Of a stretch of 64,000 bases of DNA, positions 1 through 64,000 are shown in pieces. The DNA comes from Prevotellaceae bacterium (GTDB lineage: Bacteria; Bacteroidota; Bacteroidia; Bacteroidales; UBA932): contig JAISAC010000158.1 of assembly GCA_031266935.1 (NCBI GenBank), forward strand, positions 6,966 through 70,965. Reading direction: 5' to 3'. Within the stretch, counting starts at the first letter, position 1. Each line of letters starts with the position of its first letter. Under the pieces are notes generated by a model. That model made no database searches. It was given only the letters and a program-made list of their open reading frames with translations, and was not told the DNA's origin. A program made the position numbers and the translations under genes.

Positions 1-157
1 ATGCACCACGTAAACATCGGCGGCCTCGCCCTCGCCCGCCTGCACAAAGCCCATGCCGCCGAGCTGCCGCGCAAGGGTAGAGGCCTCGGCAAAGTTGAGC
101 TTGCACCCAAGGTTGACAACGCAAAAAGTTCTGCTTTTATGAAGAGAATTTACCATG
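1..157 (-). CDS. Radical-SAM methylthiotransferase (MiaB/MtaB family), N-terminal fragment; the gene runs off the left edge
   Basis: Reverse-strand ATG at 155-157. The translation MVNSLHKSRTFCVVNLGCKLNFAEASTLARQLGGMGFVQAGEGEAADVYVVH resembles the conserved N-terminal 'LGCKLN..E' region of MiaB/MtaB enzymes. It is truncated by the window edge, so it is absent from the ORF track. Confidence 0.6.
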
Positions 158-205
158 AATATTTCTGCAAAGATTAGGCAAAAGCAAATAAAGCGTAACG
201 TAACT

Positions 206-2284
206 TCATCGGCTACCGGCCTCCTGTTTCTTGTTGCCGCCGCCGCCGCCGCCGCCACCGCCGCTGCTGCCGCTGCCGCTTTGCTCTACGAGCTTTTGCA
301 GGGCATACATTTCGTCTCGATGCGAGGCGGCGGCGACAAAGTCGAGGGCTTTGGCGGCAGCCTCCATTGCGTTTTTTTCGCGGCTTATTGCTTTTTGCAG
401 CTCGGGTACGCTCATGTACTGCAGCACGGGGTCGGCGGCAATGCTGATTTCCACAGGCTCGGCGTAGTAGCTTGCCGCGGGCTTGAGCTCCTCGCCCGAA
501 AGAATGGCGCGGTTGCTCTTGATTACCTGCGTGGGCGTGATGCCATTTTTTTCGTTATACGCCAGCTGCTTTTCCCGGCGGCGGTTGGTTTCGCTAATCG
601 TCTGCTCCATGGATTGCGTCACCTTGTCGGCGTACATGATGACTAAGCCGTTTACGTTGCGCGCTGCGCGTCCGGCTGTTTGCGTAAGCGAGCGCGTGTT
701 GCGCAGAAACCCTTCCTTGTCGGCGTCGAGGATGGCTACCAGCGACACCTCGGGCAGGTCCAGCCCTTCGCGCAGCAGGTTTACCCCAACCAGCACGTCG
801 AACAGCCCCTTGCGCAGGTTCTCCATAATCTGCACGCGCTCTAGCGTATCCACGTCGGAGTGGATGTAGCGGCAGCGAATTTGCGCCTTCTCCAAAAATT
901 TGGTCAGCTCCTCCGCCATGCGCTTGGTGAGCGTAGTAACCAGTACGCGCTCGTCTTTTTCCGCGCGAGTCAGAATTTCCCCAATCAGGTTGTCAACCTG
1001 ATTGTAGCTTGGGCGCACCTCTATAACCGGGTCGAGCAAGCCCGTTGGTCGTATGAGCTGCTCAATAATCACGCCGTTGCTTTTCCTCAGCTCGTAGTCG
1101 GCGGGCGTGGCGCTGATAAATACCGACTGCGGAATGAGCGTTTCGAACTCCTCGAACTTGAGCGGGCGGTTGTCTATCGCCGAGGGCAGGCGAAATCCGT
1201 ACTCCACCAGATTTTGCTTGCGCGAGTGGTCGCCGCCGTACATGGCGTGCACCTGCGGCATGGTAACGTGGCTCTCGTCCACCACGAGCAGGAAATCTTT
1301 CGGGAAGTAGTCGATGAGGCAGAATGGCCGCGAGCCGGCGCTGCGTCCGTCAAAGTAGCGCGAGTAGTTTTCTATGCCGGAGCAGTAGCCCAGCTCCTTC
1401 ATCATTTCCATATCGTACTCCACGCGCTGCTTGAGCCTTTTTGCCTCCAGCGGCTTCCCTATGGATTCAAAAAACTTGCACTGCTTCATCAGGTCATCCT
1501 GAATGTTGTTGATGGCGGCGTACAGGCGCTCCTTGGTGGTTATAAAAATGTTGGCAGGGTACACCCGCACCTCCTCGAGGCGCTCAATCAGCCCGCCGTT
1601 GACGGGCTCAAACATTTCGATTTTTTCCACCTCGTTTCCGAAAAAAACGAAGCGGTAGGCAAAGTCGCCCTGGGCGGCGTGCACATCCACCGTATCGCCC
1701 TTTACGCGAAAGGTTCCGCGCTTGAGCTCCAGCTCGTTGCGCGAGTACAGGCTGTCCACCAGCGAGTAGAGCAGCTTTTGCCGGCTTAGCTTTTGCCCCA
1801 CCTTTACGGAGATGGTGTTGCTGTGAAAATCGTCGGGATTGCCAATACCGTAGAGGCACGACACGCTCGACACAACAATCACGTCGCGCCGCCCCGACAG
1901 CAGCGATGAGGTTGCGCTCAGGCGCAGCTTTTCGATTTCGTCGTTTATGGCGAGGTCTTTTTCGATGTACGTATCGGTGGTGGGTAGGTAAGCCTCGGGC
2001 TGGTAGTAGTCGTAGTACGACACAAAGTACTCCACGGCGTTGCGCGGAAAGAAACCTTTGAACTCGCCGTAGAGCTGCGCCGCCAGCGTTTTGTTGTGGC
2101 TCAGCACCAGCGTGGGGCGCCGGAGCTGCGCTATCACGTTGGCGATGGTAAACGTTTTGCCCGAGCCGGTAACCCCCAGCAGCGTGTTGTACGGCGTACC
2201 GCTGCGCAGCGCCTCCACGAGCTCTGCAATAGCTGTTGGCTGGTCGCCGGTGGGCTGATATTCGGAGGTTAATTCAAATTCCAA
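206..2284 (-). CDS. uvrB: Excinuclease ABC subunit B (UvrB) with an unusual C-terminal poly-Gly tail
   Basis: 692 aa. Walker A GVTGSGKT, helicase motifs and a C-terminal UVR domain (ALDFVAAASHRDEMYALQK), all typical of UvrB. Confidence 0.97.
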   Translation of the reverse strand: MEFELTSEYQPTGDQPTAIAELVEALRSGTPYNTLLGVTGSGKTFTIANVIAQLRRPTLVLSHNKTLAAQLYGEFKGFFPRNAVEYFVSYYDYYQPEAYLPTTDTYIEKDLAINDEIEKLRLSATSSLLSGRRDVIVVSSVSCLYGIGNPDDFHSNTISVKVGQKLSRQKLLYSLVDSLYSRNELELKRGTFRVKGDTVDVHAAQGDFAYRFVFFGNEVEKIEMFEPVNGGLIERLEEVRVYPANIFITTKERLYAAINNIQDDLMKQCKFFESIGKPLEAKRLKQRVEYDMEMMKELGYCSGIENYSRYFDGRSAGSRPFCLIDYFPKDFLLVVDESHVTMPQVHAMYGGDHSRKQNLVEYGFRLPSAIDNRPLKFEEFETLIPQSVFISATPADYELRKSNGVIIEQLIRPTGLLDPVIEVRPSYNQVDNLIGEILTRAEKDERVLVTTLTKRMAEELTKFLEKAQIRCRYIHSDVDTLERVQIMENLRKGLFDVLVGVNLLREGLDLPEVSLVAILDADKEGFLRNTRSLTQTAGRAARNVNGLVIMYADKVTQSMEQTISETNRRREKQLAYNEKNGITPTQVIKSNRAILSGEELKPAASYYAEPVEISIAADPVLQYMSVPELQKAISREKNAMEAAAKALDFVAAASHRDEMYALQKLVEQSGSGSSGGGGGGGGGNKKQEAGSR
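236..280. repeat. (GCC)n trinucleotide repeat: 7 perfect units, then imperfect GCY/ACC units
   Basis: gccgccgccgccgccgccgccaccgccgctgctgccgctgccgct. On the minus strand it encodes the SGSGSSGGGGGGGGG tail of UvrB. Confidence 0.9.
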
Positions 2285-2505
2285 GAAAAAGTCAATCTTA
2301 AAAGTTGTCAGCTGCCGGAGCGGCTGCTATTTTCCCACAAATATATAAAACTTTACGCCACTCCACAAAAAAGCGCCCGCTATTTCTTTCCGCATCCGGA
2401 AAAAGTATATCTTTGCAAAAGATTACATGTTTCGTATCTGAATGAAATTTTAAACCAATATAAATCATCTATAAAATATGAAAAACAAAAGGAGGCATAA
2501 ATTTT

Positions 2506-3003
2506 ATGAATATCAGGGGTGCAAAAATAGAGGATGTTGAACATATAAACAATATACATAATCAAGCTATTCACGAAAAATTTAAAGTTGCTTATTTAAC
2601 GCCGTGGACAAAAGAAAATTGTTTTGAATGGTTCAAGGAACATAATAGCAAAGAATATCCAATTTATGTTGCGGAAATTAATAATACTGTAATTGGTTTT
2701 GTATACATTAATCCATACAGGCCGGGAAGGGTAGCATTAAAACAAGTTGCCGAAATAAGTTATTTTATTGATAAAGATTACCGGGGAAAAGGAATAGGGA
2801 AAGAATTGATTGAATATATGGAATCAGAATGTTATAACCAGGGCATAAAAACATTATTTGCAATAATAATAGATAACAATGAGGCAAGCATCAAGCTGAT
2901 AGAAAAATGCGGGTATAAAAAATGGGGACATTTACCTAAAATTGTAATTTTTGATAATATAGAAGTGGGGCATTTATACTATGGGAAACGAATAATTCCA
3001 TGA
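2506..3003 (+). CDS. GNAT family N-acetyltransferase (phosphinothricin acetyltransferase-like)
   Basis: 165 aa. The acetyl-CoA binding motif RGKGIGKELIE and the overall layout resemble PAT/YwnH-type GNATs. The gene is visibly AT-rich compared with its neighbours. Confidence 0.8.
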   Translation: MNIRGAKIEDVEHINNIHNQAIHEKFKVAYLTPWTKENCFEWFKEHNSKEYPIYVAEINNTVIGFVYINPYRPGRVALKQVAEISYFIDKDYRGKGIGKELIEYMESECYNQGIKTLFAIIIDNNEASIKLIEKCGYKKWGHLPKIVIFDNIEVGHLYYGKRIIP

Positions 3004-3166
3004 ATAGGGTCTGCTGAAAAACTTGATGGTGTCCATGTTTTATTGATATGAATGCCCTACGGGCAATGCACAAAACCACGCCGTGCGAAGTAGGGCAAGG
3101 CTTTTGAGCCCTAACGCTCTTGACGCATTGGTTTGTACGCGATTTGGACGATTGAGGAAAACATCG

Positions 3167-3174
3167 TACCTTTG
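3167..3174 (+). promoter_or_regulatory. Bacteroidota -7 promoter box (TAccTTTG) upstream of the MNT/HepT pair
   Basis: Exact TAnnTTTG match about 27 nt upstream of the ATG at 3201. Confidence 0.45.
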
Positions 3175-3200
3175 AACCGTAAAAAAACGAAAAAACAGCA

Positions 3201-3491
3201 ATGCTATCGCAAAGTCAGATAGATATTATCATTCGGTCAATGCTGCCGTACAATCCGGTCAGGATAGGAATATTCGGCTCCGTAGCGCGCGGCGAAGACT
3301 CGCCGGAAAGCGATATTGATATTCTGTACAACTTTCAAAATGTAATCGGGTTTTCAAAATTTCTGAATCTGCAAGAATACCTGGAAAAAAATTTGGCAAA
3401 AAAAGTAGATTTGATTGATGAGCGGTTTGTTCATCAGGGAATGAAGCCACATATTATGAACGATTTAAAGTTAATTTACAGCAATGGATGA
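3201..3491 (+). CDS. Nucleotidyltransferase-domain protein (MNT-type antitoxin of a HepT/MNT toxin-antitoxin pair)
   Basis: 96 aa. The minimal nucleotidyltransferase motif GIFGSVARGEDSPESDIDIL is present. It overlaps the downstream DUF86 gene by 8 nt. Confidence 0.85.
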   Translation: MLSQSQIDIIIRSMLPYNPVRIGIFGSVARGEDSPESDIDILYNFQNVIGFSKFLNLQEYLEKNLAKKVDLIDERFVHQGMKPHIMNDLKLIYSNG

Positions 3492-3840
3492 TAAGGAAAG
3501 AAATCTGTTTCGGCTGGGGCATATACGCGATTGCATCGCCAAGGTTGTATATCTGTCGGGCCAGCTGCACAGCTACGGTAATTTTGAAGAACAGTGGGTC
3601 GAACAGGATGCCCTTATCCGCAACCTCGAAATTATCGGCGAAGCGTCCGTCAATGTTTCCAACGCCTTGAAAGCGCAATACCCTGATGTTGACTGGAAAG
3701 CCATGCGAGGAATGAGGAATTTTGTAACGCATCAATATTTTGGAGTATCGCTCGCCATTATCTGGGATATTGTCGTAAACGATATCCCCATCCTCAAAAA
3801 GCAAATAGGAGACATCATCAACGGTTTGGAAAAAAACTGA
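3484..3840 (+). CDS. HepT-like (DUF86/HEPN) RNase toxin
   Basis: 118 aa. HEPN Rx4-6H motif (RNFVTHQYF). Translationally coupled to the MNT gene. Confidence 0.85.
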   Translation: MDDKERNLFRLGHIRDCIAKVVYLSGQLHSYGNFEEQWVEQDALIRNLEIIGEASVNVSNALKAQYPDVDWKAMRGMRNFVTHQYFGVSLAIIWDIVVNDIPILKKQIGDIINGLEKN

Positions 3841-3860
3841 TTATCCACCTCATGCTGCTC

Positions 3861-3905
3861 AAAAAGCGTGTAACCCGGTTGTAGAGGAATACACGCTTTT
3901 TTTCG
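3861..3905 (+). terminator. Intrinsic terminator after the HepT gene
   Basis: Stem AAAAAGCGTGTA / TACACGCTTTTT followed by a T-run (ttttttt). Confidence 0.7.
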
Positions 3906-3913
3906 TACAATCC

Positions 3914-4078
3914 GGTCGGGAATCGTGTATGCAGGCTTGTTCAAGCGAACTTGTTTGCTAAAAAACCCTATCCTGCAAGATTTTGCGGTAAAAACCGTGT
4001 AACCCGATAGCAGCAGCTTCTTCTTCCAAAATACCTACAAATGAGGATTGACGGAGATATTTACTGTTTATACCTTTG
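3914..4078. repeat. Left copy of a promoter-bearing direct repeat (the partner is at 7968-8193)
   Basis: 3914-3943 (ggtcgggaatcgtgtatgcaggcttgttca) matches 7968-7997 at 29 of 30 positions. 4027-4078 matches 8142-8193 at about 47 of 52 positions, and this block includes the -7 box TACCTTTG (4071-4078). Confidence 0.85.
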
Positions 4079-4173
4079 TCGCTTCATCAAGCTGGATTTT
4101 ACAGCGTGCTACGAACAGCGCAAATATCGCCAGCTTTGTTGGCCATACTATAACCCTTTAAAGTAAAACAATT

Positions 4174-4680
4174 ATGAAAAAAGTTGGAATTTTTTACGGT
4201 TCATCCGGCGGCAACACGCAAAGCGTAGCCGCAAGCATTGCAAAAAAGTTAGGCGTTGATAGCCTCGACGTTTACGACGTGGGGAAAGCCGGGGCGGGCG
4301 ATTTGGCGCCCTACGACGTGCTGCTGCTCGGCAGCTCAACGTGGGGGCTGGGCGACTTACAGGAGGATTGGGAAGGCTTCATCAGAACGGTTGCCCTGGC
4401 CGACTTGTCGGGAAAGAAAGTCGCTCTGTTTGGCTGCGGCGACTCGCAGTCCTACTCCGACACGTTCTGCGACGCCGTTGGCGCCATCTACAGGGCGGTG
4501 AAGGATAAAGCCACTGTGGTCGGGTTTACGGCAACGGACGGCTACTCGTTCGACGCCTCCGAAGCCGTCGTCAACGGGCAGTTCGTCGGCTTGGTTGTGG
4601 ACGAGGACAACGAAAGCAACCTTACGGGCGAGCGCATCGACAGGTGGGTTGCGCAGCTAAAGCAGGAGGTGGAGGTATGA
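4174..4680 (+). CDS. fldA: Flavodoxin (long-chain)
   Basis: 168 aa. N-terminal FMN phosphate-binding loop MKKVGIFYGSSGGNTQ and a typical flavodoxin length. Confidence 0.93.
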   Translation: MKKVGIFYGSSGGNTQSVAASIAKKLGVDSLDVYDVGKAGAGDLAPYDVLLLGSSTWGLGDLQEDWEGFIRTVALADLSGKKVALFGCGDSQSYSDTFCDAVGAIYRAVKDKATVVGFTATDGYSFDASEAVVNGQFVGLVVDEDNESNLTGERIDRWVAQLKQEVEV

Positions 4681-5036
4681 GAATTTTCAAATGCAGCGCC
4701 TGCTCCAAAATACACGTAGAGGCAGGCAACGTCATGATGCACTTCCCCACGCTCAAGCGGCTAAAGGGATTTTCGGATTACCTCGAATCCATTGACCCGC
4801 ACTACTACAAGGCCGCCAACAGCGGCAAGGGGTTAGCGCACGACGTTTACCTGCCCGTTGGCGACGCCTCCGTAAGCATGGCATTTTCCGTTGGCGAATT
4901 TGAGGAGCTGAAGCAAGCAATACGCCGCTTTTTGGCTGAAGAAAACGTCAACCCATTTCTGAGGATAAATTTAAGTGGATTTTTAGTCCACACGCACTCG
5001 GCCGGCGCAGCACGGAGCAAGGGAACTTTACATTAA
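4677..5036 (+). CDS. Hypothetical protein, translationally coupled to flavodoxin
   Basis: ATGA start/stop overlap at 4677-4680. The 119-aa product begins MRIFKCSACSKIH. I recognise no domain. Confidence 0.5.
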   Translation: MRIFKCSACSKIHVEAGNVMMHFPTLKRLKGFSDYLESIDPHYYKAANSGKGLAHDVYLPVGDASVSMAFSVGEFEELKQAIRRFLAEENVNPFLRINLSGFLVHTHSAGAARSKGTLH

Positions 5037-5049
5037 AAAGACTTTATTC

Positions 5050-5486
5050 ATGAACGAAATTACTTACAAAATTCTTTTAGGGGCGCTGGTTATCGCCATG
5101 AACGTTATTCGCATGTACTACCTGAAAAGGTACAAAGTAACCCACGCGGTAACGGAGCTGGAGGTTGCGCCAAAGCGCGAAAAGATGCTCACGCTGGTAA
5201 TGTTTTTTGCCCTTGCCGTGCCGGGTATGATGCAGAGCATACGCTGATTGTTTCGGGACCCTACAGGTGGGTGCGCCATCCCATGTACTCCGACATGCTC
5301 CTGTGGCTGGTTTCGTTTGCGCTCGTTACCGCCAGCTGGTTTTACGCCCTCACCATTGCTACGGGGCTGGCCATTCTTTTCATCGTCCGCATCCCCGACG
5401 AAGAGAAGCTGATGATGAAACGCTTCGGCGAGCAGTACAGGGAATACAAAAAGCGTACAAAGCGGCTGATACCGTATGTGTATTAA
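5050..5486 (+). pseudogene. Isoprenylcysteine carboxyl methyltransferase (ICMT)-family gene broken by an internal deletion or frameshift
   Basis: The N-terminal membrane part (5050-5247) ends at a TGA. The hallmark C-terminal motif TLIVSGPYRWVRHPMY...EEKLMMKRFGEQYREYKKRT continues in a different frame (about 5241-5486). The two pieces total about 140 aa. This looks short for an ICMT-family protein (full length about 180-200 aa, from memory), so the central region appears to be missing. Confidence 0.6.
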
Positions 5487-5511
5487 ATGTGTATTAATTT
5501 TTGGTTGAATA

Positions 5512-7941
5512 CTAAAATATCAGATTTATCGTTTCATTATTCGCTTCTTCACTTTTCGTTCTTGCCTGCGCAGCGGCATATACGGCTTCTTTCAGCTTGT
5601 TGCCGATAGAATCTTGAATTGATTTTGGCGGCAAAATAATTTTTACCCGCTTCAAATCGGAAGAACGAATGCTTTGTAAAATAGAGCCGCTTGAAATCCG
5701 TTCTAACTGCATTTGCCCATATTCGGAATTGATAAATGAAACAATGTAGTAAGGGTTAATTCCTTTTTTTATTTTAATATTGATTAGAAAGCCCGAAGCA
5801 ACAGCGTCTCTTAAATCGGGAGGAATGTTTGCTGCAATTCCGGCATTTCCCGCTCTCGTCATCACAATAGAATTTTCGTCAACTGTGTTTTTTATTACTT
5901 CTTTATTTGTTTTCAACGAGCTATTTATGTATTTCAAATTCTCAAAATTGATACCCTCTTTTGTGATTGTTTTTACAAGAATATACGGAATACCCTGCTT
6001 CTTTTCCACATAAATAGACGCGCCTTCTATGTTTACACCATTATGCACCGTTTCTATAATATCGCCAAAATCAGCAATATCATATTTTGTTTGCCTGATT
6101 TTTTCTATATTATCGGTATATTTTTTCAAATACCGTTTGGCAACAAAGCTGTTTTCCAACAAATCCTGTTCAATAAAAAAATTCAAATCATTTTCCTTGC
6201 GATTTTGATAATTTTCTGCGATATTTGGAATATCGTCTTTTTCGGCTGCCCTCCCCTTTTTATCGTGTCCGCAATATTCGTTTATAGATATAAAAATATC
6301 TTTTTTATCCATTTCCCCTTTTTGAATAAAAAGAACATTTGTATTGATTGTTACATGGGGGCTGAATGTTTCAAGCGGCAATTTCACAATAGCAAATAAA
6401 TGTCCTTTGCTCAAAATATACTGCCGTAAGTATTCTTCCTGCTCGTTTCCTAAAATACCGCTTGGCAAAACCATTGCCATTCGTCCGCCGTCTTTTAAAA
6501 GCGACAAGCATCTTTCAATAAAAAGCACTTGCGGCTCTTCCTGCTCCTTTATTTTTTCTGTTTTTATCCATTTGCCGCTTTCTTTGGCTTGCTTCCATTT
6601 GTGTCCAACTTCAAACTGTTTCAGCTTTTCTTCTCCTACAACAGGAATCTTGCTGCCAAACGGCGGATTTGTCAGCAGCACATCAAAAGCTCCCATTTCG
6701 ATTTTTGTTTTGGCTTCGGAACGCCAATTTTTGGGATTTTCCAAGCTGTCCTCGCAGAAAATTCCTGTTGTTCCGTCCCCGACCAAATTCATGTAGGCTT
6801 TGGCAACTTTACTCAAAAAGTAATCTTTGTCAATACCTCTGAAATTTTTTGTGGCAACTTCAATTTTCTTTTTGCTGATTTCCACATCATTCCAACCTAA
6901 CTTTGTATATTTTTGGTTGATTTTATCCCAAACGGATTTTAATGATTCTATCAAAAATCCGCCGCTCCCACAAGCAGGGTCTATAATTTTATCATTTTCG
7001 GTTGGCTGCAAAATATCAACAATCATTTTGACAACATTACGAGGCGTGAAAAATTGCCCCAAACCACCTTTCAAAGCGTGTCCGATAAAGGTTTCAAAAG
7101 CATCGGCGACAACATCTCGCTCGCTTTCCATTAAGGAATAATTTTGCAGCTCCCCAACGATAAACATCAAAGATTTTGTGTCTAAAGTGATTTTATCTTC
7201 GCCATCAATAACTTCTGGTAAATTAGTCTTTACCTCTTTAAATAAATCCAAAATACGCTTTTCTACTTCTTTGGGCTTTTCGTCAACTCCGGCCCGAAAT
7301 TTCACCATTTCATCGGGCGCAGTATATCTTTCGTCATAGATTTTACAGAAAATAATATTGATAAGCTGTTGCGCCAAAACTTCATCACGAGTAGCCCCAA
7401 CAGTATTGGCGGCTAAGTGGTTGCGAATTGATTTAAAAATGGATTTAAGATTATGGGTTGGCTTTAAATCAGAGCGTTTGAAATGTCCAATATCTTCAAT
7501 TCTTTGCTTGTATTTCGGGATATTCGGGATTTCTTCAAAAACAACTTCACCGTTTGGTTTAACAAATTTGCGAATAAAAAAGCGTTCCTCGCCATTAAAC
7601 CAAACGCCCAGATAGGCAGAAGAAAGCGTTAAGTAGTTTTCAAGTTGCGTTTTGCCGTCCTTGCGGTTTTTTTTCTTACATTCAACAACAATGTACAATC
7701 CGTCATCGTCTTTTAGCTGGTCGAGAAACACAACAATATCAACAGGATATTCTTTTTTTGTATCAGACGGGCGCACTTTTACGCGGTGTTGCGGGTGTGT
7801 CTGAATATGCTCTCTCGGATAGCCGTAATCTTCGACTAATTGCCTCGAAAAAGTCTGTACTGCATCTATTTCTTCGGGCGTTGCATGCACTTGAACTCCT
7901 GAAATATAATCAGCTATTGTTATATATTCATTTTTTGCCAT
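5512..7941 (-). CDS. Single-polypeptide restriction-modification enzyme: PD-(D/E)xK nuclease-like N-terminus, gamma-class N6-adenine methyltransferase core and one HsdS-like specificity domain
   Basis: 809 aa. N-terminus has PVDIVVF...IVVECKKK (D...ExK). Methyltransferase motif I is IIDPACGSGGFLIE and motif IV is TNPPFGSKIP. The C-terminal roughly 200 aa resembles a type I S-subunit target-recognition domain. The gene is strongly AT-rich relative to the window. Confidence 0.8.
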   Translation of the reverse strand: MAKNEYITIADYISGVQVHATPEEIDAVQTFSRQLVEDYGYPREHIQTHPQHRVKVRPSDTKKEYPVDIVVFLDQLKDDDGLYIVVECKKKNRKDGKTQLENYLTLSSAYLGVWFNGEERFFIRKFVKPNGEVVFEEIPNIPKYKQRIEDIGHFKRSDLKPTHNLKSIFKSIRNHLAANTVGATRDEVLAQQLINIIFCKIYDERYTAPDEMVKFRAGVDEKPKEVEKRILDLFKEVKTNLPEVIDGEDKITLDTKSLMFIVGELQNYSLMESERDVVADAFETFIGHALKGGLGQFFTPRNVVKMIVDILQPTENDKIIDPACGSGGFLIESLKSVWDKINQKYTKLGWNDVEISKKKIEVATKNFRGIDKDYFLSKVAKAYMNLVGDGTTGIFCEDSLENPKNWRSEAKTKIEMGAFDVLLTNPPFGSKIPVVGEEKLKQFEVGHKWKQAKESGKWIKTEKIKEQEEPQVLFIERCLSLLKDGGRMAMVLPSGILGNEQEEYLRQYILSKGHLFAIVKLPLETFSPHVTINTNVLFIQKGEMDKKDIFISINEYCGHDKKGRAAEKDDIPNIAENYQNRKENDLNFFIEQDLLENSFVAKRYLKKYTDNIEKIRQTKYDIADFGDIIETVHNGVNIEGASIYVEKKQGIPYILVKTITKEGINFENLKYINSSLKTNKEVIKNTVDENSIVMTRAGNAGIAANIPPDLRDAVASGFLINIKIKKGINPYYIVSFINSEYGQMQLERISSGSILQSIRSSDLKRVKIILPPKSIQDSIGNKLKEAVYAAAQARTKSEEANNETINLIF

Positions 7942-7967
7942 GTTGTTCTCTTATTTTTTTCTCTTAT

Positions 7968-8193
7968 GGTCGGGAATTGTGTATGCAGGCTTGTTCATTA
8001 GGTATAAAAAAAATGAGCCGCGCCAGATCTTACGGGATGGCAACGACTTCTGTTGATGCAAAGGTACAAACATTTTTTATATCTGCAAAGTTTGGGAAAA
8101 GAAAATCGGGGGAAACAGCGTATAGCAGTAACTTTTTATTTCAAAATACCTACAAATGAGGATTGACGACAATATTTATTGTTCATACCTTTG
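7968..8193. repeat. Right copy of the promoter-bearing direct repeat (the partner is at 3914-4078)
   Basis: See the left copy. Contains the plus-strand -7 box TACCTTTG at 8186-8193. It also contains a minus-strand -7 box (caaaggta, 8061-8068) facing the R-M-S gene. Confidence 0.85.
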
Positions 8194-8270
8194 CAACATT
8201 CATATTCTATGTTTCACAATGTTAAGAACATATATCAATATGAATACACAAATCAAAATTGCATGTGTTT

Positions 8271-10106
8271 ATGAATAAAATCAAACATCCTCCCCAGCAG
8301 CATGAAGCGCGTCGGCGCAAGCAGGGCATGGCGCGGCTGTGGGAGCTGGCAACGGTGAAGAAAACGCTTGTTGTTGCCTCGTGCGCGCTGTCGGCGCTGA
8401 GCGTCGTGGCGTCGTTCGCGCCGTTTATTGCCATTTACGGCATTATCCGCGAGCTGGTGCTGCACTTTGCGGATTTGAGTACGCTGAGCGGCGCGTACAT
8501 GGCGCAGCTTGGCTGGCTGGCCTGCGGCGGCGCGGTGGCGGCAATCCTGCTGAATTTCATCGCGCTGATGTGCTCGCACGTGGCGGCGTTTACCACGCTT
8601 TACCACCTCAAGCTGGATTTTACGCGGCACATCGCCTCGCTGCCGCTGGGCTTCCACACGGGGAACGCTACCGGCAAGCTGCGCAAAATCGTGGACGAGA
8701 ACATCGAAAAGCTGGAAGGCTTCATTGCGCACCAGCTTCCCGACCTTGTTGGGTCTTTCGCCATGCCGGTGGTTACGCTGGCGGTATTGTTTTGGTTCGA
8801 CTGGCGGCTGGGACTGGCGAGCTTTGCGCCGCTTGTTTTTAGCTACCTGATTCAGGCGGCGGCTTACGGCAACAAAAAGGCGCAAACCTTTATCAAAAAA
8901 TATCAGGATTCGCTGGAGGACATGAACAACGCGGCGGTGGAGTACGTGCGCGGCATATCGGTGCTGAAAGCCTTCAACCAGACGATTTTCTCCTTCCGCA
9001 GGTTTCACGAAATTATCCGCAGCTACGGCAAATTTGTATTGGAATACACCATGGCTTTCCGCACAAACATGGTAATGTTCCTGCTGATAGTAAACCATGT
9101 TTACCTGTTCCTGATTCCGGTCATTATCCTGCTGTCCGGGAGCGTGACGGACTATCCCGCGTTTGCGATGGCGGCGGTTTTCTACCTTGTCTTTTCCATG
9201 TCGCTCGCCACGCCGTTCACCAAGCTCCTGTACGTATCGCAGACCGGCAAGCAGATTGCAGACGGCATCGGGCGCATGGACAGAATACTCGATGTCCCGC
9301 CGCTTGCGGAGACCGCCCATCCGCAGACAACGGACGATTATTCTGTTTCCTTTGAAAACGTCACCTTCACGTATAACGGCGAAGGGGAGGCCGTTGCCGT
9401 TTCGGGCGTCAGCTTCACGGCGCGGCAGGGCGAGCTGACGGCGCTGGTTGGGCCATCCGGCAGCGGAAAATCTACGCTGGCGCACCTGATACCGCGCTTT
9501 TACGACGTAACGGGCGGCGCGGTCAAAATCGGCGGCGTGGACGTGCGCAGCATGAGCAGCGACTACCTGATGAGCATTGTCGGCTTCGTCTTCCAGGATG
9601 TCTTCCTTTTTAAGCAGAGCATAATGGATAATATCCTTGTCGGCGACAGAAACGCCAGCCGCGACGACGCCGTTGCCGCGGCGAAGGCGGCGCAGTGCCA
9701 CGAGTTTGTCATGCAGCTGCCGGACGGCTACGACACGGTTGTCGGCACAAAAAACGTACACCTTTCCGGCGGCGAGCGGCAGCGCATCGTCATTGCGCGG
9801 GCAATCCTCAAGAACGCCCCCATCCTCGTGCTCGACGAGGCGACGGCTTTTGCCGACCCGGAAAACGAGCAGAAAATCCAGCAGGCATTCGAAGAGCTGA
9901 TGCGCAGTAAAACCGTAATCATTATCGCGCACCGCCTGTCCACGGTACGCGCGGCGGACAAAATTGTCGTGATTGACAGCGGACGCCTGTCGGAGGAAGG
10001 CCAACATAGCAATTTAATTCACGCCAACGGACGCTACAGCCGCCTGTGGCAGCAATACACCGGCGCCATGAGCTGGACGCTGGCAAAAAAAGGAGGCTTG
10101 TCATGA
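8271..10106 (+). CDS. ABC exporter, fused permease/ATPase (heterodimer partner 1)
   Basis: Six-TM exporter domain followed by an NBD with Walker A GPSGSGKST, signature LSGGERQR and Walker B ILVLDEAT. I chose the ATG at 8271 over the TTG at 8259 used in the ORF track. Confidence 0.9.
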   Translation: MNKIKHPPQQHEARRRKQGMARLWELATVKKTLVVASCALSALSVVASFAPFIAIYGIIRELVLHFADLSTLSGAYMAQLGWLACGGAVAAILLNFIALMCSHVAAFTTLYHLKLDFTRHIASLPLGFHTGNATGKLRKIVDENIEKLEGFIAHQLPDLVGSFAMPVVTLAVLFWFDWRLGLASFAPLVFSYLIQAAAYGNKKAQTFIKKYQDSLEDMNNAAVEYVRGISVLKAFNQTIFSFRRFHEIIRSYGKFVLEYTMAFRTNMVMFLLIVNHVYLFLIPVIILLSGSVTDYPAFAMAAVFYLVFSMSLATPFTKLLYVSQTGKQIADGIGRMDRILDVPPLAETAHPQTTDDYSVSFENVTFTYNGEGEAVAVSGVSFTARQGELTALVGPSGSGKSTLAHLIPRFYDVTGGAVKIGGVDVRSMSSDYLMSIVGFVFQDVFLFKQSIMDNILVGDRNASRDDAVAAAKAAQCHEFVMQLPDGYDTVVGTKNVHLSGGERQRIVIARAILKNAPILVLDEATAFADPENEQKIQQAFEELMRSKTVIIIAHRLSTVRAADKIVVIDSGRLSEEGQHSNLIHANGRYSRLWQQYTGAMSWTLAKKGGLS

Positions 10107-11872
10107 AAAAGATTAAACAATTGTTAGGTCTGTCCGACGAAGGATACCGCGATTTCAAGCGGGCAGTTGTCGCGGTGGTAATTTCCAACCTCGCGCTGCT
10201 GCTGCCGTTTATCGTGATGATACAGCTTATCGTCACCCTGCTCGCCCCCCTGATGACCGGCGATCCGCCGGATACGGCAAAGCTTTGGCTGTTGCTGGGC
10301 TGCGGAATAGCTGCCGCGGCGCTTTACTTTTTTGCCTACCGCAACGAGTACCGCAAAACCTACGTAACGGCTTACAGCGAATCGGAAAAAATCCGTTTAG
10401 ACGTCGCCGAGCGCATCCGCCGGCTGCCGATGAGCTTCTTCAACAGCAAAGACCTGTCGGAGCTGACGACGAACATCATGGCCGACTGCACGTCCGTAGA
10501 GCACGTCATGAGCCACGTCGCGCCGGGGCTGTTTGCCAACATCATCACCATTACGCTTGCCTGCGCGCTGCTTGCCGTTTACGACTGGCGGCTCTCGCTC
10601 GCCCTGTTCGCCGCGTTGCCCGTATCGTTCGGGTTGATTCTGCTCAGCCGCAGATTGCAGACGAAGCTGGGCGAAAAGCATGTGCAGGCAAAGCTGAACG
10701 TGTCCGACAGGATTCAGGAATATTTAGACGGCATCAAGGTGGTGAAAGCCTTCGGGCTGTCGGGCGAAAAATCCGAATCCCTGCGGAGCGCTTTGCGGAG
10801 TATGATGTGGAACGCGATTAAGTTCGAAGGGCTTACGGGCGCTTTCATCACGCTGGCGATGATGATTATGCAGGTAGGCATTGGCCTTGTCGTGCTAACG
10901 GGCGTACTTTTGCTGACGGACGGCGGATTTGACGTCATCAAGTTCCTGACGTTCGTGATTGTCAGCGTGAAAATCTACTCCCCGCTGATTGTCATTCTCA
11001 CGCTGCTGCCGGAATTTTTCTACATGCTCATTTCCACCCGGCGCATGCAGCAGCTTCGCAGCGAGCCGGTCATGACGGGCGATGAAACTATCGCGCTACA
11101 GAACTTCAACATTGAGCTGAAAAACGTCACCTTCGCCTACCGCGAAAGCGACGTGATAAAAAACCTCAGCCTGACCATTCCGCAAAGCAGCGTAACCGCC
11201 CTTGTTGGGCCTTCCGGCAGCGGCAAAAGCACCGTCACCCGCCTGATTGCCCGCTTCTGGGATGTAAAGTCGGGCGAAATCCGCATTGGCGGCAAAAACA
11301 TCCGCGACGTTGACCCCGAACGGCTGATGAGCTACATGAGCTTCGTCTTTCAGGACGTAGTGCTGTTCAACGACACGGTGATGAACAACATCCGCATCGG
11401 GCGGCAGGGTGCATCGGACGACGAAGTGTATGCGGCGGCAAGGATGGCGCGCTGCGACGGCTTTATCCGCCACATGCCCTGCGGCTACGAAACCCTTATC
11501 GGCGAAAACGGCTCCACGCTTTCCGGCGGCGAGCGCCAGCGCATATCCATTGCCCGCGCCCTGCTGAAGAACGCCCCCATTGTACTGCTCGACGAGGCAA
11601 CCGCTTCGCTCGACCCGGAAAACGAAGCGCTGATTCAGGAAGCCATCTCCGAGCTGGTGAAAGGACGGACAGTTGTCGTCATCGCTCATCGCCTGCGCAC
11701 CGTTTTGGGTACAGACAAAATAGCTGTTTTGGAAAACGGTCGCCTCGTGGAAGAAGGCATCGGCGACGAGCTGATTGCGCAAAACGGGCTCTTCGCCCGG
11801 CTGTACAAAATACAGCAGGAGAGCCTCGGCTGGACGGCAGGAAAAGTTATGCCCCCAACGAAAAAAAGTTGA
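10103..11872 (+). CDS. ABC exporter, fused permease/ATPase (heterodimer partner 2)
   Basis: ATGA overlap with the upstream stop at 10103-10106. Walker A GPSGSGKST, signature LSGGERQR, Walker B IVLLDEAT. Confidence 0.9.
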   Translation: MKKIKQLLGLSDEGYRDFKRAVVAVVISNLALLLPFIVMIQLIVTLLAPLMTGDPPDTAKLWLLLGCGIAAAALYFFAYRNEYRKTYVTAYSESEKIRLDVAERIRRLPMSFFNSKDLSELTTNIMADCTSVEHVMSHVAPGLFANIITITLACALLAVYDWRLSLALFAALPVSFGLILLSRRLQTKLGEKHVQAKLNVSDRIQEYLDGIKVVKAFGLSGEKSESLRSALRSMMWNAIKFEGLTGAFITLAMMIMQVGIGLVVLTGVLLLTDGGFDVIKFLTFVIVSVKIYSPLIVILTLLPEFFYMLISTRRMQQLRSEPVMTGDETIALQNFNIELKNVTFAYRESDVIKNLSLTIPQSSVTALVGPSGSGKSTVTRLIARFWDVKSGEIRIGGKNIRDVDPERLMSYMSFVFQDVVLFNDTVMNNIRIGRQGASDDEVYAAARMARCDGFIRHMPCGYETLIGENGSTLSGGERQRISIARALLKNAPIVLLDEATASLDPENEALIQEAISELVKGRTVVVIAHRLRTVLGTDKIAVLENGRLVEEGIGDELIAQNGLFARLYKIQQESLGWTAGKVMPPTKKS

Positions 11873-11913
11873 TTTAGCCATCAACATTTATTTTGCTTTG
11901 CCAAAATAATTAA

Positions 11914-11921
11914 TACCTTTG
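11914..11921 (+). promoter_or_regulatory. -7 promoter box TAccTTTG, with a TTTG -33-like element at 11892-11900
   Basis: TAnnTTTG consensus upstream of the SPFH lipoprotein gene. Confidence 0.45.
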
Positions 11922-12017
11922 CGCTATTGTTTTGAAGCGCCAAGCTTAAATGAAGTCAAAAACGCCAACAAAACAGCAAGTATTCCTCACCTTATTCACC
12001 GCTAAAAAATTATTAAG

Positions 12018-12836
12018 ATGAAAGCAATAAAATTGCTGCTGCTGCCGGCGGCTCTTACTTTAATGGTAGCCACATCGTGTACGAAAATCGACAGCGGAAG
12101 CGTCGGTATCATGTTCAGAAAATGGTCGGTGGACAGCCATGAGTACGGTGGCGTAGTTGGAACCTGTAAAGGGTTCGTGTGGTATAATCCGTTTACGAAA
12201 AGCGTGTATGAATATCCGGTATTCGTTCAGCGAAAATCGTTTGAAGACATTCAGGTGAATGCCAAAGATGCCAGTACGTTCAGCATATCGCCCGTGCTTG
12301 CCTACCGCTTAGACCCCGAAAAGGCGATATACGTATTCACCAAATACCGAAAGCCGCTTTCGGATATTGAAGAGGGATACATCCGCACGTGCATTTACGA
12401 GGCCTACCGCACTTGCGGAAACTCCTACACATCCGATTACCTGATGTCGAACAGGGAAGAGTTTGAAAAAGCTGTCCGCATGAGGCTTGATGAATCCATG
12501 ACAAGGGAAGGTTTTATTGTTGAAGAATTTACCGCGCAAATTACGCCTCCGATAAGCCTAAGAAACGCTATTGACGCAAAGAATGAAGCCATTCAAAACG
12601 CGCTAAAGGCCGAAAACAAGGTTAGGGAAGCGGAAGCCAACGCCAAAATAGAGGTTGCAAAGGCGCATGGAGAGGCGCAAGCCCTGAAAATCAAAGGCGA
12701 CGGCGAGGCGTACTACAACCGTGTGGTAGCCGCTTCGCTCAACCAGCTGCTTGTAAATCAGTACGCCATTGAAAAATGGGACGGAAAGCTTCCTACCTAT
12801 TCAGGAAATGCAACGCCTTTTATAAACATAAAGTAA
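12018..12836 (+). CDS. SPFH/prohibitin (band 7) family lipoprotein
   Basis: 272 aa. Lipoprotein signal MKAIKLLLLPAALTLMVATSC, then an SPFH-like core and an Ala/Glu-rich coiled-coil (EAEANAKIEVAKAHGEAQALKIKGDGEAYY). Confidence 0.8.
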   Translation: MKAIKLLLLPAALTLMVATSCTKIDSGSVGIMFRKWSVDSHEYGGVVGTCKGFVWYNPFTKSVYEYPVFVQRKSFEDIQVNAKDASTFSISPVLAYRLDPEKAIYVFTKYRKPLSDIEEGYIRTCIYEAYRTCGNSYTSDYLMSNREEFEKAVRMRLDESMTREGFIVEEFTAQITPPISLRNAIDAKNEAIQNALKAENKVREAEANAKIEVAKAHGEAQALKIKGDGEAYYNRVVAASLNQLLVNQYAIEKWDGKLPTYSGNATPFINIK

Positions 12837-13020
12837 AAAGAGGAAAAAGCGTGTCTTTTCTACGCCAATGAGGCGGAAACGGATTTAACGATATGAAACG
12901 TCGGTCCACCCTGCGGGACGAAGATTAGCCATGTTGATGGCGCCGCCTTGCGTTTCTAAATTAAACATTATACTTTTGCAGCATCGCTGCGCTACATGTC
13001 CGGAGCAGCACGGAAGGCGT

Positions 13021-14874
13021 ATGGCGTACAAAAAAAACCGAGGTATGATGAATAGCAGCAGCTTGCTGAAACCCGAGCTTTTGGCCCCGGCCAAAAATTA
13101 CGACACGGCGGTAGCCGCCGTTGACCACGGCGCCGACGCCGTGTACATGGGCGCCGAAAGGTTCGGCGCGCGCGAAGCCGCGGGCAACTCCCTCCGCGAT
13201 GTGGCAAAAGCCGTTGCCTACGCCCACCGCTTCGGGGTAAAGCTCTACCTGACGCTCAACACCATCCTGTACGAGCACGAGGTCGGCGACGCGCGGCAGC
13301 TGGCCATCGCGGCCTGCGACGCGGGCTGCGACGCGCTCATCGTGCAGGATATGGCCTTCCTCACAATGGATTTGCCGCCCATTGCGCTCCACGCCTCCAC
13401 TCAGGTGCACAACGCCACCCCCGAAAAGGTAAAATTTTTGCAGGACGCCGGCTTTTCGCGCGTGGTGCTGGCGCGCGAACTCTCGCTTTTGCAGGTAGCC
13501 GGCATTCGCGCCGCCGCCCCCAAGGTTGAGCTCGAGGCGTTTGTGCACGGGGCGCTCTGCGTATCGTACAGCGGACAATGCTACCTGAGCCAGCACCTTA
13601 CGGGGCGAAGCGCCAACCGCGGCGCCTGCGCGCAGCCCTGCCGCTCGGCCTACAGCTTGATAGACGGCTGCGGCAGGACGGTTGTAAAGGACAGGCACCT
13701 GCTCTCGCTTCGAGACCTCAACCTCACGGCCTACCTGCGCAGCTTGTCGCAGGCCGGCGTGTGCGCGTTCAAGATCGAGGGGCGGCTCAAGGACATCTGC
13801 TACGTAAAGAACGTGGTGGCGCACTACCGGAAAGCCATCGACGAGGTGTTTGCGGGGCAAAAAAAGCCTTCGTCGGGGCAGGTACATTTCGATTTCGACC
13901 CGCAACCCTGCAAAACATTTTCGCGCGGCTTTACCACCTACTTCATCGACGGCAACCCCCAAAGCATGGCCTCCGTCAGCACGCAAAAATCGCTGGGCGA
14001 AGAAGTAGGGGTAATACGGCAAGTTGGCAGCAAATACGTTGACATCAAGCCAAAGGTTAAGGTGAGCGACGGCGACGGAGTTTGCTTTTTCGACAGCCGC
14101 GGCGTGCTGCACGGCGCCCACGTTAACCGCGCGGAGGGGTCGCGCCTTTTTTTGCAAAATATGGTCGGCGCAACGGTGGGGGCAACCGTTTTCCGCAGCT
14201 TCGATATTGCCTTCCGGCGGCAGCTGGCAGGCCGCTCGGCTCGGCGCTTAGTAGATGCGGAGATTTCGCTGACGGCTACCCCGGCAAGCGTACGCCTCAC
14301 CGCCACCGACGAAGATGGCATTTCGGCGACCTTACTCATTGATAAAAAGAATATTGCCGCAGCTAACGGGGATAAATCGTTAAGCATTATAAAAGAGCAA
14401 CTTAGAAAGTCCGGCAATTTTATATTCAACATCACATCCGTCAGTGTGGATACCTATGAACCATACTTTTACGCCATATCAGAGCTTAACGGCTGGCGGC
14501 GCGCCATTTTGGAGCAGCTGGAGCAGCAGCGGCTGCGGCAGTACGCAGCTAAACGCAAGGACACCACAAAAAGCCCCACGCCCTACCCCGACTCAACGCT
14601 AAGCTTCAAAGGAAATGTGCTCAACGCTTACGCCCGAAAATTTTATGAGCAGCACGGCGTGGCGGACGTTAGCCCCGCATTTGAGCAGGAGCAGCCCAAA
14701 GGAGCAGCCCCCCTCATGACTACCCGCTACTGCCTCCTGCGCGAGTTGGGGTGCTGCAAGCAATCCGGCTCCGGCAAAAAGCTGCAAGAGCCTCTTTTTT
14801 TGGAAAATAACGGATGCCGGCTCCGGCTCAGATTCAGCTGCAAGGTGTGCGAAATGACGGTGGAGAAAGCGTAG
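13021..14874 (+). CDS. Peptidase U32 family protein (collagenase-like/RlhA-TrhP family)
   Basis: Conserved N-terminus ELLAPAKNYDTAVAAVDHGADAVYMG..RFGAR and the U32 motif EAFVHGALCVSYSGQC. The start is uncertain (ATG at 13021 or 13045). A -7 box TActTTTG lies at 12971-12978. Confidence 0.88.
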   Translation: MAYKKNRGMMNSSSLLKPELLAPAKNYDTAVAAVDHGADAVYMGAERFGAREAAGNSLRDVAKAVAYAHRFGVKLYLTLNTILYEHEVGDARQLAIAACDAGCDALIVQDMAFLTMDLPPIALHASTQVHNATPEKVKFLQDAGFSRVVLARELSLLQVAGIRAAAPKVELEAFVHGALCVSYSGQCYLSQHLTGRSANRGACAQPCRSAYSLIDGCGRTVVKDRHLLSLRDLNLTAYLRSLSQAGVCAFKIEGRLKDICYVKNVVAHYRKAIDEVFAGQKKPSSGQVHFDFDPQPCKTFSRGFTTYFIDGNPQSMASVSTQKSLGEEVGVIRQVGSKYVDIKPKVKVSDGDGVCFFDSRGVLHGAHVNRAEGSRLFLQNMVGATVGATVFRSFDIAFRRQLAGRSARRLVDAEISLTATPASVRLTATDEDGISATLLIDKKNIAAANGDKSLSIIKEQLRKSGNFIFNITSVSVDTYEPYFYAISELNGWRRAILEQLEQQRLRQYAAKRKDTTKSPTPYPDSTLSFKGNVLNAYARKFYEQHGVADVSPAFEQEQPKGAAPLMTTRYCLLRELGCCKQSGSGKKLQEPLFLENNGCRLRLRFSCKVCEMTVEKA

Positions 14875-14948
14875 CGCGCGCATTCCTGGCAGCACCCATA
14901 ATTTTGCCTGCGTAGCAGGCCAACGCTTGCCGTTATTTTTTTTTGTGC

Positions 14949-14956
14949 TAAATTTG
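14949..14956 (+). promoter_or_regulatory. -7 promoter box TAaaTTTG
   Basis: Exact TAnnTTTG about 30 nt upstream of the ATG at 14987. Confidence 0.45.
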
Positions 14957-14986
14957 CGCTACTTTTTTTCTTTTTTTGAAGCAGCT

Positions 14987-16207
14987 ATGGAATTTGAAAT
15001 GCTTGCGTTGCCCAACGGGCTACGCTTTGTACACAAGCGGGTAAAATCGGCGGTGGCCTACTGCGGGCTTACCATCAACGCCGGTACGCGCGACGAGCTG
15101 GAGCACGAGCACGGCATGGCGCACTTTCTGGAGCACGTGCTGTTTAAGGGAACAAAAACGCGCAGCTCCCTAAAAATAGCCACCATGCTCGAAAGCCAGG
15201 GCGGCGACCTGAACGCATTTACGGCCAAGGAGGAGACCGCCGTGCACGCCGTGGTGCTGCGCAGCGACCTGAGCAAGGCGTTTGACGTCATTTCCGACAT
15301 CGTTTTCAGCTCGACTTTTCCGCCGGCAGAGCTCGAAAAAGAAAAGGATGTGGTGCGCGATGAGATTAACCTCTACCGCGACAGCCCGTCGGAAGCCATT
15401 TTTGACGAGTTCGAGGAGCTGCTCTTCCCCTCGTCGAGCTTGGGGCGCAGCATCCTGGGAAGCGCCGGTAGCCTGCGCACCTTTTCGGCGCAGCGGGTGC
15501 GCAGCTTCGTCAACCGCTGCTACACAACCGACCGGATGGTATTTTCGTCGGTAGGGAGTTTTGGCGTTGAGAGGGTGGCAAAGTTGGCCGACAAGTACTT
15601 TGCGCAGCGTCCCCGCAGCAGCGCCCAAAGCAAAAGAGCGCCGGCGCCAGCCTACAGCGCCTTCAGCAAAACCTGCAAAAAATCAACGCACCAGGCGCAC
15701 TGTCTGCTGGGCAACCGCACCTTTGGCTACACGCACGGCAGCCGCTTTGCGCTGTACCTGCTGGTAAACATGCTGGGCGGGCCAAGCCAAAACTCGCGCC
15801 TGAGCCTTGCGCTGCGCGAAACGCACGGGCTGGCCTACGGCGTAGAGGTCGCCTCAACGCTCTACTCCGACTGCGGCGCGGCAACCATCTACTTTGGCAC
15901 CGAAAAAAGCGCCGTCGAAAAATGCCTGAGCGTGGTGAACGGAGAGCTGGAAAAGATACGCTCCGGCAAGCTCACGGCGGCGCAGCTAAACCGCGCAAAA
16001 AAGCAGCTGCTCGGGCAGATTGCCATCGGCTCGGAGAGCAACGAGCAAGCTATGCTGGGTATGGGCAAAAGCCTGCTGGTGTACGGCAAAATTGACTCCT
16101 CCAGAGAGGTAGAGGAGCATATCCGCGCCGTTACCGCCGAGCAAGTACAGGCGCTGGCGTGTGAAGTATTTAACCCGAAAAGCATGTCGGCGCTGATTTA
16201 CAGGTAG
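14987..16207 (+). CDS. M16 (pitrilysin/insulinase) family zinc peptidase
   Basis: Inverted zinc motif HFLEHVLFKG (HxxEH). The length of about 406 aa is typical. I used the internal ATG downstream of the promoter box. Confidence 0.9.
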   Translation: MEFEMLALPNGLRFVHKRVKSAVAYCGLTINAGTRDELEHEHGMAHFLEHVLFKGTKTRSSLKIATMLESQGGDLNAFTAKEETAVHAVVLRSDLSKAFDVISDIVFSSTFPPAELEKEKDVVRDEINLYRDSPSEAIFDEFEELLFPSSSLGRSILGSAGSLRTFSAQRVRSFVNRCYTTDRMVFSSVGSFGVERVAKLADKYFAQRPRSSAQSKRAPAPAYSAFSKTCKKSTHQAHCLLGNRTFGYTHGSRFALYLLVNMLGGPSQNSRLSLALRETHGLAYGVEVASTLYSDCGAATIYFGTEKSAVEKCLSVVNGELEKIRSGKLTAAQLNRAKKQLLGQIAIGSESNEQAMLGMGKSLLVYGKIDSSREVEEHIRAVTAEQVQALACEVFNPKSMSALIYR

Positions 16208-16269
16208 AGGAACAAGAATAGACTTGAAAATGACGCTCCCCTGCCGCATCATATTCCAAAAAAATGTTG

Positions 16270-16277
16270 TACTTTTG
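16270..16277 (+). promoter_or_regulatory. -7 promoter box TActTTTG immediately upstream of the GT9 gene (very short leader)
   Basis: Exact TAnnTTTG ending 5 nt before the ATG at 16282. Confidence 0.35.
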
Positions 16278-16281
16278 CGGC

Positions 16282-17280
16282 ATGGCAAAATATAAATACT
16301 TAGTCATACGCTTCAGCTCCATTGGCGACATTGTGCTCACCACGCCCGTGCTGCGGATGCTCAAAAAGCGGCGTCCCGACGCGCACATTCACTTTGTGAC
16401 CAAAAAGAAGTACGCCCCGCTCGTCCTGAACAACCCTTACGTGCACAAGGTGCACGTGCTCGACGGCAGCTTCCCGGCGCTGATAAAGGAGCTGCGGGCC
16501 GAGGGCTTCGATTACGTCCTCGACTTGCACCGCAACCTGCGCAGCTTTGTGATAAAAAGCGTGCTGGGCGAAAAAACTTTTACCTTCGACAAGCTAAACT
16601 GGCGCAAGTGGCTGCTGGTGAACTTTAAAATAAACATGTTGCCGCCCATGCACATTGTTGACAGGTACCTCGAAACGCTGCGCGAGCTGGGCGTAAAGAA
16701 AGATACCAAGGGGTTGGATTTCTTTATCCCCAAGGATATTACGCTTCCGGCAAGCCTCGAAAAGGTCGCCGTAAAGGACGGATTTGTTGCGCTTGTTTGC
16801 GGAGCGCAGCATGCAACCAAAAAGATACCCATAGCGCGCATGGTTGAGCTGTGCCGCATGATTACGCTTCCGGTAGTGCTGGTTGGCGGAGAGGACGAGC
16901 ACGAGCAGGGCAGCGAGGTTGCCCGAATATGCAACAACGTGCACAACGCCTGCGGAATTTTAAATATTTACCAGTCTGCCATGCTGGTAGGCAGGGCTAA
17001 AGCTGTTGTTGCGCACGACACCGGGCTGATGCACATTGCCGCCGCGCTCAAAAAAGATATTGTTTCCGTATGGGGAAACACCGTGCCGGAGTTCGGCATG
17101 TACCCATACTTTGCCGGCGGGCGGTCGAAAATTTTCGAGGTCAAAAACCTCCGCTGCCGGCCATGCTCCAAAATCGGCTTCGACGAATGTCCCAAGAGGC
17201 ACTTCCGGTGCATGAACGATATTAACTACAAAGAGGTTGCCGGCTACGTAAACGCGCTGGCAGCCACAGGCGAAAAGTAA
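16282..17280 (+). CDS. Glycosyltransferase family 9 (heptosyltransferase-like)
   Basis: N-terminus KYLVIRFSSIGDIVLTTPVLRMLK and C-terminus HDTGLMHIAAAL are typical GT9 motifs. Confidence 0.85.
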   Translation: MAKYKYLVIRFSSIGDIVLTTPVLRMLKKRRPDAHIHFVTKKKYAPLVLNNPYVHKVHVLDGSFPALIKELRAEGFDYVLDLHRNLRSFVIKSVLGEKTFTFDKLNWRKWLLVNFKINMLPPMHIVDRYLETLRELGVKKDTKGLDFFIPKDITLPASLEKVAVKDGFVALVCGAQHATKKIPIARMVELCRMITLPVVLVGGEDEHEQGSEVARICNNVHNACGILNIYQSAMLVGRAKAVVAHDTGLMHIAAALKKDIVSVWGNTVPEFGMYPYFAGGRSKIFEVKNLRCRPCSKIGFDECPKRHFRCMNDINYKEVAGYVNALAATGEK

Positions 17281-17327
17281 GGCCGCCCAAGCGGCTGCTG
17301 TACGCTACATAAATTTACTACTTGCGC

Positions 17328-17744
17328 ATGAAAAAATTTTTATTAATCATCGCCTTGCTGGCGCTGCTGACGCTAACGATTTTCGTTTACTTCAAATTCT
17401 TTTTTGTATTTGGCGTAGGGGTAAAAAGCGGCGAGCTCAACTATGTAGTTTACAAAGGCTACATTTTCAAAACCTACGAGGGTAAGCTCATCCAGCATGG
17501 ATTTCGCTCGGAGAACTCCGGGCAAGTAAGCTCCAACGAGTTTGTGTTTTCCGTTGCCAACCGGGAAGTTGCCGAAAAGCTCATGCGCGCCGGCGGCGAG
17601 GAGGTAGAGCTGTACTACAAGGAGTACAAGCATACGCTGCCGTGGCGAGGGTACAGCCCGTACGTTGTTGACAGCATTGTTTCTATTGCCAAAAAGCAGC
17701 ATCGGGAGGTTAGCCCGCCGCCGCCGCCCCTGCTGGAGCTGTAA
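17328..17744 (+). CDS. Hypothetical membrane-anchored protein with a poly-Pro tail
   Basis: 138 aa. N-terminal TM helix (KKFLLIIALLALLTLTIFVYF). C-terminus is SPPPPPLLEL. No domain recognised. Confidence 0.55.
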   Translation: MKKFLLIIALLALLTLTIFVYFKFFFVFGVGVKSGELNYVVYKGYIFKTYEGKLIQHGFRSENSGQVSSNEFVFSVANREVAEKLMRAGGEEVELYYKEYKHTLPWRGYSPYVVDSIVSIAKKQHREVSPPPPPLLEL

Positions 17745-17776
17745 ATTTAGCTGGGCGCAAAAGCCCGGCCGCTCGG

Positions 17777-18706
17777 CTACCTTCTGTACTTCTCATCGCC
17801 CTCCAGCATTTTGAGGTAGCTGACGTAGCGATGTGTGCTTATTTTGCCTTTCTCTACAGCCTCCCGCACCGCGCAGCCCGGCTCGTGCACGTGCGTACAG
17901 TCGGTAAACCTGCATGCCCTTGAGGCGGCAAAAATCTCCGTAAAGTAGTGCGACAGCTCGTGCGGCTCAATGTCCACCAACCCAAATCCTTTTATGCCGG
18001 GCGTATCAACAACGTAGCTGTTTTTATCAACCTCAAACATTTCGGAAAAAGCAGTGGTGTGCTTACCCTTGTTGTGGTACTCCGAAATTTCGCCCACGCG
18101 CAGCTTCAGCTGCGGATTTAGCGCGTTTATCAGGCTCGATTTCCCCACTCCGGAGTTGCCGGAAAATAGCGTTATTTTATCAGCTAATAATGATTTGAGA
18201 GCTTTTACAGTACCTTCCTCCTTAATTGACGTTTTGAGCACTGGGTAGCCAATGGCGCTGTAGGTTGCCTCCATTTGCGCCGCCGCCTGCAGGCGCTCCT
18301 CGCCGTACAAGTCCATTTTGGCGATAACAATGCTCACCGGAATTTTATACGCCTCGGCCGAAACCAAAAAGCGGTCAATGAACTCCATGCTTGTGCGCGG
18401 AAAATCAACCGTAACCACCAGAAAAGCCTGGTCAACATTTGCCGCCACAATATGCGCCTCCTTCGACAGGTTGGTTGCCTTGCGAATAATGTAGTTGCGG
18501 CGGGGCGTCAGCTCCGTTACTACGGGTGCATGGCCGGCCTCGTAGCGCACAATATCCCCCACCGCCAGCGGGTTGGTTGTGCGCATGTCCCGCAGCCTCA
18601 GCTTTCCGCGAATTTTACACTCGTGCAGCGCGCCGGATGCCATATCCTGTACCGTGTAAAGGCTACCGGCAGCTTTTACCACCAGCCCTGTTTTTTTTTC
18701 GTCCAT
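17777..18706 (-). CDS. rsgA: Ribosome small-subunit-dependent GTPase A
   Basis: Circularly permuted GTPase with the G1 motif GNSGVGKSSLINAL and the C-terminal zinc motif CRFTDCTHVHEPGCAV. Confidence 0.95.
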   Translation of the reverse strand: MDEKKTGLVVKAAGSLYTVQDMASGALHECKIRGKLRLRDMRTTNPLAVGDIVRYEAGHAPVVTELTPRRNYIIRKATNLSKEAHIVAANVDQAFLVVTVDFPRTSMEFIDRFLVSAEAYKIPVSIVIAKMDLYGEERLQAAAQMEATYSAIGYPVLKTSIKEEGTVKALKSLLADKITLFSGNSGVGKSSLINALNPQLKLRVGEISEYHNKGKHTTAFSEMFEVDKNSYVVDTPGIKGFGLVDIEPHELSHYFTEIFAASRACRFTDCTHVHEPGCAVREAVEKGKISTHRYVSYLKMLEGDEKYRR

Positions 18707-18713
18707 AAATTCT

Positions 18714-18732
18714 TATCTTTGCGGCAAAGATA
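18714..18732. promoter_or_regulatory. Palindromic pair of divergent -7 boxes (TATCTTTGcggCAAAGATA)
   Basis: The plus-strand TAtcTTTG (18714-18721) faces xth. The minus-strand TAtcTTTG (18725-18732) lies about 19 nt upstream of the rsgA ATG. Confidence 0.45.
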
Positions 18733-18864
18733 GCACAAAATAGCATACCTCCACGCGGTTATTGGCCAAAAGCCGAAGTAAGATGACTTCTACCGCAAGG
18801 CTAAAGGAGGCGCAAAAAAACTGACAGAAATCATATTTACATCGTAATATACATTGCAACTTAC

Positions 18865-19632
18865 ATGAAGCTAATTTCATACAACGTAAACGGTATCAGA
18901 GCCGCTATGGGCAAAGATTTGATTGGATGGCTCAAGGAGGCTAACGCCGATATAGTTTGCTTTCAGGAGCTGAAGGCTGTTCGAGAGCAAATTGACGAGG
19001 CTGCATTTCGTGCGCTGGGGTACGAATACCTCTACTGGCACTCAGCCGAAAAGAAAGGCTACAGCGGCACGGCGGTGCTGTGCAAGGCCAAGCCGGAGAG
19101 CGTACAGCTTGGCATGAACATAGACGCTTACGACCGCGAAGGGCGCGTGATTCGCGCCGACTTTGGCGCGTTTACGCTCGTGTGCTCCTACTTTCCGTCG
19201 GGCACCACCGGCGACGAGCGGCAGGCGTTCAAAATGCGCTACCTGGAAGATTTTACAAATTACATCACGGCGCTCCGCCGCGAAAAGCCAAACCTAATTA
19301 TCACCGGCGACCTCAACATTTGCCACAAGCCCATCGACATCAACCACCCCGAAAAGCACGAAACGGTATCGGGATTTTTGCCCGAAGAGCGCGCATGGTT
19401 CGACCGCTTCATCGGGCTGGGCTTTGTAGATACGTTTCGCGTTTTTAACCAGAAGCCTGACCAGTACAGCTGGTGGAGCTTCCGCTCCGGCGCGCGCAGC
19501 AAAAATCTTGGCTGGCGCATTGACTACTTTCTGTGTACGGAGCCGCTCAAAGCGCTGCTTCAAAATGCAGCAATACACCCGTCAGCCGTACACTCCGACC
19601 ACTGCCCTGTTTCGGTAGAAGTAAACGTTTAA
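18865..19632 (+). CDS. xth: Exodeoxyribonuclease III
   Basis: 255 aa. The N-terminus MKLISYNVNGIRA, the QELK motif and the C-terminal SDHCPV are typical of ExoIII/APE1-family endonucleases. Confidence 0.95.
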   Translation: MKLISYNVNGIRAAMGKDLIGWLKEANADIVCFQELKAVREQIDEAAFRALGYEYLYWHSAEKKGYSGTAVLCKAKPESVQLGMNIDAYDREGRVIRADFGAFTLVCSYFPSGTTGDERQAFKMRYLEDFTNYITALRREKPNLIITGDLNICHKPIDINHPEKHETVSGFLPEERAWFDRFIGLGFVDTFRVFNQKPDQYSWWSFRSGARSKNLGWRIDYFLCTEPLKALLQNAAIHPSAVHSDHCPVSVEVNV

Positions 19633-19653
19633 CCTAAGTAATGCTTGACCTCT

Positions 19654-21804
19654 ATGACAAACCCCGACGTCTCCAACCAAGAATTTCAGCTGGCGTTAGA
19701 CCTCATCAACAACACCTCGCAGCACATTTTCCTTACCGGAAAAGCAGGCACCGGAAAGACCACCTTCCTCAAGTACTTTCGCGAGCATAGCGACAAAAAA
19801 GTGCTGGTGGCGGCGCCCACGGGCGTTGCCGCCATCAACGCCGGCGGCGTAACGCTACACTCGCTGTTCCAGCTGTCGTTCGAGCCGTATATTCCCGGCG
19901 TTGGCTACAGCAAAAATACAACGCACTTCCGCATGACAAAGCAAAAGATAGACCTGCTGAGGAGTTTTGATGTGCTGGTGATTGACGAAATCAGCATGGT
20001 GCGCGCCGACTTGCTCGACGCCGTCGACGCCTCGCTGCGGCGCTACCGCAACAGCATGCAACCCTTTGGCGGCGTACAAATGCTCTACATCGGCGACGTA
20101 TTCCAGCTGCCGCCCGTGGCAAAGGAGGAGGAGTGGTCGCTGCTGGCCCCGTACTACCAAAGCCATTTTTTCTTTCACGCCAAGGCGTGGGAAAAAGCAA
20201 CTCCGCTGTACATTGAGCTGAAAAAAATCTACCGGCAAAAAGAGCAAAAATTTATTGACCTGCTCAACAAGGTGCGGCTTGGCAACCTGAACGGCGACGA
20301 TATGGCAGTGCTAAACGAGCGCTTTAAGCAAGATTTTAGGCCATCCGACAGCGAGCGGTATATCATACTCTCAACCCACAACTACCGCGTTGACCGCATC
20401 AACGCGCAAAAGCTGCAGGAGCTGCCCGCAAAAAAATTCTGCTTTCGGGGCGACATAACCGGCGAATTTTCGGACAACTCGCTGCCTACCGAAATGGTGC
20501 TGGAGCTAAAAAAAGGGGCGCAGGTCATCTTCATAAAGAACGATACGGGGCAAGACCGGAAGTACTACAACGGTATGCTGGGGGTAATCTCGGAAATCAG
20601 CGACAAGGAAATAAAGGTGCAGCCCATAGACGCTGCCTTTTCGGCGCTGACGGTAACCCGCGAAACGTGGAAAAATATTCGCTACTCCCTCAACCGCGAA
20701 ACAAACGCTGTGAACGAGGAGGAGCTCGGCGCCTTCACGCAGTACCCCATACGCCTTGCGTGGGCTATCACCATCCACAAAAGTCAGGGGCTAACCTTCG
20801 ACCGCGCCATCATCGACGCAGGGCAGGCGTTTGCGCCCGGTCAGGTTTACGTAGCCCTCAGCCGCTGCACTACCCTCGAAGGGCTTGTGCTACAGTCGCG
20901 CATAACGCCCGGAAGCATCACCATTGACGATAATGTTCTAACGTTCTCCGAAAAAGTAGATACCGTTGGCAGGCTTCAGCAAGTGCTGAAGGTGGAAAAA
21001 CCGCGATTTTGCGCCCAAAAGCTGCTTAAAGTGTTTAACCTCCAGCCGTTAGTAAGCGCTGCCAGAAAATTCATGGACCTGACGTTGGCAAAAAAAATTC
21101 CGGAGGTCGAAAAGGCACAGCAGCTCTCCATGCAAATTTACCAAAAGGCAAAATCGCTAAAAGAGGTTGCCGACAAGTTTATCCCTGTGCTGAACAAGCT
21201 CCTCGACGACGCGCAAAAAACAGGTAGCCCGCAGGGCTTGCAGCAGCGCGTTCCGAAGGCGGCCAGCTACTTTTACCTCAACATTTACGACGAAATGCTG
21301 CTGCCGCTACAGCTGCACGCCGCAGAGGTAAAAAAGGCGGCAAGGGTAAAAGAGTATCTCAAAGAGCTGGTAGAGGTAGAGATGGATATTCTATTTGTGC
21401 TAAGCAGAGTGCAGATAATAAAGTATGATAGCATACTCTTAGTGAACATTGACCCGCCAAAGCGCGAAGTAAAGGTAGAGCCTGTCAGCGAAAAGCATAG
21501 GTCAGTGAAGGGCGACTCGGCAAAAGTAACGCTGGAGATGTTCGACCGGGAGCAAACGATAGCGCAGATTGCCGCCGCGCGCAATATTGCCGAAAGCACG
21601 GTAGAGTCGCACCTTGCGCAAATGGTAGAGATCGGCGAGCTTGACATCCACAGGTGGCTGAGCGACGAGCAAATAAGCGCCATCGAAAAAGGAATAAAGA
21701 AGGCGGAAGATAAAAATGCAGCGCAAATATTTGTAACGCTAAACCGCCAATACTCCTACGGAGCAATACGCGGCGTACTTGCACACCAAAGCGCCAAAAA
21801 ATAA
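19654..21804 (+). CDS. PIF1/RecD-like SF1B helicase with a C-terminal helix-turn-helix extension
   Basis: Walker A GKAGTGKTT, Walker B VLVIDEISMV, and the ITIHKSQGLTFD and VYVALSRC motifs. The C-terminal part (IAAARNIAESTVESHLAQMVEIGELD) looks HTH-like. Confidence 0.88.
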   Translation: MTNPDVSNQEFQLALDLINNTSQHIFLTGKAGTGKTTFLKYFREHSDKKVLVAAPTGVAAINAGGVTLHSLFQLSFEPYIPGVGYSKNTTHFRMTKQKIDLLRSFDVLVIDEISMVRADLLDAVDASLRRYRNSMQPFGGVQMLYIGDVFQLPPVAKEEEWSLLAPYYQSHFFFHAKAWEKATPLYIELKKIYRQKEQKFIDLLNKVRLGNLNGDDMAVLNERFKQDFRPSDSERYIILSTHNYRVDRINAQKLQELPAKKFCFRGDITGEFSDNSLPTEMVLELKKGAQVIFIKNDTGQDRKYYNGMLGVISEISDKEIKVQPIDAAFSALTVTRETWKNIRYSLNRETNAVNEEELGAFTQYPIRLAWAITIHKSQGLTFDRAIIDAGQAFAPGQVYVALSRCTTLEGLVLQSRITPGSITIDDNVLTFSEKVDTVGRLQQVLKVEKPRFCAQKLLKVFNLQPLVSAARKFMDLTLAKKIPEVEKAQQLSMQIYQKAKSLKEVADKFIPVLNKLLDDAQKTGSPQGLQQRVPKAASYFYLNIYDEMLLPLQLHAAEVKKAARVKEYLKELVEVEMDILFVLSRVQIIKYDSILLVNIDPPKREVKVEPVSEKHRSVKGDSAKVTLEMFDREQTIAQIAAARNIAESTVESHLAQMVEIGELDIHRWLSDEQISAIEKGIKKAEDKNAAQIFVTLNRQYSYGAIRGVLAHQSAKK

Positions 21805-21814
21805 AGCCTGTTTT

Positions 21815-23089
21815 TTACAGCATATCGGTCAGGTTCCACGCCTGAATATGCTTGATACCGCCCCTCAGCGGCATGGAAATTTCGTCGAGCGAAACTACAA
21901 CCTTCTCGAAGCTGTCGCCAATAGCCTCAAGCGATGAGTATTCCCTTTCGACGGTAGCCCTGTCAGCGAGCATGTAGGCGCTCTGCAGATATACCACCAA
22001 ATCGGCTTTTTTAGCAACAAAATCAACCTCCTTATTTCGTAAAGCTCCGACGTATACATCGTACCCCAACCGGCAAAGTTCCAGATATACCAGATTTTCG
22101 ACAAGGTATCCAAATCCGTAGCCGTAACCCGAGTAAAGATAATTTTTGTACGCCAAATCATTGATGTAGAATTTAGCGTTGCCGGACAGGACGTCTTTGC
22201 CCTTGATGTCATACCTGCTGCAGCGATGAACCAGAAATGTGTCTTCGATATATCCGATGTAGGCCGATACGGCGTCGTAGCTCGTTTTGCGGCCCTGGCT
22301 TTTGAAATAGTTCGCTATATTGGCAGCAGATATGAGGCTTGAAGCGCTGTTTACCAAAAACACAAAAATATCTTCGAGCAGCTTAGGGTCGCGTACGCTA
22401 TGCCGCCGGATAATATCGCGCAGCAGCACGGTATCCTTTACGGCAGAAACGTAGTTGCGCTTAAGCTCCTGCTGTTGCAGCATGAACAGCTCGGGAAGCC
22501 CGCCGCTACTCATATACTCCGTGTAGCTTTGTCGCCCTCTCTCTTTTTTGGTGATGCCTGTATATTCGGAGTAGCTGAACGGGAATATTTCAAAACAAAT
22601 GTATCTGCCGGATAGCAGTGTAGCCAACTCTCCCGACAACATTTTCGAGTTGGAGCCGCTGATAAACAGCTCGCAGTCTTCCGAAAAATCTTGCGAGTAG
22701 GAGTTGACAACCTTTTCCCAGCCTTCTATCATCTGTACTTCATCCACAAAAATATAGATTTTGCCCGCAGGATTCAGCGCTTTTTTATACGATTTTATCA
22801 GCTCGTCCAGCTCCTTGTAGGTTCTCAGGAATTCAAGGTCGACAAATTCCCGGTTGATGAGCAGGATATTTTCCGGTTTTACTCCGCCATCAACAAGCTG
22901 CTTGGCTACTTGCCTCAGAACGTAGCTTTTGCCCGAACGCCTTTGCCCTACAAGCACCTTGATAAGGCGATTACCCGTGCAGTTCGCTATTTTGTCCGTG
23001 TACGCGTTACGCTTGTACCCCCAATCGAAGGTATTCCCGTTCCATAAATTATGCTTTCGCAGCAGCGCTATTTTTTCGTCCATAACCAA
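21815..23089 (-). CDS. AAA+ ATPase (AAA_14 plus DUF4143 architecture)
   Basis: 424 aa. Walker A GQRRSGKS, Walker B IFVDEVQ. The C-terminal region resembles the restriction-endonuclease-like DUF4143 domain common in Bacteroidales. Confidence 0.8.
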   Translation of the reverse strand: MVMDEKIALLRKHNLWNGNTFDWGYKRNAYTDKIANCTGNRLIKVLVGQRRSGKSYVLRQVAKQLVDGGVKPENILLINREFVDLEFLRTYKELDELIKSYKKALNPAGKIYIFVDEVQMIEGWEKVVNSYSQDFSEDCELFISGSNSKMLSGELATLLSGRYICFEIFPFSYSEYTGITKKERGRQSYTEYMSSGGLPELFMLQQQELKRNYVSAVKDTVLLRDIIRRHSVRDPKLLEDIFVFLVNSASSLISAANIANYFKSQGRKTSYDAVSAYIGYIEDTFLVHRCSRYDIKGKDVLSGNAKFYINDLAYKNYLYSGYGYGFGYLVENLVYLELCRLGYDVYVGALRNKEVDFVAKKADLVVYLQSAYMLADRATVEREYSSLEAIGDSFEKVVVSLDEISMPLRGGIKHIQAWNLTDML

Positions 23090-23294
23090 ATATTTTGTAC
23101 AAAGGTAAGATTTTTTGGCTATAAACGAAAAAGCTGCTGCCTAAATCTTTTTTTGAGGCTCTATTGGCACGAGCAAAAAATGCGCGAGCGTAAACACCTG
23201 GCCGGATCTATCGGCTACTAAGGTAACCTTGGAGAAATAAGGTTTTGGAGAATTGCAGGTTGCAGGACAAAGCGTACGTGTAAAAACCTTATTG

Positions 23295-23554
23295 GTATTT
23301 AGGAATGACGAATAAACAAGATATAACAGTTAATAAAGTTGTCGTCCCTTTGGGACTTAGCGGGAGCCTCCTGCTTGTCCCCCGCATGCTGAAGCATACG
23401 GTTAATAGCGTGTCACCCCTGCGGGGATTGCAGCATACGGATTGCAGCATACCTGCGTAGAGACACGGCGCGCCACGTCTCTACAACGAGCAGTCCCGCA
23501 GGGACGACAACTTTATTAACTGTTATATCTTGTTTATTCGTCATTCCTAAATAC
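23295..23554. repeat. Perfect 55-bp inverted repeat (23295-23349 and 23500-23554) flanking a 150-bp hairpin-rich core; MITE/foldback-like
   Basis: The left arm gtatttaggaatgacgaataaacaagatataacagttaataaagttgtcgtccct is the exact reverse complement of the right arm. The core holds several short GC hairpins and a GTAGAGAC..GGCGCGCC..GTCTCTAC palindrome. Confidence 0.9.
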
Positions 23555-23750
23555 GCATACATACCCATGTAAGGTGTTCAATACGGGTGATATGAGGATA
23601 GGGTACGCCCTACCCTCCCCCGCTCCCCCAAACGAGCAAATGGGGGAGAGGAAGAGAGGGAGATTCCCGCTTTCGCGGGAATCTCCACTTTTGGGAGACA
23701 GGGAGGTAGTGAAAGATGAAGATAGCCTTTTTCCGTCAAGCCGCTGGAGG

Positions 23751-24929
23751 CTACAGGTTGTCGCTGTCGTCGGCATCTACGGCGGACATTACGTCCACGT
23801 CGTCGTCGCCGCCGGCAATGTCGTCGCTGCCGTCAACAACGGGGCTGATAACGCCGTCCAAAATGTCGTCGTCATCTTTGGGGTGCGTATCTATTTTTAC
23901 GTCAACCTTAACGAGGTAGCTGGCTTCTTCGGTTTCGAGCATTACTGCATGAAAAAAGTCCGTTTCGGTTCGGTTGACTTTTATCACGTAGTCATTCCAG
24001 CCGTTTGGGTACTTCTCCCGGAGCAGCTCGAGCTGCTCGGGCGAGAGGTTTTTGAAGTGCACCACCACGCGGCGCTTGCCGGTACCTATCCGGATTCGCG
24101 GCAGGTTACGCTTTTCCTGATGCTGGTTGGCATTCGACGTTGCTGGAGCTTGCGGAGGAGAGGCGGCGGTATTTTTTGCCAAAGGCTGGGGCTGATTTTT
24201 TGGCGCCGCTAGCTTTTGTGCGGGAGCGGGGGCTGCTTTTTTGGCTACCGGCTTTGCCGCCGGTTTTGCCGCGGGCTTGGCTCCATTTTTGGTGGGAGCG
24301 GCCGCAGGCTTTTTGGCTACCGGCTTGGCCGCCGGTTTAGCCGCAGGCTTGGTTACCGTTTTGGCAGCAGGCTTGGCGGCAGGTTTAGCCGCAGGCTTGG
24401 TTACCGTTTTGGCAGCCGGCTTGGCGGCAGGTTTTGCAACAGGCCTGGCTACTGTTTTGGCAACCGGCTTGGCGGCAGGTTTTGCCGCAGGCTTAGTTAC
24501 CGTTTTGGCAGCAGGGCTGGCGGCAGGCTTTGCCGCAGGCTTGGCTACCGTTTTGGCAGCCGGCTTAGTCGCAGGTTTAGCCGCAGGCCTGATTACCTTT
24601 TTTGCAGCAGGCTTGGCGGCAGGTTTTGCTGTCGTTTTTGTGGGTACGCTCTTTTTTGCGGCAGGCTTTACTGCTTTTTGGGGAGCAGCAGCCGTCGCTT
24701 TCTTTGCAGCAGGTTTAGCCTTGCTAACGCCAACAGCGGCAGCTTTTTTAGGGGTAACTTTTATAGTTGCTTTATTCGCAGCAGGCTTTGCTGCGCTCTT
24801 TTTTACGGGAGCGGCTTTCGCCGTTTTTTTCGCTATTGGCGTTGCTGTTTTCGCTGCCGATTTTTTCGCAGCAGGTTTTGCTATACTCTTCTTTTTAACA
24901 GGGCTTACTGCTTTCTTTTTTGTTGCCAT
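23751..24929 (-). CDS. Histone-H1-like Lys/Ala/Pro repeat protein with a globular domain and an acidic tail
   Basis: 392 aa. About 270 aa of (KPAAKPAAKTVT)-type repeats are followed by ...VVVHFKNLSPEQLELLREKYPNGWNDYVIKV... and an Asp-rich C-terminus (DDDDILDG..DDDVDV..DADDSDNL). Confidence 0.75.
   Translation of the reverse strand: MATKKKAVSPVKKKSIAKPAAKKSAAKTATPIAKKTAKAAPVKKSAAKPAANKATIKVTPKKAAAVGVSKAKPAAKKATAAAPQKAVKPAAKKSVPTKTTAKPAAKPAAKKVIRPAAKPATKPAAKTVAKPAAKPAASPAAKTVTKPAAKPAAKPVAKTVARPVAKPAAKPAAKTVTKPAAKPAAKPAAKTVTKPAAKPAAKPVAKKPAAAPTKNGAKPAAKPAAKPVAKKAAPAPAQKLAAPKNQPQPLAKNTAASPPQAPATSNANQHQEKRNLPRIRIGTGKRRVVVHFKNLSPEQLELLREKYPNGWNDYVIKVNRTETDFFHAVMLETEEASYLVKVDVKIDTHPKDDDDILDGVISPVVDGSDDIAGGDDDVDVMSAVDADDSDNL
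24300..24640. repeat. Tandem 48-bp repeats (about 6-7 units) inside the H1-like gene
   Basis: The motif ggYtaccgttttggcagc recurs at 24351, 24399, 24447, 24495, 24543 and 24591, a period of 48 bp. This corresponds to a 16-aa KTVTKPAAKPAAKPAA unit. Confidence 0.85.
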
Positions 24930-25141
24930 AAATACTTCATTTTCGTATAAAAAATAAATCTCCTATTGGTATCGAATTTATGGTGCAATAATACGCTATT
25001 TTTATATTAGCACTATGTATAGCTGTATTAAATAGTATAAAAAATAGAGAATTTATATTTAATATCATTTTATCATGCAGGTAAATAATTTACTATCAAT
25101 GCATTTATCGTGCTCATGCTGCTGGTCGCAGCCGGTGTTGG

Positions 25142-25828
25142 CTACCCGTTGCTGCTCCCGAGCAAATCGGGGCGCAACCGCGCCGTACGCTCCAGCGCCT
25201 GCTCCTCCTGCCACTCGGCAATCTCCCTAAAGTTACCCGACAGCAGCACCTCCGGCACCTTCCATCCGTTGAAGTCCGCGGGGCGCGTGTACACCGGCGC
25301 CGCGAGCAGGTTGTCCTGAAACGAGTCGCTTAGCGCCGACGTTTCGTTGGAAATAGCGCCGGGCAGCAGCCGCACCACGCTATCTACCACAACGGCAGCT
25401 GCAAGCTCTCCGCCCGTGAGCACGTAGTCGCCTACCGAGAGCTCGCGCGTTATGAGGTGCTCGCGCACCCTGTGGTCAACCCCCTTGTAGTGCCCGCACA
25501 GGATGATGATGCTTGTTTTGGTTGACAGGTGGTTTGCCGTGAGCTGGTTGTACCGCTCTCCGTCGGGCGTCATGAAAATAATATCATCGTACGCGCGCTC
25601 CGCCTTGAGCTTTTCTATGGCGGCAAAAATGGGCGCAACCTTCATCACCATTCCGGCGTCGCCGCCAAAGGAGTAGTCGTCCACGCTGCGGTGCTTGTCG
25701 GCGGCGTAGTCGCGAAGGTTGTGCACGCATATTTCGGCAATACCTTTCGCCTGCGCCCGCTTGATGATGGAGTGCCCAAAGGGGCTTTCGAGCAGCTCCG
25801 GAACAGCTGTAAGAATATCTATACGCAT
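25142..25828 (-). CDS. trmD: tRNA (guanine37-N1)-methyltransferase
   Basis: 228 aa. [17 protein letters not shown]...[14 protein letters not shown] and the SPOUT-knot region [10 protein letters not shown] are typical of TrmD. Confidence 0.95.
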
Positions 25829-26031
25829 AATTCAAATTTGTGATTTTTACTTTGGTGGTAATGATTTTTTTTTCGACAAACGTACTCGAAGTTTGCAAGA
25901 TACGCAAAGCCGATTGCTATAACAGCAGTGAAAAAAAGTGAAAATTAGAGAAAATTCGTGCATCCCAAGCAAAAATGCTATATTTGCAGGTTTATAATTC
26001 GCCTCTAATTAAAGCATAATTAAATTACGCC

Positions 26032-27933
26032 ATGGAGTCTCAAGAAATTCATAACGAGTATTTTGAAGGGAAAGATGCTGATATTCAGCCGTTGCAGGAA
26101 ATGGTTGATTTTTCGGAAGAAGAAACGCAGCTGGCCGCATCGTCGGACGAGCTGCAAATAGACGACGACGATGACGGCACCGACGCCGACGCCGACGCCG
26201 AATCGGCATCGCCCGCTGCTGTTGCCTACGACGGCCTGAATCGCGCAGCGCTGCTGGATGCGCTGGCAAAGCTGCTGGATGAAAAATCGGCGCAAGACCT
26301 CAAAGGTGAGGTTGAAGCCATTAAGGTGGCTTTCTACAAAAAGTTTACGCTGGAGCAGGAGCTGCTACGCCGCGAATTTGTGGAGCAAAACGGCTCTGCC
26401 GAAGGTTTTGTCCCGCCCGACGACGAGCTGGAGGCAAGGCTCAAAGAGCTGTTTGCAAGGTACAAAAAAATGCGCGCCGACCTGGCAGCAAAGCAGGAGC
26501 AGGAGCGCGAAGCCAACCTTGCTCAAAAGCTGGCCGCCATAGAAGAGCTGAAATGCTTGCTGGAGCGTCAGGATGACTTTAATGCCATATTCAGCGATTT
26601 CAAGCACCTGCAAGCGCGCTGGCGGGCTATCGGCGCGGTGCCGCAGCCCAGGCAAAAGGAGGTGTGGGAGGTGTACAACTACAACGTGGAGAAGTTCTAC
26701 GATGTGGTAAAAATAAACAAGGAGCTGCGCGAACTCGACTTTAAAAAGAACTTTGAGCTCAAGCAGCTGCTGTGCGAAAAGTCCGAGGAGCTGCTGCTCA
26801 AGGACGACGTGGTAAAGGCTTTCCGAGAGCTGCAAAAGTACCACGAGCAGTGGCGCGATATAGGCCCGGTGTCTGCCGAATTTAGGAACTCCCTGTGGGA
26901 GCGATTTAAAAACGCTACTGCGCAGGTCAACAAAAAGCACACCGATTACTTTGAGCAGCAAAAAGTAGAGCAGCAAAATAACTGGCAGCTGAAGCAGGCG
27001 CTGTGCGAAAAAGCCGAGGAGCTGCTGGCCACCACGCCCCTGCTGATGAAAGAGTGGAGCGAAAAAACGCTGCTGCTGCTCGACCTGCAAAAAATGTGGA
27101 AAACCATTGGGGCTGCTCCGCGCAAGGAAAGCAACAAAATTTTTCACCGCTTCAAGTCAGCATGCAACGCATTTTTTGACAGCCGTCGCGCTTTCTTTTC
27201 CGAGCAAAAAGCCGAAGCGCAGCGCAACCTTCAGCAGAAGCTGGACTTGTGCGCTCAAGCGGAGATACTCTCCGAAAGCGACGACTGGAAAAAAACAACC
27301 GACGAGCTGATAAAGCTGCAGGCGCAGTGGAAAAAAGTTGGCCCGGTGCCCCACAAGCAATCGGATGCGGTATGGAAGCGCTTTCGCACGGCATGCAACA
27401 AATTTTTTGACCACAAAAAAGAACATTTTGCAACCCAAGACGCTCGCTACGACGAAAATTTGAAGAAAAAAGAGGAGCTGATTGCAGCAATAAAAAATTT
27501 TGCACCCTCCGACAATCCTTCCGACAGCCTTGCGGCCATCAAAGAATTTCAGCAGCGCTGGACGGAGATAGGCTACGCTCCTTTGAAGCACAAGGAGCGC
27601 CTGCAAAAAAACTACCGCGAAGCCATCGACGCGCTGTTTGAGGCGCTGCACGTTAGCGATGCCGACCGCCAGCTCATCAACTTCAAAACGCGCATGGCCT
27701 CCTCGTCGGTCAAGGGCGGCAGAGGACAGATTTCGCACGAGCGTGAAAAGTTGGTGCAGCACCTCCGGCATTTAGAGAGCGACATACAGCTGTGGGAGAA
27801 TAATATCGGCTTTTTTGCGCAGTCAAAAAACGCCGAAAAACTGGTGCAGGATGTGAAAAACAACATCGAAAAAGCACGGCGCGACGTATCGGTTACAATA
27901 CAAAAATTAAAGCTATTGGACAGCAATACATAA
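26032..27933 (+). CDS. DUF349 repeat protein
   Basis: 633 aa. Has an acidic N-terminus and about six repeats of the DUF349 signature (..LQ..W..IG.VP......W.RF......F.). Confidence 0.85.
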   Translation: MESQEIHNEYFEGKDADIQPLQEMVDFSEEETQLAASSDELQIDDDDDGTDADADAESASPAAVAYDGLNRAALLDALAKLLDEKSAQDLKGEVEAIKVAFYKKFTLEQELLRREFVEQNGSAEGFVPPDDELEARLKELFARYKKMRADLAAKQEQEREANLAQKLAAIEELKCLLERQDDFNAIFSDFKHLQARWRAIGAVPQPRQKEVWEVYNYNVEKFYDVVKINKELRELDFKKNFELKQLLCEKSEELLLKDDVVKAFRELQKYHEQWRDIGPVSAEFRNSLWERFKNATAQVNKKHTDYFEQQKVEQQNNWQLKQALCEKAEELLATTPLLMKEWSEKTLLLLDLQKMWKTIGAAPRKESNKIFHRFKSACNAFFDSRRAFFSEQKAEAQRNLQQKLDLCAQAEILSESDDWKKTTDELIKLQAQWKKVGPVPHKQSDAVWKRFRTACNKFFDHKKEHFATQDARYDENLKKKEELIAAIKNFAPSDNPSDSLAAIKEFQQRWTEIGYAPLKHKERLQKNYREAIDALFEALHVSDADRQLINFKTRMASSSVKGGRGQISHEREKLVQHLRHLESDIQLWENNIGFFAQSKNAEKLVQDVKNNIEKARRDVSVTIQKLKLLDSNT

Positions 27934-27954
27934 AACGAAATAACAACACACAAC

Positions 27955-29817
27955 ATGGATAGAAATACGCTTTACGGTTTTCTTGCTATTGGGGCTATTC
28001 TCATAGGTTTTAGCTACTACACTTCGAAACAATCCGAGAAATATGCGCTCGAGAAGCGCCGCCTCGACTCAACTGCGGCAGTACAAATTGCTACCGAAAA
28101 AAATTCCAGCGCTGCCGCAGCGGCTGCGACGCCACCGGCTGTCGGCGCTGTCGGCGATCCGCAAAATGTGCTGCCCGCAAGCGAACCGTTAGCGCAGGCT
28201 GCACAGGGCGAGCAGCAATTTTACACCATCGAAAATGACGTGATTGCCGTAACGCTCACCAACCGGGGCGGCCGCGTGTACTCGGTGGAGCTCAAAAATT
28301 ACCACGCCTACAACAGCAAGCCGCTGGTGCTCTTTGAAGGCGACAGAAATGATTTTGCGCTTACCTTTTACACTAACGACAGCCGTAACTTTACAACCTC
28401 CAGCTTTTACTTTACCCCGCAAACCGCCGTATCTTCGTACAAGCTGGCGGAGAGCGACGCCGCCTACACCTTTGTGCTGCGGCTACAGGTGGGCGAAGGG
28501 CAGCTTATAGACTATGAATATACGCTGCGCAAAGGCTCGTACATGGTTGACTTCAACCTGAAGCTGGTTGGGCTGAGCAACGTTACCAACGCCGATTTGC
28601 TGTGGTCGTACAACGCTTTTCAGCAGGAAAAAGCCTTCGACAACGAAAATAACTACAGCACGGTGGCGTACTGCTACCCTGGCGAAGCTGACATCGAAGA
28701 GCTGGGGCAAGGCTCCGGAAACAAGGAGGAAACCGTAAAAACACGCCTGCAGTGGATAGCGTTCAAGCAGCATTTTTTTTCCTCCATTTTGATTGCCAAA
28801 GACGAAAACTTTAACGGCGCTTACATGGGCTACACTACCTACAAGCCCGGTAACCGAGAGAATTTTCTCAAGCAGTACGTGGCCAACATTCAGCTGCCGA
28901 TGCTGTCGGCGCAGCAAGATCAGGAAGTGCCAATGGCGTTCTACTTTGGCCCCAACCACTACAGCACGCTCAAATCTTACGAGAGTAGCTTCCACAAGCT
29001 GGTACCGCTGGGCGGCTGGATTATAGGGTGGATAAACAGGCTGGTGGTTATCCCTATTTTTGACCTGCTGGGAAAGTATATCAGCAGCTATGGCCTCATT
29101 ATCCTCATCCTTACCGTCATCATAAAGCTCGTGCTGTTTCCGCTGACGTTCAAATCCTACCTTTCGTCGGCCAAAATGCGCCTGCTCAAGCCCGATGTGG
29201 ACAGGATTGCACACAAGTACCCCAAAAAGGAAGACGCCATGAAAAAGCAGCAGGAGACGATGGCGCTGTACAAAAAAGCCGGAGCAAGCCCTATGGGCGG
29301 CTGCCTGCCTATTATTATTCAGTTTCCGATTTTGATTGCCATGTTCCGGTTCTTTCCGGCCTCTATTGAGCTGCGGCAGCAATCTTTCCTTTGGGCGGAC
29401 GACCTCTCGGGGTTCGACTCCATCCTCAGTCTGCCCTTCTCCATTCCGTTCTACGGCGACCACATCAGCCTGTTTACGCTGCTTATGGCCGGAGCGCTGT
29501 TCGTGTCGTCGCGCATGAGCATGTCGCAAACGCCCGATACGGGGATGCCCGGCATGAAGTTCATGACGCTCTACCTGATGCCCGCCATGATGCTTTTTTG
29601 GTTTAACAACTACGCAGCAGGGCTAAGCTACTACTACTTCCTCTCAAACCTGATTACCATTGGGCAAAACTTCGCCACGCGCCGCATGGTCAACGAGGAT
29701 AAGCTGCATGCCCGGATGAAGGAGAACAGCAAAAAACCGGTAAAAAAATCACGCTTTCAGGCCAAGCTGGAGGAAATGGCGCGTAAGCAGCAGCAACAGC
29801 AGCGAGGCAGGAGATAG
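27955..29817 (+). CDS. yidC: Membrane protein insertase YidC (long Bacteroidota form)
   Basis: 620 aa. N-terminal TM helix, large periplasmic domain, then the conserved core (GLIILILTVIIKLVLFPLT...MGGCLPIIIQFPILIAMF). Confidence 0.95.
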   Translation: MDRNTLYGFLAIGAILIGFSYYTSKQSEKYALEKRRLDSTAAVQIATEKNSSAAAAAATPPAVGAVGDPQNVLPASEPLAQAAQGEQQFYTIENDVIAVTLTNRGGRVYSVELKNYHAYNSKPLVLFEGDRNDFALTFYTNDSRNFTTSSFYFTPQTAVSSYKLAESDAAYTFVLRLQVGEGQLIDYEYTLRKGSYMVDFNLKLVGLSNVTNADLLWSYNAFQQEKAFDNENNYSTVAYCYPGEADIEELGQGSGNKEETVKTRLQWIAFKQHFFSSILIAKDENFNGAYMGYTTYKPGNRENFLKQYVANIQLPMLSAQQDQEVPMAFYFGPNHYSTLKSYESSFHKLVPLGGWIIGWINRLVVIPIFDLLGKYISSYGLIILILTVIIKLVLFPLTFKSYLSSAKMRLLKPDVDRIAHKYPKKEDAMKKQQETMALYKKAGASPMGGCLPIIIQFPILIAMFRFFPASIELRQQSFLWADDLSGFDSILSLPFSIPFYGDHISLFTLLMAGALFVSSRMSMSQTPDTGMPGMKFMTLYLMPAMMLFWFNNYAAGLSYYYFLSNLITIGQNFATRRMVNEDKLHARMKENSKKPVKKSRFQAKLEEMARKQQQQQRGRR

Positions 29818-29825
29818 CACACGCA

Positions 29826-30863
29826 ATGTACGCAATGCATCCCCTGCGCAGTAAAAGAATAGCGGCTACCGGCGTGGCGCTGGCTACGCTGGCGCTGGCG
29901 CTGCTGGTTGCCGATGTGCTGCTGGGGTCGGAGCCCGTGCCGCTCTCTACGGCGTGGCGCGCGCTGCTTGGCGCAGAGCCATCGCACCTGTCGCAAATCA
30001 TACTCGGCTACCGCTTTCCAAAGGCAATGGTAGCCTTGCTTGTTGGCGTATCCCTGTCAGTAAGCGGCCTGCAAATGCAAACGGTTTTTCGCAACCCTCT
30101 TGCCGACCCCTACATTCTGGGCGTAAGCTCGGGGGCGGGCTTGGGGGTGGCATTGTTTGTCATGGGTTACTCCGTTTGGGGAACAACGGCTGTGGGCGCG
30201 CTGCTGGCAAGCATGGGGTACGCTGTGTCGGCATGTGTTGGCGCGGCGCTCATTATGGGCATCATGCTGGCTGTCTCCATGCGCGTGCGCGACATCATGG
30301 CAATGCTCATTTTGGGAGTAATGATTGGCAGCGCAACATCGGCTATCATCAGCGCGCTGCAATACTTCAGCCGCGAGGCGGCGCTCAAATCGTACGTGCT
30401 GTGGACAATGGGCGGCTTAGGTAACGTAACCTCCACGCAGCTCTACGTGCTGATGGCCATTACCCTTGCGGGCAGCGTACTTGCCCTGCTATCCGTCAAA
30501 ACGCTCAACGCGCTGATGCTGGGCGAAAGCTACGCCCGCAGCATTGGCTACAACGTCGGCAGAAGCCGCCTTACCGTCATGCTGACGGCAACCCTGCTCA
30601 CCGGCACGGCAACCGCCTTTTGCGGCCCCATTGGGTTTATCGGCGTGGCGGTTCCGCACGTAGCGCGCATGCTCATTCGCGAAGCCGATCACCGCTACCT
30701 CCTGCCCATCACCATGCTGCTGGGAGCGGTAGCCATGCTGCTGTGCGATGTGATTTCGTCCCTGCCCGGGTACGAAACATCGCTACCCATCAACACGGTA
30801 ACGTCGCTGCTGGGCATACCTATCGTGATTTTAGTCATTGTGCGTAACCAAAAAATAGTGTAG
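29826..30863 (+). CDS. FecCD-family ABC importer permease (iron-chelate/heme/B12 type)
   Basis: 345 aa, about 10 TM helices, with typical BtuC/FecD motifs (NPLADPYILGVSSGAGLG; GPIGFIGVAVPHVAR). Confidence 0.9.
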   Translation: MYAMHPLRSKRIAATGVALATLALALLVADVLLGSEPVPLSTAWRALLGAEPSHLSQIILGYRFPKAMVALLVGVSLSVSGLQMQTVFRNPLADPYILGVSSGAGLGVALFVMGYSVWGTTAVGALLASMGYAVSACVGAALIMGIMLAVSMRVRDIMAMLILGVMIGSATSAIISALQYFSREAALKSYVLWTMGGLGNVTSTQLYVLMAITLAGSVLALLSVKTLNALMLGESYARSIGYNVGRSRLTVMLTATLLTGTATAFCGPIGFIGVAVPHVARMLIREADHRYLLPITMLLGAVAMLLCDVISSLPGYETSLPINTVTSLLGIPIVILVIVRNQKIV

Positions 30864-30865
30864 GC

Positions 30866-31747
30866 ATGACCGCTCAGGCAAAACCGGCAATAGAGGTGCG
30901 CAACCTGCGCATAGGCTACACCGCCAAAGGTGCGCAGCGGGAGATTTTTCCCGCCTTTTCGGCAGCGGCGGGTGAGGCGGAGCTGGTTGCGCTGCTGGGG
31001 CGCAACGGACGAGGAAAGAGTACGCTGCTACGCACCATCATCGGCATACAGCCACCGCTCGACGGCGCAGTGCACATCCTCGAAAAGGATATACGCTCCT
31101 ACCCGCTGCGTACGCTGGCAACGCTGGTGAGCTACGTTTCGACCGACAACGTAAAGGTGGGAAATCTCAAGGTTTTTGACCTTGTGTCGCTTGGCCGCTA
31201 CCCCTACACGGGCTGGTTTGGAGCGCTTTCGGCCGGCGACAAAAAGGTGGTAATGCAGTCGCTGGAAATGGTCGGCATGGAGGCTTACGCATGGCAAAAT
31301 ACCGGCTGCCTGAGCGACGGCGAGCGCCAGCGGGTAGTGATAGCGCGGGCGCTGGCGCAGGATACGCCCATTATCGTGCTCGACGAGCCGACGGCATTCC
31401 TCGACTTGCCCAACCGTTACGAAATTGTTTTGCTGCTAAAGCAGCTGGCGCAGGAGCAGCGCCGCGCCATACTCTTTTCTACGCACGACCTGAGCATTGC
31501 GCTCAAAATTGCCGACAGGGTGTGGGTTATGTGCGACGGCGAATTTCATCAGGGCGCACCGCAAAAGCTCATGCTCGACAACGTGTTCGATAAGCTGCTG
31601 CAAAATACCCGCCTCTCCGTTGACCACGAAACGGGAGAGGTGAGGGTCGAACTCGAAAAGGGAGTTCCTAAAAATAAAGCTTTCAGGCGCAATCACCCAC
31701 CCCAGCCTGAAGGCTCTACTCTTCAATCATATCCTCCGGCTCAATAA
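30866..31747 (+). CDS. ABC importer ATP-binding protein (FecE/BtuD type)
   Basis: Walker A GRNGRGKST, signature LSDGERQR, Walker B IIVLDEPT. The 3' end overlaps the convergent MORN gene by about 32 nt. No substrate-binding protein gene lies next to it. Confidence 0.9.
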   Translation: MTAQAKPAIEVRNLRIGYTAKGAQREIFPAFSAAAGEAELVALLGRNGRGKSTLLRTIIGIQPPLDGAVHILEKDIRSYPLRTLATLVSYVSTDNVKVGNLKVFDLVSLGRYPYTGWFGALSAGDKKVVMQSLEMVGMEAYAWQNTGCLSDGERQRVVIARALAQDTPIIVLDEPTAFLDLPNRYEIVLLLKQLAQEQRRAILFSTHDLSIALKIADRVWVMCDGEFHQGAPQKLMLDNVFDKLLQNTRLSVDHETGEVRVELEKGVPKNKAFRRNHPPQPEGSTLQSYPPAQ

Positions 31748-32513
31748 ACAAGCCTTTATTTGCCTCCATGCTTTTGAGCAAGTCGGAATTTTTTTTGTCG
31801 ACGGAATCTCTGTCCGCCGCAAAACCCTGTACGTAGGTGGTTTTGCGCTCCACTGCTCCGGCGGGTGAGTAAAAAGTCCATTCGCCGGTACGCACATTGT
31901 CGGTGTATTGGCCTTCGATGCGTATCCGGTTGTTGGCGTAGTAGTAGCGTATGCCGCCATTGCGCAAGCCTCTGGTAAACGTTGCTTCAAACATGAGGTG
32001 CTCCTGCTCGTCCAGCTGCTCGTGGATTCCCTCTTGTTGGCCGTTTTTAAACCGTTTTCGCTCGAAAACTTTCCCGTTTGGGTAGTACGACGAGGAAGTT
32101 CCCTCAAGCAGGCCATTCTCGTAATTTTCGTCCATTGCAGGCTTTCCGTTCTTGTAGTACTTCCACTGCCCCTGCTTTTTCTTTTCGTTCAGGTAGCGCC
32201 CCTCTGCAATTAGCGCTCCGTTGCTCGAAAAGAATTGCGCAAAGGAGGTCTTGCCATCATCAAAGTAGTCAATGAGCGCCTTTTTTTCCCCATTTTCGTA
32301 GTAGCGCACCAGCAAACCGCGAGGCTTGTCGTCAACAAAAAGAGTGCGGTAGGCTATCTGGCCGTTGGGGTATTTTTTTTGCCAGTAACCCTGCTTTAGC
32401 CCGCGCTCGTCTGTTTGGTTGTAAATGGTATCCGGCGCCTGAGCTGCAGCGGTAAGAGTTAGCCCCCCCCAAAAAACGGGTAAAATGGCAACGTAAAATG
32501 CTATTTTTTTCAT
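31716..32513 (-). CDS. Secreted MORN-variant repeat protein (YwqK-like)
   Basis: Signal peptide MKKIAFYVAILPVFWGGLTLTAAAQA, then repeated Y..NG....E..F..G...G units. Confidence 0.75.
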   Translation of the reverse strand: MKKIAFYVAILPVFWGGLTLTAAAQAPDTIYNQTDERGLKQGYWQKKYPNGQIAYRTLFVDDKPRGLLVRYYENGEKKALIDYFDDGKTSFAQFFSSNGALIAEGRYLNEKKKQGQWKYYKNGKPAMDENYENGLLEGTSSSYYPNGKVFERKRFKNGQQEGIHEQLDEQEHLMFEATFTRGLRNGGIRYYYANNRIRIEGQYTDNVRTGEWTFYSPAGAVERKTTYVQGFAADRDSVDKKNSDLLKSMEANKGLFIEPEDMIEE

Positions 32514-32579
32514 CTGGAAGAGTTGAAGACAGTAAAACCAAATGTGCGGATAATTAGGTATAGGTTGAGTTGAGTCGAG

Positions 32580-32981
32580 CTATGCGCGCTCAAGCTGCTC
32601 TATGCTGTTTTTCCACTCCGGCTTTATCGGGATAGACTTTTGCGTAACCTTGCTAAACCCCGAAAGCACGGAGTAGCTGCTTACGTGCACCGCTCCGGTA
32701 TTGGTATTGACAATTTCTTGCCGCATTTTGACGCTCCGCTCGCCAACTCCCACTACGCCGGTGCGTACAGAGATGGCGTCTTTCAGGCGGGTTTGCACTT
32801 TGTAATCGGCCTCGGCGTGAACCAGAATTACCGTTTCGTCGTGCAGCTCAAAATCGTCCGAAAAGAGCCGGTGCAGGTAGTCCATGCGCCCAACGTCGAA
32901 GTAACTCCAGTACACGGAATTATTCACGTGCCCAAAGCTGTCGACATCGCTAAACCGTATTTGAACAGGTGTTGTCAGCAT
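32580..32981 (-). CDS. Acyl-CoA thioesterase (4HBT/YbgC-like hotdog fold)
   Basis: 133 aa from the internal ATG at 32981. The motif VQIRFSDVDSFGHVNNSVYWSYF is typical of 4HBT thioesterases. The longer ORF in the track overlaps rnc. Confidence 0.8.
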   Translation of the reverse strand: MLTTPVQIRFSDVDSFGHVNNSVYWSYFDVGRMDYLHRLFSDDFELHDETVILVHAEADYKVQTRLKDAISVRTGVVGVGERSVKMRQEIVNTNTGAVHVSSYSVLSGFSKVTQKSIPIKPEWKNSIEQLERA

Positions 32982-32985
32982 GAGT

Positions 32986-33762
32986 TTAGCTCGTATGCTT
33001 TGCAATGAAAGCTCCATACGCCTTCTCTGCGGCGCGCTGCTCGGCCTCTTTTTTTGATAATCCGCTGCCCTGACCGGCCACCTCGTTGTTGATGCGAAGC
33101 GTAGTGGTGAACACGAAGTGAGATTTGTCCTTGCTCGGCTGGCTTGTCGTTTCAAAAACGGCTTGGCTTCCGCGCTTTTGTACGGTTTCCAGCAGGCGGC
33201 TTTTGAAGTCAAACTCCCGCTTTACCAGGTCGTCAATGTTGACGTGCGGCAGCAACATGCGGTTGAGGAAAATGTTGCGCGCGCATACGTAACCTTTATC
33301 TAAGTAAACGGCTCCTATCAGCGCCTCCAGCGTGTTGCCCAGAATATTTTTTGCTACGGAGTTGCGCAGCTTTGCCACTACAAATCGCGACAAGTCAAGC
33401 TGCTGCGCCAGCCTTTCCAGGGCTTCGCGGCCAACAATTTTTGAGCGCACCTGCGTCAAAAAGCCTTCGCGCTTGCTTGGAAACTTATTGTAGAGGTACT
33501 CCGAAACGATGAGCTCAATAACAGCGTCGCCCAAAAATTCGAGCCGCTCGTTATGCTGCTCTGTTGGCTTAGGGTAGTAGCGCTTACGGTACTGGTAAGG
33601 GCGGCGCGCCACGGAGCTGTGCGTAAAAGCTTGCCTGTACAGCTCGAGCTGCTTTGGCGTATAGCCCAGCAGCTTCTTCAGGGAGCTGATAAGCAGCAAA
33701 TCCTCGTCCTTGGGTGCATCGGGCAAGAATTTTTTTACAAGTTGAAATAGTTTAGAAAACAA
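32986..33762 (-). CDS. rnc: Ribonuclease III
   Basis: RNase III signature ERLEFLGDAV and a C-terminal dsRBD (GSGLSKKEAEQRAAEKA). Confidence 0.95.
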   Translation of the reverse strand: MFSKLFQLVKKFLPDAPKDEDLLLISSLKKLLGYTPKQLELYRQAFTHSSVARRPYQYRKRYYPKPTEQHNERLEFLGDAVIELIVSEYLYNKFPSKREGFLTQVRSKIVGREALERLAQQLDLSRFVVAKLRNSVAKNILGNTLEALIGAVYLDKGYVCARNIFLNRMLLPHVNIDDLVKREFDFKSRLLETVQKRGSQAVFETTSQPSKDKSHFVFTTTLRINNEVAGQGSGLSKKEAEQRAAEKAYGAFIAKHTS

Positions 33763-33777
33763 AATAATTAGAATTGA

Positions 33778-35034
33778 CTAAATACGCTTAAAAATTACCG
33801 AAGCATTGTGCCCTCCAAACCCAAAAGTGTTGCTCAAAGCAATCCGAACATCACGCTTTTGCGCTACGTTCAGCGTCAGGTTTAGGCGAGGGTCAAATGC
33901 AGGGTCTAAATCTTGGTTATTGATGGTGGGGGGAATGATGCCTCGCTGTATGGCGCAAATGCAGGCTAATGCCTCTACTGCGCCGGTAGCGCCCAGCAGG
34001 TGCCCCGTCATTGATTTGGTAGAGCTGATGTTGAGCTCGTAGGTATGGTCGCCAAAAACTTTTTCAACAGCTTTTACCTCAGCAATGTCGCCCACCGGCG
34101 TCGAAGTGCCGTGTACGTTAATGTAATCAACATCTTCGGGCTTCAGGTTTGCATCGTCAAGGGCGCACCGCATCACGTTAGCCGCGCCCAAGCCTTCGGG
34201 GTGAGGCGCGGTAAGGTGGTAGGCATCTGCCGTCATGCCTCCGCCTACAATTTCGGCGTAGATATTGGCGCCGCGCGCTTTTGCATGCTCATACTCTTCA
34301 AACATCAGCCCTGCACCTCCTTCGCCCATCACAAACCCATCGCGGGTTTTGTCGAACGGGCGCGAAGCGGTGGCGTAGCTGTTGTTGTTGGTTGAAAGCG
34401 CCTGCGCAGAGTTGAATCCGCCCATGGCGGCTTCGTTGATAGGCGCCTCGGAGCCTCCGGCAATAATTGCCTTTGCTTTTCCCAAGCGAATGAGGTCAAA
34501 TGCGTCTATCATGGCGTGGGTAGATGAGGCGCATGCCGACACGGTAGCGTAGTTTGGGCCTCGAAGCCCGTACTTCATTGAGATTTGTCCGGCGGCAATA
34601 TCTGCAATCATTTTAGGCACAAAGAACGGGTTAAACCGGGGGGTGCCATCGCCCTTGACGAAGTCTCTTACTTCCTCAAAGAAAGTGCGAATTCCACCTA
34701 TCCCCGAAGCCCACACAACGCCGACCTTATCACAGTCAACCTTCGATAATTCCATTCCGGAGGATTTTATAATCTCGTATGCTGCAATCATCGCAAATTG
34801 TGTGTAAAGGTCCAGCTTGCGGGCTTCCTTCCGCTCAATAGCCTCCGTATGCTGCGCCACGTCAAAGTTCTTTACTTCGCAGGCAAACTTTGTTTTAAAG
34901 TTTGAGGCATCGAAGCGCGTAATGGGCGCAGCTCCGCTTACCCCTTTCAGTAAACTGTCGAAAAATTCGTCAACCGTTTTACCCAAAGGGTTGATTGTGC
35001 CGACTCCCGTTACAACGACTCTCTTTAGCTCCAT
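33778..35034 (-). CDS. fabF: Beta-ketoacyl-ACP synthase II
   Basis: MELKRVVVTGVGTINPLG..., active-site region ATVSACASS, and C-terminal NTFGFGGHNASVIF. Confidence 0.96.
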   Translation of the reverse strand: MELKRVVVTGVGTINPLGKTVDEFFDSLLKGVSGAAPITRFDASNFKTKFACEVKNFDVAQHTEAIERKEARKLDLYTQFAMIAAYEIIKSSGMELSKVDCDKVGVVWASGIGGIRTFFEEVRDFVKGDGTPRFNPFFVPKMIADIAAGQISMKYGLRGPNYATVSACASSTHAMIDAFDLIRLGKAKAIIAGGSEAPINEAAMGGFNSAQALSTNNNSYATASRPFDKTRDGFVMGEGGAGLMFEEYEHAKARGANIYAEIVGGGMTADAYHLTAPHPEGLGAANVMRCALDDANLKPEDVDYINVHGTSTPVGDIAEVKAVEKVFGDHTYELNISSTKSMTGHLLGATGAVEALACICAIQRGIIPPTINNQDLDPAFDPRLNLTLNVAQKRDVRIALSNTFGFGGHNASVIFKRI

Positions 35035-35082
35035 CACTTTAAAAAACTTGGTTTGCAGAAACAATCACGAAATACCCTAACG

Positions 35083-35325
35083 TTACACTTTGTCGGTAGC
35101 TTTCTCAATATACGAGATAGCGTCGCCAACGTTGACAATTTTTTCGGTGTCTTCATCGGGGATAGCAACACCAAATTCTTTTTCAAACTCCATAATGAGC
35201 TCCACGGTGTCCAACGAATCGGCTCCGAGGTCGTTGGTGAAGGTTGCACCAAGCGCTACTTCCGATTCGTCAACGCCAAGCTTGTCAACGATAATTGCTT
35301 TTACTTTTTCTGCTACATCTGCCAT
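35083..35325 (-). CDS. acpP: Acyl carrier protein
   Basis: 80 aa with the phosphopantetheine attachment motif [16 protein letters not shown]. Confidence 0.97.
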
Positions 35326-35491
35326 AATTAATTTCCGATTTTAGTTAGTAATTTAGAATTAAAAACACGTCTTTTGCGGTACGCAAACGGCGACCTTTAG
35401 AAAAAAAGTCGCTACAAAAGTATAAACTTATTCCATAGTTTTTATACTTTTGAGCAACTTTTTATCAGCTAAAAATACCAAATAACTAAAA

Positions 35492-36079
35492 ATGAGAAAC
35501 ATAGCAATATTTGCATCCGGTTCCGGCACCAACGCCGAAAACCTTATCAGGTACTTCAACGGTAAGGGGCAGGCAAAGGCATGCGTAAAGGTACTTTTCT
35601 CCAATAAACCAGATGCATACGCCCTTATCCGAGCGGCCAGCCTGGGGGTTCCCGCGCAGGTTTTCGGGCGGAGCGACCTGTACAGCTCAAGCCTCATTCT
35701 GAATGAGCTGCAGCGGCAAAGCATTGACCTGATTGTGCTGGCCGGCTTTCTGTGGCTTATGCCGGAGAGCATCGTAAGCGCTTTTCGGCGCAGAATTGTC
35801 AACATCCACCCCGCGCTGCTACCCAAGTACGGCGGCAGGGGAATGTACGGCATGAACGTGCACCGCGCCGTGAAGGCCGCCGGCGAGCGCGAAACGGGCA
35901 TTACCATACACTACGTAAACACCGAATACGACAGGGGCGACATTATTTTTCAGGCCGCCTGCCCCGTCCTCTCCACCGATACCGCCAACGATATTGCCGC
36001 AAAAATTCACCTGCTGGAGCAGGAGCACTTCCCAAAAGTTGTGGAAAAAATAGCGGCGGAGATTTGCTTCGGAGCCTAA
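35492..36079 (+). CDS. purN: Phosphoribosylglycinamide formyltransferase
   Basis: 195 aa. IAIFASGSGTNAENL, IVNIHPALLPKYGG and GITIHYV are typical of PurN. Confidence 0.93.
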   Translation: MRNIAIFASGSGTNAENLIRYFNGKGQAKACVKVLFSNKPDAYALIRAASLGVPAQVFGRSDLYSSSLILNELQRQSIDLIVLAGFLWLMPESIVSAFRRRIVNIHPALLPKYGGRGMYGMNVHRAVKAAGERETGITIHYVNTEYDRGDIIFQAACPVLSTDTANDIAAKIHLLEQEHFPKVVEKIAAEICFGA

Positions 36080-36299
36080 AAAAATAGCGACGATGAACAT
36101 TCTACGGTAGCTGTTTTCTTTAAATATGTCATTTTGTCAGCATATTTACCTTGTATGCTTGCCTATTTTGCAGCGATTATTGCCATACAATATGACAAAT
36201 TGTCATCATTTTATCATTGGCACACTACTTGAAAGTTTACCTTACGAAAACCATTATTTAATCATTATTTAATCATTTAATATTAGGAGGACATACACT

Positions 36300-36728
36300 A
36301 TGAACCTGATTAAAAGAAACCAAAATTGGCTGCCCGACGTATTTAGCGATTTGTTCAGCAACGACTGGATGCTACGGGCAAATGCAACCGCACCGGCTAT
36401 CAATATTGCTGAAACCGAAAAGGACTACAGGGTTGAAGTTGCCGCCCCCGGCATGACCAAAGAGGATTTTTGCGTGCGCATTGACGACGACAACAACCTT
36501 GTTATCTCAATGGAGAAGAAGGCCGAAGCTTCGGAAAAAAACGAAAGCGAGCTCTACCTGCGGCGCGAATTTTCGTACAGCAAGTTTGAGCAGAAGATGA
36601 TTCTTCCCAAAAATGCGGACAAGGACAAAATCTCGGCAAAAATGGAGCACGGGGTGCTGAACGTTTCTATCCCTAAAATGAACGAGGAGGATATCAAAAA
36701 AAGCATGAAAATGATAGATATCTCCTAA
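36300..36728 (+). CDS. Hsp20/alpha-crystallin small heat-shock protein
   Basis: 142 aa. Alpha-crystallin domain (DYRVEVAAPGMTKEDFCVRIDDDNNLVIS...SKFEQKMILP...HGVLNVSIPK). Confidence 0.92.
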   Translation: MNLIKRNQNWLPDVFSDLFSNDWMLRANATAPAINIAETEKDYRVEVAAPGMTKEDFCVRIDDDNNLVISMEKKAEASEKNESELYLRREFSYSKFEQKMILPKNADKDKISAKMEHGVLNVSIPKMNEEDIKKSMKMIDIS

Positions 36729-36751
36729 CGGATAGCATGGGAATGAAGACG

Positions 36752-36790
36752 AAAAAGCTGCTACAATTATCAAGTAGCAGCTTTTTTTGT
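36752..36790 (+). terminator. Intrinsic terminator after hsp20
   Basis: Stem AAAAAGCTGCTAC / GTAGCAGCTTTTT followed by a T-run. Confidence 0.8.
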
Positions 36791-36871
36791 TGGGGATACT
36801 CAGTGAATGAAAATACCATTCCTAACCAAATTTATTACGAAATTGGGTGGGATTTTTTTTGTTTTTCCTTT

Positions 36872-37239
36872 GTAAAAAATTTTTTCCCATTTGTTCGCGC
36901 TTGGAAATCGTAGAATTTTCATCTAATTTTGTGGACATAATTCAAAGTATAAATCTATGCATGAAGCAACGGAATATCCTGTTGAGGACGTAATGGAAGA
37001 TGCTGTTTTCGTTGTCCGTAAATTTGCGCAGCAATTCAGCCTGAATCTGCGTGATGCGTTCAACTACCTGTACAAATATCAGGGGCTTGCCTTTTTACAA
37101 AAGCATTACGGATATGAGCATACGCAACCTGCTTACCGCACAATAGAAGCGCTAATCGAAATTTGCCGTAAAAACGGAGGAACGCTGTAATGAAAGTGTA
37201 TCACGGCACAAATGTTCGTTTTGACAGGATTGATTTAAG
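36872..37239. repeat. Segment duplicated at 38007-38169; the second copy lacks about 205 bp internally
   Basis: 36872-36973 matches 38007-38108 closely (promoter region plus atgcatgaagcaacgga). 37179-37239 matches 38109-38169 closely (ggaacgctgtaatgaaRgtgtatcacggcacaaatgttcgttttgacaggattgRtttaag). The deletion junction sits at an aacgga/acggag microhomology. Confidence 0.85.
36957..37190 (+). CDS. DUF3791-like small protein
   Basis: 77 aa, in the usual position directly upstream of a DUF3990-type gene with an overlapping TAATG. A -7 box TAatTTTG lies at 36924-36931. The family assignment is from memory. Confidence 0.6.
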   Translation: MHEATEYPVEDVMEDAVFVVRKFAQQFSLNLRDAFNYLYKYQGLAFLQKHYGYEHTQPAYRTIEALIEICRKNGGTL

Positions 37240-37261
37240 TAAATGCAGTCCCGACAAATAA
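37190..37261 (+). pseudogene. Remnant of a DUF3990-family gene (first 23 codons only)
   Basis: MKVYHGTNVRFDRIDLSKCSPDK* matches the characteristic 'M.lYHGs...f....l' start of DUF3990 proteins (about 150-170 aa) but stops after 23 codons. Confidence 0.5.
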
Positions 37262-37506
37262 TGCTCGGAACGCCGACAGCGGTAGCGCTCATCCAGCCGG
37301 ACAATACTTTCATTTCCAAAACGGAAGATATTATTACGAACATGGGCGTGGCGCTGGTAAATAATTTTAAAATGGATATAATTGAGGCAATGAAAATAAT
37401 CTACAATTCCGAAACATTTCTATCCCTTACAAACAAAGAAATAAGGTTGTTTGAAAAATCATGGACTGAAATCTATGAAATGCTGAAAAAGGAATCGGGC
37501 ATGTAA
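37243..37506 (+). CDS. Second DUF3791-like small protein (start uncertain)
   Basis: The C-terminal part ...DIIEAMKIIYNSETFLSLTNKEIRLFEKSWTEIYEMLKKE resembles DUF3791. The N-terminal region may be junk left by the DUF3990 deletion. Confidence 0.45.
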   Translation: MQSRQIMLGTPTAVALIQPDNTFISKTEDIITNMGVALVNNFKMDIIEAMKIIYNSETFLSLTNKEIRLFEKSWTEIYEMLKKESGM

Positions 37507-37644
37507 CTATTCGCTAAAAACATGAAATCCAAAAAAACCAGAAGCGCCAAGAGGACAAATGGTCTCAACGTATAAAATAATAAAAAAAGGGGTAGCCTAA
37601 TAAGGTTGCCCCCCACTTCCCGAACGGACTTATGCCCTCCAATG

Positions 37645-37722
37645 GAGTCCTGTCCTCAACGTCCGAAACGCTTTTCCGGTTTTTCTACCGGCAAAGGTAC
37701 AAATAATTCCGAAACTATAAAA
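37645..37722. repeat. About 78-bp repeat containing a terminator-like hairpin; second copy at 38547-38622
   Basis: gaRtcctgYcctcaacgtccgaaacgcYttt(c)cggtttttctaccggMaaagStacaaaWaattccRaaactaYaaa, roughly 88% identity. CCGAAA..TTTCGG plus a T-run forms a hairpin. Confidence 0.8.
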
Positions 37723-37725
37723 AAA

Positions 37726-38000
37726 GGCTTATTCTTTTTTTGAGGTACTATGAAAAGAGTTTGCTGCTTGGTAGTTAGAATACAGATAGAACGAGGGTCA
37801 ACTGAAAACCTCATTTTCACCTAATTTTTCCAACAAAACAACCTCAGTAGCAAATATTTACACGATTCACCCAACCTCATTACCTCATTTTTCCGCGACC
37901 GTTTTTATCATTTTTAATGAGGTAATGAGGTTGTTGTTGTATGTTAATTAATTGCTACTGAGGTTGTTTTGTTGGAAAAATTAGGTAAAAATGAGGTTCT
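37726..38000. mobile_element. Nested-palindrome MITE-like element, copy 1 (the right terminal repeat is missing)
   Basis: Left end ggcttattctttttttgaggtactatgaaaag. Internal inverted pairs are acctaatttttccaacaaaacaacctcagtagca / tgctactgaggttgttttgttggaaaaattaggt and cctcattacctcatt / aatgaggtaatgagg. No ORF. Confidence 0.65.
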
Positions 38001-38258
38001 TCTTCTGTAAAAAATTTTTTCCCATTTGCTCGCGCTTGGAAATCGTAAAATTTTCATGTAAGTTTGTGGACATAATTCAAAGTATAAATCTATGCATGAA
38101 GCAACGGAGGAACGCTGTAATGAAGGTGTATCACGGCACAAATGTTCGTTTTGACAGGATTGGTTTAAGGGATCTCCTAGAAACTTCTCCAAGTGAGGTA
38201 ATGAGTAACTTGCGCGGGGTAAGCTATTTGTCAACGTTGCGGTACACGCATAGTATGA

Positions 38259-38333
<75 letters not shown>

Positions 38334-38634
38334 CGAAGAAAAGGGTAAAGATAACTCTTTTTTCTTTAGCAAGCAACATAATTTTATCTCCAACCGTGCA
38401 AATAAAATGGGGTGCAAAAGAGGGCAATTTTTCCTCTTTGCGCCCCGTTCTACTTTGTGTACGCAGCGAAGAAACGCTCGGCATGAATAGTACCTGAGTA
38501 GCTACCCTAATTTTTATAACAAAACAACCTCAGTAGCAATAGATATGAAGTCCTGCCCTCAACGTCCGAAACGCCTTTCGGTTTTTCTACCGGAAAAGCT
38601 ACAAAAAATTCCAAAACTACAAAGAAATCACGCA

Positions 38635-40497
38635 ATGAAGCATTATCTTAAATTTTTCCTTAAATATCTCCTTTTTTGGATGGCGGTCTTTGCCTACGCA
38701 AGGATTGTGTTTTACATTTTCTACTTTACCGAGCTCCGCTTGCAGGGCGTAAACCTCTGGTGGGAAATTTTCCCAACGCTTTTTCACGCATGGAAGTTAG
38801 ACATTTCGGCAGCCTGCTACCTTTTGCTTGTCCCGTTTTTGCTCTGCGCTGCGCAAATGTTTTTCAAAAAAAGCTGGTCGGTGTACGCCATTTTGGGCTA
38901 CAGCGCGCTGCTCTTGCTGGTGTACTTTGGCATCGTAGGCGGAGAGATGGGTATTTACGGCGAGTGGCAGTCCAAGCTCACCTACAAGGCGTTGCTTTAC
39001 CTGAGGCATCCGGACGAGGTGGTCAACTCGGCTCCTATAGGGCAAGTGATTGCCTTGACGCTAATAGCCATCGGCAGCACGGCGCTTTGGACGTTTATTT
39101 TCAGGCGGTGGTTTTTGGATAAAAAGCTCTCAAAAGTGAAATGGTATTTTGCCGCGCCATACATTTTAATCGCGCCTGTTCTGATTTTGGGCGGCATAAG
39201 AGGCGGGACAGGGACTGCGCCCATACATCAAAGCGTTGCCTACTTTTCAAAGAAGCAAATCCTGAACGATATTGCCGTAAATCCGGCATGGAACTTTCTC
39301 CACAGCATAGTACACGGCATTGGCATTCTCGAAAAGAATCCTTTTGTTGCCATGCCGCAAGACGAGGCGGAAGCTATCGTTGCAGCCCTTCATCACGTGG
39401 AGAAGGACACAAGCCTCATGGTGCTGAGCGCTGAAAAACCGAACATCGTTATTCTTATTTTGGAAAGCTGGTCGGGGGATATGATAGAGTCTATCGGCGG
39501 CACCGCCGGCATAACGCCCAACTTTAAGCGCTTGGAGCAGGATGGGCTTATGTTTGGGCAACTCTACTCCGGCGGCAAGCGGTCGCAGCAGGGGATTGCG
39601 GGGATTTTGGCGGGCTACCCTGCCTTGCCGCAGGTAGCGGTGGGCGATTTTCCGGACAAGGCAAAGCGGCTGCCCACCCTTACGCAGCGCCTCAGCGAGC
39701 ATGGGTACCATACCTCGTTTTACTTTGGCGGGCAGCTGGACCACGGCAACGTAGGGGCTCTTATTGCGCTCAATCAGTTTGCCCGATATGTGCTCGAGAA
39801 AGATTTTACCGGTAGCCATCTGCACCGCGGCAAGCTGGGCGTACACGATGAGGATGTGCTGGCGCGGCAGCTCGAAGACCTCCGCAAAGAGCCGCAGCCT
39901 TTCTTTTCGGCGCTTTTCACGCTCAGCTCACACTCGCCGTTTGACCAGCCGCTGCAAAACGCTCTGGATTGGAGTTTGCCGCAAATGCCCTTCCTCAACT
40001 CGGTTTACTACGCCGACAAGTGCTTAGGCGAATACTTTGCCCAAGCCCGTCGGGAGGCGTGGTACGGCAATACGCTTTTCGTTCTGGTTGCCGACCACGG
40101 GCGCGTAAGCCACATTACAAGGGATTTTTACTCTTTTGAGTACCTCCACATACCCATGCTGCTCTACGGCGATGCGCTCAAGCCGGAGTTCAGGGGGCAG
40201 CGCATAAACCACCTTGCTACGCAGGCCGACCTCCCGAAAACGCTGCTAAAGCAGCTGAAAATAGACGCTACGCCATTCCCCTGGAGTAAGGATATTCTCA
40301 ATCCCTATACGGAAAACTTTGCGTACGTGGAGGAAAATGCAGGCCCCGGCTACAAGCGTCCGGAAGGAAGCTTTGTGTATAGCTTTGATAGCAACTCTTT
40401 CATCAACAAAGACCTGCCGGCAAGCGACAGCGCAAGGATTTTCAGAGAGGGGGCTGCCTATCTGCAGGTTTTGTTTCAGGAGTTTATAGAGCTGTGA
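38635..40497 (+). CDS. LTA-synthase/sulfatase-family membrane protein (alkaline phosphatase superfamily)
   Basis: Five N-terminal TM helices, then a sulfatase-like domain (NIVILILESWSGD..., LFTLSSHSPF, LFVLVADHG). The start is taken at MKHYLKFF (38635), because the upstream part of the ORF lies in repeat sequence. Confidence 0.85.
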   Translation: MKHYLKFFLKYLLFWMAVFAYARIVFYIFYFTELRLQGVNLWWEIFPTLFHAWKLDISAACYLLLVPFLLCAAQMFFKKSWSVYAILGYSALLLLVYFGIVGGEMGIYGEWQSKLTYKALLYLRHPDEVVNSAPIGQVIALTLIAIGSTALWTFIFRRWFLDKKLSKVKWYFAAPYILIAPVLILGGIRGGTGTAPIHQSVAYFSKKQILNDIAVNPAWNFLHSIVHGIGILEKNPFVAMPQDEAEAIVAALHHVEKDTSLMVLSAEKPNIVILILESWSGDMIESIGGTAGITPNFKRLEQDGLMFGQLYSGGKRSQQGIAGILAGYPALPQVAVGDFPDKAKRLPTLTQRLSEHGYHTSFYFGGQLDHGNVGALIALNQFARYVLEKDFTGSHLHRGKLGVHDEDVLARQLEDLRKEPQPFFSALFTLSSHSPFDQPLQNALDWSLPQMPFLNSVYYADKCLGEYFAQARREAWYGNTLFVLVADHGRVSHITRDFYSFEYLHIPMLLYGDALKPEFRGQRINHLATQADLPKTLLKQLKIDATPFPWSKDILNPYTENFAYVEENAGPGYKRPEGSFVYSFDSNSFINKDLPASDSARIFREGAAYLQVLFQEFIEL

Positions 40498-40695
40498 GCG
40501 GCATAAGCAACCCCCAATCACGTTGCTTCATTGGGGGGGTATTCATATTCAACCCTGCGGGTTCAGCGTCCGGTTTTATCCGATATTTGGTATAAAAATA
40601 TATTTCTTAAATTTGTAACGGGAAAAAATTATGCTATAGTTTATATTCAATAGTTGGTTAGTGTGCCAAAAATGATTTTGTTGCAACGGCGAGGA

Positions 40696-40786
40696 ACGCT
40701 TGCGCCGTCCTGTAGGGACGGGACGAAGAGAGGGGGATAATCGGGTTTTCTACCAACATTCCGTTCCTACGGGACGGCGCAAGCGT
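40696..40786. repeat. 26-bp imperfect inverted repeat (a long hairpin) just upstream of the outer-membrane protein gene
   Basis: acgcttgcgccgtcctgtagggacgg (40696-40721) pairs with ccgttcctacgggacggcgcaagcgt (40761-40786), matching at 24 of 26 positions. Each arm also contains its own small GTCC-loop-GGAC hairpin. Confidence 0.8.
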
Positions 40787-40794
40787 CTTTCGAA

Positions 40795-43700
40795 ATGCCA
40801 AAAATATCCGTAAAAAAATCAGGGCAAATGCCCCTGCTTACCACCTGCTGCCTGCTGCTACTGCTACCACTTACGCAAGCGGCAGCTGCGCGGCAGCAGA
40901 ACATTCTTCGCTCTTTTTCGCTCGCCGTTACCTCCGATACTACGCAGCTCGATACGCTAAGCATTGTGCCGCACTCGCTCGTGCTGCGCGACGGCCAGGG
41001 GCGGCTTGTCCCCGATTCGCTGTTTTGGGTGGATTACCACAGCGCCTTGCTTGTAGGGCGGCTGCTGCGCGGGCAAACCGTGCACGTTGCCTACCGCGCT
41101 TTTCCGGTTTTGTTTACCAAAGCCTATTTCAGCAAAGAGCACGAGGCATACCTATCGGGCGATACTATTTTCAACAGCCCCAACCCTTTTTTTGCTCCGC
41201 AGAGCAGCCTCTACCAGGGCGAAGGCATACTGTCCAACAGCGGTCTGGAGCATAGCGGCAGCCTCATGCGCGGCGTCAACATGAGCGTTGGCAGCAACGC
41301 TTCGCTCACCTCCGAGCTGTCGCTGCAGCTGTCGGGGAAGCTGACCGACGAGCTGAGCATGGTTGCCGTTGTTTCCGACAAAAATCTGCCCGTCAGCCCC
41401 GAAGGCAATACGGCGTCGCTACAGGAGTTTGACAAGGTTTTTGTGAGCGTTTTTACGGACAACGCCACCCTTTCGGCCGGCGATGTGGAGGTGAGCGAAG
41501 CGCAGGATTTTTTTGGAAAGCACAGCCGTAAGGCGCTGGGAGCAGAATTTTCTACGCTACAAAAAAAATCGGGCGCTGCGTACCGCGCAAGCGCCTCGGT
41601 GGGGGTAGGCAAGGGAAAATTTGCCCGCAAAACCTTGAGCATTATGGACGGCAACCAGGGGCCGTACCTGCTTTCGGGGGCCGAGGGCGAGCGCAACATT
41701 GTGGCGCTTTCGGGCAGCGAGCGCGTTTACGCCGACGGGCGGCTGCTGGAGCGCGGCAGCGACGCCGACTACACCATCAGCTACGCCACCGCCGAGATTA
41801 CCTTCATGCCGCGCTACCTTGCTACGCGCAACTCCCGCATTATTGTTGAGTTTGAGTACAGCGAGCGCAGCTACGCGCGCTACATTGCCAACCTCAAAAA
41901 CAGCGTCCGCCTGCAAAACGGCAGCGCCTACCTCAACGTCTTTTACGAGGGCGACGCAAAAAGTCAGCCCATTGACGAAAATTTGACCGAGGTCGAGAAG
42001 CAGCAGATGGCTAACGCCGGAGCGCAGTTCTGGCGGGCTGTTGCCCCTTCGGTGGATAGCGTGGCGTATAGCAGCAGCGAAATTTTGTACCGCAAAAAAG
42101 ATACCGTAGCGGGCGGCATTACTCACCACATCTATGAATACTCTACCAACCCCGGCGAGGCATTTTTCCGGTTGAAGTTTTCGGAGGTGGAAGCCGGCAG
42201 CGGCAGCTACAGCCTTGTGCGCTCTGCCGCCAACGGGCGCGTGTACGCTTGGGTGGGCAAGGGCTACGGCAGCTACGAACCCGTGCAGGCATTAGTTACG
42301 CCAAAACAAAAATTTTTGCTCACCGCCGGCGGAACATTTGGCGTTGATTCGCTTAGCGGCGTTGCCCTCGACGCCGCGCTGTCCAACAGCAACGCCAACC
42401 TCTTTGCCGTCGAACCCGCCGGCGCAGGGCGGACAGGCTTTGCCGTAAACCTGAAAGGCGACAAAGCATGGGCTATTGCCCCTCAAAGCCGGATTGTGGC
42501 TACCGCTGCAACGCTGCTGTTTGATAAAAACTTTGACGCTCCCGAGCGCTTTGTCAGCGCCGAGTTCGAGCGCGACTGGAATATTGAGGGCGAGCTGACG
42601 GGCAGAAATTTTCAGCAGTACTCAGGGCTTTTGGGCTACCGATATGCCGATAAATTCAGCGCCAACGCATCGTTGACGGTTATCAGCGCAGGCGAAACCG
42701 ACGCTACGCTCAGCCCGCTTGATACCTCCTTCTCGGCGATGCAGGGCGGTATGCTGTGCGCCGACCTCCGGCTACGGCAGCGCCGCTTTGTCGGCTTTGC
42801 CAACGCCAGCCTTTTGCGTACGCTGCAGCGCAACCGCAGTACGCAATTTGTGCGGGCAAAGGCCGAAGCAGCGCAGTCTTTTTGGCAGCTTACGGCCGGC
42901 GTACGTGGCGAGCTTGAGCACAACAACATTTCTGTTGACCAAATGCTACAGCCTGCCGGCAAAGCATTTCATGCGGAGGAGATTTTTCTGCGAAGCGACA
43001 GCGGGCGACATGCGGCGGCAATTTTTGCCCGCAGCCGTACGGATTTCATCCCGCAGCGCAGCGTGCTGCAAGCCTACTCGCAGGCGCAGGAGGCCGGCAT
43101 TTCCGGAGAGCTGAACGGAGAGGCCGTGCGCAACAGGCTCACAGCCTCCTACCGCCATGTTCGCTACGTTGACAGCGCTGCTACCGAAAACATGCTGATG
43201 GGGCGGGAGGAGTTTTCGGGAATTTTTGCAAAAGGTTTTATCAACACATCGGCGCTGTACGAGCTGGGCACAGGCATGGACCCCAAGCAGGATTTTATTT
43301 ACGTGGAGGTAGGCACAGGGCAGGGTATCTACACGTGGCGCGACTACAACGCCAACGGCGTGAAGGAGCTGAACGAGTTTGAGGTCGCCGCTTTTCGCGA
43401 CGAGGCTTCGTACATCAGGGTGGCGCTGCCCTCGCGCGAGTACGTGCAGACCTATACCGGAAAGTTCTCTTTTCAGATAAGCCTGCTGCCCGCCATGCTC
43501 TGGCAGCAGCGTAGCGGTGTGCAAGGCTTCCTGTCGAGGTTGAGCAACACATTTTCGTTTAGCAACGCGCACAAAAATTTGCGCAGCAGCTTCGCCAAAA
43601 ATGCCAACCCTTTTTTCAGCGAGCCGCTTGGCGATACCGCGGTAGTCAACCAAAGCTACACGGCGCTCAACACGCTCACCTACCTTTCGCCGGGCGCGCG

Positions 43701-44295
43701 CACCAAGGTTGAGCTGACGTGGCAAAGCAACAAGTCGAAGTACCTGCTCATAAATGGCTTTGAGCTTCGGCAAAATAGCGCTGTTGGCCTCACCGCAAGG
43801 CAGCGGCTGGCGGACGTGCTGCTGGTGAGCGCCGGAGCGCAGCGCGAAGCCAAAGTCTACGGTGCGCAGTACGCCCAAGCCAACGCCGGCTACGATATTT
43901 TGCACCATTCGCTTAGCGCAGGCGGCGAGCTCACCCCGCTAATGCACCTGCGCGTGAACGCCGCCTACAAGCTTTCCGCAAAAAAAAACCGCACCGGCGT
44001 TGAAGCTGCCGTGCTGCACGAAGCGCAGGCAGAACTCACCTGCAACTTTCCGCAAAAAGGCATGGCTGCGGGCGGGCTGGGCTTCATCTCCACTTCATTC
44101 GACGGCGAGAGCGGCGGCACGGTAGGCTACGAAATGCTGCAAGGCTACGGCGCAGGCAACAACCTCACGTGGAATCTTTCCTTAAGGCGGACGCTCGGCA
44201 AGGGGCTTGAGCTGAGCCTGCTCTACTCCGGCCGCCGGCTGCCTGTTGGAGCAACAGTGCATAGCGGGAGCATGGAGGTCAGGTTGATGTTTTGA
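40795..44295 (+). CDS. Large putative outer-membrane beta-barrel protein
   Basis: 1166 aa. N-terminal signal-like segment (LLTTCCLLLLLPLTQAAAA). Long stretches with alternating hydrophobic/polar residues, rich in Y/G/S/A. The C-terminus ...GSMEVRLMF ends in Phe, as outer-membrane beta-barrels typically do. No family recognised. Confidence 0.6.
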   Translation: MPKISVKKSGQMPLLTTCCLLLLLPLTQAAAARQQNILRSFSLAVTSDTTQLDTLSIVPHSLVLRDGQGRLVPDSLFWVDYHSALLVGRLLRGQTVHVAYRAFPVLFTKAYFSKEHEAYLSGDTIFNSPNPFFAPQSSLYQGEGILSNSGLEHSGSLMRGVNMSVGSNASLTSELSLQLSGKLTDELSMVAVVSDKNLPVSPEGNTASLQEFDKVFVSVFTDNATLSAGDVEVSEAQDFFGKHSRKALGAEFSTLQKKSGAAYRASASVGVGKGKFARKTLSIMDGNQGPYLLSGAEGERNIVALSGSERVYADGRLLERGSDADYTISYATAEITFMPRYLATRNSRIIVEFEYSERSYARYIANLKNSVRLQNGSAYLNVFYEGDAKSQPIDENLTEVEKQQMANAGAQFWRAVAPSVDSVAYSSSEILYRKKDTVAGGITHHIYEYSTNPGEAFFRLKFSEVEAGSGSYSLVRSAANGRVYAWVGKGYGSYEPVQALVTPKQKFLLTAGGTFGVDSLSGVALDAALSNSNANLFAVEPAGAGRTGFAVNLKGDKAWAIAPQSRIVATAATLLFDKNFDAPERFVSAEFERDWNIEGELTGRNFQQYSGLLGYRYADKFSANASLTVISAGETDATLSPLDTSFSAMQGGMLCADLRLRQRRFVGFANASLLRTLQRNRSTQFVRAKAEAAQSFWQLTAGVRGELEHNNISVDQMLQPAGKAFHAEEIFLRSDSGRHAAAIFARSRTDFIPQRSVLQAYSQAQEAGISGELNGEAVRNRLTASYRHVRYVDSAATENMLMGREEFSGIFAKGFINTSALYELGTGMDPKQDFIYVEVGTGQGIYTWRDYNANGVKELNEFEVAAFRDEASYIRVALPSREYVQTYTGKFSFQISLLPAMLWQQRSGVQGFLSRLSNTFSFSNAHKNLRSSFAKNANPFFSEPLGDTAVVNQSYTALNTLTYLSPGARTKVELTWQSNKSKYLLINGFELRQNSAVGLTARQRLADVLLVSAGAQREAKVYGAQYAQANAGYDILHHSLSAGGELTPLMHLRVNAAYKLSAKKNRTGVEAAVLHEAQAELTCNFPQKGMAAGGLGFISTSFDGESGGTVGYEMLQGYGAGNNLTWNLSLRRTLGKGLELSLLYSGRRLPVGATVHSGSMEVRLMF

Positions 44296-44327
44296 AAATT
44301 CAAATTAATCATTATGTCATAAAAAAT

Positions 44328-44771
44328 GGCTAAATCTTTTTTTGAGGTGCTATGAAAATAGCTTGCAGCTCGGTAGTTAATACAGAGAATGTGAGGCAAT
44401 CGGAAACCTCATTTTTACCTAATTTTTTCTAACAAAACAACCTCAGTAACACATAGTTACATTAATATATCCAAACCTCATTACCTCATTACCTCATTTT
44501 TTTTCGTGTCCATTTCATCGTTTTAATGAGGTAATGAGTCCCCCATTAAACAGCGTTAAATGTCAAATTGCAAACAACTGATAAATAATCGTTTACGATT
44601 TAGTTGTATGAAAGGTTGTTGATATACGTATTAATTCATTGCTACTGAGGTTGTTTTGTTAGAAAAATTAGGTAAAAATGAGGTTTCAAACTTTCGCAAG
44701 AATGACAGTGGGAGGGAGGAGGGAAAGACTCAGAATGAAATTTTCATAGCGCCTCAAAAAAAGAATTAGCC
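44328..44771. mobile_element. Nested-palindrome MITE-like element, copy 2 (complete, about 444 bp)
   Basis: Terminal inverted repeats ggctaaatctttttttgaggtgctatgaaaat (44328-) and attttcatagcgcctcaaaaaaagaattagcc (-44771). Second-level inverted repeat at 44404-44450 / 44639-44688. Third-level cctcattacctcatt / aatgaggtaatgag. No ORF. Confidence 0.75.
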
Positions 44772-45318
44772 GGGTTTGTTTGGGTGTATTATTTGGTTAA
44801 TTAAAATTTTGTTTCTACATTTGCCCTACCGAAATTGTACTATATGAACATCTACGAAAAAGGTTGTTGCCGTTTTTCTCGTTAGCGTTTATTGGCTATA
44901 TCGTTTAGGGAAAAAAATAAATAAAACAAAACATTATGTGGTTAGTTATTTTCATGGCAACTTTAGGTGCTACAGCGGCAATCGCTACGAGTATTGTTGT
45001 ATATCGCAACAGAGAAATACTATTTCCTAAGCATGGACACACAGCCTAATCCTTGCTTTTTTGGCATCGTTTGCCCCCCCCATTTTTATCCGTCTGTGTG
45101 TATATTATTTGCTGCTAACCTTAGTAAGCATAACGTAGAATTTAAATGTTAGAAATTTTATTCTAAGTTACTGATTACTAAGGTTTTTTTTGCAAACAAA
45201 AATATGCTTAATATTACTATAATACATTAAATATCAGAATGTTATAATTTTTTGTCATGCACTAAGAAAAATGTATTAACTTTGCAGCCATAAAAATAGT
45301 ACTCAAAAAACTACAGCT

Positions 45319-45528
45319 ATGGCAAAATACACAAAAGAGGAGTATGCGCTTGCTAAAAAGCAGTCGGATGAGTTGCTTGCGCTAATCCTCAAAAAAACAG
45401 GAACCTCGCGTAAGAAGCTTTATGAGCTTGCGAAGCACGAATTTGTTGCTGCAAACCTTGATGTTGTAACCTCTGACGAACGGAAACAGTTTGATAGATT
45501 GGTTTTTGGATTATGGGCAGTAAAATAA
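45319..45528 (+). CDS. Small hypothetical protein
   Basis: 69 aa, helical and charged (MAKYTKEEYALAKKQSDELL...). A -7 box TAacTTTG lies at 45277-45284. Confidence 0.5.
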   Translation: MAKYTKEEYALAKKQSDELLALILKKTGTSRKKLYELAKHEFVAANLDVVTSDERKQFDRLVFGLWAVK

Positions 45529-45588
45529 AACGTATTTACGTTGATACCAATTGGCAACGAATAACCCGCCAAGCAAAATAATTTTTAT

Positions 45589-46497
45589 ATGGATTTACTT
45601 ATTGCCAATAACGTAGCCAAGCGTTACACCAACCACTTGGCGCTCAATGACGTAAGCATCAGCGTTCCCACCGGAAGCATTTACGGGCTGCTGGGTCCCA
45701 ACGGAGCGGGGAAAACCACCCTGATTCGCATCATCAACCGGATTACTGCGCCCGACACCGGACAAGTGCTATTTGACAGCTGCCCCATGCAGGCCGACGA
45801 TATTCTCCGGATAGGCTACCTGCCCGAAGAGCGCGGCTTGTATAAAAAAATGAAGGTAGGCGAACAGGCGCTTTATCTGGCGCGGCTCAAAGGCATGTCG
45901 CGGCACGACGCCATGACACAGCTCAAAATATGGTTTGCCAAATTCGAAATCCAAGCATGGTGGAACAGAAAGGTAGAAGAGCTCTCAAAAGGAATGGCGC
46001 AAAAAGTACAATTCATCGTTACCATCCTGCACAAGCCCAAGCTGCTCATTTTTGACGAGCCTTTCAGCGGTTTTGACCCCGTGAACGTAAACCTGCTCAA
46101 GCAGGAAATACTGAACATGAAAGCGCAGGGCAGCACCATTATTTTCTCTACCCACAACATGGCCTCGGTCGAGGAGCTGTGCGACAGCATTGCGCTCATC
46201 AACAAATCAAAGGTGATTGTAGAGGGAAAGTTAGACGAAGTGCGCCGGCAGCATGGCGACAACATCGTAGAAGTCGCTTTCCGCGGCGACCCTGCCGAAT
46301 TGCAGCAAGCATTGCACGGCGAATATACCCTTCTCCGGCAAAAAGAACAGAACGGGATACATAAGGCAAGCATTAAAATCACGGAGCAGAAGCCTGCCAA
46401 TCATCTTTTGCAGCAGCTGTTGCCGCGCGTTGAAATCGTTGGCTTCAACGAAATCATTCCCAGCATGAACGATATTTTTATCAAATTAGTATCCTAA
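45589..46497 (+). CDS. ABC transporter ATP-binding protein (ABC-2/NatA-like)
   Basis: Walker A GPNGAGKTT, signature LSKGMAQK, Walker B LLIFDEPFSGFD. Confidence 0.9.
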   Translation: MDLLIANNVAKRYTNHLALNDVSISVPTGSIYGLLGPNGAGKTTLIRIINRITAPDTGQVLFDSCPMQADDILRIGYLPEERGLYKKMKVGEQALYLARLKGMSRHDAMTQLKIWFAKFEIQAWWNRKVEELSKGMAQKVQFIVTILHKPKLLIFDEPFSGFDPVNVNLLKQEILNMKAQGSTIIFSTHNMASVEELCDSIALINKSKVIVEGKLDEVRRQHGDNIVEVAFRGDPAELQQALHGEYTLLRQKEQNGIHKASIKITEQKPANHLLQQLLPRVEIVGFNEIIPSMNDIFIKLVS

Positions 46498-46502
46498 CCC
46501 CT

Positions 46503-47795
46503 ATGAATAAAATATTCCTTATCATCGAGCGTGAACTTCTGACGCGTGTCAAAAAGAAATCTTTCATTATTACAACCATCCTCGTCCCGCTGCTCTTTGC
46601 GGCGTTGATGGTTGTGCCTGTTCTCATTCAGGGGGTGAAGGATGACGAGCGAAAAACCATTGCCGTAGTTGACCAGTCGGGGCTTGCCGAAAAGGCGCTC
46701 CAAAACAGCGACAATTTCACTTTTGTGTTCATGCCCCATGCGGCGCTCGACTCTTTGAAGCAAAACTTCAGCCGAAGCAATCTCTATGCGGTGGCCGCCA
46801 TCGGCGACCTGAACGAGAAGAAGCAACCGGCTATCGACCTGTATGCGTTCAAGCAGCCCAACATGGACGTCCAGCGCTATATTGAGCGCGGCTTCAAAGA
46901 CGCCGTAGAGCAGCACAAGCTGGAATCCTACCACATTCAGGGGCTTGACACCATTATTGCGTCCATCAAAACGGACGTCCGGTTAAAAACATTTATCTGG
47001 GGCGACGACGGCCAGGAAAAAGCCACGAATACCGGCCTCTACATGGGTATTTCATACGCCTTGTCGTTCATGATTTATATCTTTATTTTCATGTTCGGCA
47101 GCATGGTCATGCGCGGCGTGATCGAAGAAAAGTCCAGCCGCATCATCGAAGTCATCGTGTCGTCGGTGAAGCCGTTCCAATTGATGATGGGGAAAATTAT
47201 AGGCATTGCTTCGGTCGGCCTGCTGCAATTTGTCATTTGGATAGCATTAACGCTCGGCGTTGCGACGGTTCTGCAAGGCGTCATCAGCGACCCTGCCAGC
47301 ATTGAAAACATCACACAAATCATGCCGGTGGGCGACAGCATCTCCTCCATATTCTCCATGCTGGGCAGCATTAGCTACACGGCGGTTATTTTGTCGTTCC
47401 TGCTTTACTTCCTTTTCGGCTACCTCCTGTATGCCTCGATGTTTGCCGCCATCGGATCGGCAGTGGAAAGTGAAGCCGATACGCAGCAGCTGATTATTCC
47501 GGTAACCATCCCGCTCATCATCGGAATATTCCTGATGCTTCATACCTTCCAGTATCCCGACAGCTCGCTATCGTTTTGGGGATCCATCATTCCGTTCACT
47601 TCCCCCATGGTGATGATGGCGCGCATACCGTTTGGCGTTCCTCTTTGGCAAGTGGCGCTTTCGCTCTCCCTGCTGCTAATTACTTTTATCGGCATAGCTT
47701 GGGTGGCAGGAAAAATCTACCGCACCGGCATTTTAATGTACGGCAAAAAGCCGACTTTAAAGGAAATGCTGAAGTGGATAAATTATAAAAATTAA
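46503..47795 (+). CDS. ABC-2 family permease (NatB-like)
   Basis: 430 aa. An N-terminal TM helix, a large extracytoplasmic loop and about five C-terminal TM helices. It directly follows the ATPase gene. Confidence 0.85.
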   Translation: MNKIFLIIERELLTRVKKKSFIITTILVPLLFAALMVVPVLIQGVKDDERKTIAVVDQSGLAEKALQNSDNFTFVFMPHAALDSLKQNFSRSNLYAVAAIGDLNEKKQPAIDLYAFKQPNMDVQRYIERGFKDAVEQHKLESYHIQGLDTIIASIKTDVRLKTFIWGDDGQEKATNTGLYMGISYALSFMIYIFIFMFGSMVMRGVIEEKSSRIIEVIVSSVKPFQLMMGKIIGIASVGLLQFVIWIALTLGVATVLQGVISDPASIENITQIMPVGDSISSIFSMLGSISYTAVILSFLLYFLFGYLLYASMFAAIGSAVESEADTQQLIIPVTIPLIIGIFLMLHTFQYPDSSLSFWGSIIPFTSPMVMMARIPFGVPLWQVALSLSLLLITFIGIAWVAGKIYRTGILMYGKKPTLKEMLKWINYKN

Positions 47796-47815
47796 AAATT
47801 GCTGCGCTTTGCACA

Positions 47816-47846
47816 GAACAAAGCCTCCTAAAAAGAGGCTTTGTCA
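47816..47846 (+). terminator. Hairpin terminator after the ABC-2 operon
   Basis: Stem ACAAAGCCTC / GAGGCTTTGT with a 7-nt loop. The T-run is weak. Confidence 0.5.
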
Positions 47847-48314
47847 TGACATCACGAAAAAAAAATCGAATTTTCTTTTGCAGTTTAGGAAATTTTTTTG
47901 TATGTTTGTAATGCAATCGGGGAAAGAGTGAGGGAGATAATGCCCCCGCTTTCTCCACCAAAGTTCGGGTAGCCTAACAGCTACCCGAAGCTCTTTTATA
48001 GCTACTGTATGAAAATAGATTTTAGTACGCCTTTTTTGTTTATGTAGTAAACATTGGGCATAGGATTAGGGATGCATTCCTGACGGGATGCGCGAGAGAT
48101 GTCACGGCATGTTTTTGCTACCGAGCGATGCATCCCGCTGGGATGCAAAGACGACATGGAACATTTATATATTTTTTATCCCTTAGCGTTCCTCATGCTA
48201 ACCGGGATAATCAAGCTTTACTGAGCGTGTCCCACCCATGCTTTGTCTATTTTTTGTTCCATATCAAGCTACTTCTTAAAAATTTCATTCCACTTTTCAA
48301 TAATCAGCGGCAGC

Positions 48315-48716
48315 TCAGAGCTTCACAGCTGTTAGCTCCGCACCTAAGCGGTGCAGCGTTTTTTCTATTTTTTGGGTTTGCTTTTCGGAGATGTATGTAA
48401 TGCCCGCCTTGTACTTGCGCATCAGCGATGTGTTAATGCCTGCAATTTTGGCGAACTGCGTGGCGTTTATCCACTTATAAAAGCTAAAAAACGACGCTAA
48501 GTCGTACTTGTATTCAAACTCCACGCCAACTAACTCGTCGGGTAGGTTTATGTTATCTTCTTTGTACATTTGAAGAATCTCCTGTACGGAGTTTTCAAAA
48601 TCAGCCTTAGCCTCGGCTACGGCATCGCCTGTGCCGATAATGACACTGTCAAGTTCTGAGGTATAGACGGTGTACGTGCCGTCTTTACCCATTTCAATTA
48701 ACGCTGTTGTTTTCAT
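48315..48716 (-). CDS. hicB: HicB-family antitoxin
   Basis: 133 aa. The N-terminal part MKTTALIEMGKDGTYTVYTSELD..GTGDAVAEAKADF is HicB/UPF0150-like and the C-terminus looks HTH-like. It lies downstream of hicA. Confidence 0.8.
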   Translation of the reverse strand: MKTTALIEMGKDGTYTVYTSELDSVIIGTGDAVAEAKADFENSVQEILQMYKEDNINLPDELVGVEFEYKYDLASFFSFYKWINATQFAKIAGINTSLMRKYKAGITYISEKQTQKIEKTLHRLGAELTAVKL

Positions 48717-48759
48717 GCTCTGCTATTTTTTATGATTTTACACAGTAGCAGGCAGAACG

Positions 48760-48942
48760 TTAAAGCCCTGCCTGCTTTTTTATTCTATAGAGTAGCCCAG
48801 TAGCCACCTCTTTGCTGTTATGTCTTTCTATTTCAATGTGGTAGTTTTTGTCAGGATGCCGGTAAACGTCGTGCTTGCTGCCGTGCCTTTGGAGGTACCA
48901 TCCTTTCTCCTCCACCATTTTTCTTAACTCTGACCACTTCAT
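48760..48942 (-). CDS. hicA: HicA mRNA interferase toxin
   Basis: 60 aa. MKWSELRKMVEEKGWYLQRHGSKHDVYRHP... is the typical HicA/YcfA fold signature. Confidence 0.88.
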   Translation of the reverse strand: MKWSELRKMVEEKGWYLQRHGSKHDVYRHPDKNYHIEIERHNSKEVATGLLYRIKKQAGL

Positions 48943-49115
48943 TTTTATTCCGGTATTAATTTGACGCTACAAATGTAGAGCATTTTCGTTCTACATCCAA
49001 GCCTTTGTACATATAAAATGTTATTATACACTAATTTTTTTCAATGTATTTCGGCAACTGTTTTCCTGACTTCGACAATGCGGCACTGAAATTAATAAAA
49101 AAAGTTAATGGGCGA

Positions 49116-49243
49116 CTCATTACCTCATTAAAACGATGAAATGGACACGAAAAAATGAGGTTTTCTGCTGCCCCACATTCTATCTGTATTCTAACTACCG
49201 AGCTGCAAGCTACTTTCATAGCGCCTCAAAAAAAGATTTAGCC
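49116..49243. mobile_element. MITE-like element, copy 3 (half element, reverse orientation)
   Basis: The reverse complement matches the left terminal repeat, adjacent region and central motif of copy 2 (ggctaaatctttttttgaggcgctatgaaagtagcttgcagctcggtagtta... / ...cgttttaatgaggtaatgag). It lacks the 'acctaattttt..cagtagc' module. Confidence 0.7.
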
Positions 49244-49300
49244 TTTTAGTGGGCATCTTGGGTTTAATTCGCTACATTTGCCATTTTTATTTTAAGAGAT

Positions 49301-50740
49301 ATGCTGCAAAAGCTGGTTGATATATTTGAGCTGTGGAGCGGAGAGCAGCTGCTTTCGTCGCAAGAGCTCACGCAGGCGGGGTCGCACAGGCGCTACTTTC
49401 GCCTTGCGTCGGCTACTAAGGTGGTGGTAGGCTGCTATGGTCGCAACGTTCAGGAGAACAAGGCTTTTATTAGCCTTGCGCAGCACTTTGCCGCCGGGCA
49501 GCTGCCCGTGCCGCACGTGCTGGCCACGTCGGAGTGCGGCGAGTGCTACCTCCAGCAAGATTTGGGGGATGTGTCCTTATTTCAGCTGATTGCTAAAGGA
49601 AGAGAGGCCGGACGATTTTCGCCGGACGAAAAAGCCGCCCTGAGCGCCGCCATTGCCGCCCTGCCGAGGATACAGTACGAGGGGGCGCAGGGGCTTGACT
49701 ACGCCATCTGCTACCCGCAGGCCGAGTTTGGGCGGAACGCTGTTGCGTGGGATTTGAGCTACTTCAAGTACTGCTTCCTCAAGCCCTGCATGGAGGATTT
49801 TGACGAAGCCAAGCTGGAGGCCGATTTTGAGCGCATGGCGGAGTACTTTGCCGCCGAAAAAAGCCGCTGCTTCATGTACCGCGATTTTCAGTCGCGCAAC
49901 GTGATGTGGCATGAGGGAAAACCTTACTTTATTGATTTTCAGGGAGGACGAAAAGGTGCGCCGCACTACGACGTGGCCTCATTTCTGTATCAGGCCAAGG
50001 CGAATTTTCCCGACAATTTGCGCAAAGAGCTGCTACACAGCTATCTGCAAGTTGCTACGCGCTACGTAGAGGTCAGCGCTGCCGATTTTGAGCAGAAGCT
50101 GCCTGCATACGCCCTTTTGCGTACGCTGCAGGTGCTTGGCGCATACGGATTTCGCGGATACTTTGAGCGCAAGCTGCATTTTTTGCAGAGCGTTCCCTTT
50201 GCGCTGGAAAACCTGAGGGGCTTGCTCAAGCAGCTCCCCGACGGGCTGAAAATACCCTACCTCAAGAGCGTACTGCTGCGCTTGGCGGAGCAAAAGCAGC
50301 CGGCAGAGCGGCGGCAGCAATCGGGTGTGCTGCGCGTACAGATTTTCAGCTTTTCGTACCGCTGCGGCATACCCGACGACAATTCGGGCAACGGGGGCGG
50401 CTTTATCTTTGACTGCCGGAGCATTTCTAACCCCGGCAGGCAGGAGGAGTTCCGGATGCTCACGGGGTTAGACACGCCGGTAGCGCAATTTTTGGACGCC
50501 AACCGGGAGATGTCGCAATTTTTGCAGCATGCCTGCTCTATGGTCGAGGCGGCGGTGGAGCGGTACCTTGAGCGGGGTTTTGAAAACCTCATGGTAGCCT
50601 TTGGGTGCACGGGCGGGCAGCACCGCTCGGTGTACTCGGCCCAGCGCATGGCCGAGCGCCTGCACCAAAAGTACCCGCAAGTAGAGGTCGCGGTAAAGCA
50701 CCGCGAACAAAATATGTCAACAGTTTTTGAAATCGCATGA
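49301..50740 (+). CDS. AmgK-like anomeric sugar kinase (APH fold) fused to a RapZ C-terminal-like domain
   Basis: The N-terminal roughly 330 aa has GSHRRYFRL and YRDFQSRNVMW motifs (aminoglycoside phosphotransferase/AmgK-like). The C-terminal roughly 140 aa (VLRVQIFSFSYRCGIPDD...FIFDCRSISNPGR...GCTGGQHRSVYSAQ) resembles the RapZ/YvcJ C-terminal domain. A murU-like gene follows with an ATGA overlap. A -7 box TAcaTTTG lies at 49273-49280. Confidence 0.75.
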   Translation: MLQKLVDIFELWSGEQLLSSQELTQAGSHRRYFRLASATKVVVGCYGRNVQENKAFISLAQHFAAGQLPVPHVLATSECGECYLQQDLGDVSLFQLIAKGREAGRFSPDEKAALSAAIAALPRIQYEGAQGLDYAICYPQAEFGRNAVAWDLSYFKYCFLKPCMEDFDEAKLEADFERMAEYFAAEKSRCFMYRDFQSRNVMWHEGKPYFIDFQGGRKGAPHYDVASFLYQAKANFPDNLRKELLHSYLQVATRYVEVSAADFEQKLPAYALLRTLQVLGAYGFRGYFERKLHFLQSVPFALENLRGLLKQLPDGLKIPYLKSVLLRLAEQKQPAERRQQSGVLRVQIFSFSYRCGIPDDNSGNGGGFIFDCRSISNPGRQEEFRMLTGLDTPVAQFLDANREMSQFLQHACSMVEAAVERYLERGFENLMVAFGCTGGQHRSVYSAQRMAERLHQKYPQVEVAVKHREQNMSTVFEIA

Positions 50741-51486
50741 AAGCCTTAATTCTTGCAGCCGGCTTGGGTACGCGCCTCAAGCCGATTACCGACAGCCTGC
50801 CCAAAGCGCTGGCTACCGTTGGCAGCACAACGCTGCTGGAGTACAACCTGAAGCGCCTGTCGGCGCAGGGCGTTACGGAGTTTATTGTAAACGTGCACTA
50901 CAAAGCCGACATGGTGGAGGATTTTTTGCGGCAACACAAAAACTTTGGGCTTAGCGTCGCAATTTCGGACGAGCGCAAGCTGCTGCTCGATACCGGCGGC
51001 GGCCTGAAACATGCCGCATGGTTTTTTGACGACGGAAAACCTTTCCTGATATACAACGTGGACGTTATCACCTCGCTCGATGTGCGAAAAGTTTACGCGC
51101 AGCACGTGCAGATCGGTGCGCTGGCCACGCTTGCCGTAAGCTGCCGCAGCGCCACGCGCTATTTTTTGTTCGGCGCAGGCCGCCGCCTGTACGGGTGGCG
51201 CAACGCGAAAACGGGCGAGGAGCGAAGGCCGGTAGCTTCCACCGAAAACCTGATACCGCTGGCCTTTGGCGGCGTACACGTGGTAAGCCCCGAAATCTTT
51301 CCGCACCTTGACGCCTTTGGGGATAAATTCTCGATAGTTGACGCCTACCTCGCGCTTGCCCCCAAGTACCCCATCGTGGGGTACGACATGCAGGAGGAGC
51401 AGTGGTTAGACGCAGGCACTCCCGAAATGCTAAAGGCCGCAAGCGCGCTGGTGGCAGCAGGCGCAGCGCCTTCCGGTGCTCTCTGA
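50737..51486 (+). CDS. murU: Sugar-1-phosphate nucleotidyltransferase (MurU-like)
   Basis: 249 aa. MKALILAAGLGTRLKPITDSLPKAL is the nucleotidyltransferase signature, and the gene is coupled to the AmgK-like kinase. The symbol is assigned from gene context. Confidence 0.7.
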   Translation: MKALILAAGLGTRLKPITDSLPKALATVGSTTLLEYNLKRLSAQGVTEFIVNVHYKADMVEDFLRQHKNFGLSVAISDERKLLLDTGGGLKHAAWFFDDGKPFLIYNVDVITSLDVRKVYAQHVQIGALATLAVSCRSATRYFLFGAGRRLYGWRNAKTGEERRPVASTENLIPLAFGGVHVVSPEIFPHLDAFGDKFSIVDAYLALAPKYPIVGYDMQEEQWLDAGTPEMLKAASALVAAGAAPSGAL

Positions 51487-51551
51487 AGGGGCAAGGCGCG
51501 TTTTGTTTCGGGAAAATAGCATAAATTTTGTGCGGTTTCAAAAAAATGTAC

Positions 51552-51559
51552 TACCTTTG
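51552..51559 (+). promoter_or_regulatory. -7 promoter box TAccTTTG for the phe/tyr leader transcript
   Basis: Exact TAnnTTTG 25 nt upstream of the leader-peptide ATG. Confidence 0.5.
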
Positions 51560-51583
51560 TACCCATTAATTTTTTAAAAAGCA

Positions 51584-51718
51584 ATGTCACTACAACGATT
51601 TTACGGCTTTTACTACTACTATCAGCACACGCATGGCGGGGTTGAACGAGTTTGTATTGACTAAGTTAAAATAAAATATACCATCGTAAAATCCCGCACC
51701 CCTGTTGCGGGATTTTTT
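51584..51718 (+). promoter_or_regulatory. Candidate ribosome-mediated attenuator: a 26-codon Phe/Tyr-rich leader ORF plus an intrinsic terminator, upstream of pheA-tyrA-DAHP synthase
   Basis: The leader ORF 51584-51664 encodes MSLQRFYGFYYYYQHTHGGVERVCID. The terminator stem AAAATCCCGCA (51688-98) / TGCGGGATTTT (51706-16) is followed by Ts. An alternative pairing joins GCGGGGTT (51636-43) to AATCCCGC (51690-97). Confidence 0.6.
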
Positions 51719-51841
51719 ATGAGCAAGCAACCTTAAGAATATTGTAACGTATTGTTATTCATAAAAATATAAATGTATTTGTAATTTTTTTTTAATTCAT
51801 GCTTTCGTAATTCCTAATTCGTAATTCGTAATTTAAAAACG

Positions 51842-52690
51842 ATGCTGCCAAAAAAAATAGCCATACAGGGCGTTGCGGGCGCCTTTCATGAGCTGGCCGC
51901 CCAAAAATTTTTCGGGAAAGATATTAAGGCGGTGGAGTGCGATACTTTCCGCGAGCTGGCGCAAAAGCTGCACGCCGGCGAAGTTGACTTTGCGGTAATG
52001 GCCATAGAAAATACCATTGCCGGTACGCTGCTGCCCAACTATTCGCTCATCAACGAATTCGACCTGAAGGTGGTGGGCGAGGTTTACCTGCATATCGAAA
52101 TGCAGCTGATGGCGCTGCCGGGGGTGCGCCTGCCGCAGATAGCGTACATACACTCGCACCCCATTGCCATTGCGCAGTGCAGGGAGTTCCTCGACACGCT
52201 GCCGGCAACGGTTACCGTGGTGGAAAAAAACGATACGGCCGAATCGGCGCAGCTCATTCTAAAAAACATGCTTGCCGATACCGCCGCAATTGCCGGAAAT
52301 CTGGCCGCCGAAATGTACGGGCTGCACGTTATCGCAAAAGATATACACACCTGCAAGCAAAACTTTACCCGCTTTCTTGCGCTGAGCCGTACACCGCGCC
52401 AAAGCGATTTGAATAGCAAAGCTTCGCTATGCCTCGAGCTCGAGCACCGTAGCGGATCGCTGGCCAAGGTGCTCGGCATTTGGGCTAAGCATGGCGTTAA
52501 CCTCACCAAAATTCAGTCGGCGCCAATCATCGGAAAACCTTACCAGTACTGGTTTTACGTTGACTTGGAGTGGAGCGACAACGCCGCATACCGGCAGGCA
52601 ATGGCAGAGGCGTCGATGTACACCGCGAGCCAAAGCATACTGGGCGAATACGTGCGAAACAGCTGGGAGGCTGAAAAAACTAAAAACTAA
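51842..52690 (+). CDS. pheA: Prephenate dehydratase
   Basis: 282 aa. IAIQGVAGAFHE..., the TRF motif (NFTRFLAL) and a C-terminal ACT domain. Confidence 0.92.
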   Translation: MLPKKIAIQGVAGAFHELAAQKFFGKDIKAVECDTFRELAQKLHAGEVDFAVMAIENTIAGTLLPNYSLINEFDLKVVGEVYLHIEMQLMALPGVRLPQIAYIHSHPIAIAQCREFLDTLPATVTVVEKNDTAESAQLILKNMLADTAAIAGNLAAEMYGLHVIAKDIHTCKQNFTRFLALSRTPRQSDLNSKASLCLELEHRSGSLAKVLGIWAKHGVNLTKIQSAPIIGKPYQYWFYVDLEWSDNAAYRQAMAEASMYTASQSILGEYVRNSWEAEKTKN

Positions 52691-52705
52691 AATCTGAAAT
52701 CTGAA

Positions 52706-53551
52706 ATGGTTATATCTTTTATAGGAGTTGGTTTAATTGGCGGCTCGGCGGCTATTGCGCTGCGCAAGCGCGGTTTTGCCACGCGGCTTATCGGGGTCGA
52801 CAGCAACCCCCGGCATGTGGAGCAGGCGCTTGCGCTGGGCCTGGTGGACGAGGCGTTGCCCCCGGACGAAGCGGTGGAAGCGGCAGACTTAGTTGTGCTG
52901 GCGGTACCGGTAAACGTGGCGCGGGAGCTGCTGCCGCGCATCCTGAACTTGCTAAAGGAGGACGCCGTGCTGGTGGATATGGGGTCAACCAAGAGCGGAA
53001 TATGCACCCTTGCCCGAGCGCACAGCAAGCGCGCGCAGTACGTGGCCTCGCACCCCATGGCCGGCACGGAGTACTCCGGCCCAACGGCGGCGGTTGACGG
53101 GCTTTTTGACGGAAAAAAAGCCATTGTATGCGAGCAAAACCTCAGCGCCGATTTTGCGCTGAACAGGGTACTCTCCATGTACCACTGCCTCAACATGGAG
53201 GTGCTTTTTTACACCGACGCGGAGGCGCACGACAGGCATGTAGCCTACGTATCGCACATATCGCACGTGAGCTCGTTCATGCTAGGGCTTACGGTGCTCG
53301 AAGTCGAAAAAAGCGAAAAGCACATCCTCGACCTCGCCGGCACGGGCTTTGCATCAACGGTGCGGCTGGCCAAGAGCTCTCCCGTAACGTGGACGCCCAT
53401 TTTTCTGCAAAATGCAGCCAGCGTATCGCATGCCTTGGAGAAGTATATCGAAAACCTGCAGCGCTTCAAGGTTTGCGTTGACGCGCACAGCGCCGAAGGC
53501 ATCACCGCGCTGATAGCCGAGGCAAATAAAATTGAGAAAATTATCAAGTAA
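52706..53551 (+). CDS. tyrA: Prephenate dehydrogenase
   Basis: 281 aa. Rossmann motif ISFIGVGLIGGS and the HPMAGTE catalytic motif. Confidence 0.92.
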   Translation: MVISFIGVGLIGGSAAIALRKRGFATRLIGVDSNPRHVEQALALGLVDEALPPDEAVEAADLVVLAVPVNVARELLPRILNLLKEDAVLVDMGSTKSGICTLARAHSKRAQYVASHPMAGTEYSGPTAAVDGLFDGKKAIVCEQNLSADFALNRVLSMYHCLNMEVLFYTDAEAHDRHVAYVSHISHVSSFMLGLTVLEVEKSEKHILDLAGTGFASTVRLAKSSPVTWTPIFLQNAASVSHALEKYIENLQRFKVCVDAHSAEGITALIAEANKIEKIIK

Positions 53552-53646
53552 ACTTCACCTTAAATCGCTACCATAATTTACGGCTTCAAAAACCATTATT
53601 ACCCTATAATCATGTTGGATACAAAAATTTTAAGCAATAAAAAAAT

Positions 53647-54744
53647 ATGAAAATCGACCTGAATCTTTCGCCGATTGCGAACCATCTGGAAAATCCCCGC
53701 TGGCCGGTGCTGATAGCCGGCCCGTGCAGCGCCGAGAGCGAAGAGCAGCTGCTGGATACTGCCCGCGGGCTAAAAGCATCAAAGCGCGTGAGCTACTTCC
53801 GCGCAGGCGTGTGGAAACCGCGTACGCGCCCCGGCTCGTTTGAAGGCGTGGGCGAAGTGGCGCTCAAGTGGCTGCAAACCGTAAAGCAGGAAACCGGCCT
53901 GCGCACCGCCGTAGAAATAGCCACCACCGAGCACGTGGAGCTGGCGCTAAAGTACGGCGTTGATGTGCTGTGGGTGGGAGCGCGCACCTCGGTAAACCCC
54001 TTCTCGGTGCAAGAAATCGCCAACAGCATTAAAGGCTGCAACGTGGTGGTGCTGGTAAAAAATCCGGTAAACCCCGACTTGCAGCTCTGGGTAGGAGCGC
54101 TGGAGCGCATCAACCGCGCAGGCATTACCCGGCTGGCGGCTATTCACCGCGGGTTTTCGGCCTACGAAAAATCGGTGTACCGCAACGAACCCGTGTGGAG
54201 CATGCCCATTGAGCTCAAAACGCTCTGCCCCTCGCTGCCTATCATTTGCGACCCCAGCCACATTGCCGGAAAGCGCGACCTGGTGCCCTTAGTGGCGCAA
54301 AAAGCCCTGGACTTGAACATGGACGGCCTCATGGTGGAGGTGCACAACAACCCCTGCATCGCAAAAAGCGACGCCGAGCAGCAGCTCCTACCCGACGCCT
54401 ACGCCCAAATGATATACGCGCTGCAACTGCGCGAAATTACCCCTGCGAGGCCGGAGCAGCGTAGCGAGCTCGACGCCTACCGGCAGCAGATAGACATCAT
54501 CGACGAAGCTATTTTTCAGTCAATAGCGCAGCGCATGAGCATATCCCAAAAAATAGGGCAGTACAAAAAAGACCACAACCTGATGGTTTTGCAGCTCGAC
54601 CGCTGGGAAGAAATTCTGGAAAAGCGCTGCAACTTGGCCACTGCTATCGGGTTGAACTACGAATTCACCAAGCGCCTGCTGGAGCTTGTTCACGAAGAAT
54701 CCATTAACCTGCAAACCAAAATAATGGATGGCTGCAAAAAGTGA
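53647..54744 (+). CDS. Bifunctional 3-deoxy-7-phosphoheptulonate (DAHP) synthase / chorismate mutase
   Basis: The N-terminal roughly 270 aa resembles the type Ibeta DAHP/KDO8P synthase fold (IAGPCSAESEEQ..., CDPSHIAGKR). The C-terminal roughly 85 aa is an AroQ chorismate mutase (LDAYRQQIDIIDEAIFQSIAQRMSISQKIGQYK). Confidence 0.88.
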   Translation: MKIDLNLSPIANHLENPRWPVLIAGPCSAESEEQLLDTARGLKASKRVSYFRAGVWKPRTRPGSFEGVGEVALKWLQTVKQETGLRTAVEIATTEHVELALKYGVDVLWVGARTSVNPFSVQEIANSIKGCNVVVLVKNPVNPDLQLWVGALERINRAGITRLAAIHRGFSAYEKSVYRNEPVWSMPIELKTLCPSLPIICDPSHIAGKRDLVPLVAQKALDLNMDGLMVEVHNNPCIAKSDAEQQLLPDAYAQMIYALQLREITPARPEQRSELDAYRQQIDIIDEAIFQSIAQRMSISQKIGQYKKDHNLMVLQLDRWEEILEKRCNLATAIGLNYEFTKRLLELVHEESINLQTKIMDGCKK

Positions 54745-54817
54745 TTAAGAGCGCCGAGAAAACAAGCGCTCGGCGCTGTAATAAGGTACTTTTGCAGAAA
54801 ATTTTATACAACAGAAA

Positions 54818-55411
54818 ATGAATAACAATAACAGCTTATACCGCAATACCGGAAATTATCGGAAACTACACAGCTATCAGAAAGCAGAAGCAATATACGA
54901 CATTACCTGCTTTTTCTGCGAACGGTTTCTCAAGCGAGGCGACCGTACCGTTGACCAAATGGTGCAAGCCGCCCGGTCGGGCAAACAGAATATCATCGAG
55001 GGGTGCAAAGCCTCGGCAACTTCTGCCGAAACGGAAATCAAGCTGGTTAACGTAGCAAAAGCAAGCCTGCACGAACTTTGGGCAGATTACGAAGACTATC
55101 TCCGGAAAATAGCATACACCGACCCCGTAAAAGGACGTATCTGGGAAAAAGATTCGGTCGAAGCAAAAAAAATGTATGAATTAGGTCGCATTCATAACGA
55201 TGCAGCTTTCTACATGAAGATAGCCATGACCCGTCCGCCGGAAACGATTGCAAACATTGCCCTCTGCTTGCTGCAGCAAACGGATTATTTGCTATTCCGG
55301 CAGCTTCAATCTCTGGAAAAACAATTCCTTGCAGAAGGCGGTATGCGCGAACGAATGACGCGATTGCGAATCGAAGAAAGAAATAAGCAAAAGTCAAGCA
55401 ACAATGGATAA
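54818..55411 (+). CDS. Four-helix-bundle protein (23S rRNA intervening-sequence protein-like) with a suffix domain
   Basis: 197 aa. YRKLHSYQKAEAIYDITCFFCERF...QMVQAARSGKQNIIEG is typical of this family. Confidence 0.7.
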   Translation: MNNNNSLYRNTGNYRKLHSYQKAEAIYDITCFFCERFLKRGDRTVDQMVQAARSGKQNIIEGCKASATSAETEIKLVNVAKASLHELWADYEDYLRKIAYTDPVKGRIWEKDSVEAKKMYELGRIHNDAAFYMKIAMTRPPETIANIALCLLQQTDYLLFRQLQSLEKQFLAEGGMRERMTRLRIEERNKQKSSNNG

Positions 55412-55552
55412 TTGTCATCATCGTCAGGCAAAGACTTAAAGACTTTAAGTCTTTAAGTCTGAAAGACTGGAGAGACTGAAAAAACTAAAAGCAACTCTTA
55501 ATTTATTACGCAATTTTATTATACAACGTCGAATTTTTAATTTTATAAACAA

Positions 55553-56482
55553 ATGAAAAAAGTTTTACTGCTATTATTAGCTACATTGATATTTGTAATC
55601 GGCTCTTGCCGTTTTACTTATGCCCAGGATCTTATCGTGGGGACGTATAACATTCGCTATGATAGCGAGGACGATAAAAAAGCCGGCAACGGGTGGAAAA
55701 GACGTTGCCCATTAGTTGCGCAGCAGATACTGTTCAACGATTTTGACATCTTCGGAGCGCAGGAAGTACTTATCAACCAACTCGAAGATCTTCTCCTCAA
55801 GCTTCCCGAGTATGGATATACCGGCGTGGGGCGGGAAGACGGAAAGGTAGAAGGGGAATACGTTCCGATATTTTACAAAAAAGAGCGCTTCCGGCTCGTA
55901 CAATCAGGTAATTTCTGGCTCTCCGAAAATACGGATTATCCCAACAAAGGGTGGGATGCGGCGCTGCCGCGCATTTGCACGTGGGGGCAATTTAAAGACC
56001 TTAAAACGGAGAAGGAGGTATGGTTCTTCAACGTACACTTTGACCATGTCGGCGAGGAAGCCCGGCGGCAGAGCGCTAACCTCATCCTGAGTAAAGTAAA
56101 AGAAATGTGCGGAAATGACGCCGCCGTCATTCTTACCGGCGATTTCAACGTTGACCAGACGAACGAAAGCTACAAGCGCCTTGCAAGCTCCGGCGTCCTT
56201 CGCGATACGTACGAAATAGCCAAAATTCGCTACGCTTTGAACGGAACATTCAACTCATTCAAAAGCAGCTGCGCAACCAGTAGCCGCATTGACCATATTT
56301 TTGTATCGAACAAGCTGAAGGCCGACCGCTACGGCATCCTGACAGACACCTACCGCACTCCCGTAAACGACAACAAGCTCGACGCCGGCGATTTTCCCAA
56401 AGACGTATTTTCCGTAGAAGCCGAAGTGCGCATGTTATCGGATCATTTCCCCATAAAAGTAGCGCTATACTACGATTTTTGA
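55553..56482 (+). CDS. Secreted endonuclease/exonuclease/phosphatase (EEP) family protein
   Basis: Signal peptide, then YNIRYD..., FGAQEV, NVHFDH, TGDFN and C-terminal SDHFP motifs of the EEP fold. Confidence 0.85.
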   Translation: MKKVLLLLLATLIFVIGSCRFTYAQDLIVGTYNIRYDSEDDKKAGNGWKRRCPLVAQQILFNDFDIFGAQEVLINQLEDLLLKLPEYGYTGVGREDGKVEGEYVPIFYKKERFRLVQSGNFWLSENTDYPNKGWDAALPRICTWGQFKDLKTEKEVWFFNVHFDHVGEEARRQSANLILSKVKEMCGNDAAVILTGDFNVDQTNESYKRLASSGVLRDTYEIAKIRYALNGTFNSFKSSCATSSRIDHIFVSNKLKADRYGILTDTYRTPVNDNKLDAGDFPKDVFSVEAEVRMLSDHFPIKVALYYDF

Positions 56483-56494
56483 AAAGCGCAAAAA

Positions 56495-56546
56495 GAGGCC
56501 TCCCGCCTGGCGTAGCAAAAAATGCTCACCAAGCGCGGGAGGCCTC
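56495..56546. terminator. Bidirectional hairpin between convergent genes
   Basis: A 12-bp stem GAGGCCTCCCGC (56495-506) / GCGGGAGGCCTC (56535-546) lies between the EEP gene and the end of the six-gene operon. Confidence 0.55.
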
Positions 56547-56561
56547 CTTGTCTTCATGCAG

Positions 56562-57533
56562 CTATAGCTTTCCTGTGATTTGTGAAATATCGAACTTGCC
56601 GTCGATGTTTTGAATTTCGATTTTTCCTTTGAGAATGTCGAAAAAGAAATCGCGGATACGGTCGAACGTCAGCGTGGCCGGGTTGCCGTCCTTATCAACG
56701 CCCATATCGTAGCTTTTCAGCAGCTGCGACCCCAGGGCGGCTGCGGTAAGCAGGAAATGATTTTGGAATTTGTCGGTATCCAGCAGGTCGGCTGCCAGCA
56801 CCTTTCCGATTACGGTGTAGCTGCGCAACGTTTTCTGAATATCCTCGCCGGTAAGCGTAGCTTTCACCTCGTCGGTGGCAATATTCATTTCTATTTTGCC
56901 CGAATTTTGAGACTGCGGCAAACCCTTGTACAGCGCGCCTAAATCTGCCAAGCTCAGGCTGTAGAGCTTGGCATCAGGTGTAGCAATCATTTTTTCGATC
57001 GAAAATGCGCTCGGCAGCAGCAAGCTCACTGCCCCTGCAACTCGCACCGACGGCGTGTTGAAAGTGCCGACAATGCAGCTCGTCAAGTCAGCTTGCTGCG
57101 TTGCAAAAACGCCGCCGATGACTATGCAGTTTTCCAAAACAATTTCGTCGGCATAAATGCTGCCCGCCACAAAGGCATTGTAGAGCGTTACGCTTTTGGC
57201 GTTAACGTCGGAGTAAAACACGCACTTGCAGCTTGCAGCCCGCGATACAATGGAATTTGCAGAGCCAACGCTTTTTTTGAAGGCAATATTTCCTTTTGCC
57301 TCGCTGTTTACGTAAAGCTCCAGCTGCGTAAAAGTGGCGCCCTGAATTTCCAAATCGCCGTTTTGGATTTCTATCCTGTGCCCAAAAACAGGCCCTTCGA
57401 TAACCGTATTGCCCTTGCAGATTATGTTACGGTTAAGCTCTGCCACTTTTTCGGGCAGAATAGAGCCTCTCACTAAATTATCCTGCAGCAGGACATCTGT
57501 TTCGTTAAAGCGAAGTTCTTTTAACTCTTTCAT
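56562..57533 (-). CDS. Operon gene 6: beta-helix (bactofilin/polymer-forming-like) N-terminal domain with an unknown C-terminal domain
   Basis: 323 aa. Residues about 35-165 show short repeating V/I-x-G-x-V/I beta-helix-like units (NTVIEGPVFGHRIEIQNGDLEIQGATF...VTLYNAFVAGSIYADEIVLENCIVIGGVFA). No enzymatic motif. Confidence 0.7.
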   Translation of the reverse strand: MKELKELRFNETDVLLQDNLVRGSILPEKVAELNRNIICKGNTVIEGPVFGHRIEIQNGDLEIQGATFTQLELYVNSEAKGNIAFKKSVGSANSIVSRAASCKCVFYSDVNAKSVTLYNAFVAGSIYADEIVLENCIVIGGVFATQQADLTSCIVGTFNTPSVRVAGAVSLLLPSAFSIEKMIATPDAKLYSLSLADLGALYKGLPQSQNSGKIEMNIATDEVKATLTGEDIQKTLRSYTVIGKVLAADLLDTDKFQNHFLLTAAALGSQLLKSYDMGVDKDGNPATLTFDRIRDFFFDILKGKIEIQNIDGKFDISQITGKL

Positions 57534-57551
57534 TTTTACTTGATTTTGTAG

Positions 57552-58574
57552 CTATATGCTTTTAATTGAATTGAAATTCAACATTCTAATAATGTTCTCT
57601 TTTACGCGATCGGTGTGAGCGTCGGCAGAGGCGTAGCAATTGCTAACCTCTGCGTGGAAGTACTGCCCAATTTTTTCGGCGCTATCCTTGGAAAGGCGGC
57701 CCCAGCTTTGCTGCTCAAAGCCGGCAGCTAATTCGTTTGCCTGTATTTTCGACAAAAAATCGGCTTGATACATACTCTTGCCGATTTGGCTTTTTTCGTT
57801 TTGCGTTTCGATAAAGCAAACCGGCAAATACCGGGCAGCGGCAACGCTTTCCTTCAGCATGCTTTGGTTGATTGTAGCGTTCAGCTGTTTTTGCTTGAGC
57901 AAAAATGTATTTGCCTTGCCGATGGCGCTCAACGCGCGTTTTTTGATGATAGACGCGCTGATTTTTGCCTGCAAGTCGCCACCCTCTGCTCCGAAAACGG
58001 CAACGGTGCTGACCAAATCGCTGCCCGAGATACGAATTGCCTGATTGTCGCTTTCGCGCTTGAAAACAAAAGCAGGCTTGTTCAGCTCGAAAATTCGGTT
58101 TTCCAGCTCGCCGTTCAGGTCGTCAAATATCTTTACGTAGCGGCTTGATATGCGGCTGTAATCCTTTTCCATTTGCTGCTGCTTGCCTGCGCAGCGCTTT
58201 GCCAGCTCGCGCAGGTGCACAAGGGTAGCGTCGAGCTTTGTTGAGAGCTCCATAATTTGCTGGCTGATTTCGGAGCGAATTGTCTTGAAAAAGCCATCAA
58301 CAATTGTAGCTCCTACTTTCCTGGCGTTGCTGTAGATGGCGTCAATTTGCGCGGCTTCGGTGGCAACAACTGCGCCCGTCAGCAGGTTAACCGTCCGGTT
58401 GCAGCCGTCAATGCTTTTGTCGAACGGGTTTGTATCAACGTCAACATTTACCGTAACATCTTCGGAGGCAGTCCCGCTATACGAAACCCGTCCACCGTGC
58501 TGAGAGGCAGGATAGCCTACTGACCCGGAATAGTGGACTGTTATTTTTTTAGAAAAACTTTGCCTGTAGCTCAT
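57552..58574 (-). CDS. Operon gene 5: coiled-coil protein, paralog of gene 4
   Basis: 340 aa. Shares with gene 4 the block DGFF.TIRSEISQQI..L...LD..L..L........Q.MEKDYSRISSRYVKIFDDLNGELENRIFELNKP and further N- and C-terminal similarity. Confidence 0.75.
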   Translation of the reverse strand: MSYRQSFSKKITVHYSGSVGYPASQHGGRVSYSGTASEDVTVNVDVDTNPFDKSIDGCNRTVNLLTGAVVATEAAQIDAIYSNARKVGATIVDGFFKTIRSEISQQIMELSTKLDATLVHLRELAKRCAGKQQQMEKDYSRISSRYVKIFDDLNGELENRIFELNKPAFVFKRESDNQAIRISGSDLVSTVAVFGAEGGDLQAKISASIIKKRALSAIGKANTFLLKQKQLNATINQSMLKESVAAARYLPVCFIETQNEKSQIGKSMYQADFLSKIQANELAAGFEQQSWGRLSKDSAEKIGQYFHAEVSNCYASADAHTDRVKENIIRMLNFNSIKSI

Positions 58575-58579
58575 ATGTG

Positions 58580-59500
58580 CTAATTTTTAATAGTTTGATA
58601 ATTATTAGCCAAAAACAATTTATTAGCCACATCTTTTACTCGCTGCGAGGAATTTGAGGCCGAAAGGTATTTGCTAAACTCGCTTTTCACGTCCCTGTTG
58701 ATTTCCCTTTCCTGCTGCCATTGAATACTTTCAATGCCGGAGCTGACGGTATTTTTAATGGAGATTTGAGCTTGCCTGCTCAATGCAACGCTGCTTACCA
58801 TAACGTCAATATTCTTGTTGCCGAATTTATCGAAGTTACATTCGCTAATCACAACAGGGACGGACAGGGAGGCGGTTTCTGTCTTTACATTGTCGGCAAG
58901 CAAAATCCGGTCGGTAAGCTTCTTTTGCTCCGACATATCGGCAAGAAACCGCGTCATCGAATTGATAACCTTCAGGCCGCGAAATTTTACGCTCGAAGCA
59001 ATGATTTTTTGGCTTGCCGCCAGCGACTCCAGCTGCGAAACGGGAACAGTTGCCGTCAGGTGCTTTGTTCTGTTCGCTACTTTTTCCACCTCCTTAACGG
59101 CAAAATCAACAGTAGGTTTATCCAGCTCAAAAACCCGCTGCTTCAGGTTTTGGTTAAGCCCGCTAAAGAGCTTCAGGTATCGGCTGGAAATCATGCTGTA
59201 ATCGCGCTCCATTCGCCCTTTGATAGCCAGCAGCTGCTTGCGCTGCTGGTTGAGCTGCATCAAGTGCGAATCAACCTCGCTTCGCAGCTTGGCCACTTTT
59301 TGCGAAATTTGGGAACGGATTAAGGTGTAAAAGCCTCTGTTTACGTTATCGCAAACGAGGTTGGCGGCTTTCTGCTCTGCCAGCACTACGGCGGTTTGCA
59401 TTGCCACAACCGCCGTGGTGGTTGCCTTTACGTGGCCGGACACAGCGCTTATTCCCTGCGCCATCGGGGTGGTATCTATTACGCAATCTATATATGCCAT
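58580..59500 (-). CDS. Operon gene 4: coiled-coil protein, paralog of gene 5
   Basis: 306 aa with the block NRGFYTLIRSQISQKVAKLRSEVDSHLMQLNQQRKQLLAIKGRMERDYSMISSRYLKLFSGLNQNLKQRVFELDKP. A 5-nt gap separates it from gene 5. Confidence 0.75.
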   Translation of the reverse strand: MAYIDCVIDTTPMAQGISAVSGHVKATTTAVVAMQTAVVLAEQKAANLVCDNVNRGFYTLIRSQISQKVAKLRSEVDSHLMQLNQQRKQLLAIKGRMERDYSMISSRYLKLFSGLNQNLKQRVFELDKPTVDFAVKEVEKVANRTKHLTATVPVSQLESLAASQKIIASSVKFRGLKVINSMTRFLADMSEQKKLTDRILLADNVKTETASLSVPVVISECNFDKFGNKNIDVMVSSVALSRQAQISIKNTVSSGIESIQWQQEREINRDVKSEFSKYLSASNSSQRVKDVANKLFLANNYQTIKN

Positions 59501-59550
59501 AAATCTCTTAAATTTTACTCGTTATCGCTATATTCGCGTTAGCGGTCTCA

Positions 59551-61518
59551 TCACTCGCCATTGCTACTTCCACTTTCTTCTGCTCCCTCGCTTTCTTTCT
59601 CAATAACCGCTTCGTAGGTGTCTGCTTGCCCCGCAAGCTCCCCGCCATTAACGGGGTTCCGGCTTTCGTCAGAATGACTTTCTGCATTTCTCCCCAAGCT
59701 TTCCAGCGCATTTTTGGCAATAACCGGCAGGTTGAGCGAAATATGCTCGAACGTAATATTTTCTACATTGGGCGAAGGCGGCAACTCGGACGTTTTGGCA
59801 AACAGCGGATTGACAATGGCCAGCGGTTTGCGGCGCTCGTCCAAGCTGTGCACTTCGCTTGCCGCAACGGCAACCGCGTTGGAGTGTCCATCGCGCAGCT
59901 TGGCGTCGTAGTATTCAATATGCCCGAATTTTTCTGCCTTCAAGTCAATATCTTCCTTGAGGCGCTCCATGTACTCCTCAAAGTTGGCCTGGGTACTTTT
60001 AAATTCATTCGACTGCAATTCAAAAGCGGCAAGCGTTTCGGCGGCATTATCTACTACATCTACCACCGTAGAGTTCAGGTCGCCGCCCGACTGCACCATG
60101 CTGTCCTCGGTGCGCTGTAGCGAAACCAGCGTGTTGTATGCAGCCACATATTCGCGCAAGCTTGCCTGCATAAGGTTGATAATTTCGGACGCTTCTGCGC
60201 GGTTGCGACCGTAAAAATCTTCGCAGTTTTCGTGCCAGCGGTTCAGGTATTCAATTTTTTGGTCTTTGATATGGTTGTAGATTTTGAGGCGCTCAATCCG
60301 ATTTTCGTTCATCAGATTTTGCACAACCGGCGCAACAATTTCTTCGTAAATCTGGTGTACGCCAAACGGCAAACCTGTAGTGCTGCCGTCTTCTGCCGTC
60401 CATACCTCCGAAAGCAGGTTGTAGCGGACGCGCGAGCTTTGCTTGAGCTGAAACGGCTCGTAGCCCTGCACATCTTCGCTGTAGTCGAACTTTTCGTTGC
60501 GAATACGCTCAATTTCCTCGTGCTCGAGAATCGGCGAATAGTGATTATACGGCGATTTCAGGATTTGGTACAGCACCTTGTTGGATTCAAAAATCACCTT
60601 GTCGGTTGAGGCTATCTTCAGCGCCGAAATGGCCTGAACGGAATTTGCCATTGCCACCATCAACCCTTTCAAAACATCTTCAAACTGCTTCGTTTTGCTC
60701 GACAGGGAGTCTTTCAGGGCATTCAACTCCTGAAACTTATTAACGTTGCCGGCGTACTTTTCTTTGTCGAAAACAGGAATAAGCGGCGCATTTGCGGGGA
60801 TTTCGGTTGTGGCGTATTCGTTCAAAAATTGCAGGTATTCGCTTTTGTCGGCAACCAGCGGAAGCGATACGGAGGTCGTGTCCAAATCGTCCATGCAGTA
60901 AGAAATGGTGCGCAGCGAGCGCTCCAGCTTGCCGAAATAGTCATGCTGGTTGATTTCCTGAATGGAGGTAGAATACTCGTCTGTTTCGATGGTTTCCGTA
61001 TCGTTTGAAGTTTCCACAATGGGCGCTTCCGACGAGAGGTTTTCTAAGTTGGCAATTGTTTCAATCAGCAAATCGTTTTGGCGCGAAAGCTGCAGCGTAA
61101 CTTCCGACTCGTCAACTTTGCCGGTGTAATCAACAATAAAGCTTTTGTCTTCGTACCTGATTTGGTCGGCCACAGGAATGTACGCAACGCCCAGCTTGCT
61201 GACTTTATAATCGCGGAAAATCTCGGCGTGCTGCTTTTTAAACTCCTCAATTCGGGCATCCTTATCCGCAGCTTGCTTTTCTAAGCTACTTTTCTTTATA
61301 AAGTAAACAAAGAACAGAATGATTGTGAGAAACCACACCCACAAGCCGGAAATTGCTTTTTGCAGCATTGCCTTTTCTTCCTTCAGCACGGCGATTTGCT
61401 TCTCAATTCGCTCCTCCTCCTGAACGATTTTTTCGGCGGCCTGGCTGTAGTAGCTGAATAGTATCTTCGCCTGGTCCTGGTAGATATTATTTGATTCGGG
61501 AAAAATTTTGCCTGTCAT
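59551..61518 (-). CDS. Operon gene 3: large single-pass membrane protein of unknown function
   Basis: 655 aa. N-terminal coiled-coil, one TM helix (ISGLWVWFLTIILFFVYFI), a roughly 550-aa mostly helical domain and an acidic tail. No motif recognised. Confidence 0.75.
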   Translation of the reverse strand: MTGKIFPESNNIYQDQAKILFSYYSQAAEKIVQEEERIEKQIAVLKEEKAMLQKAISGLWVWFLTIILFFVYFIKKSSLEKQAADKDARIEEFKKQHAEIFRDYKVSKLGVAYIPVADQIRYEDKSFIVDYTGKVDESEVTLQLSRQNDLLIETIANLENLSSEAPIVETSNDTETIETDEYSTSIQEINQHDYFGKLERSLRTISYCMDDLDTTSVSLPLVADKSEYLQFLNEYATTEIPANAPLIPVFDKEKYAGNVNKFQELNALKDSLSSKTKQFEDVLKGLMVAMANSVQAISALKIASTDKVIFESNKVLYQILKSPYNHYSPILEHEEIERIRNEKFDYSEDVQGYEPFQLKQSSRVRYNLLSEVWTAEDGSTTGLPFGVHQIYEEIVAPVVQNLMNENRIERLKIYNHIKDQKIEYLNRWHENCEDFYGRNRAEASEIINLMQASLREYVAAYNTLVSLQRTEDSMVQSGGDLNSTVVDVVDNAAETLAAFELQSNEFKSTQANFEEYMERLKEDIDLKAEKFGHIEYYDAKLRDGHSNAVAVAASEVHSLDERRKPLAIVNPLFAKTSELPPSPNVENITFEHISLNLPVIAKNALESLGRNAESHSDESRNPVNGGELAGQADTYEAVIEKESEGAEESGSSNGE

Positions 61519-61529
61519 ACTTTATGAGG

Positions 61530-62240
61530 TTAATGTGAATAAATATTCTTTCTATTTTGGTAAATACGTTCAAGCTTTTTGAGGTTGCTTTCAATGCGCG
61601 CTTCGTTCATCGAAAAATCGGAAAGGGCTGCCGAAATGTCGCTAATGGTCGAAACAAGCTGCCGCTCCAAGCTGCTCGCTTCCGCATTTTCGGCAGGCGA
61701 AATAAACCGCAAATTTTCTTCAAGCGCAGCTACTCTACTCGTGAAGTTTTCGGGCAAGCCGGACAAATCGCTCACTTTGTCTTGCAGGTTACGCATTGCT
61801 TTTTTCATTTCGGCAACCCCATTGCGGTTAAATGTCTCCTGCTGATAGACCTGCCGAACTTTGTCGGACGAATGAAGCGAAGCCGCAAAGCCCAAAATCA
61901 AAAGGAGCGCCAAAACGCAGTGAATGATAGCTTGCATGGCAAACGAGCAATCGAAAACCCAATTGCATACAAGCATAGCCGCAACGGCAGCAATGGCGTA
62001 AGTGCAGGTAAAAAACCATCGCACACCGAGCGAGCCGATTTTTTCCTGCGATTTATCGTCAAAATCAACCCAGGGAGCGAGAATGTCAACAAAAAACAGG
62101 CTGTAAAGGATGAAAGAAACAACAATATTCAGCGCTAAAATATTGCTATCCAAGCTGCCTGCAAAAAGGATAAGCGCAGCAATAATAACAGCCTCGCCGC
62201 CGAGCAGCGCAATCCACGATAGTATTTTTTTTGTATCCAT
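61530..62240 (-). CDS. Operon gene 2: 4-TM membrane protein with a C-terminal coiled-coil
   Basis: 236 aa from the ATG at 62240 (MDTKKILSWIALLGG...). The longer ORF in the track overlaps gene 1 and starts in its coding region. Four hydrophobic helices are followed by a heptad-rich tail. Confidence 0.7.
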   Translation of the reverse strand: MDTKKILSWIALLGGEAVIIAALILFAGSLDSNILALNIVVSFILYSLFFVDILAPWVDFDDKSQEKIGSLGVRWFFTCTYAIAAVAAMLVCNWVFDCSFAMQAIIHCVLALLLILGFAASLHSSDKVRQVYQQETFNRNGVAEMKKAMRNLQDKVSDLSGLPENFTSRVAALEENLRFISPAENAEASSLERQLVSTISDISAALSDFSMNEARIESNLKKLERIYQNRKNIYSH

Positions 62241-62274
62241 ATCATTACGTATTAAATTGTTTAAGCATATATGG

Positions 62275-63540
62275 TTATCGCTTATTTCCGCATTTTGGGC
62301 AGAATTTAACCGACGGCGGCAGCGCTGCTCCGCAGCGGCTGCAAGCGTCGCCCGGCTGTACCTGCTTTCCGCAGCTTCCACAAAATGTACTTCCCTGCGC
62401 CAAAGGTGCATTGCAGTGGGGGCAAGCTCCGCCTTCTGCCTGTAGGGGCGCTCCGCAGCTTACGCAGCGCTTTGCGTGCCGGTCATTATCGGTTCCGCAT
62501 TTGGGGCAAGGATTGTAGGGGTCGCCGCAGTGAGGGCAAAAGCGGGTTGTGCTCGGAAATTTTTTGGAGCAATTTGAGCAGTACACCATTTTAACCTGCT
62601 GCTCCTGCTGAGCAGGTTGCCCGTTGGCCCCCTGACTATTGCCGACAAAAGAGGGCTGGCTGTACTGCGGGTTCATCATTCCGCCGCCAACACCGGCGCC
62701 GCCGCCCATTCCGCCCATCATATTCATCGCCACCAGGCCGCCGAGCAGCCCGCCGTTGCCGCTGCCAAAGCCGTCAACGGCGTTGCTGGCAACATCGAAC
62801 ATTTTTTCCTGCTGCCAGGTGTGCCCGGTAATTGACATCGACGCTTGCGTCGCTATGGCTTCGGCTACTTTTTTACCTTCTTCTGTGGATTTATCAATAT
62901 CAATGGTGGTGATGTTGAATTGCAGCAGCTCTAACCCCAAATTACCCCAAAATGGATTTAGCACACCTTTTAAATATTCGGACAGCTCGTCCAAATAAGC
63001 CGATAAGTACTTAAAACCAACCCTATGCTTAATCACATATTGAGCAATCTGCGACTTTGTTTTCGTTGAAAATTCGCCAAAAAACTGATTTGTCAAATCG
63101 TCTTGCGTAAATTCGGTTTTTGTGCCGACAGCTTTGACCAAAAACTTTTCGGCTTCACTCACTTTCAGCCCGTAGCGCCCTCCTGCTACGAGCGGCAGCT
63201 GAGTGTTATAATCGGGGTCGTGAATCGGCATTTTGCTAACCGCCCAATCAATGCTGAATGCTTGGATTTTGTTTACAAACCAAACCTCTGCCGTAAAAGG
63301 ATTTTTTTTGCCGAAAGGAATACCGAACAAATTCCGCAGAATCGGTAAGTTTTCGGTGTTCAACGTATGCTTTCCCGGACCGAACTTTCCCATTATCTGC
63401 CCTTTTGAAAACAAAACCGCCTCCTGCGATTCCTGCACAATGAGCTGCGTGTAGGTGCTCAAGTTTGTTTCGGGAAAACGCCAGGCGTAAATCGTTTTAC
63501 TCCCCTGCGGCGACCAGCTGACTAAATCTATTATTGCCAT
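62275..63540 (-). CDS. Operon gene 1: YdjI-like SPFH-superfamily protein (COG4260 type) with a Gly/Met-rich linker and four C-terminal zinc ribbons
   Basis: 421 aa from the ATG at 63540. The N-terminus MAIIDLVSWSPQGSKTIYAWRFPETNLSTYTQLIVQESQEAVLFSKGQ resembles YdjI/'virion core protein-like' SPFH proteins. The linker is GGLLGGLVAMNMMGGMGGGAGVGGGMM. The C-terminus has 4 x (CxxC...CxxC). Confidence 0.8.
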   Translation of the reverse strand: MAIIDLVSWSPQGSKTIYAWRFPETNLSTYTQLIVQESQEAVLFSKGQIMGKFGPGKHTLNTENLPILRNLFGIPFGKKNPFTAEVWFVNKIQAFSIDWAVSKMPIHDPDYNTQLPLVAGGRYGLKVSEAEKFLVKAVGTKTEFTQDDLTNQFFGEFSTKTKSQIAQYVIKHRVGFKYLSAYLDELSEYLKGVLNPFWGNLGLELLQFNITTIDIDKSTEEGKKVAEAIATQASMSITGHTWQQEKMFDVASNAVDGFGSGNGGLLGGLVAMNMMGGMGGGAGVGGGMMNPQYSQPSFVGNSQGANGQPAQQEQQVKMVYCSNCSKKFPSTTRFCPHCGDPYNPCPKCGTDNDRHAKRCVSCGAPLQAEGGACPHCNAPLAQGSTFCGSCGKQVQPGDACSRCGAALPPSVKFCPKCGNKR

Positions 63541-63706
63541 ATATTTCTGATTTTCTGATTGTTTAATAATTAAGGCTTTTTTTGTTGAAAATTGCAAAAG
63601 TTATCCGGTCAACCAAGCGATTTTATTTAACAGGCAATCACCTTATAAAATCTTATGGCCGCAAAATTACTACTTTATTTTGAATAACAAAAAAAGAATA
63701 CAAACA

Positions 63707-63735
63707 GGCTAAATCTTTTTTAAGATGCTACGACA
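63707..63735. repeat. Fragment of the MITE-like terminal repeat
   Basis: ggctaaatcttttttaagatgctacgaca resembles the ggctaaatctttttttgaggtgctatgaaa terminus. Another fragment lies at 23139-23160 (gcctaaatctttttttgaggct). Confidence 0.5.
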
Positions 63736-64000
63736 GGACAGCTGCTTATTCTTCTGCTTGTACGCATCACGGCTACGGATTATATCGCGATTTTTTTGTT
63801 GCGCCAGATATAATTTTTTCCTGCACGATGATAGCTGTAACTCCAACTTTTTTTCCCGTTTTGTTTTCATAATATTATGCTATATAAATGTTTGATGCGG
63901 CAAAGACAGCTATTTTTTTGAAGACTTTTTTTTACTCCTTTTGCACACCCTATCCCTGCGGGTGGGGTGTCAAAATTAGGGGTGCAATTTTTTAAATTTA

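Follow-up and report, generated by a model that had tools for sequence, protein, structure and literature searches.

Among the systems described so far, the closest to the locus reported here is the pspA-ydjGHI (samGHI) operon of Bacillus subtilis. Its SPFH protein, YdjI, is free of TM segments; a low-complexity linker joins its SPFH domain to a zinc finger or ribbon at the C-terminus. YdjI depends on two membrane proteins, YdjG/H, and brings in PspA (PMC8581546; bioRxiv 10.64898/2026.02.06.704340). In the 64,000-nt stretch of DNA analysed here (hereafter the window), an SPFH protein of this type, g1, is encoded at the head of an operon with five further genes, g2 to g6, for which no description was found in the searchable literature. 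The order of the six genes is the same in members of at least four phyla, and five of the proteins have no family; together, these two features point to an apparently real, widespread and unstudied system of the cell membrane.

A compact six-gene operon

The open reading frames listed in an earlier note on this DNA were exactly reproduced, in their coordinates (Table 1) as in their intergenic gaps of 34, 11, 50, 5 and 18 nt, and the database gene calls for g1-g6 have the same start positions. The view that they form one compact operon is borne out, internal terminators showing no excess and the terminator lying only after g6. The hairpin that bounds the operon on this side is strong (RNA folding energy -45.8 kcal/mol, z -6.06; none of 200 shuffled sequences was as stable), and equivalent hairpins were found 3' of g6 in three other loci (L007, L001 and L093).

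Table 1. Coordinates in the window of the operon (56562-63540) and of its flanking signals
Feature	Position	Strand	Description
g1	62275..63540	(-)	421 aa, SPFH protein of YdjI/SamI type, zinc ribbons
g2	61530..62240	(-)	236 aa, integral membrane protein, four hydrophobic spans
g3	59551..61518	(-)	655 aa, membrane-anchored, acidic tail
g4	58580..59500	(-)	306 aa, soluble coiled-coil protein, g5 paralog
g5	57552..58574	(-)	340 aa, soluble, beta-hairpin and long helix
g6	56562..57533	(-)	323 aa, soluble, beta-helix and conserved C-terminal region
Intrinsic terminator	56489..56549	(-)	Long GC-rich hairpin then UUUUUG; 13 nt past g6 stop codon
Candidate Bacteroidota-type promoter	63662..63691	(-)	Read directly from sequence

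The promoter consensus of Bacteroides is TTTG / TAnnTTTG. Some 120 nt before the start codon of g1, a TTTG (63691-63688) is followed, after an 18-nt spacer, by TAATTTTG (63669-63662), which is also present in L007 at a similar distance; we infer that the pair is a candidate operon promoter. The operon has a GC content of 48.3% and the remainder of the window 50.6%; the value for the operon lies inside the 37-62% range that the window shows from kb to kb. The supposed MITE-terminus fragment amounts to no more than 16 nt (63706-63721) that are identical to the terminus of a repeat with copies at about 37.7, 44.3 and 49.2 kb of the window.

Predicted features of the six proteins

The assignment of g1 to the YdjI type of SPFH protein was upheld by a Pfam Band_7_1 match at E 1.4e-34 (120 bits vs a cut-off of 24). 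The protein consists of an SPFH domain (20-221), a Gly/Met-rich linker (~265-300) and four zinc ribbons (318-420), which are four stretches each matching Zn_Ribbon_1 and DZR and holding eight CxxC pairs in all. Its identity is 58-87% across Bacteroidota and 43-49% in other phyla. The fusion of SPFH domain and zinc ribbons, treated earlier as a special feature, is not new, since this architecture had already been reported for YdjI. Hydropathy analysis detected no hydrophobic span fit for a signal peptide or a TM segment in g1, g4, g5 or g6.

The two remaining proteins are predicted to be membrane-bound. The reading of g2 as a 4-TM protein with a helical tail agrees with its four hydrophobic spans (about 10-28, 33-51, 77-95 and 104-122, by hydropathy) and with a C-terminal tail of ~110 aa, helical or coiled-coil, that gave weak matches to coiled-coil models only. 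Its label in IMG is 'regulation of membrane protease activity', which corresponds to a COG NfeD-like assignment; the profile libraries returned neither an NfeD nor a TPM domain. It is the least conserved subunit (31-69% identity across loci), and in L087/L088 it is absent, a GYF_2-TM protein being encoded upstream of g1. In g3, a conserved N-terminal helix (1-55) precedes a hydrophobic segment (56-74), a conserved domain of ~530 aa and a variable acidic tail (~600-655). The large domain belongs to no known family in any library searched, and a profile search of the PDB gave matches to the acidic tail only. Identity is 62-87% over residues 1-600; the relatives form 319 clusters at 50% identity, with full-length members down to 34%, and 47 residues, none of them His or Cys, are invariant over 16 diverse sequences. 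The earlier description of g3 as a single-TM protein stands insofar as the Bacteroidota proteins have one 19-aa hydrophobic segment only, but g3 probably does not cross the membrane once in the classical way to expose a domain outside. In several relatives there is a zinc ribbon at the N-terminus and a second TM segment, so that both ends should be cytoplasmic, and the segment of g3 may be monotopic or a hairpin.

The paralogy proposed for g4 and g5 was confirmed (32% identity, BLASTP E 6e-30; hhalign probability 100%). The shorter protein, g4, lacks the N-terminal beta-hairpin of g5, has its conserved core at residues 60-160 and gave no family matches in the profile libraries. For g5, an AlphaFold2 model of low global confidence (pLDDT 69, pTM 0.22) predicts that an N-terminal amphipathic beta-hairpin (3-46) is followed by two helices, of which the first (49-181) is very long and the second spans 189-239, and by a small alpha/beta domain at the C-terminus. 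The hairpin (2x18 residues, with the conserved turn YPAS-x-GG) is kept across phyla; for the whole protein, Foldseek gave nothing significant in either PDB or BFVD, and no PDB entry matched by sequence. As the earlier note had remarked, the operon encodes no obvious PspA: no match was obtained by profile, fold or hhalign (probability of 0.6% for g5 against E. coli PspA), and g4/g5 have no sequence or fold likeness to PspA or ESCRT-III.

A beta-helix with a repeating hydrophobic/Gly pattern is modelled with confidence at about 10-195 of g6 (AF2 pTM 0.76; pLDDT >90 for residues 10-160), while the C-terminal region (208-323) is extremely conserved and models poorly. The beta-helix part of the earlier 'bactofilin-like beta-helix' is thus retained, but the resemblance to bactofilins is remote. 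Sub-threshold matches to the Pfam Bactofilin model (E up to 1, best 3.4e-5) were obtained for 14 of 29 diverse relatives, and some relatives are named CcmA in IMG; the window protein has no Pfam match even at E up to 1, and its Foldseek matches are generic beta-helices at E of 0.03 or worse. Identity is 66-97% across Bacteroidota classes and about 41% in other phyla, and alignment columns average 87%; purifying selection on g6 is strong.

Judged by sequence, five of the six proteins are outside any described family: for g2-g5 and g6 itself, searches of Pfam, NCBIfam, PADLOC, PHROGs and PDB yielded no significant match. The earlier impression that no enzyme is recognisable was likewise confirmed, the profile libraries and a motif scan being empty of catalytic families for all six proteins (no Walker A, HExxH or similar motif). 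The ~530-aa domain of g3 or the conserved C-terminus of g6 may be an unrecognised enzyme.

Distribution of the operon

The six genes are strictly co-inherited outside the source genome. Of the 66 Bacteroidota genome loci that could be assessed, 64 contain the complete set in unchanged order, the median gaps being 19, 21, 12, 5 and 14 nt; cultured carriers include Capnocytophaga sputigena NCTC11653 and C. granulosa ATCC 51502. Outside Bacteroidota, the arrangement is shared by Bacillota, Acidobacteriota and metagenome contigs of no assigned lineage. Divergent contigs that retain it are L093, from a spore-former, L095, from Bryobacteraceae, and five more; in other phyla it persists at 27-49% protein identity. 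Relatives of g6 are named in Spirochaetota MAGs.

Horizontal acquisition does not follow from the GC content or the MITE fragment, from which it had been argued, but the spread itself is real: the flanking genes are unrelated, even between near-identical operon copies, and in Tenuifilaceae-type genomes the operon is the cargo of a 7.85-kb site-specific, transposon-like insertion. A scan with narrow patterns found the operon in 132 of 185,579 species genomes, and it is degraded or partial in L086, L018 and L071. Patchiness and horizontal mobility of this kind would be unexpected in a housekeeping stress system and count against the function proposed below.

Proposed function

By analogy, and with somewhat less than even confidence, we propose that the six genes encode one self-contained complex on the cytoplasmic face of the membrane, acting as a stress-protective scaffold. 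The 4-TM protein g2 and the hydrophobically anchored g3 would be the membrane receptors on which g1 docks and then oligomerises; g4 and g5 would form a heteromeric coiled-coil rod, g6 would contribute a bactofilin-like beta-helix element, and all six together would polymerise into a sub-membrane lattice. By analogy with SamGHI-PspA, its task would be to sense membrane that is under stress or damaged and to stabilise or remodel it, with the g4/g5/g6 layer standing in for PspA. Since PspA/ESCRT-III is absent and g4/g5 are dissimilar to it, this analogy is drawn through g1 only. The long helix of g5, the beta-helix of g6 with the weak Bactofilin matches of its relatives, the lack of catalytic motifs and of invariant His or Cys in g3, and the strong purifying selection argue for a structural rather than an enzymatic role, and the presence of the operon in monoderm Bacillota argues against a role specific to the periplasm or the outer membrane. 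Membership in the same complex, on the cytoplasmic side, is also suggested by the zinc ribbons: every locus examined has them on g1, while L087 and L092 have one on the N-terminus of g3 as well, and in L096 and P0474/P0486 the C-terminus of g6 bears them. The two TM segments of several g3 relatives and the lack of hydrophobic spans in g1, g4, g5 and g6 point to the same side of the membrane.

It seems unlikely that the operon is instead a membrane-acting anti-phage (abortive-infection) system, in which infection would be sensed by the membrane and SPFH parts, and the coiled-coil and beta-helix parts would then make the membrane permeable or depolarise it, the amphipathic beta-hairpin of g5 being a possible means. 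The sole structural matches of this hairpin are stems of beta-pore-forming toxins, but none is significant (Foldseek E >= 0.34). The lack of an enzyme recalls some membrane-effector defence systems, the patchy distribution and unrelated flanks would suit a defence role, and in L002 and L006 the 7.85-kb insertion sits within a PDC-S01-like AAA_14/DUF4143 gene, which in L002 adjoins Cas9-Cas1-Cas2. However, the commonest neighbours are housekeeping genes (LpxK, FeoB, ribosomal protein S12, glycosidases), about 6 of 123 nearest neighbours match a PADLOC model, and the six proteins have no PADLOC match beyond coiled-coil noise. No copies were found in 72,556 plasmids, 50,697 phages or IMG/VR contigs, and the very high conservation, for instance of g6, is unlike that of fast-diversifying defence genes. 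The defence role entertained in the earlier note thus finds no support in the genomic context, where no defence-island signal was seen.

We consider it equally doubtful that the proteins form a membrane-attached cytoskeletal or coat module that positions or shapes a membrane domain, invagination, vesicle or envelope synthesis site with no response to damage, loosely analogous to complexes of bactofilins and coiled-coil shape proteins or to flotillin/caveolin-cavin coats. Such a module would accommodate the beta-helix of g6, the long coiled-coil paralogs, the SPFH oligomeriser g1 and two membrane anchors, one of them possibly monotopic or hairpin, and conservation is at a level typical for polymer-forming proteins. 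Against it, the operon is accessory, its carriers differ widely in cell shape and envelope type, and its mobility, together with the degraded or partial copies, argues against a core morphogenetic role. That the six genes are accidental neighbours or independent units is highly improbable, given their conserved order and short gaps at low protein identity, amid otherwise unrelated flanks and with a terminator solely after g6.

Comparison with known systems

Anti-phage systems that act at the membrane and lack classical nucleases, such as Zorya and Kiwa, are, like this operon, multi-gene, membrane-anchored, horizontally mobile and accessory, but g1-g6 have no PADLOC homology or defence-island context and are much more conserved in sequence. 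The encoding of an SPFH protein with a small multi-TM protein recalls SPFH-NfeD pairs, from which, as from SPFH cages of the flotillin/HflKC type, the operon differs in that g2 has no NfeD domain and there is no protease partner. SPFH proteins of the flotillin/HflK/stomatin type have an N-terminal TM segment and a long coiled-coil cap, both missing from g1. With bactofilins (PF04519; BacA, CcmA), g6 shares a beta-helix and the weak matches of its relatives, but its structural matches are not bactofilins and its helix of ~180 residues exceeds the bactofilin domain of roughly 110; to our knowledge, its conserved C-terminal ~115 aa have no counterpart in bactofilins.

The differences from samGHI of B. 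subtilis are that the six-gene operon has no PspA/ESCRT-III protein, that g1 bears four zinc ribbons vs the single C-terminal zinc finger or ribbon of YdjI, and that g2 and g3 are unrelated to YdjG (two zinc ribbons, NTF2-like and TM) and YdjH (TPM), the partners being replaced by the unannotated g2, g3 and g4/g5 and the beta-helix protein g6. The two systems are alike in the architecture of g1, which is that of YdjI/SamI, and in encoding this SPFH protein alongside integral membrane proteins and a helical protein that is not an enzyme and probably oligomerises.

Organisation and conservation of the operon

The genes g1 to g6, on the minus strand of the window, form a module that is real, strictly conserved and widespread. 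One of its components is recognisable and one remotely so, while g2, g3 and the g4/g5 pair constitute three unannotated families. On remeasuring, the intergenic gaps from g1 to g6 were identical to those first reported (34, 11, 50, 5 and 18 nt), and the starts of the six genes agree with the public gene calls for the contig (locus tags LBK18_07680-07700). The hairpin claimed to bound the operon is strong (-45.8 kcal/mol, z -6.1), lies 13 nt past the g6 stop and is followed by UUUUUG; equivalent hairpins lie 3' of g6 in three further loci that differ widely. Within the operon, a consensus scan found no excess of terminator-like sites (9 seen against 13.5 expected), and an Rfam scan of leader and operon revealed neither a riboswitch nor any other known RNA. 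A TTTG-N18-TAATTTTG motif about 120 nt upstream of g1, resembling the Bacteroides promoter consensus, is a candidate promoter. Between this putative promoter and the end of the window lies a Lys/Arg-rich ORF of 53 aa (MKTKREKKLELQLSS..., 63709-63870, minus strand), for which no homology was found. A 75-aa ORF upstream of g1 in the loci L001-L006 was treated as spurious, being of low complexity, absent from the window and part of the leader of the carrier element discussed below.

Positions of the operon genes and of the carrier element, with the identity of Bacteroidota relatives to the window proteins
Feature	Position	Strand	Type	Identity in Bacteroidota
g1	62275-63540	minus	ORF, 421 aa	58-87%
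g2	61530-62240	minus	ORF, 236 aa	31-69%
g3	59551-61518	minus	ORF, 655 aa	62-87% (residues 1-600)
g4	58580-59500	minus	ORF, 306 aa	51-80%
g5	57552-58574	minus	ORF, 340 aa	44-71%
g6	56562-57533	minus	ORF, 323 aa	66-97%
Carrier element	L001:9717-17576
Carrier element	L002:9717-17568
Carrier element	L006:2554-10408
Carrier element	L004
Carrier element	L013

Co-occurrence across Bacteroidota is borne out by the loci collected from other genomes: 64 of 80 keep all six genes in the order of the window, 14 others are cut by contig ends, and the remaining two are incomplete, lacking g1 (L018) or both g1 and g2 (L071). The median gaps across loci are 19, 21, 12, 5 and 14 nt. A pattern scan in which each species was represented by one genome placed relatives of g6 in at least 132 species, Bacteroidota throughout, a lower bound since the peptide patterns were built from Bacteroidota sequences. 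Gut and oral genera are represented among the carriers, for example Alistipes, Barnesiella and Capnocytophaga, and the cultured ones include Capnocytophaga sputigena NCTC11653, C. granulosa ATCC 51502, Labilibaculum filiforme 59.16B and Dysgonomonas termitidis CCUG 66188. A profile of divergent g6 sequences retrieved 1,441 related proteins, with named sources in Spirochaetota (Treponemataceae, Ca. Ornithospirochaeta), Bacillota (Oscillospiraceae, Lachnospiraceae) and Acidobacteriota (Bryobacteraceae). More than 1,000 clusters at 90% identity were obtained for g5 and for g6 each, and a full HMMER search gave 319 clusters of g3 relatives at 50% identity, the full-length ones reaching down to 34%. 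The six-gene set is present in Bacteroidota, Bacillota and Acidobacteriota, and Spirochaetota hold relatives of g6; gene order and sizes are kept in eight divergent contigs (L089, L090, L091, L092, L093, L094, L095 and L096). Because GerA and spore-permease genes adjoin the operon in L093, its host is a spore-former, and the set is thus found in diderms as well as monoderms.

Several loci depart from the common layout. In a variant of 61% GC, g2 is gone and directly upstream of g1 lies the gene for a protein of 481 aa, in which a GYF_2 domain is combined with a Pro/Ala-rich linker and a TM segment (L087:7286-8731, L088:2498-3943); this protein may be an alternative membrane partner. The contig-cut locus L086 is visibly decayed, with g2-g5 fragmentary (L086:300-2050). 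Insertions of 1.6 kb (L021:4067-5644) and 0.9 kb (L017:4930-5831) separate g2 from g3 in two loci. Extra neighbours of the six genes in some divergent loci encode a protein of 758 aa and a 221-aa zinc-ribbon protein (L091:14412-17415), proteins of 305 and 660 aa (L092:8169-11065), and PEGA-domain proteins (L095:2540-3972, L096:1190-3757); these same-strand or adjacent genes may be lineage-specific accessories.

Components and proposed placement of the putative complex

The identification of g1 as a YdjI-like SPFH protein holds, residues 20-221 matching Pfam Band_7_1 (PF13421) at E 1.4e-34, with 120 bits against a gathering cut-off of 24. The Gly/Met-rich linker and the four zinc ribbons ascribed to it are both present. 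No hydrophobic span is found in g1, which is thus soluble and, unlike FloA/FloT, without an N-terminal membrane anchor. [quoted passage not shown] The fusion of SPFH domain and zinc ribbons is the canonical architecture and not a new one, and g1 belongs to the YdjI/SamI-type SPFH family. Apart from g1, scans of the six proteins against Pfam, NCBIfam, PADLOC and PHROGs gave nothing significant.

The 4-TM layout described for g2 is borne out by four hydrophobic spans, which are followed by a helical tail of about 110 aa that matches coiled-coil models only weakly. In g3 the N-terminal helix is conserved and the acidic tail variable; a single hydrophobic segment covers residues 56-74, and the conserved region of about 530 aa matches no entry of any family library. 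The single TM segment attributed to g3 corresponds to this hydrophobic segment of the window protein; several relatives have two adjacent TM segments. Comparison of 16 g3 sequences drawn from several phyla shows 47 invariant residues, with no His or Cys among them. No Walker A, HExxH or similar motif was found in g1-g6, in agreement with the enzyme-free character initially suggested.

The paralogy of g4 and g5 is clear (32% identity, E 6e-30; hhalign 100%), and an all-against-all hhalign comparison revealed no further paralogy among the six families. In the AlphaFold2 model of g5, built from 42 sequences (pLDDT 69, pTM 0.22), residues 3-46 are predicted to form an N-terminal beta-hairpin and residues 49-181 a very long helix; a further helix (189-239) and a small alpha/beta end follow. 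The hairpin is amphipathic, with alternating hydrophobic and polar residues, and its YPAS-x-GG turn is kept in distant phyla. Foldseek searches of PDB and BFVD with this model gave no match at E 0.001 or better. A sequence search of PDB with profiles of g5, g6 (two alignments) and g3, and with the single g1 sequence, returned nothing, the g3 profile matches arising from the acidic tail only.

The description of g6 as bactofilin-like can be kept in part. Residues ~10-195 are modelled by AlphaFold2 as a beta-helix (pLDDT above 90, pTM 0.76), a core fold shared with bactofilins, and Bactofilin is matched at E up to 1 by 14 of 29 diverse relatives (best 3.4e-5). In addition, one relative has a precomputed PF04519 match and some are named CcmA in IMG. 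Against this, the window protein itself has no Pfam match at E up to 1, Bactofilin (PF04519, DUF583) included, and Foldseek against PDB found only generic beta-helices (best E 0.03), with no bactofilin entry and no fold match at E 0.001 or better. The C-terminal region is modelled with low confidence yet is extremely conserved. Taken from sequence profiles and a predicted fold, the likeness to bactofilins, which polymerise into filaments independently of nucleotides, would be a remote resemblance only.

The zinc ribbons indicate how the proteins may be arranged. They are on g1 in every locus examined, and they also occur at the N-terminus of g3 (L087:10001-10110, L092:2175-2280) and at the C-terminus of g6 (L096:10001-11299, and the g6 relatives P0474 and P0486). 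The movement of a module between subunits is a classical sign that they share one complex, and since the ribbons shift among g1, g3 and g6, these subunits would do so. The ribbons point to a cytoplasmic location; g1, g4, g5 and g6 have no hydrophobic span fit for a signal peptide or a TM segment, and several relatives of g3 have two adjacent TM segments and hence both ends on one side. We infer that the soluble parts of the complex all face the cytoplasm, in which case the 19-residue segment of the Bacteroidota g3 would be a monotopic anchor or a topological variant.

Genomic context and mobility

The operon has no conserved neighbour: grouping the 354 flanking ORFs by similarity gives 275 clusters, and the nearest genes are miscellaneous housekeeping ones (LpxK, FeoB, ribosomal protein S12, glycosidases, ABC transporters). 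The idea that it sits in defence islands did not hold, as about 6 of the 123 immediately adjacent ORFs match PADLOC models, which is no enrichment. Copies of g6 were absent from plasmid and phage collections (tblastn) and from IMG/VR (pattern scan).

Horizontal acquisition, as put forward in the earlier note, receives good support as to spread and little from the clues first cited. A related Prevotellaceae MAG (L007) shares 94.7% identity with the window exactly across 56498-63563 and is unrelated beyond. In Tenuifilaceae-type genomes the operon lies within a segment of 7.85 kb, which shows 97.6% identity between loci; its three insertion sites are unrelated to one another, and at two of them it interrupts an AAA_14/DUF4143 gene, at different codons. 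On the left the segment invariably has the end TTACCAACAAGCC..., immediately behind a flank that ends in CTATG, and on the right always ...CTGCTACACTCAACCG (also written ...ACACTCAACCG); it has produced no target duplication and contains no recombinase. This segment looks like a non-autonomous, target-specific transposable element with the operon as cargo. An IS200/IS605 identity was not upheld, a subterminal hairpin being significant at the right end (z -2.7) and not at the left (z -1.1). Left ends similar to that of the carrier precede g1 in other Bacteroidota loci, L010, L016, L025, L030, L031 and L048, and the window has neither end. The behaviour of the carrier and the L007 segment with its unrelated flanks make the horizontal spread of the operon well supported. 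One MAG has been assigned two different whole-operon copies (L013 and L016; JAKPTX010000128 and JAKPTX010000267); the second may be genuine, which would fit transposition, or may be an artefact of binning.

The composition of the operon (48.3% GC against 50.6%) differs too little to serve as evidence of acquisition. The MITE-terminus fragment exists upstream of the operon as a stretch of 16 nt (AAAAAAGATTTAGCC, 63706-63721) identical to the terminus of a MITE-like repeat; it is overlapped by the 53-aa ORF and is a weak clue. Copies of this repeat, with internal inverted repeats (AATGAGGTAATGAGG...) occur in the window at 37732-37998, 44335-44771 and 49151-49249, and one copy of the same family is found at L007:13212-13616. 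Stretches of 37-43% GC (2001-4000, 6001-8000, 36001-39000 and 44001-46000; window mean ~50%) are far stronger compositional outliers than the operon.

Proposed function and alternatives

We tentatively propose, by analogy with SamGHI-PspA, that the six proteins may form a sub-membrane scaffold in which g4-g6 would replace PspA, the best-supported reading, which we hold plausible though short of probable. In such a scaffold, g2 and g3 could act as receptors in the membrane, g1 as the YdjI-like SPFH organiser, g4/g5 as coiled-coil rods and g6 as a bactofilin-like element, the whole stabilising or remodelling stressed membrane.

It can also be hypothesised, with a chance that is substantial though well short of even, that the set is a categorically new enzyme-free membrane machine and no Psp/SPFH variant, namely a coat or lattice for the active remodelling or gating of the cytoplasmic membrane. 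Its function would then parallel that of ESCRT-III or of caveolar coats, or else it would be a pore, opened by a trigger and acting through the g5 beta-hairpin; as a mobile cassette, it would have reached at least four phyla. No PspA, Vipp1 or ESCRT-III structure was among the Foldseek matches of the g5 model; those of its hairpin to the stems of beta-barrel pore-forming toxins cover about 46 residues at E 0.34 or worse, the remainder of g5 being helical.

A membrane-acting abortive-infection defence, in favour of which the mobility of the operon and the g5 hairpin may be cited, appears unlikely given the housekeeping genomic context, the very high sequence conservation and the lack of PADLOC-DB v2 homology in any component. 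The sole matches there, g2 to LmuB (E 3.6e-4) and g4 to ZorG (E 4e-3), run across coiled-coil stretches. We regard as similarly improbable a constitutive cytoskeletal or coat module, which the bactofilin-like and coiled-coil parts would suit and against which the accessory, mobile and sometimes decayed distribution argues. Adjacency of the six genes by chance is excluded because their order is conserved.

Comparison with known systems

SPFH proteins are universal, and their bacterial roles are poorly understood; to our knowledge, the only YdjI-type protein studied so far acts with PspA. Here, a protein of this kind is tied to a rigid six-gene set whose five other protein families are unannotated, one of them resembling the bactofilin cytoskeleton. 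Should the putative scaffold prove to be a PspA-independent membrane protection or remodelling complex, several new protein families would be defined, SPFH scaffolds would be linked to beta-helix and coiled-coil polymers, and the organisation of membranes by SPFH assemblies could be tested tractably because cultured carriers exist. The transposon-like carrier of some genomes would show a large structural operon travelling as cargo, which is unusual. Full-text literature searches found no description of the six-gene operon, and the available text of a large PSP survey (PMC11237479) does not mention it.

The analogy with the B. subtilis ydjFGHI module applies to g1 and fails for the module as a whole. 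The earlier note saw no obvious PspA, and indeed none of g1-g6 matches PspA_IM30 in Pfam at E up to 1; that g4/g5 are a divergent PspA was rejected at the sequence level (hhalign probability 0.6%, g5 family against E. coli PspA). According to the survey, YdjG comprises two ZnR, an NTF2-like domain and a TM segment, and YdjH a TM segment and a TPM domain (PMC11237479). No TPM, NTF2-like or other Pfam domain was found in g2 or g3, and a ZnR-TM arrangement is confined here to certain g3 relatives, at their N-terminus. Whereas the pspA-ydjGHI/samGHI module has PspA and partners of the YdjG and YdjH types, the six-gene operon has neither and consequently falls outside it. In that module the TM partners bring the SPFH protein to the membrane, and a response to stress is a further feature. 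The SPFH-NfeD pair differs in that its partner carries an NfeD domain; g2 matches neither NfeD (OB-fold) nor TPM in Pfam at E up to 1, and the likeness stems only from an IMG/COG-derived name. We therefore file the module with the SPFH-based membrane scaffolds, as a new form.
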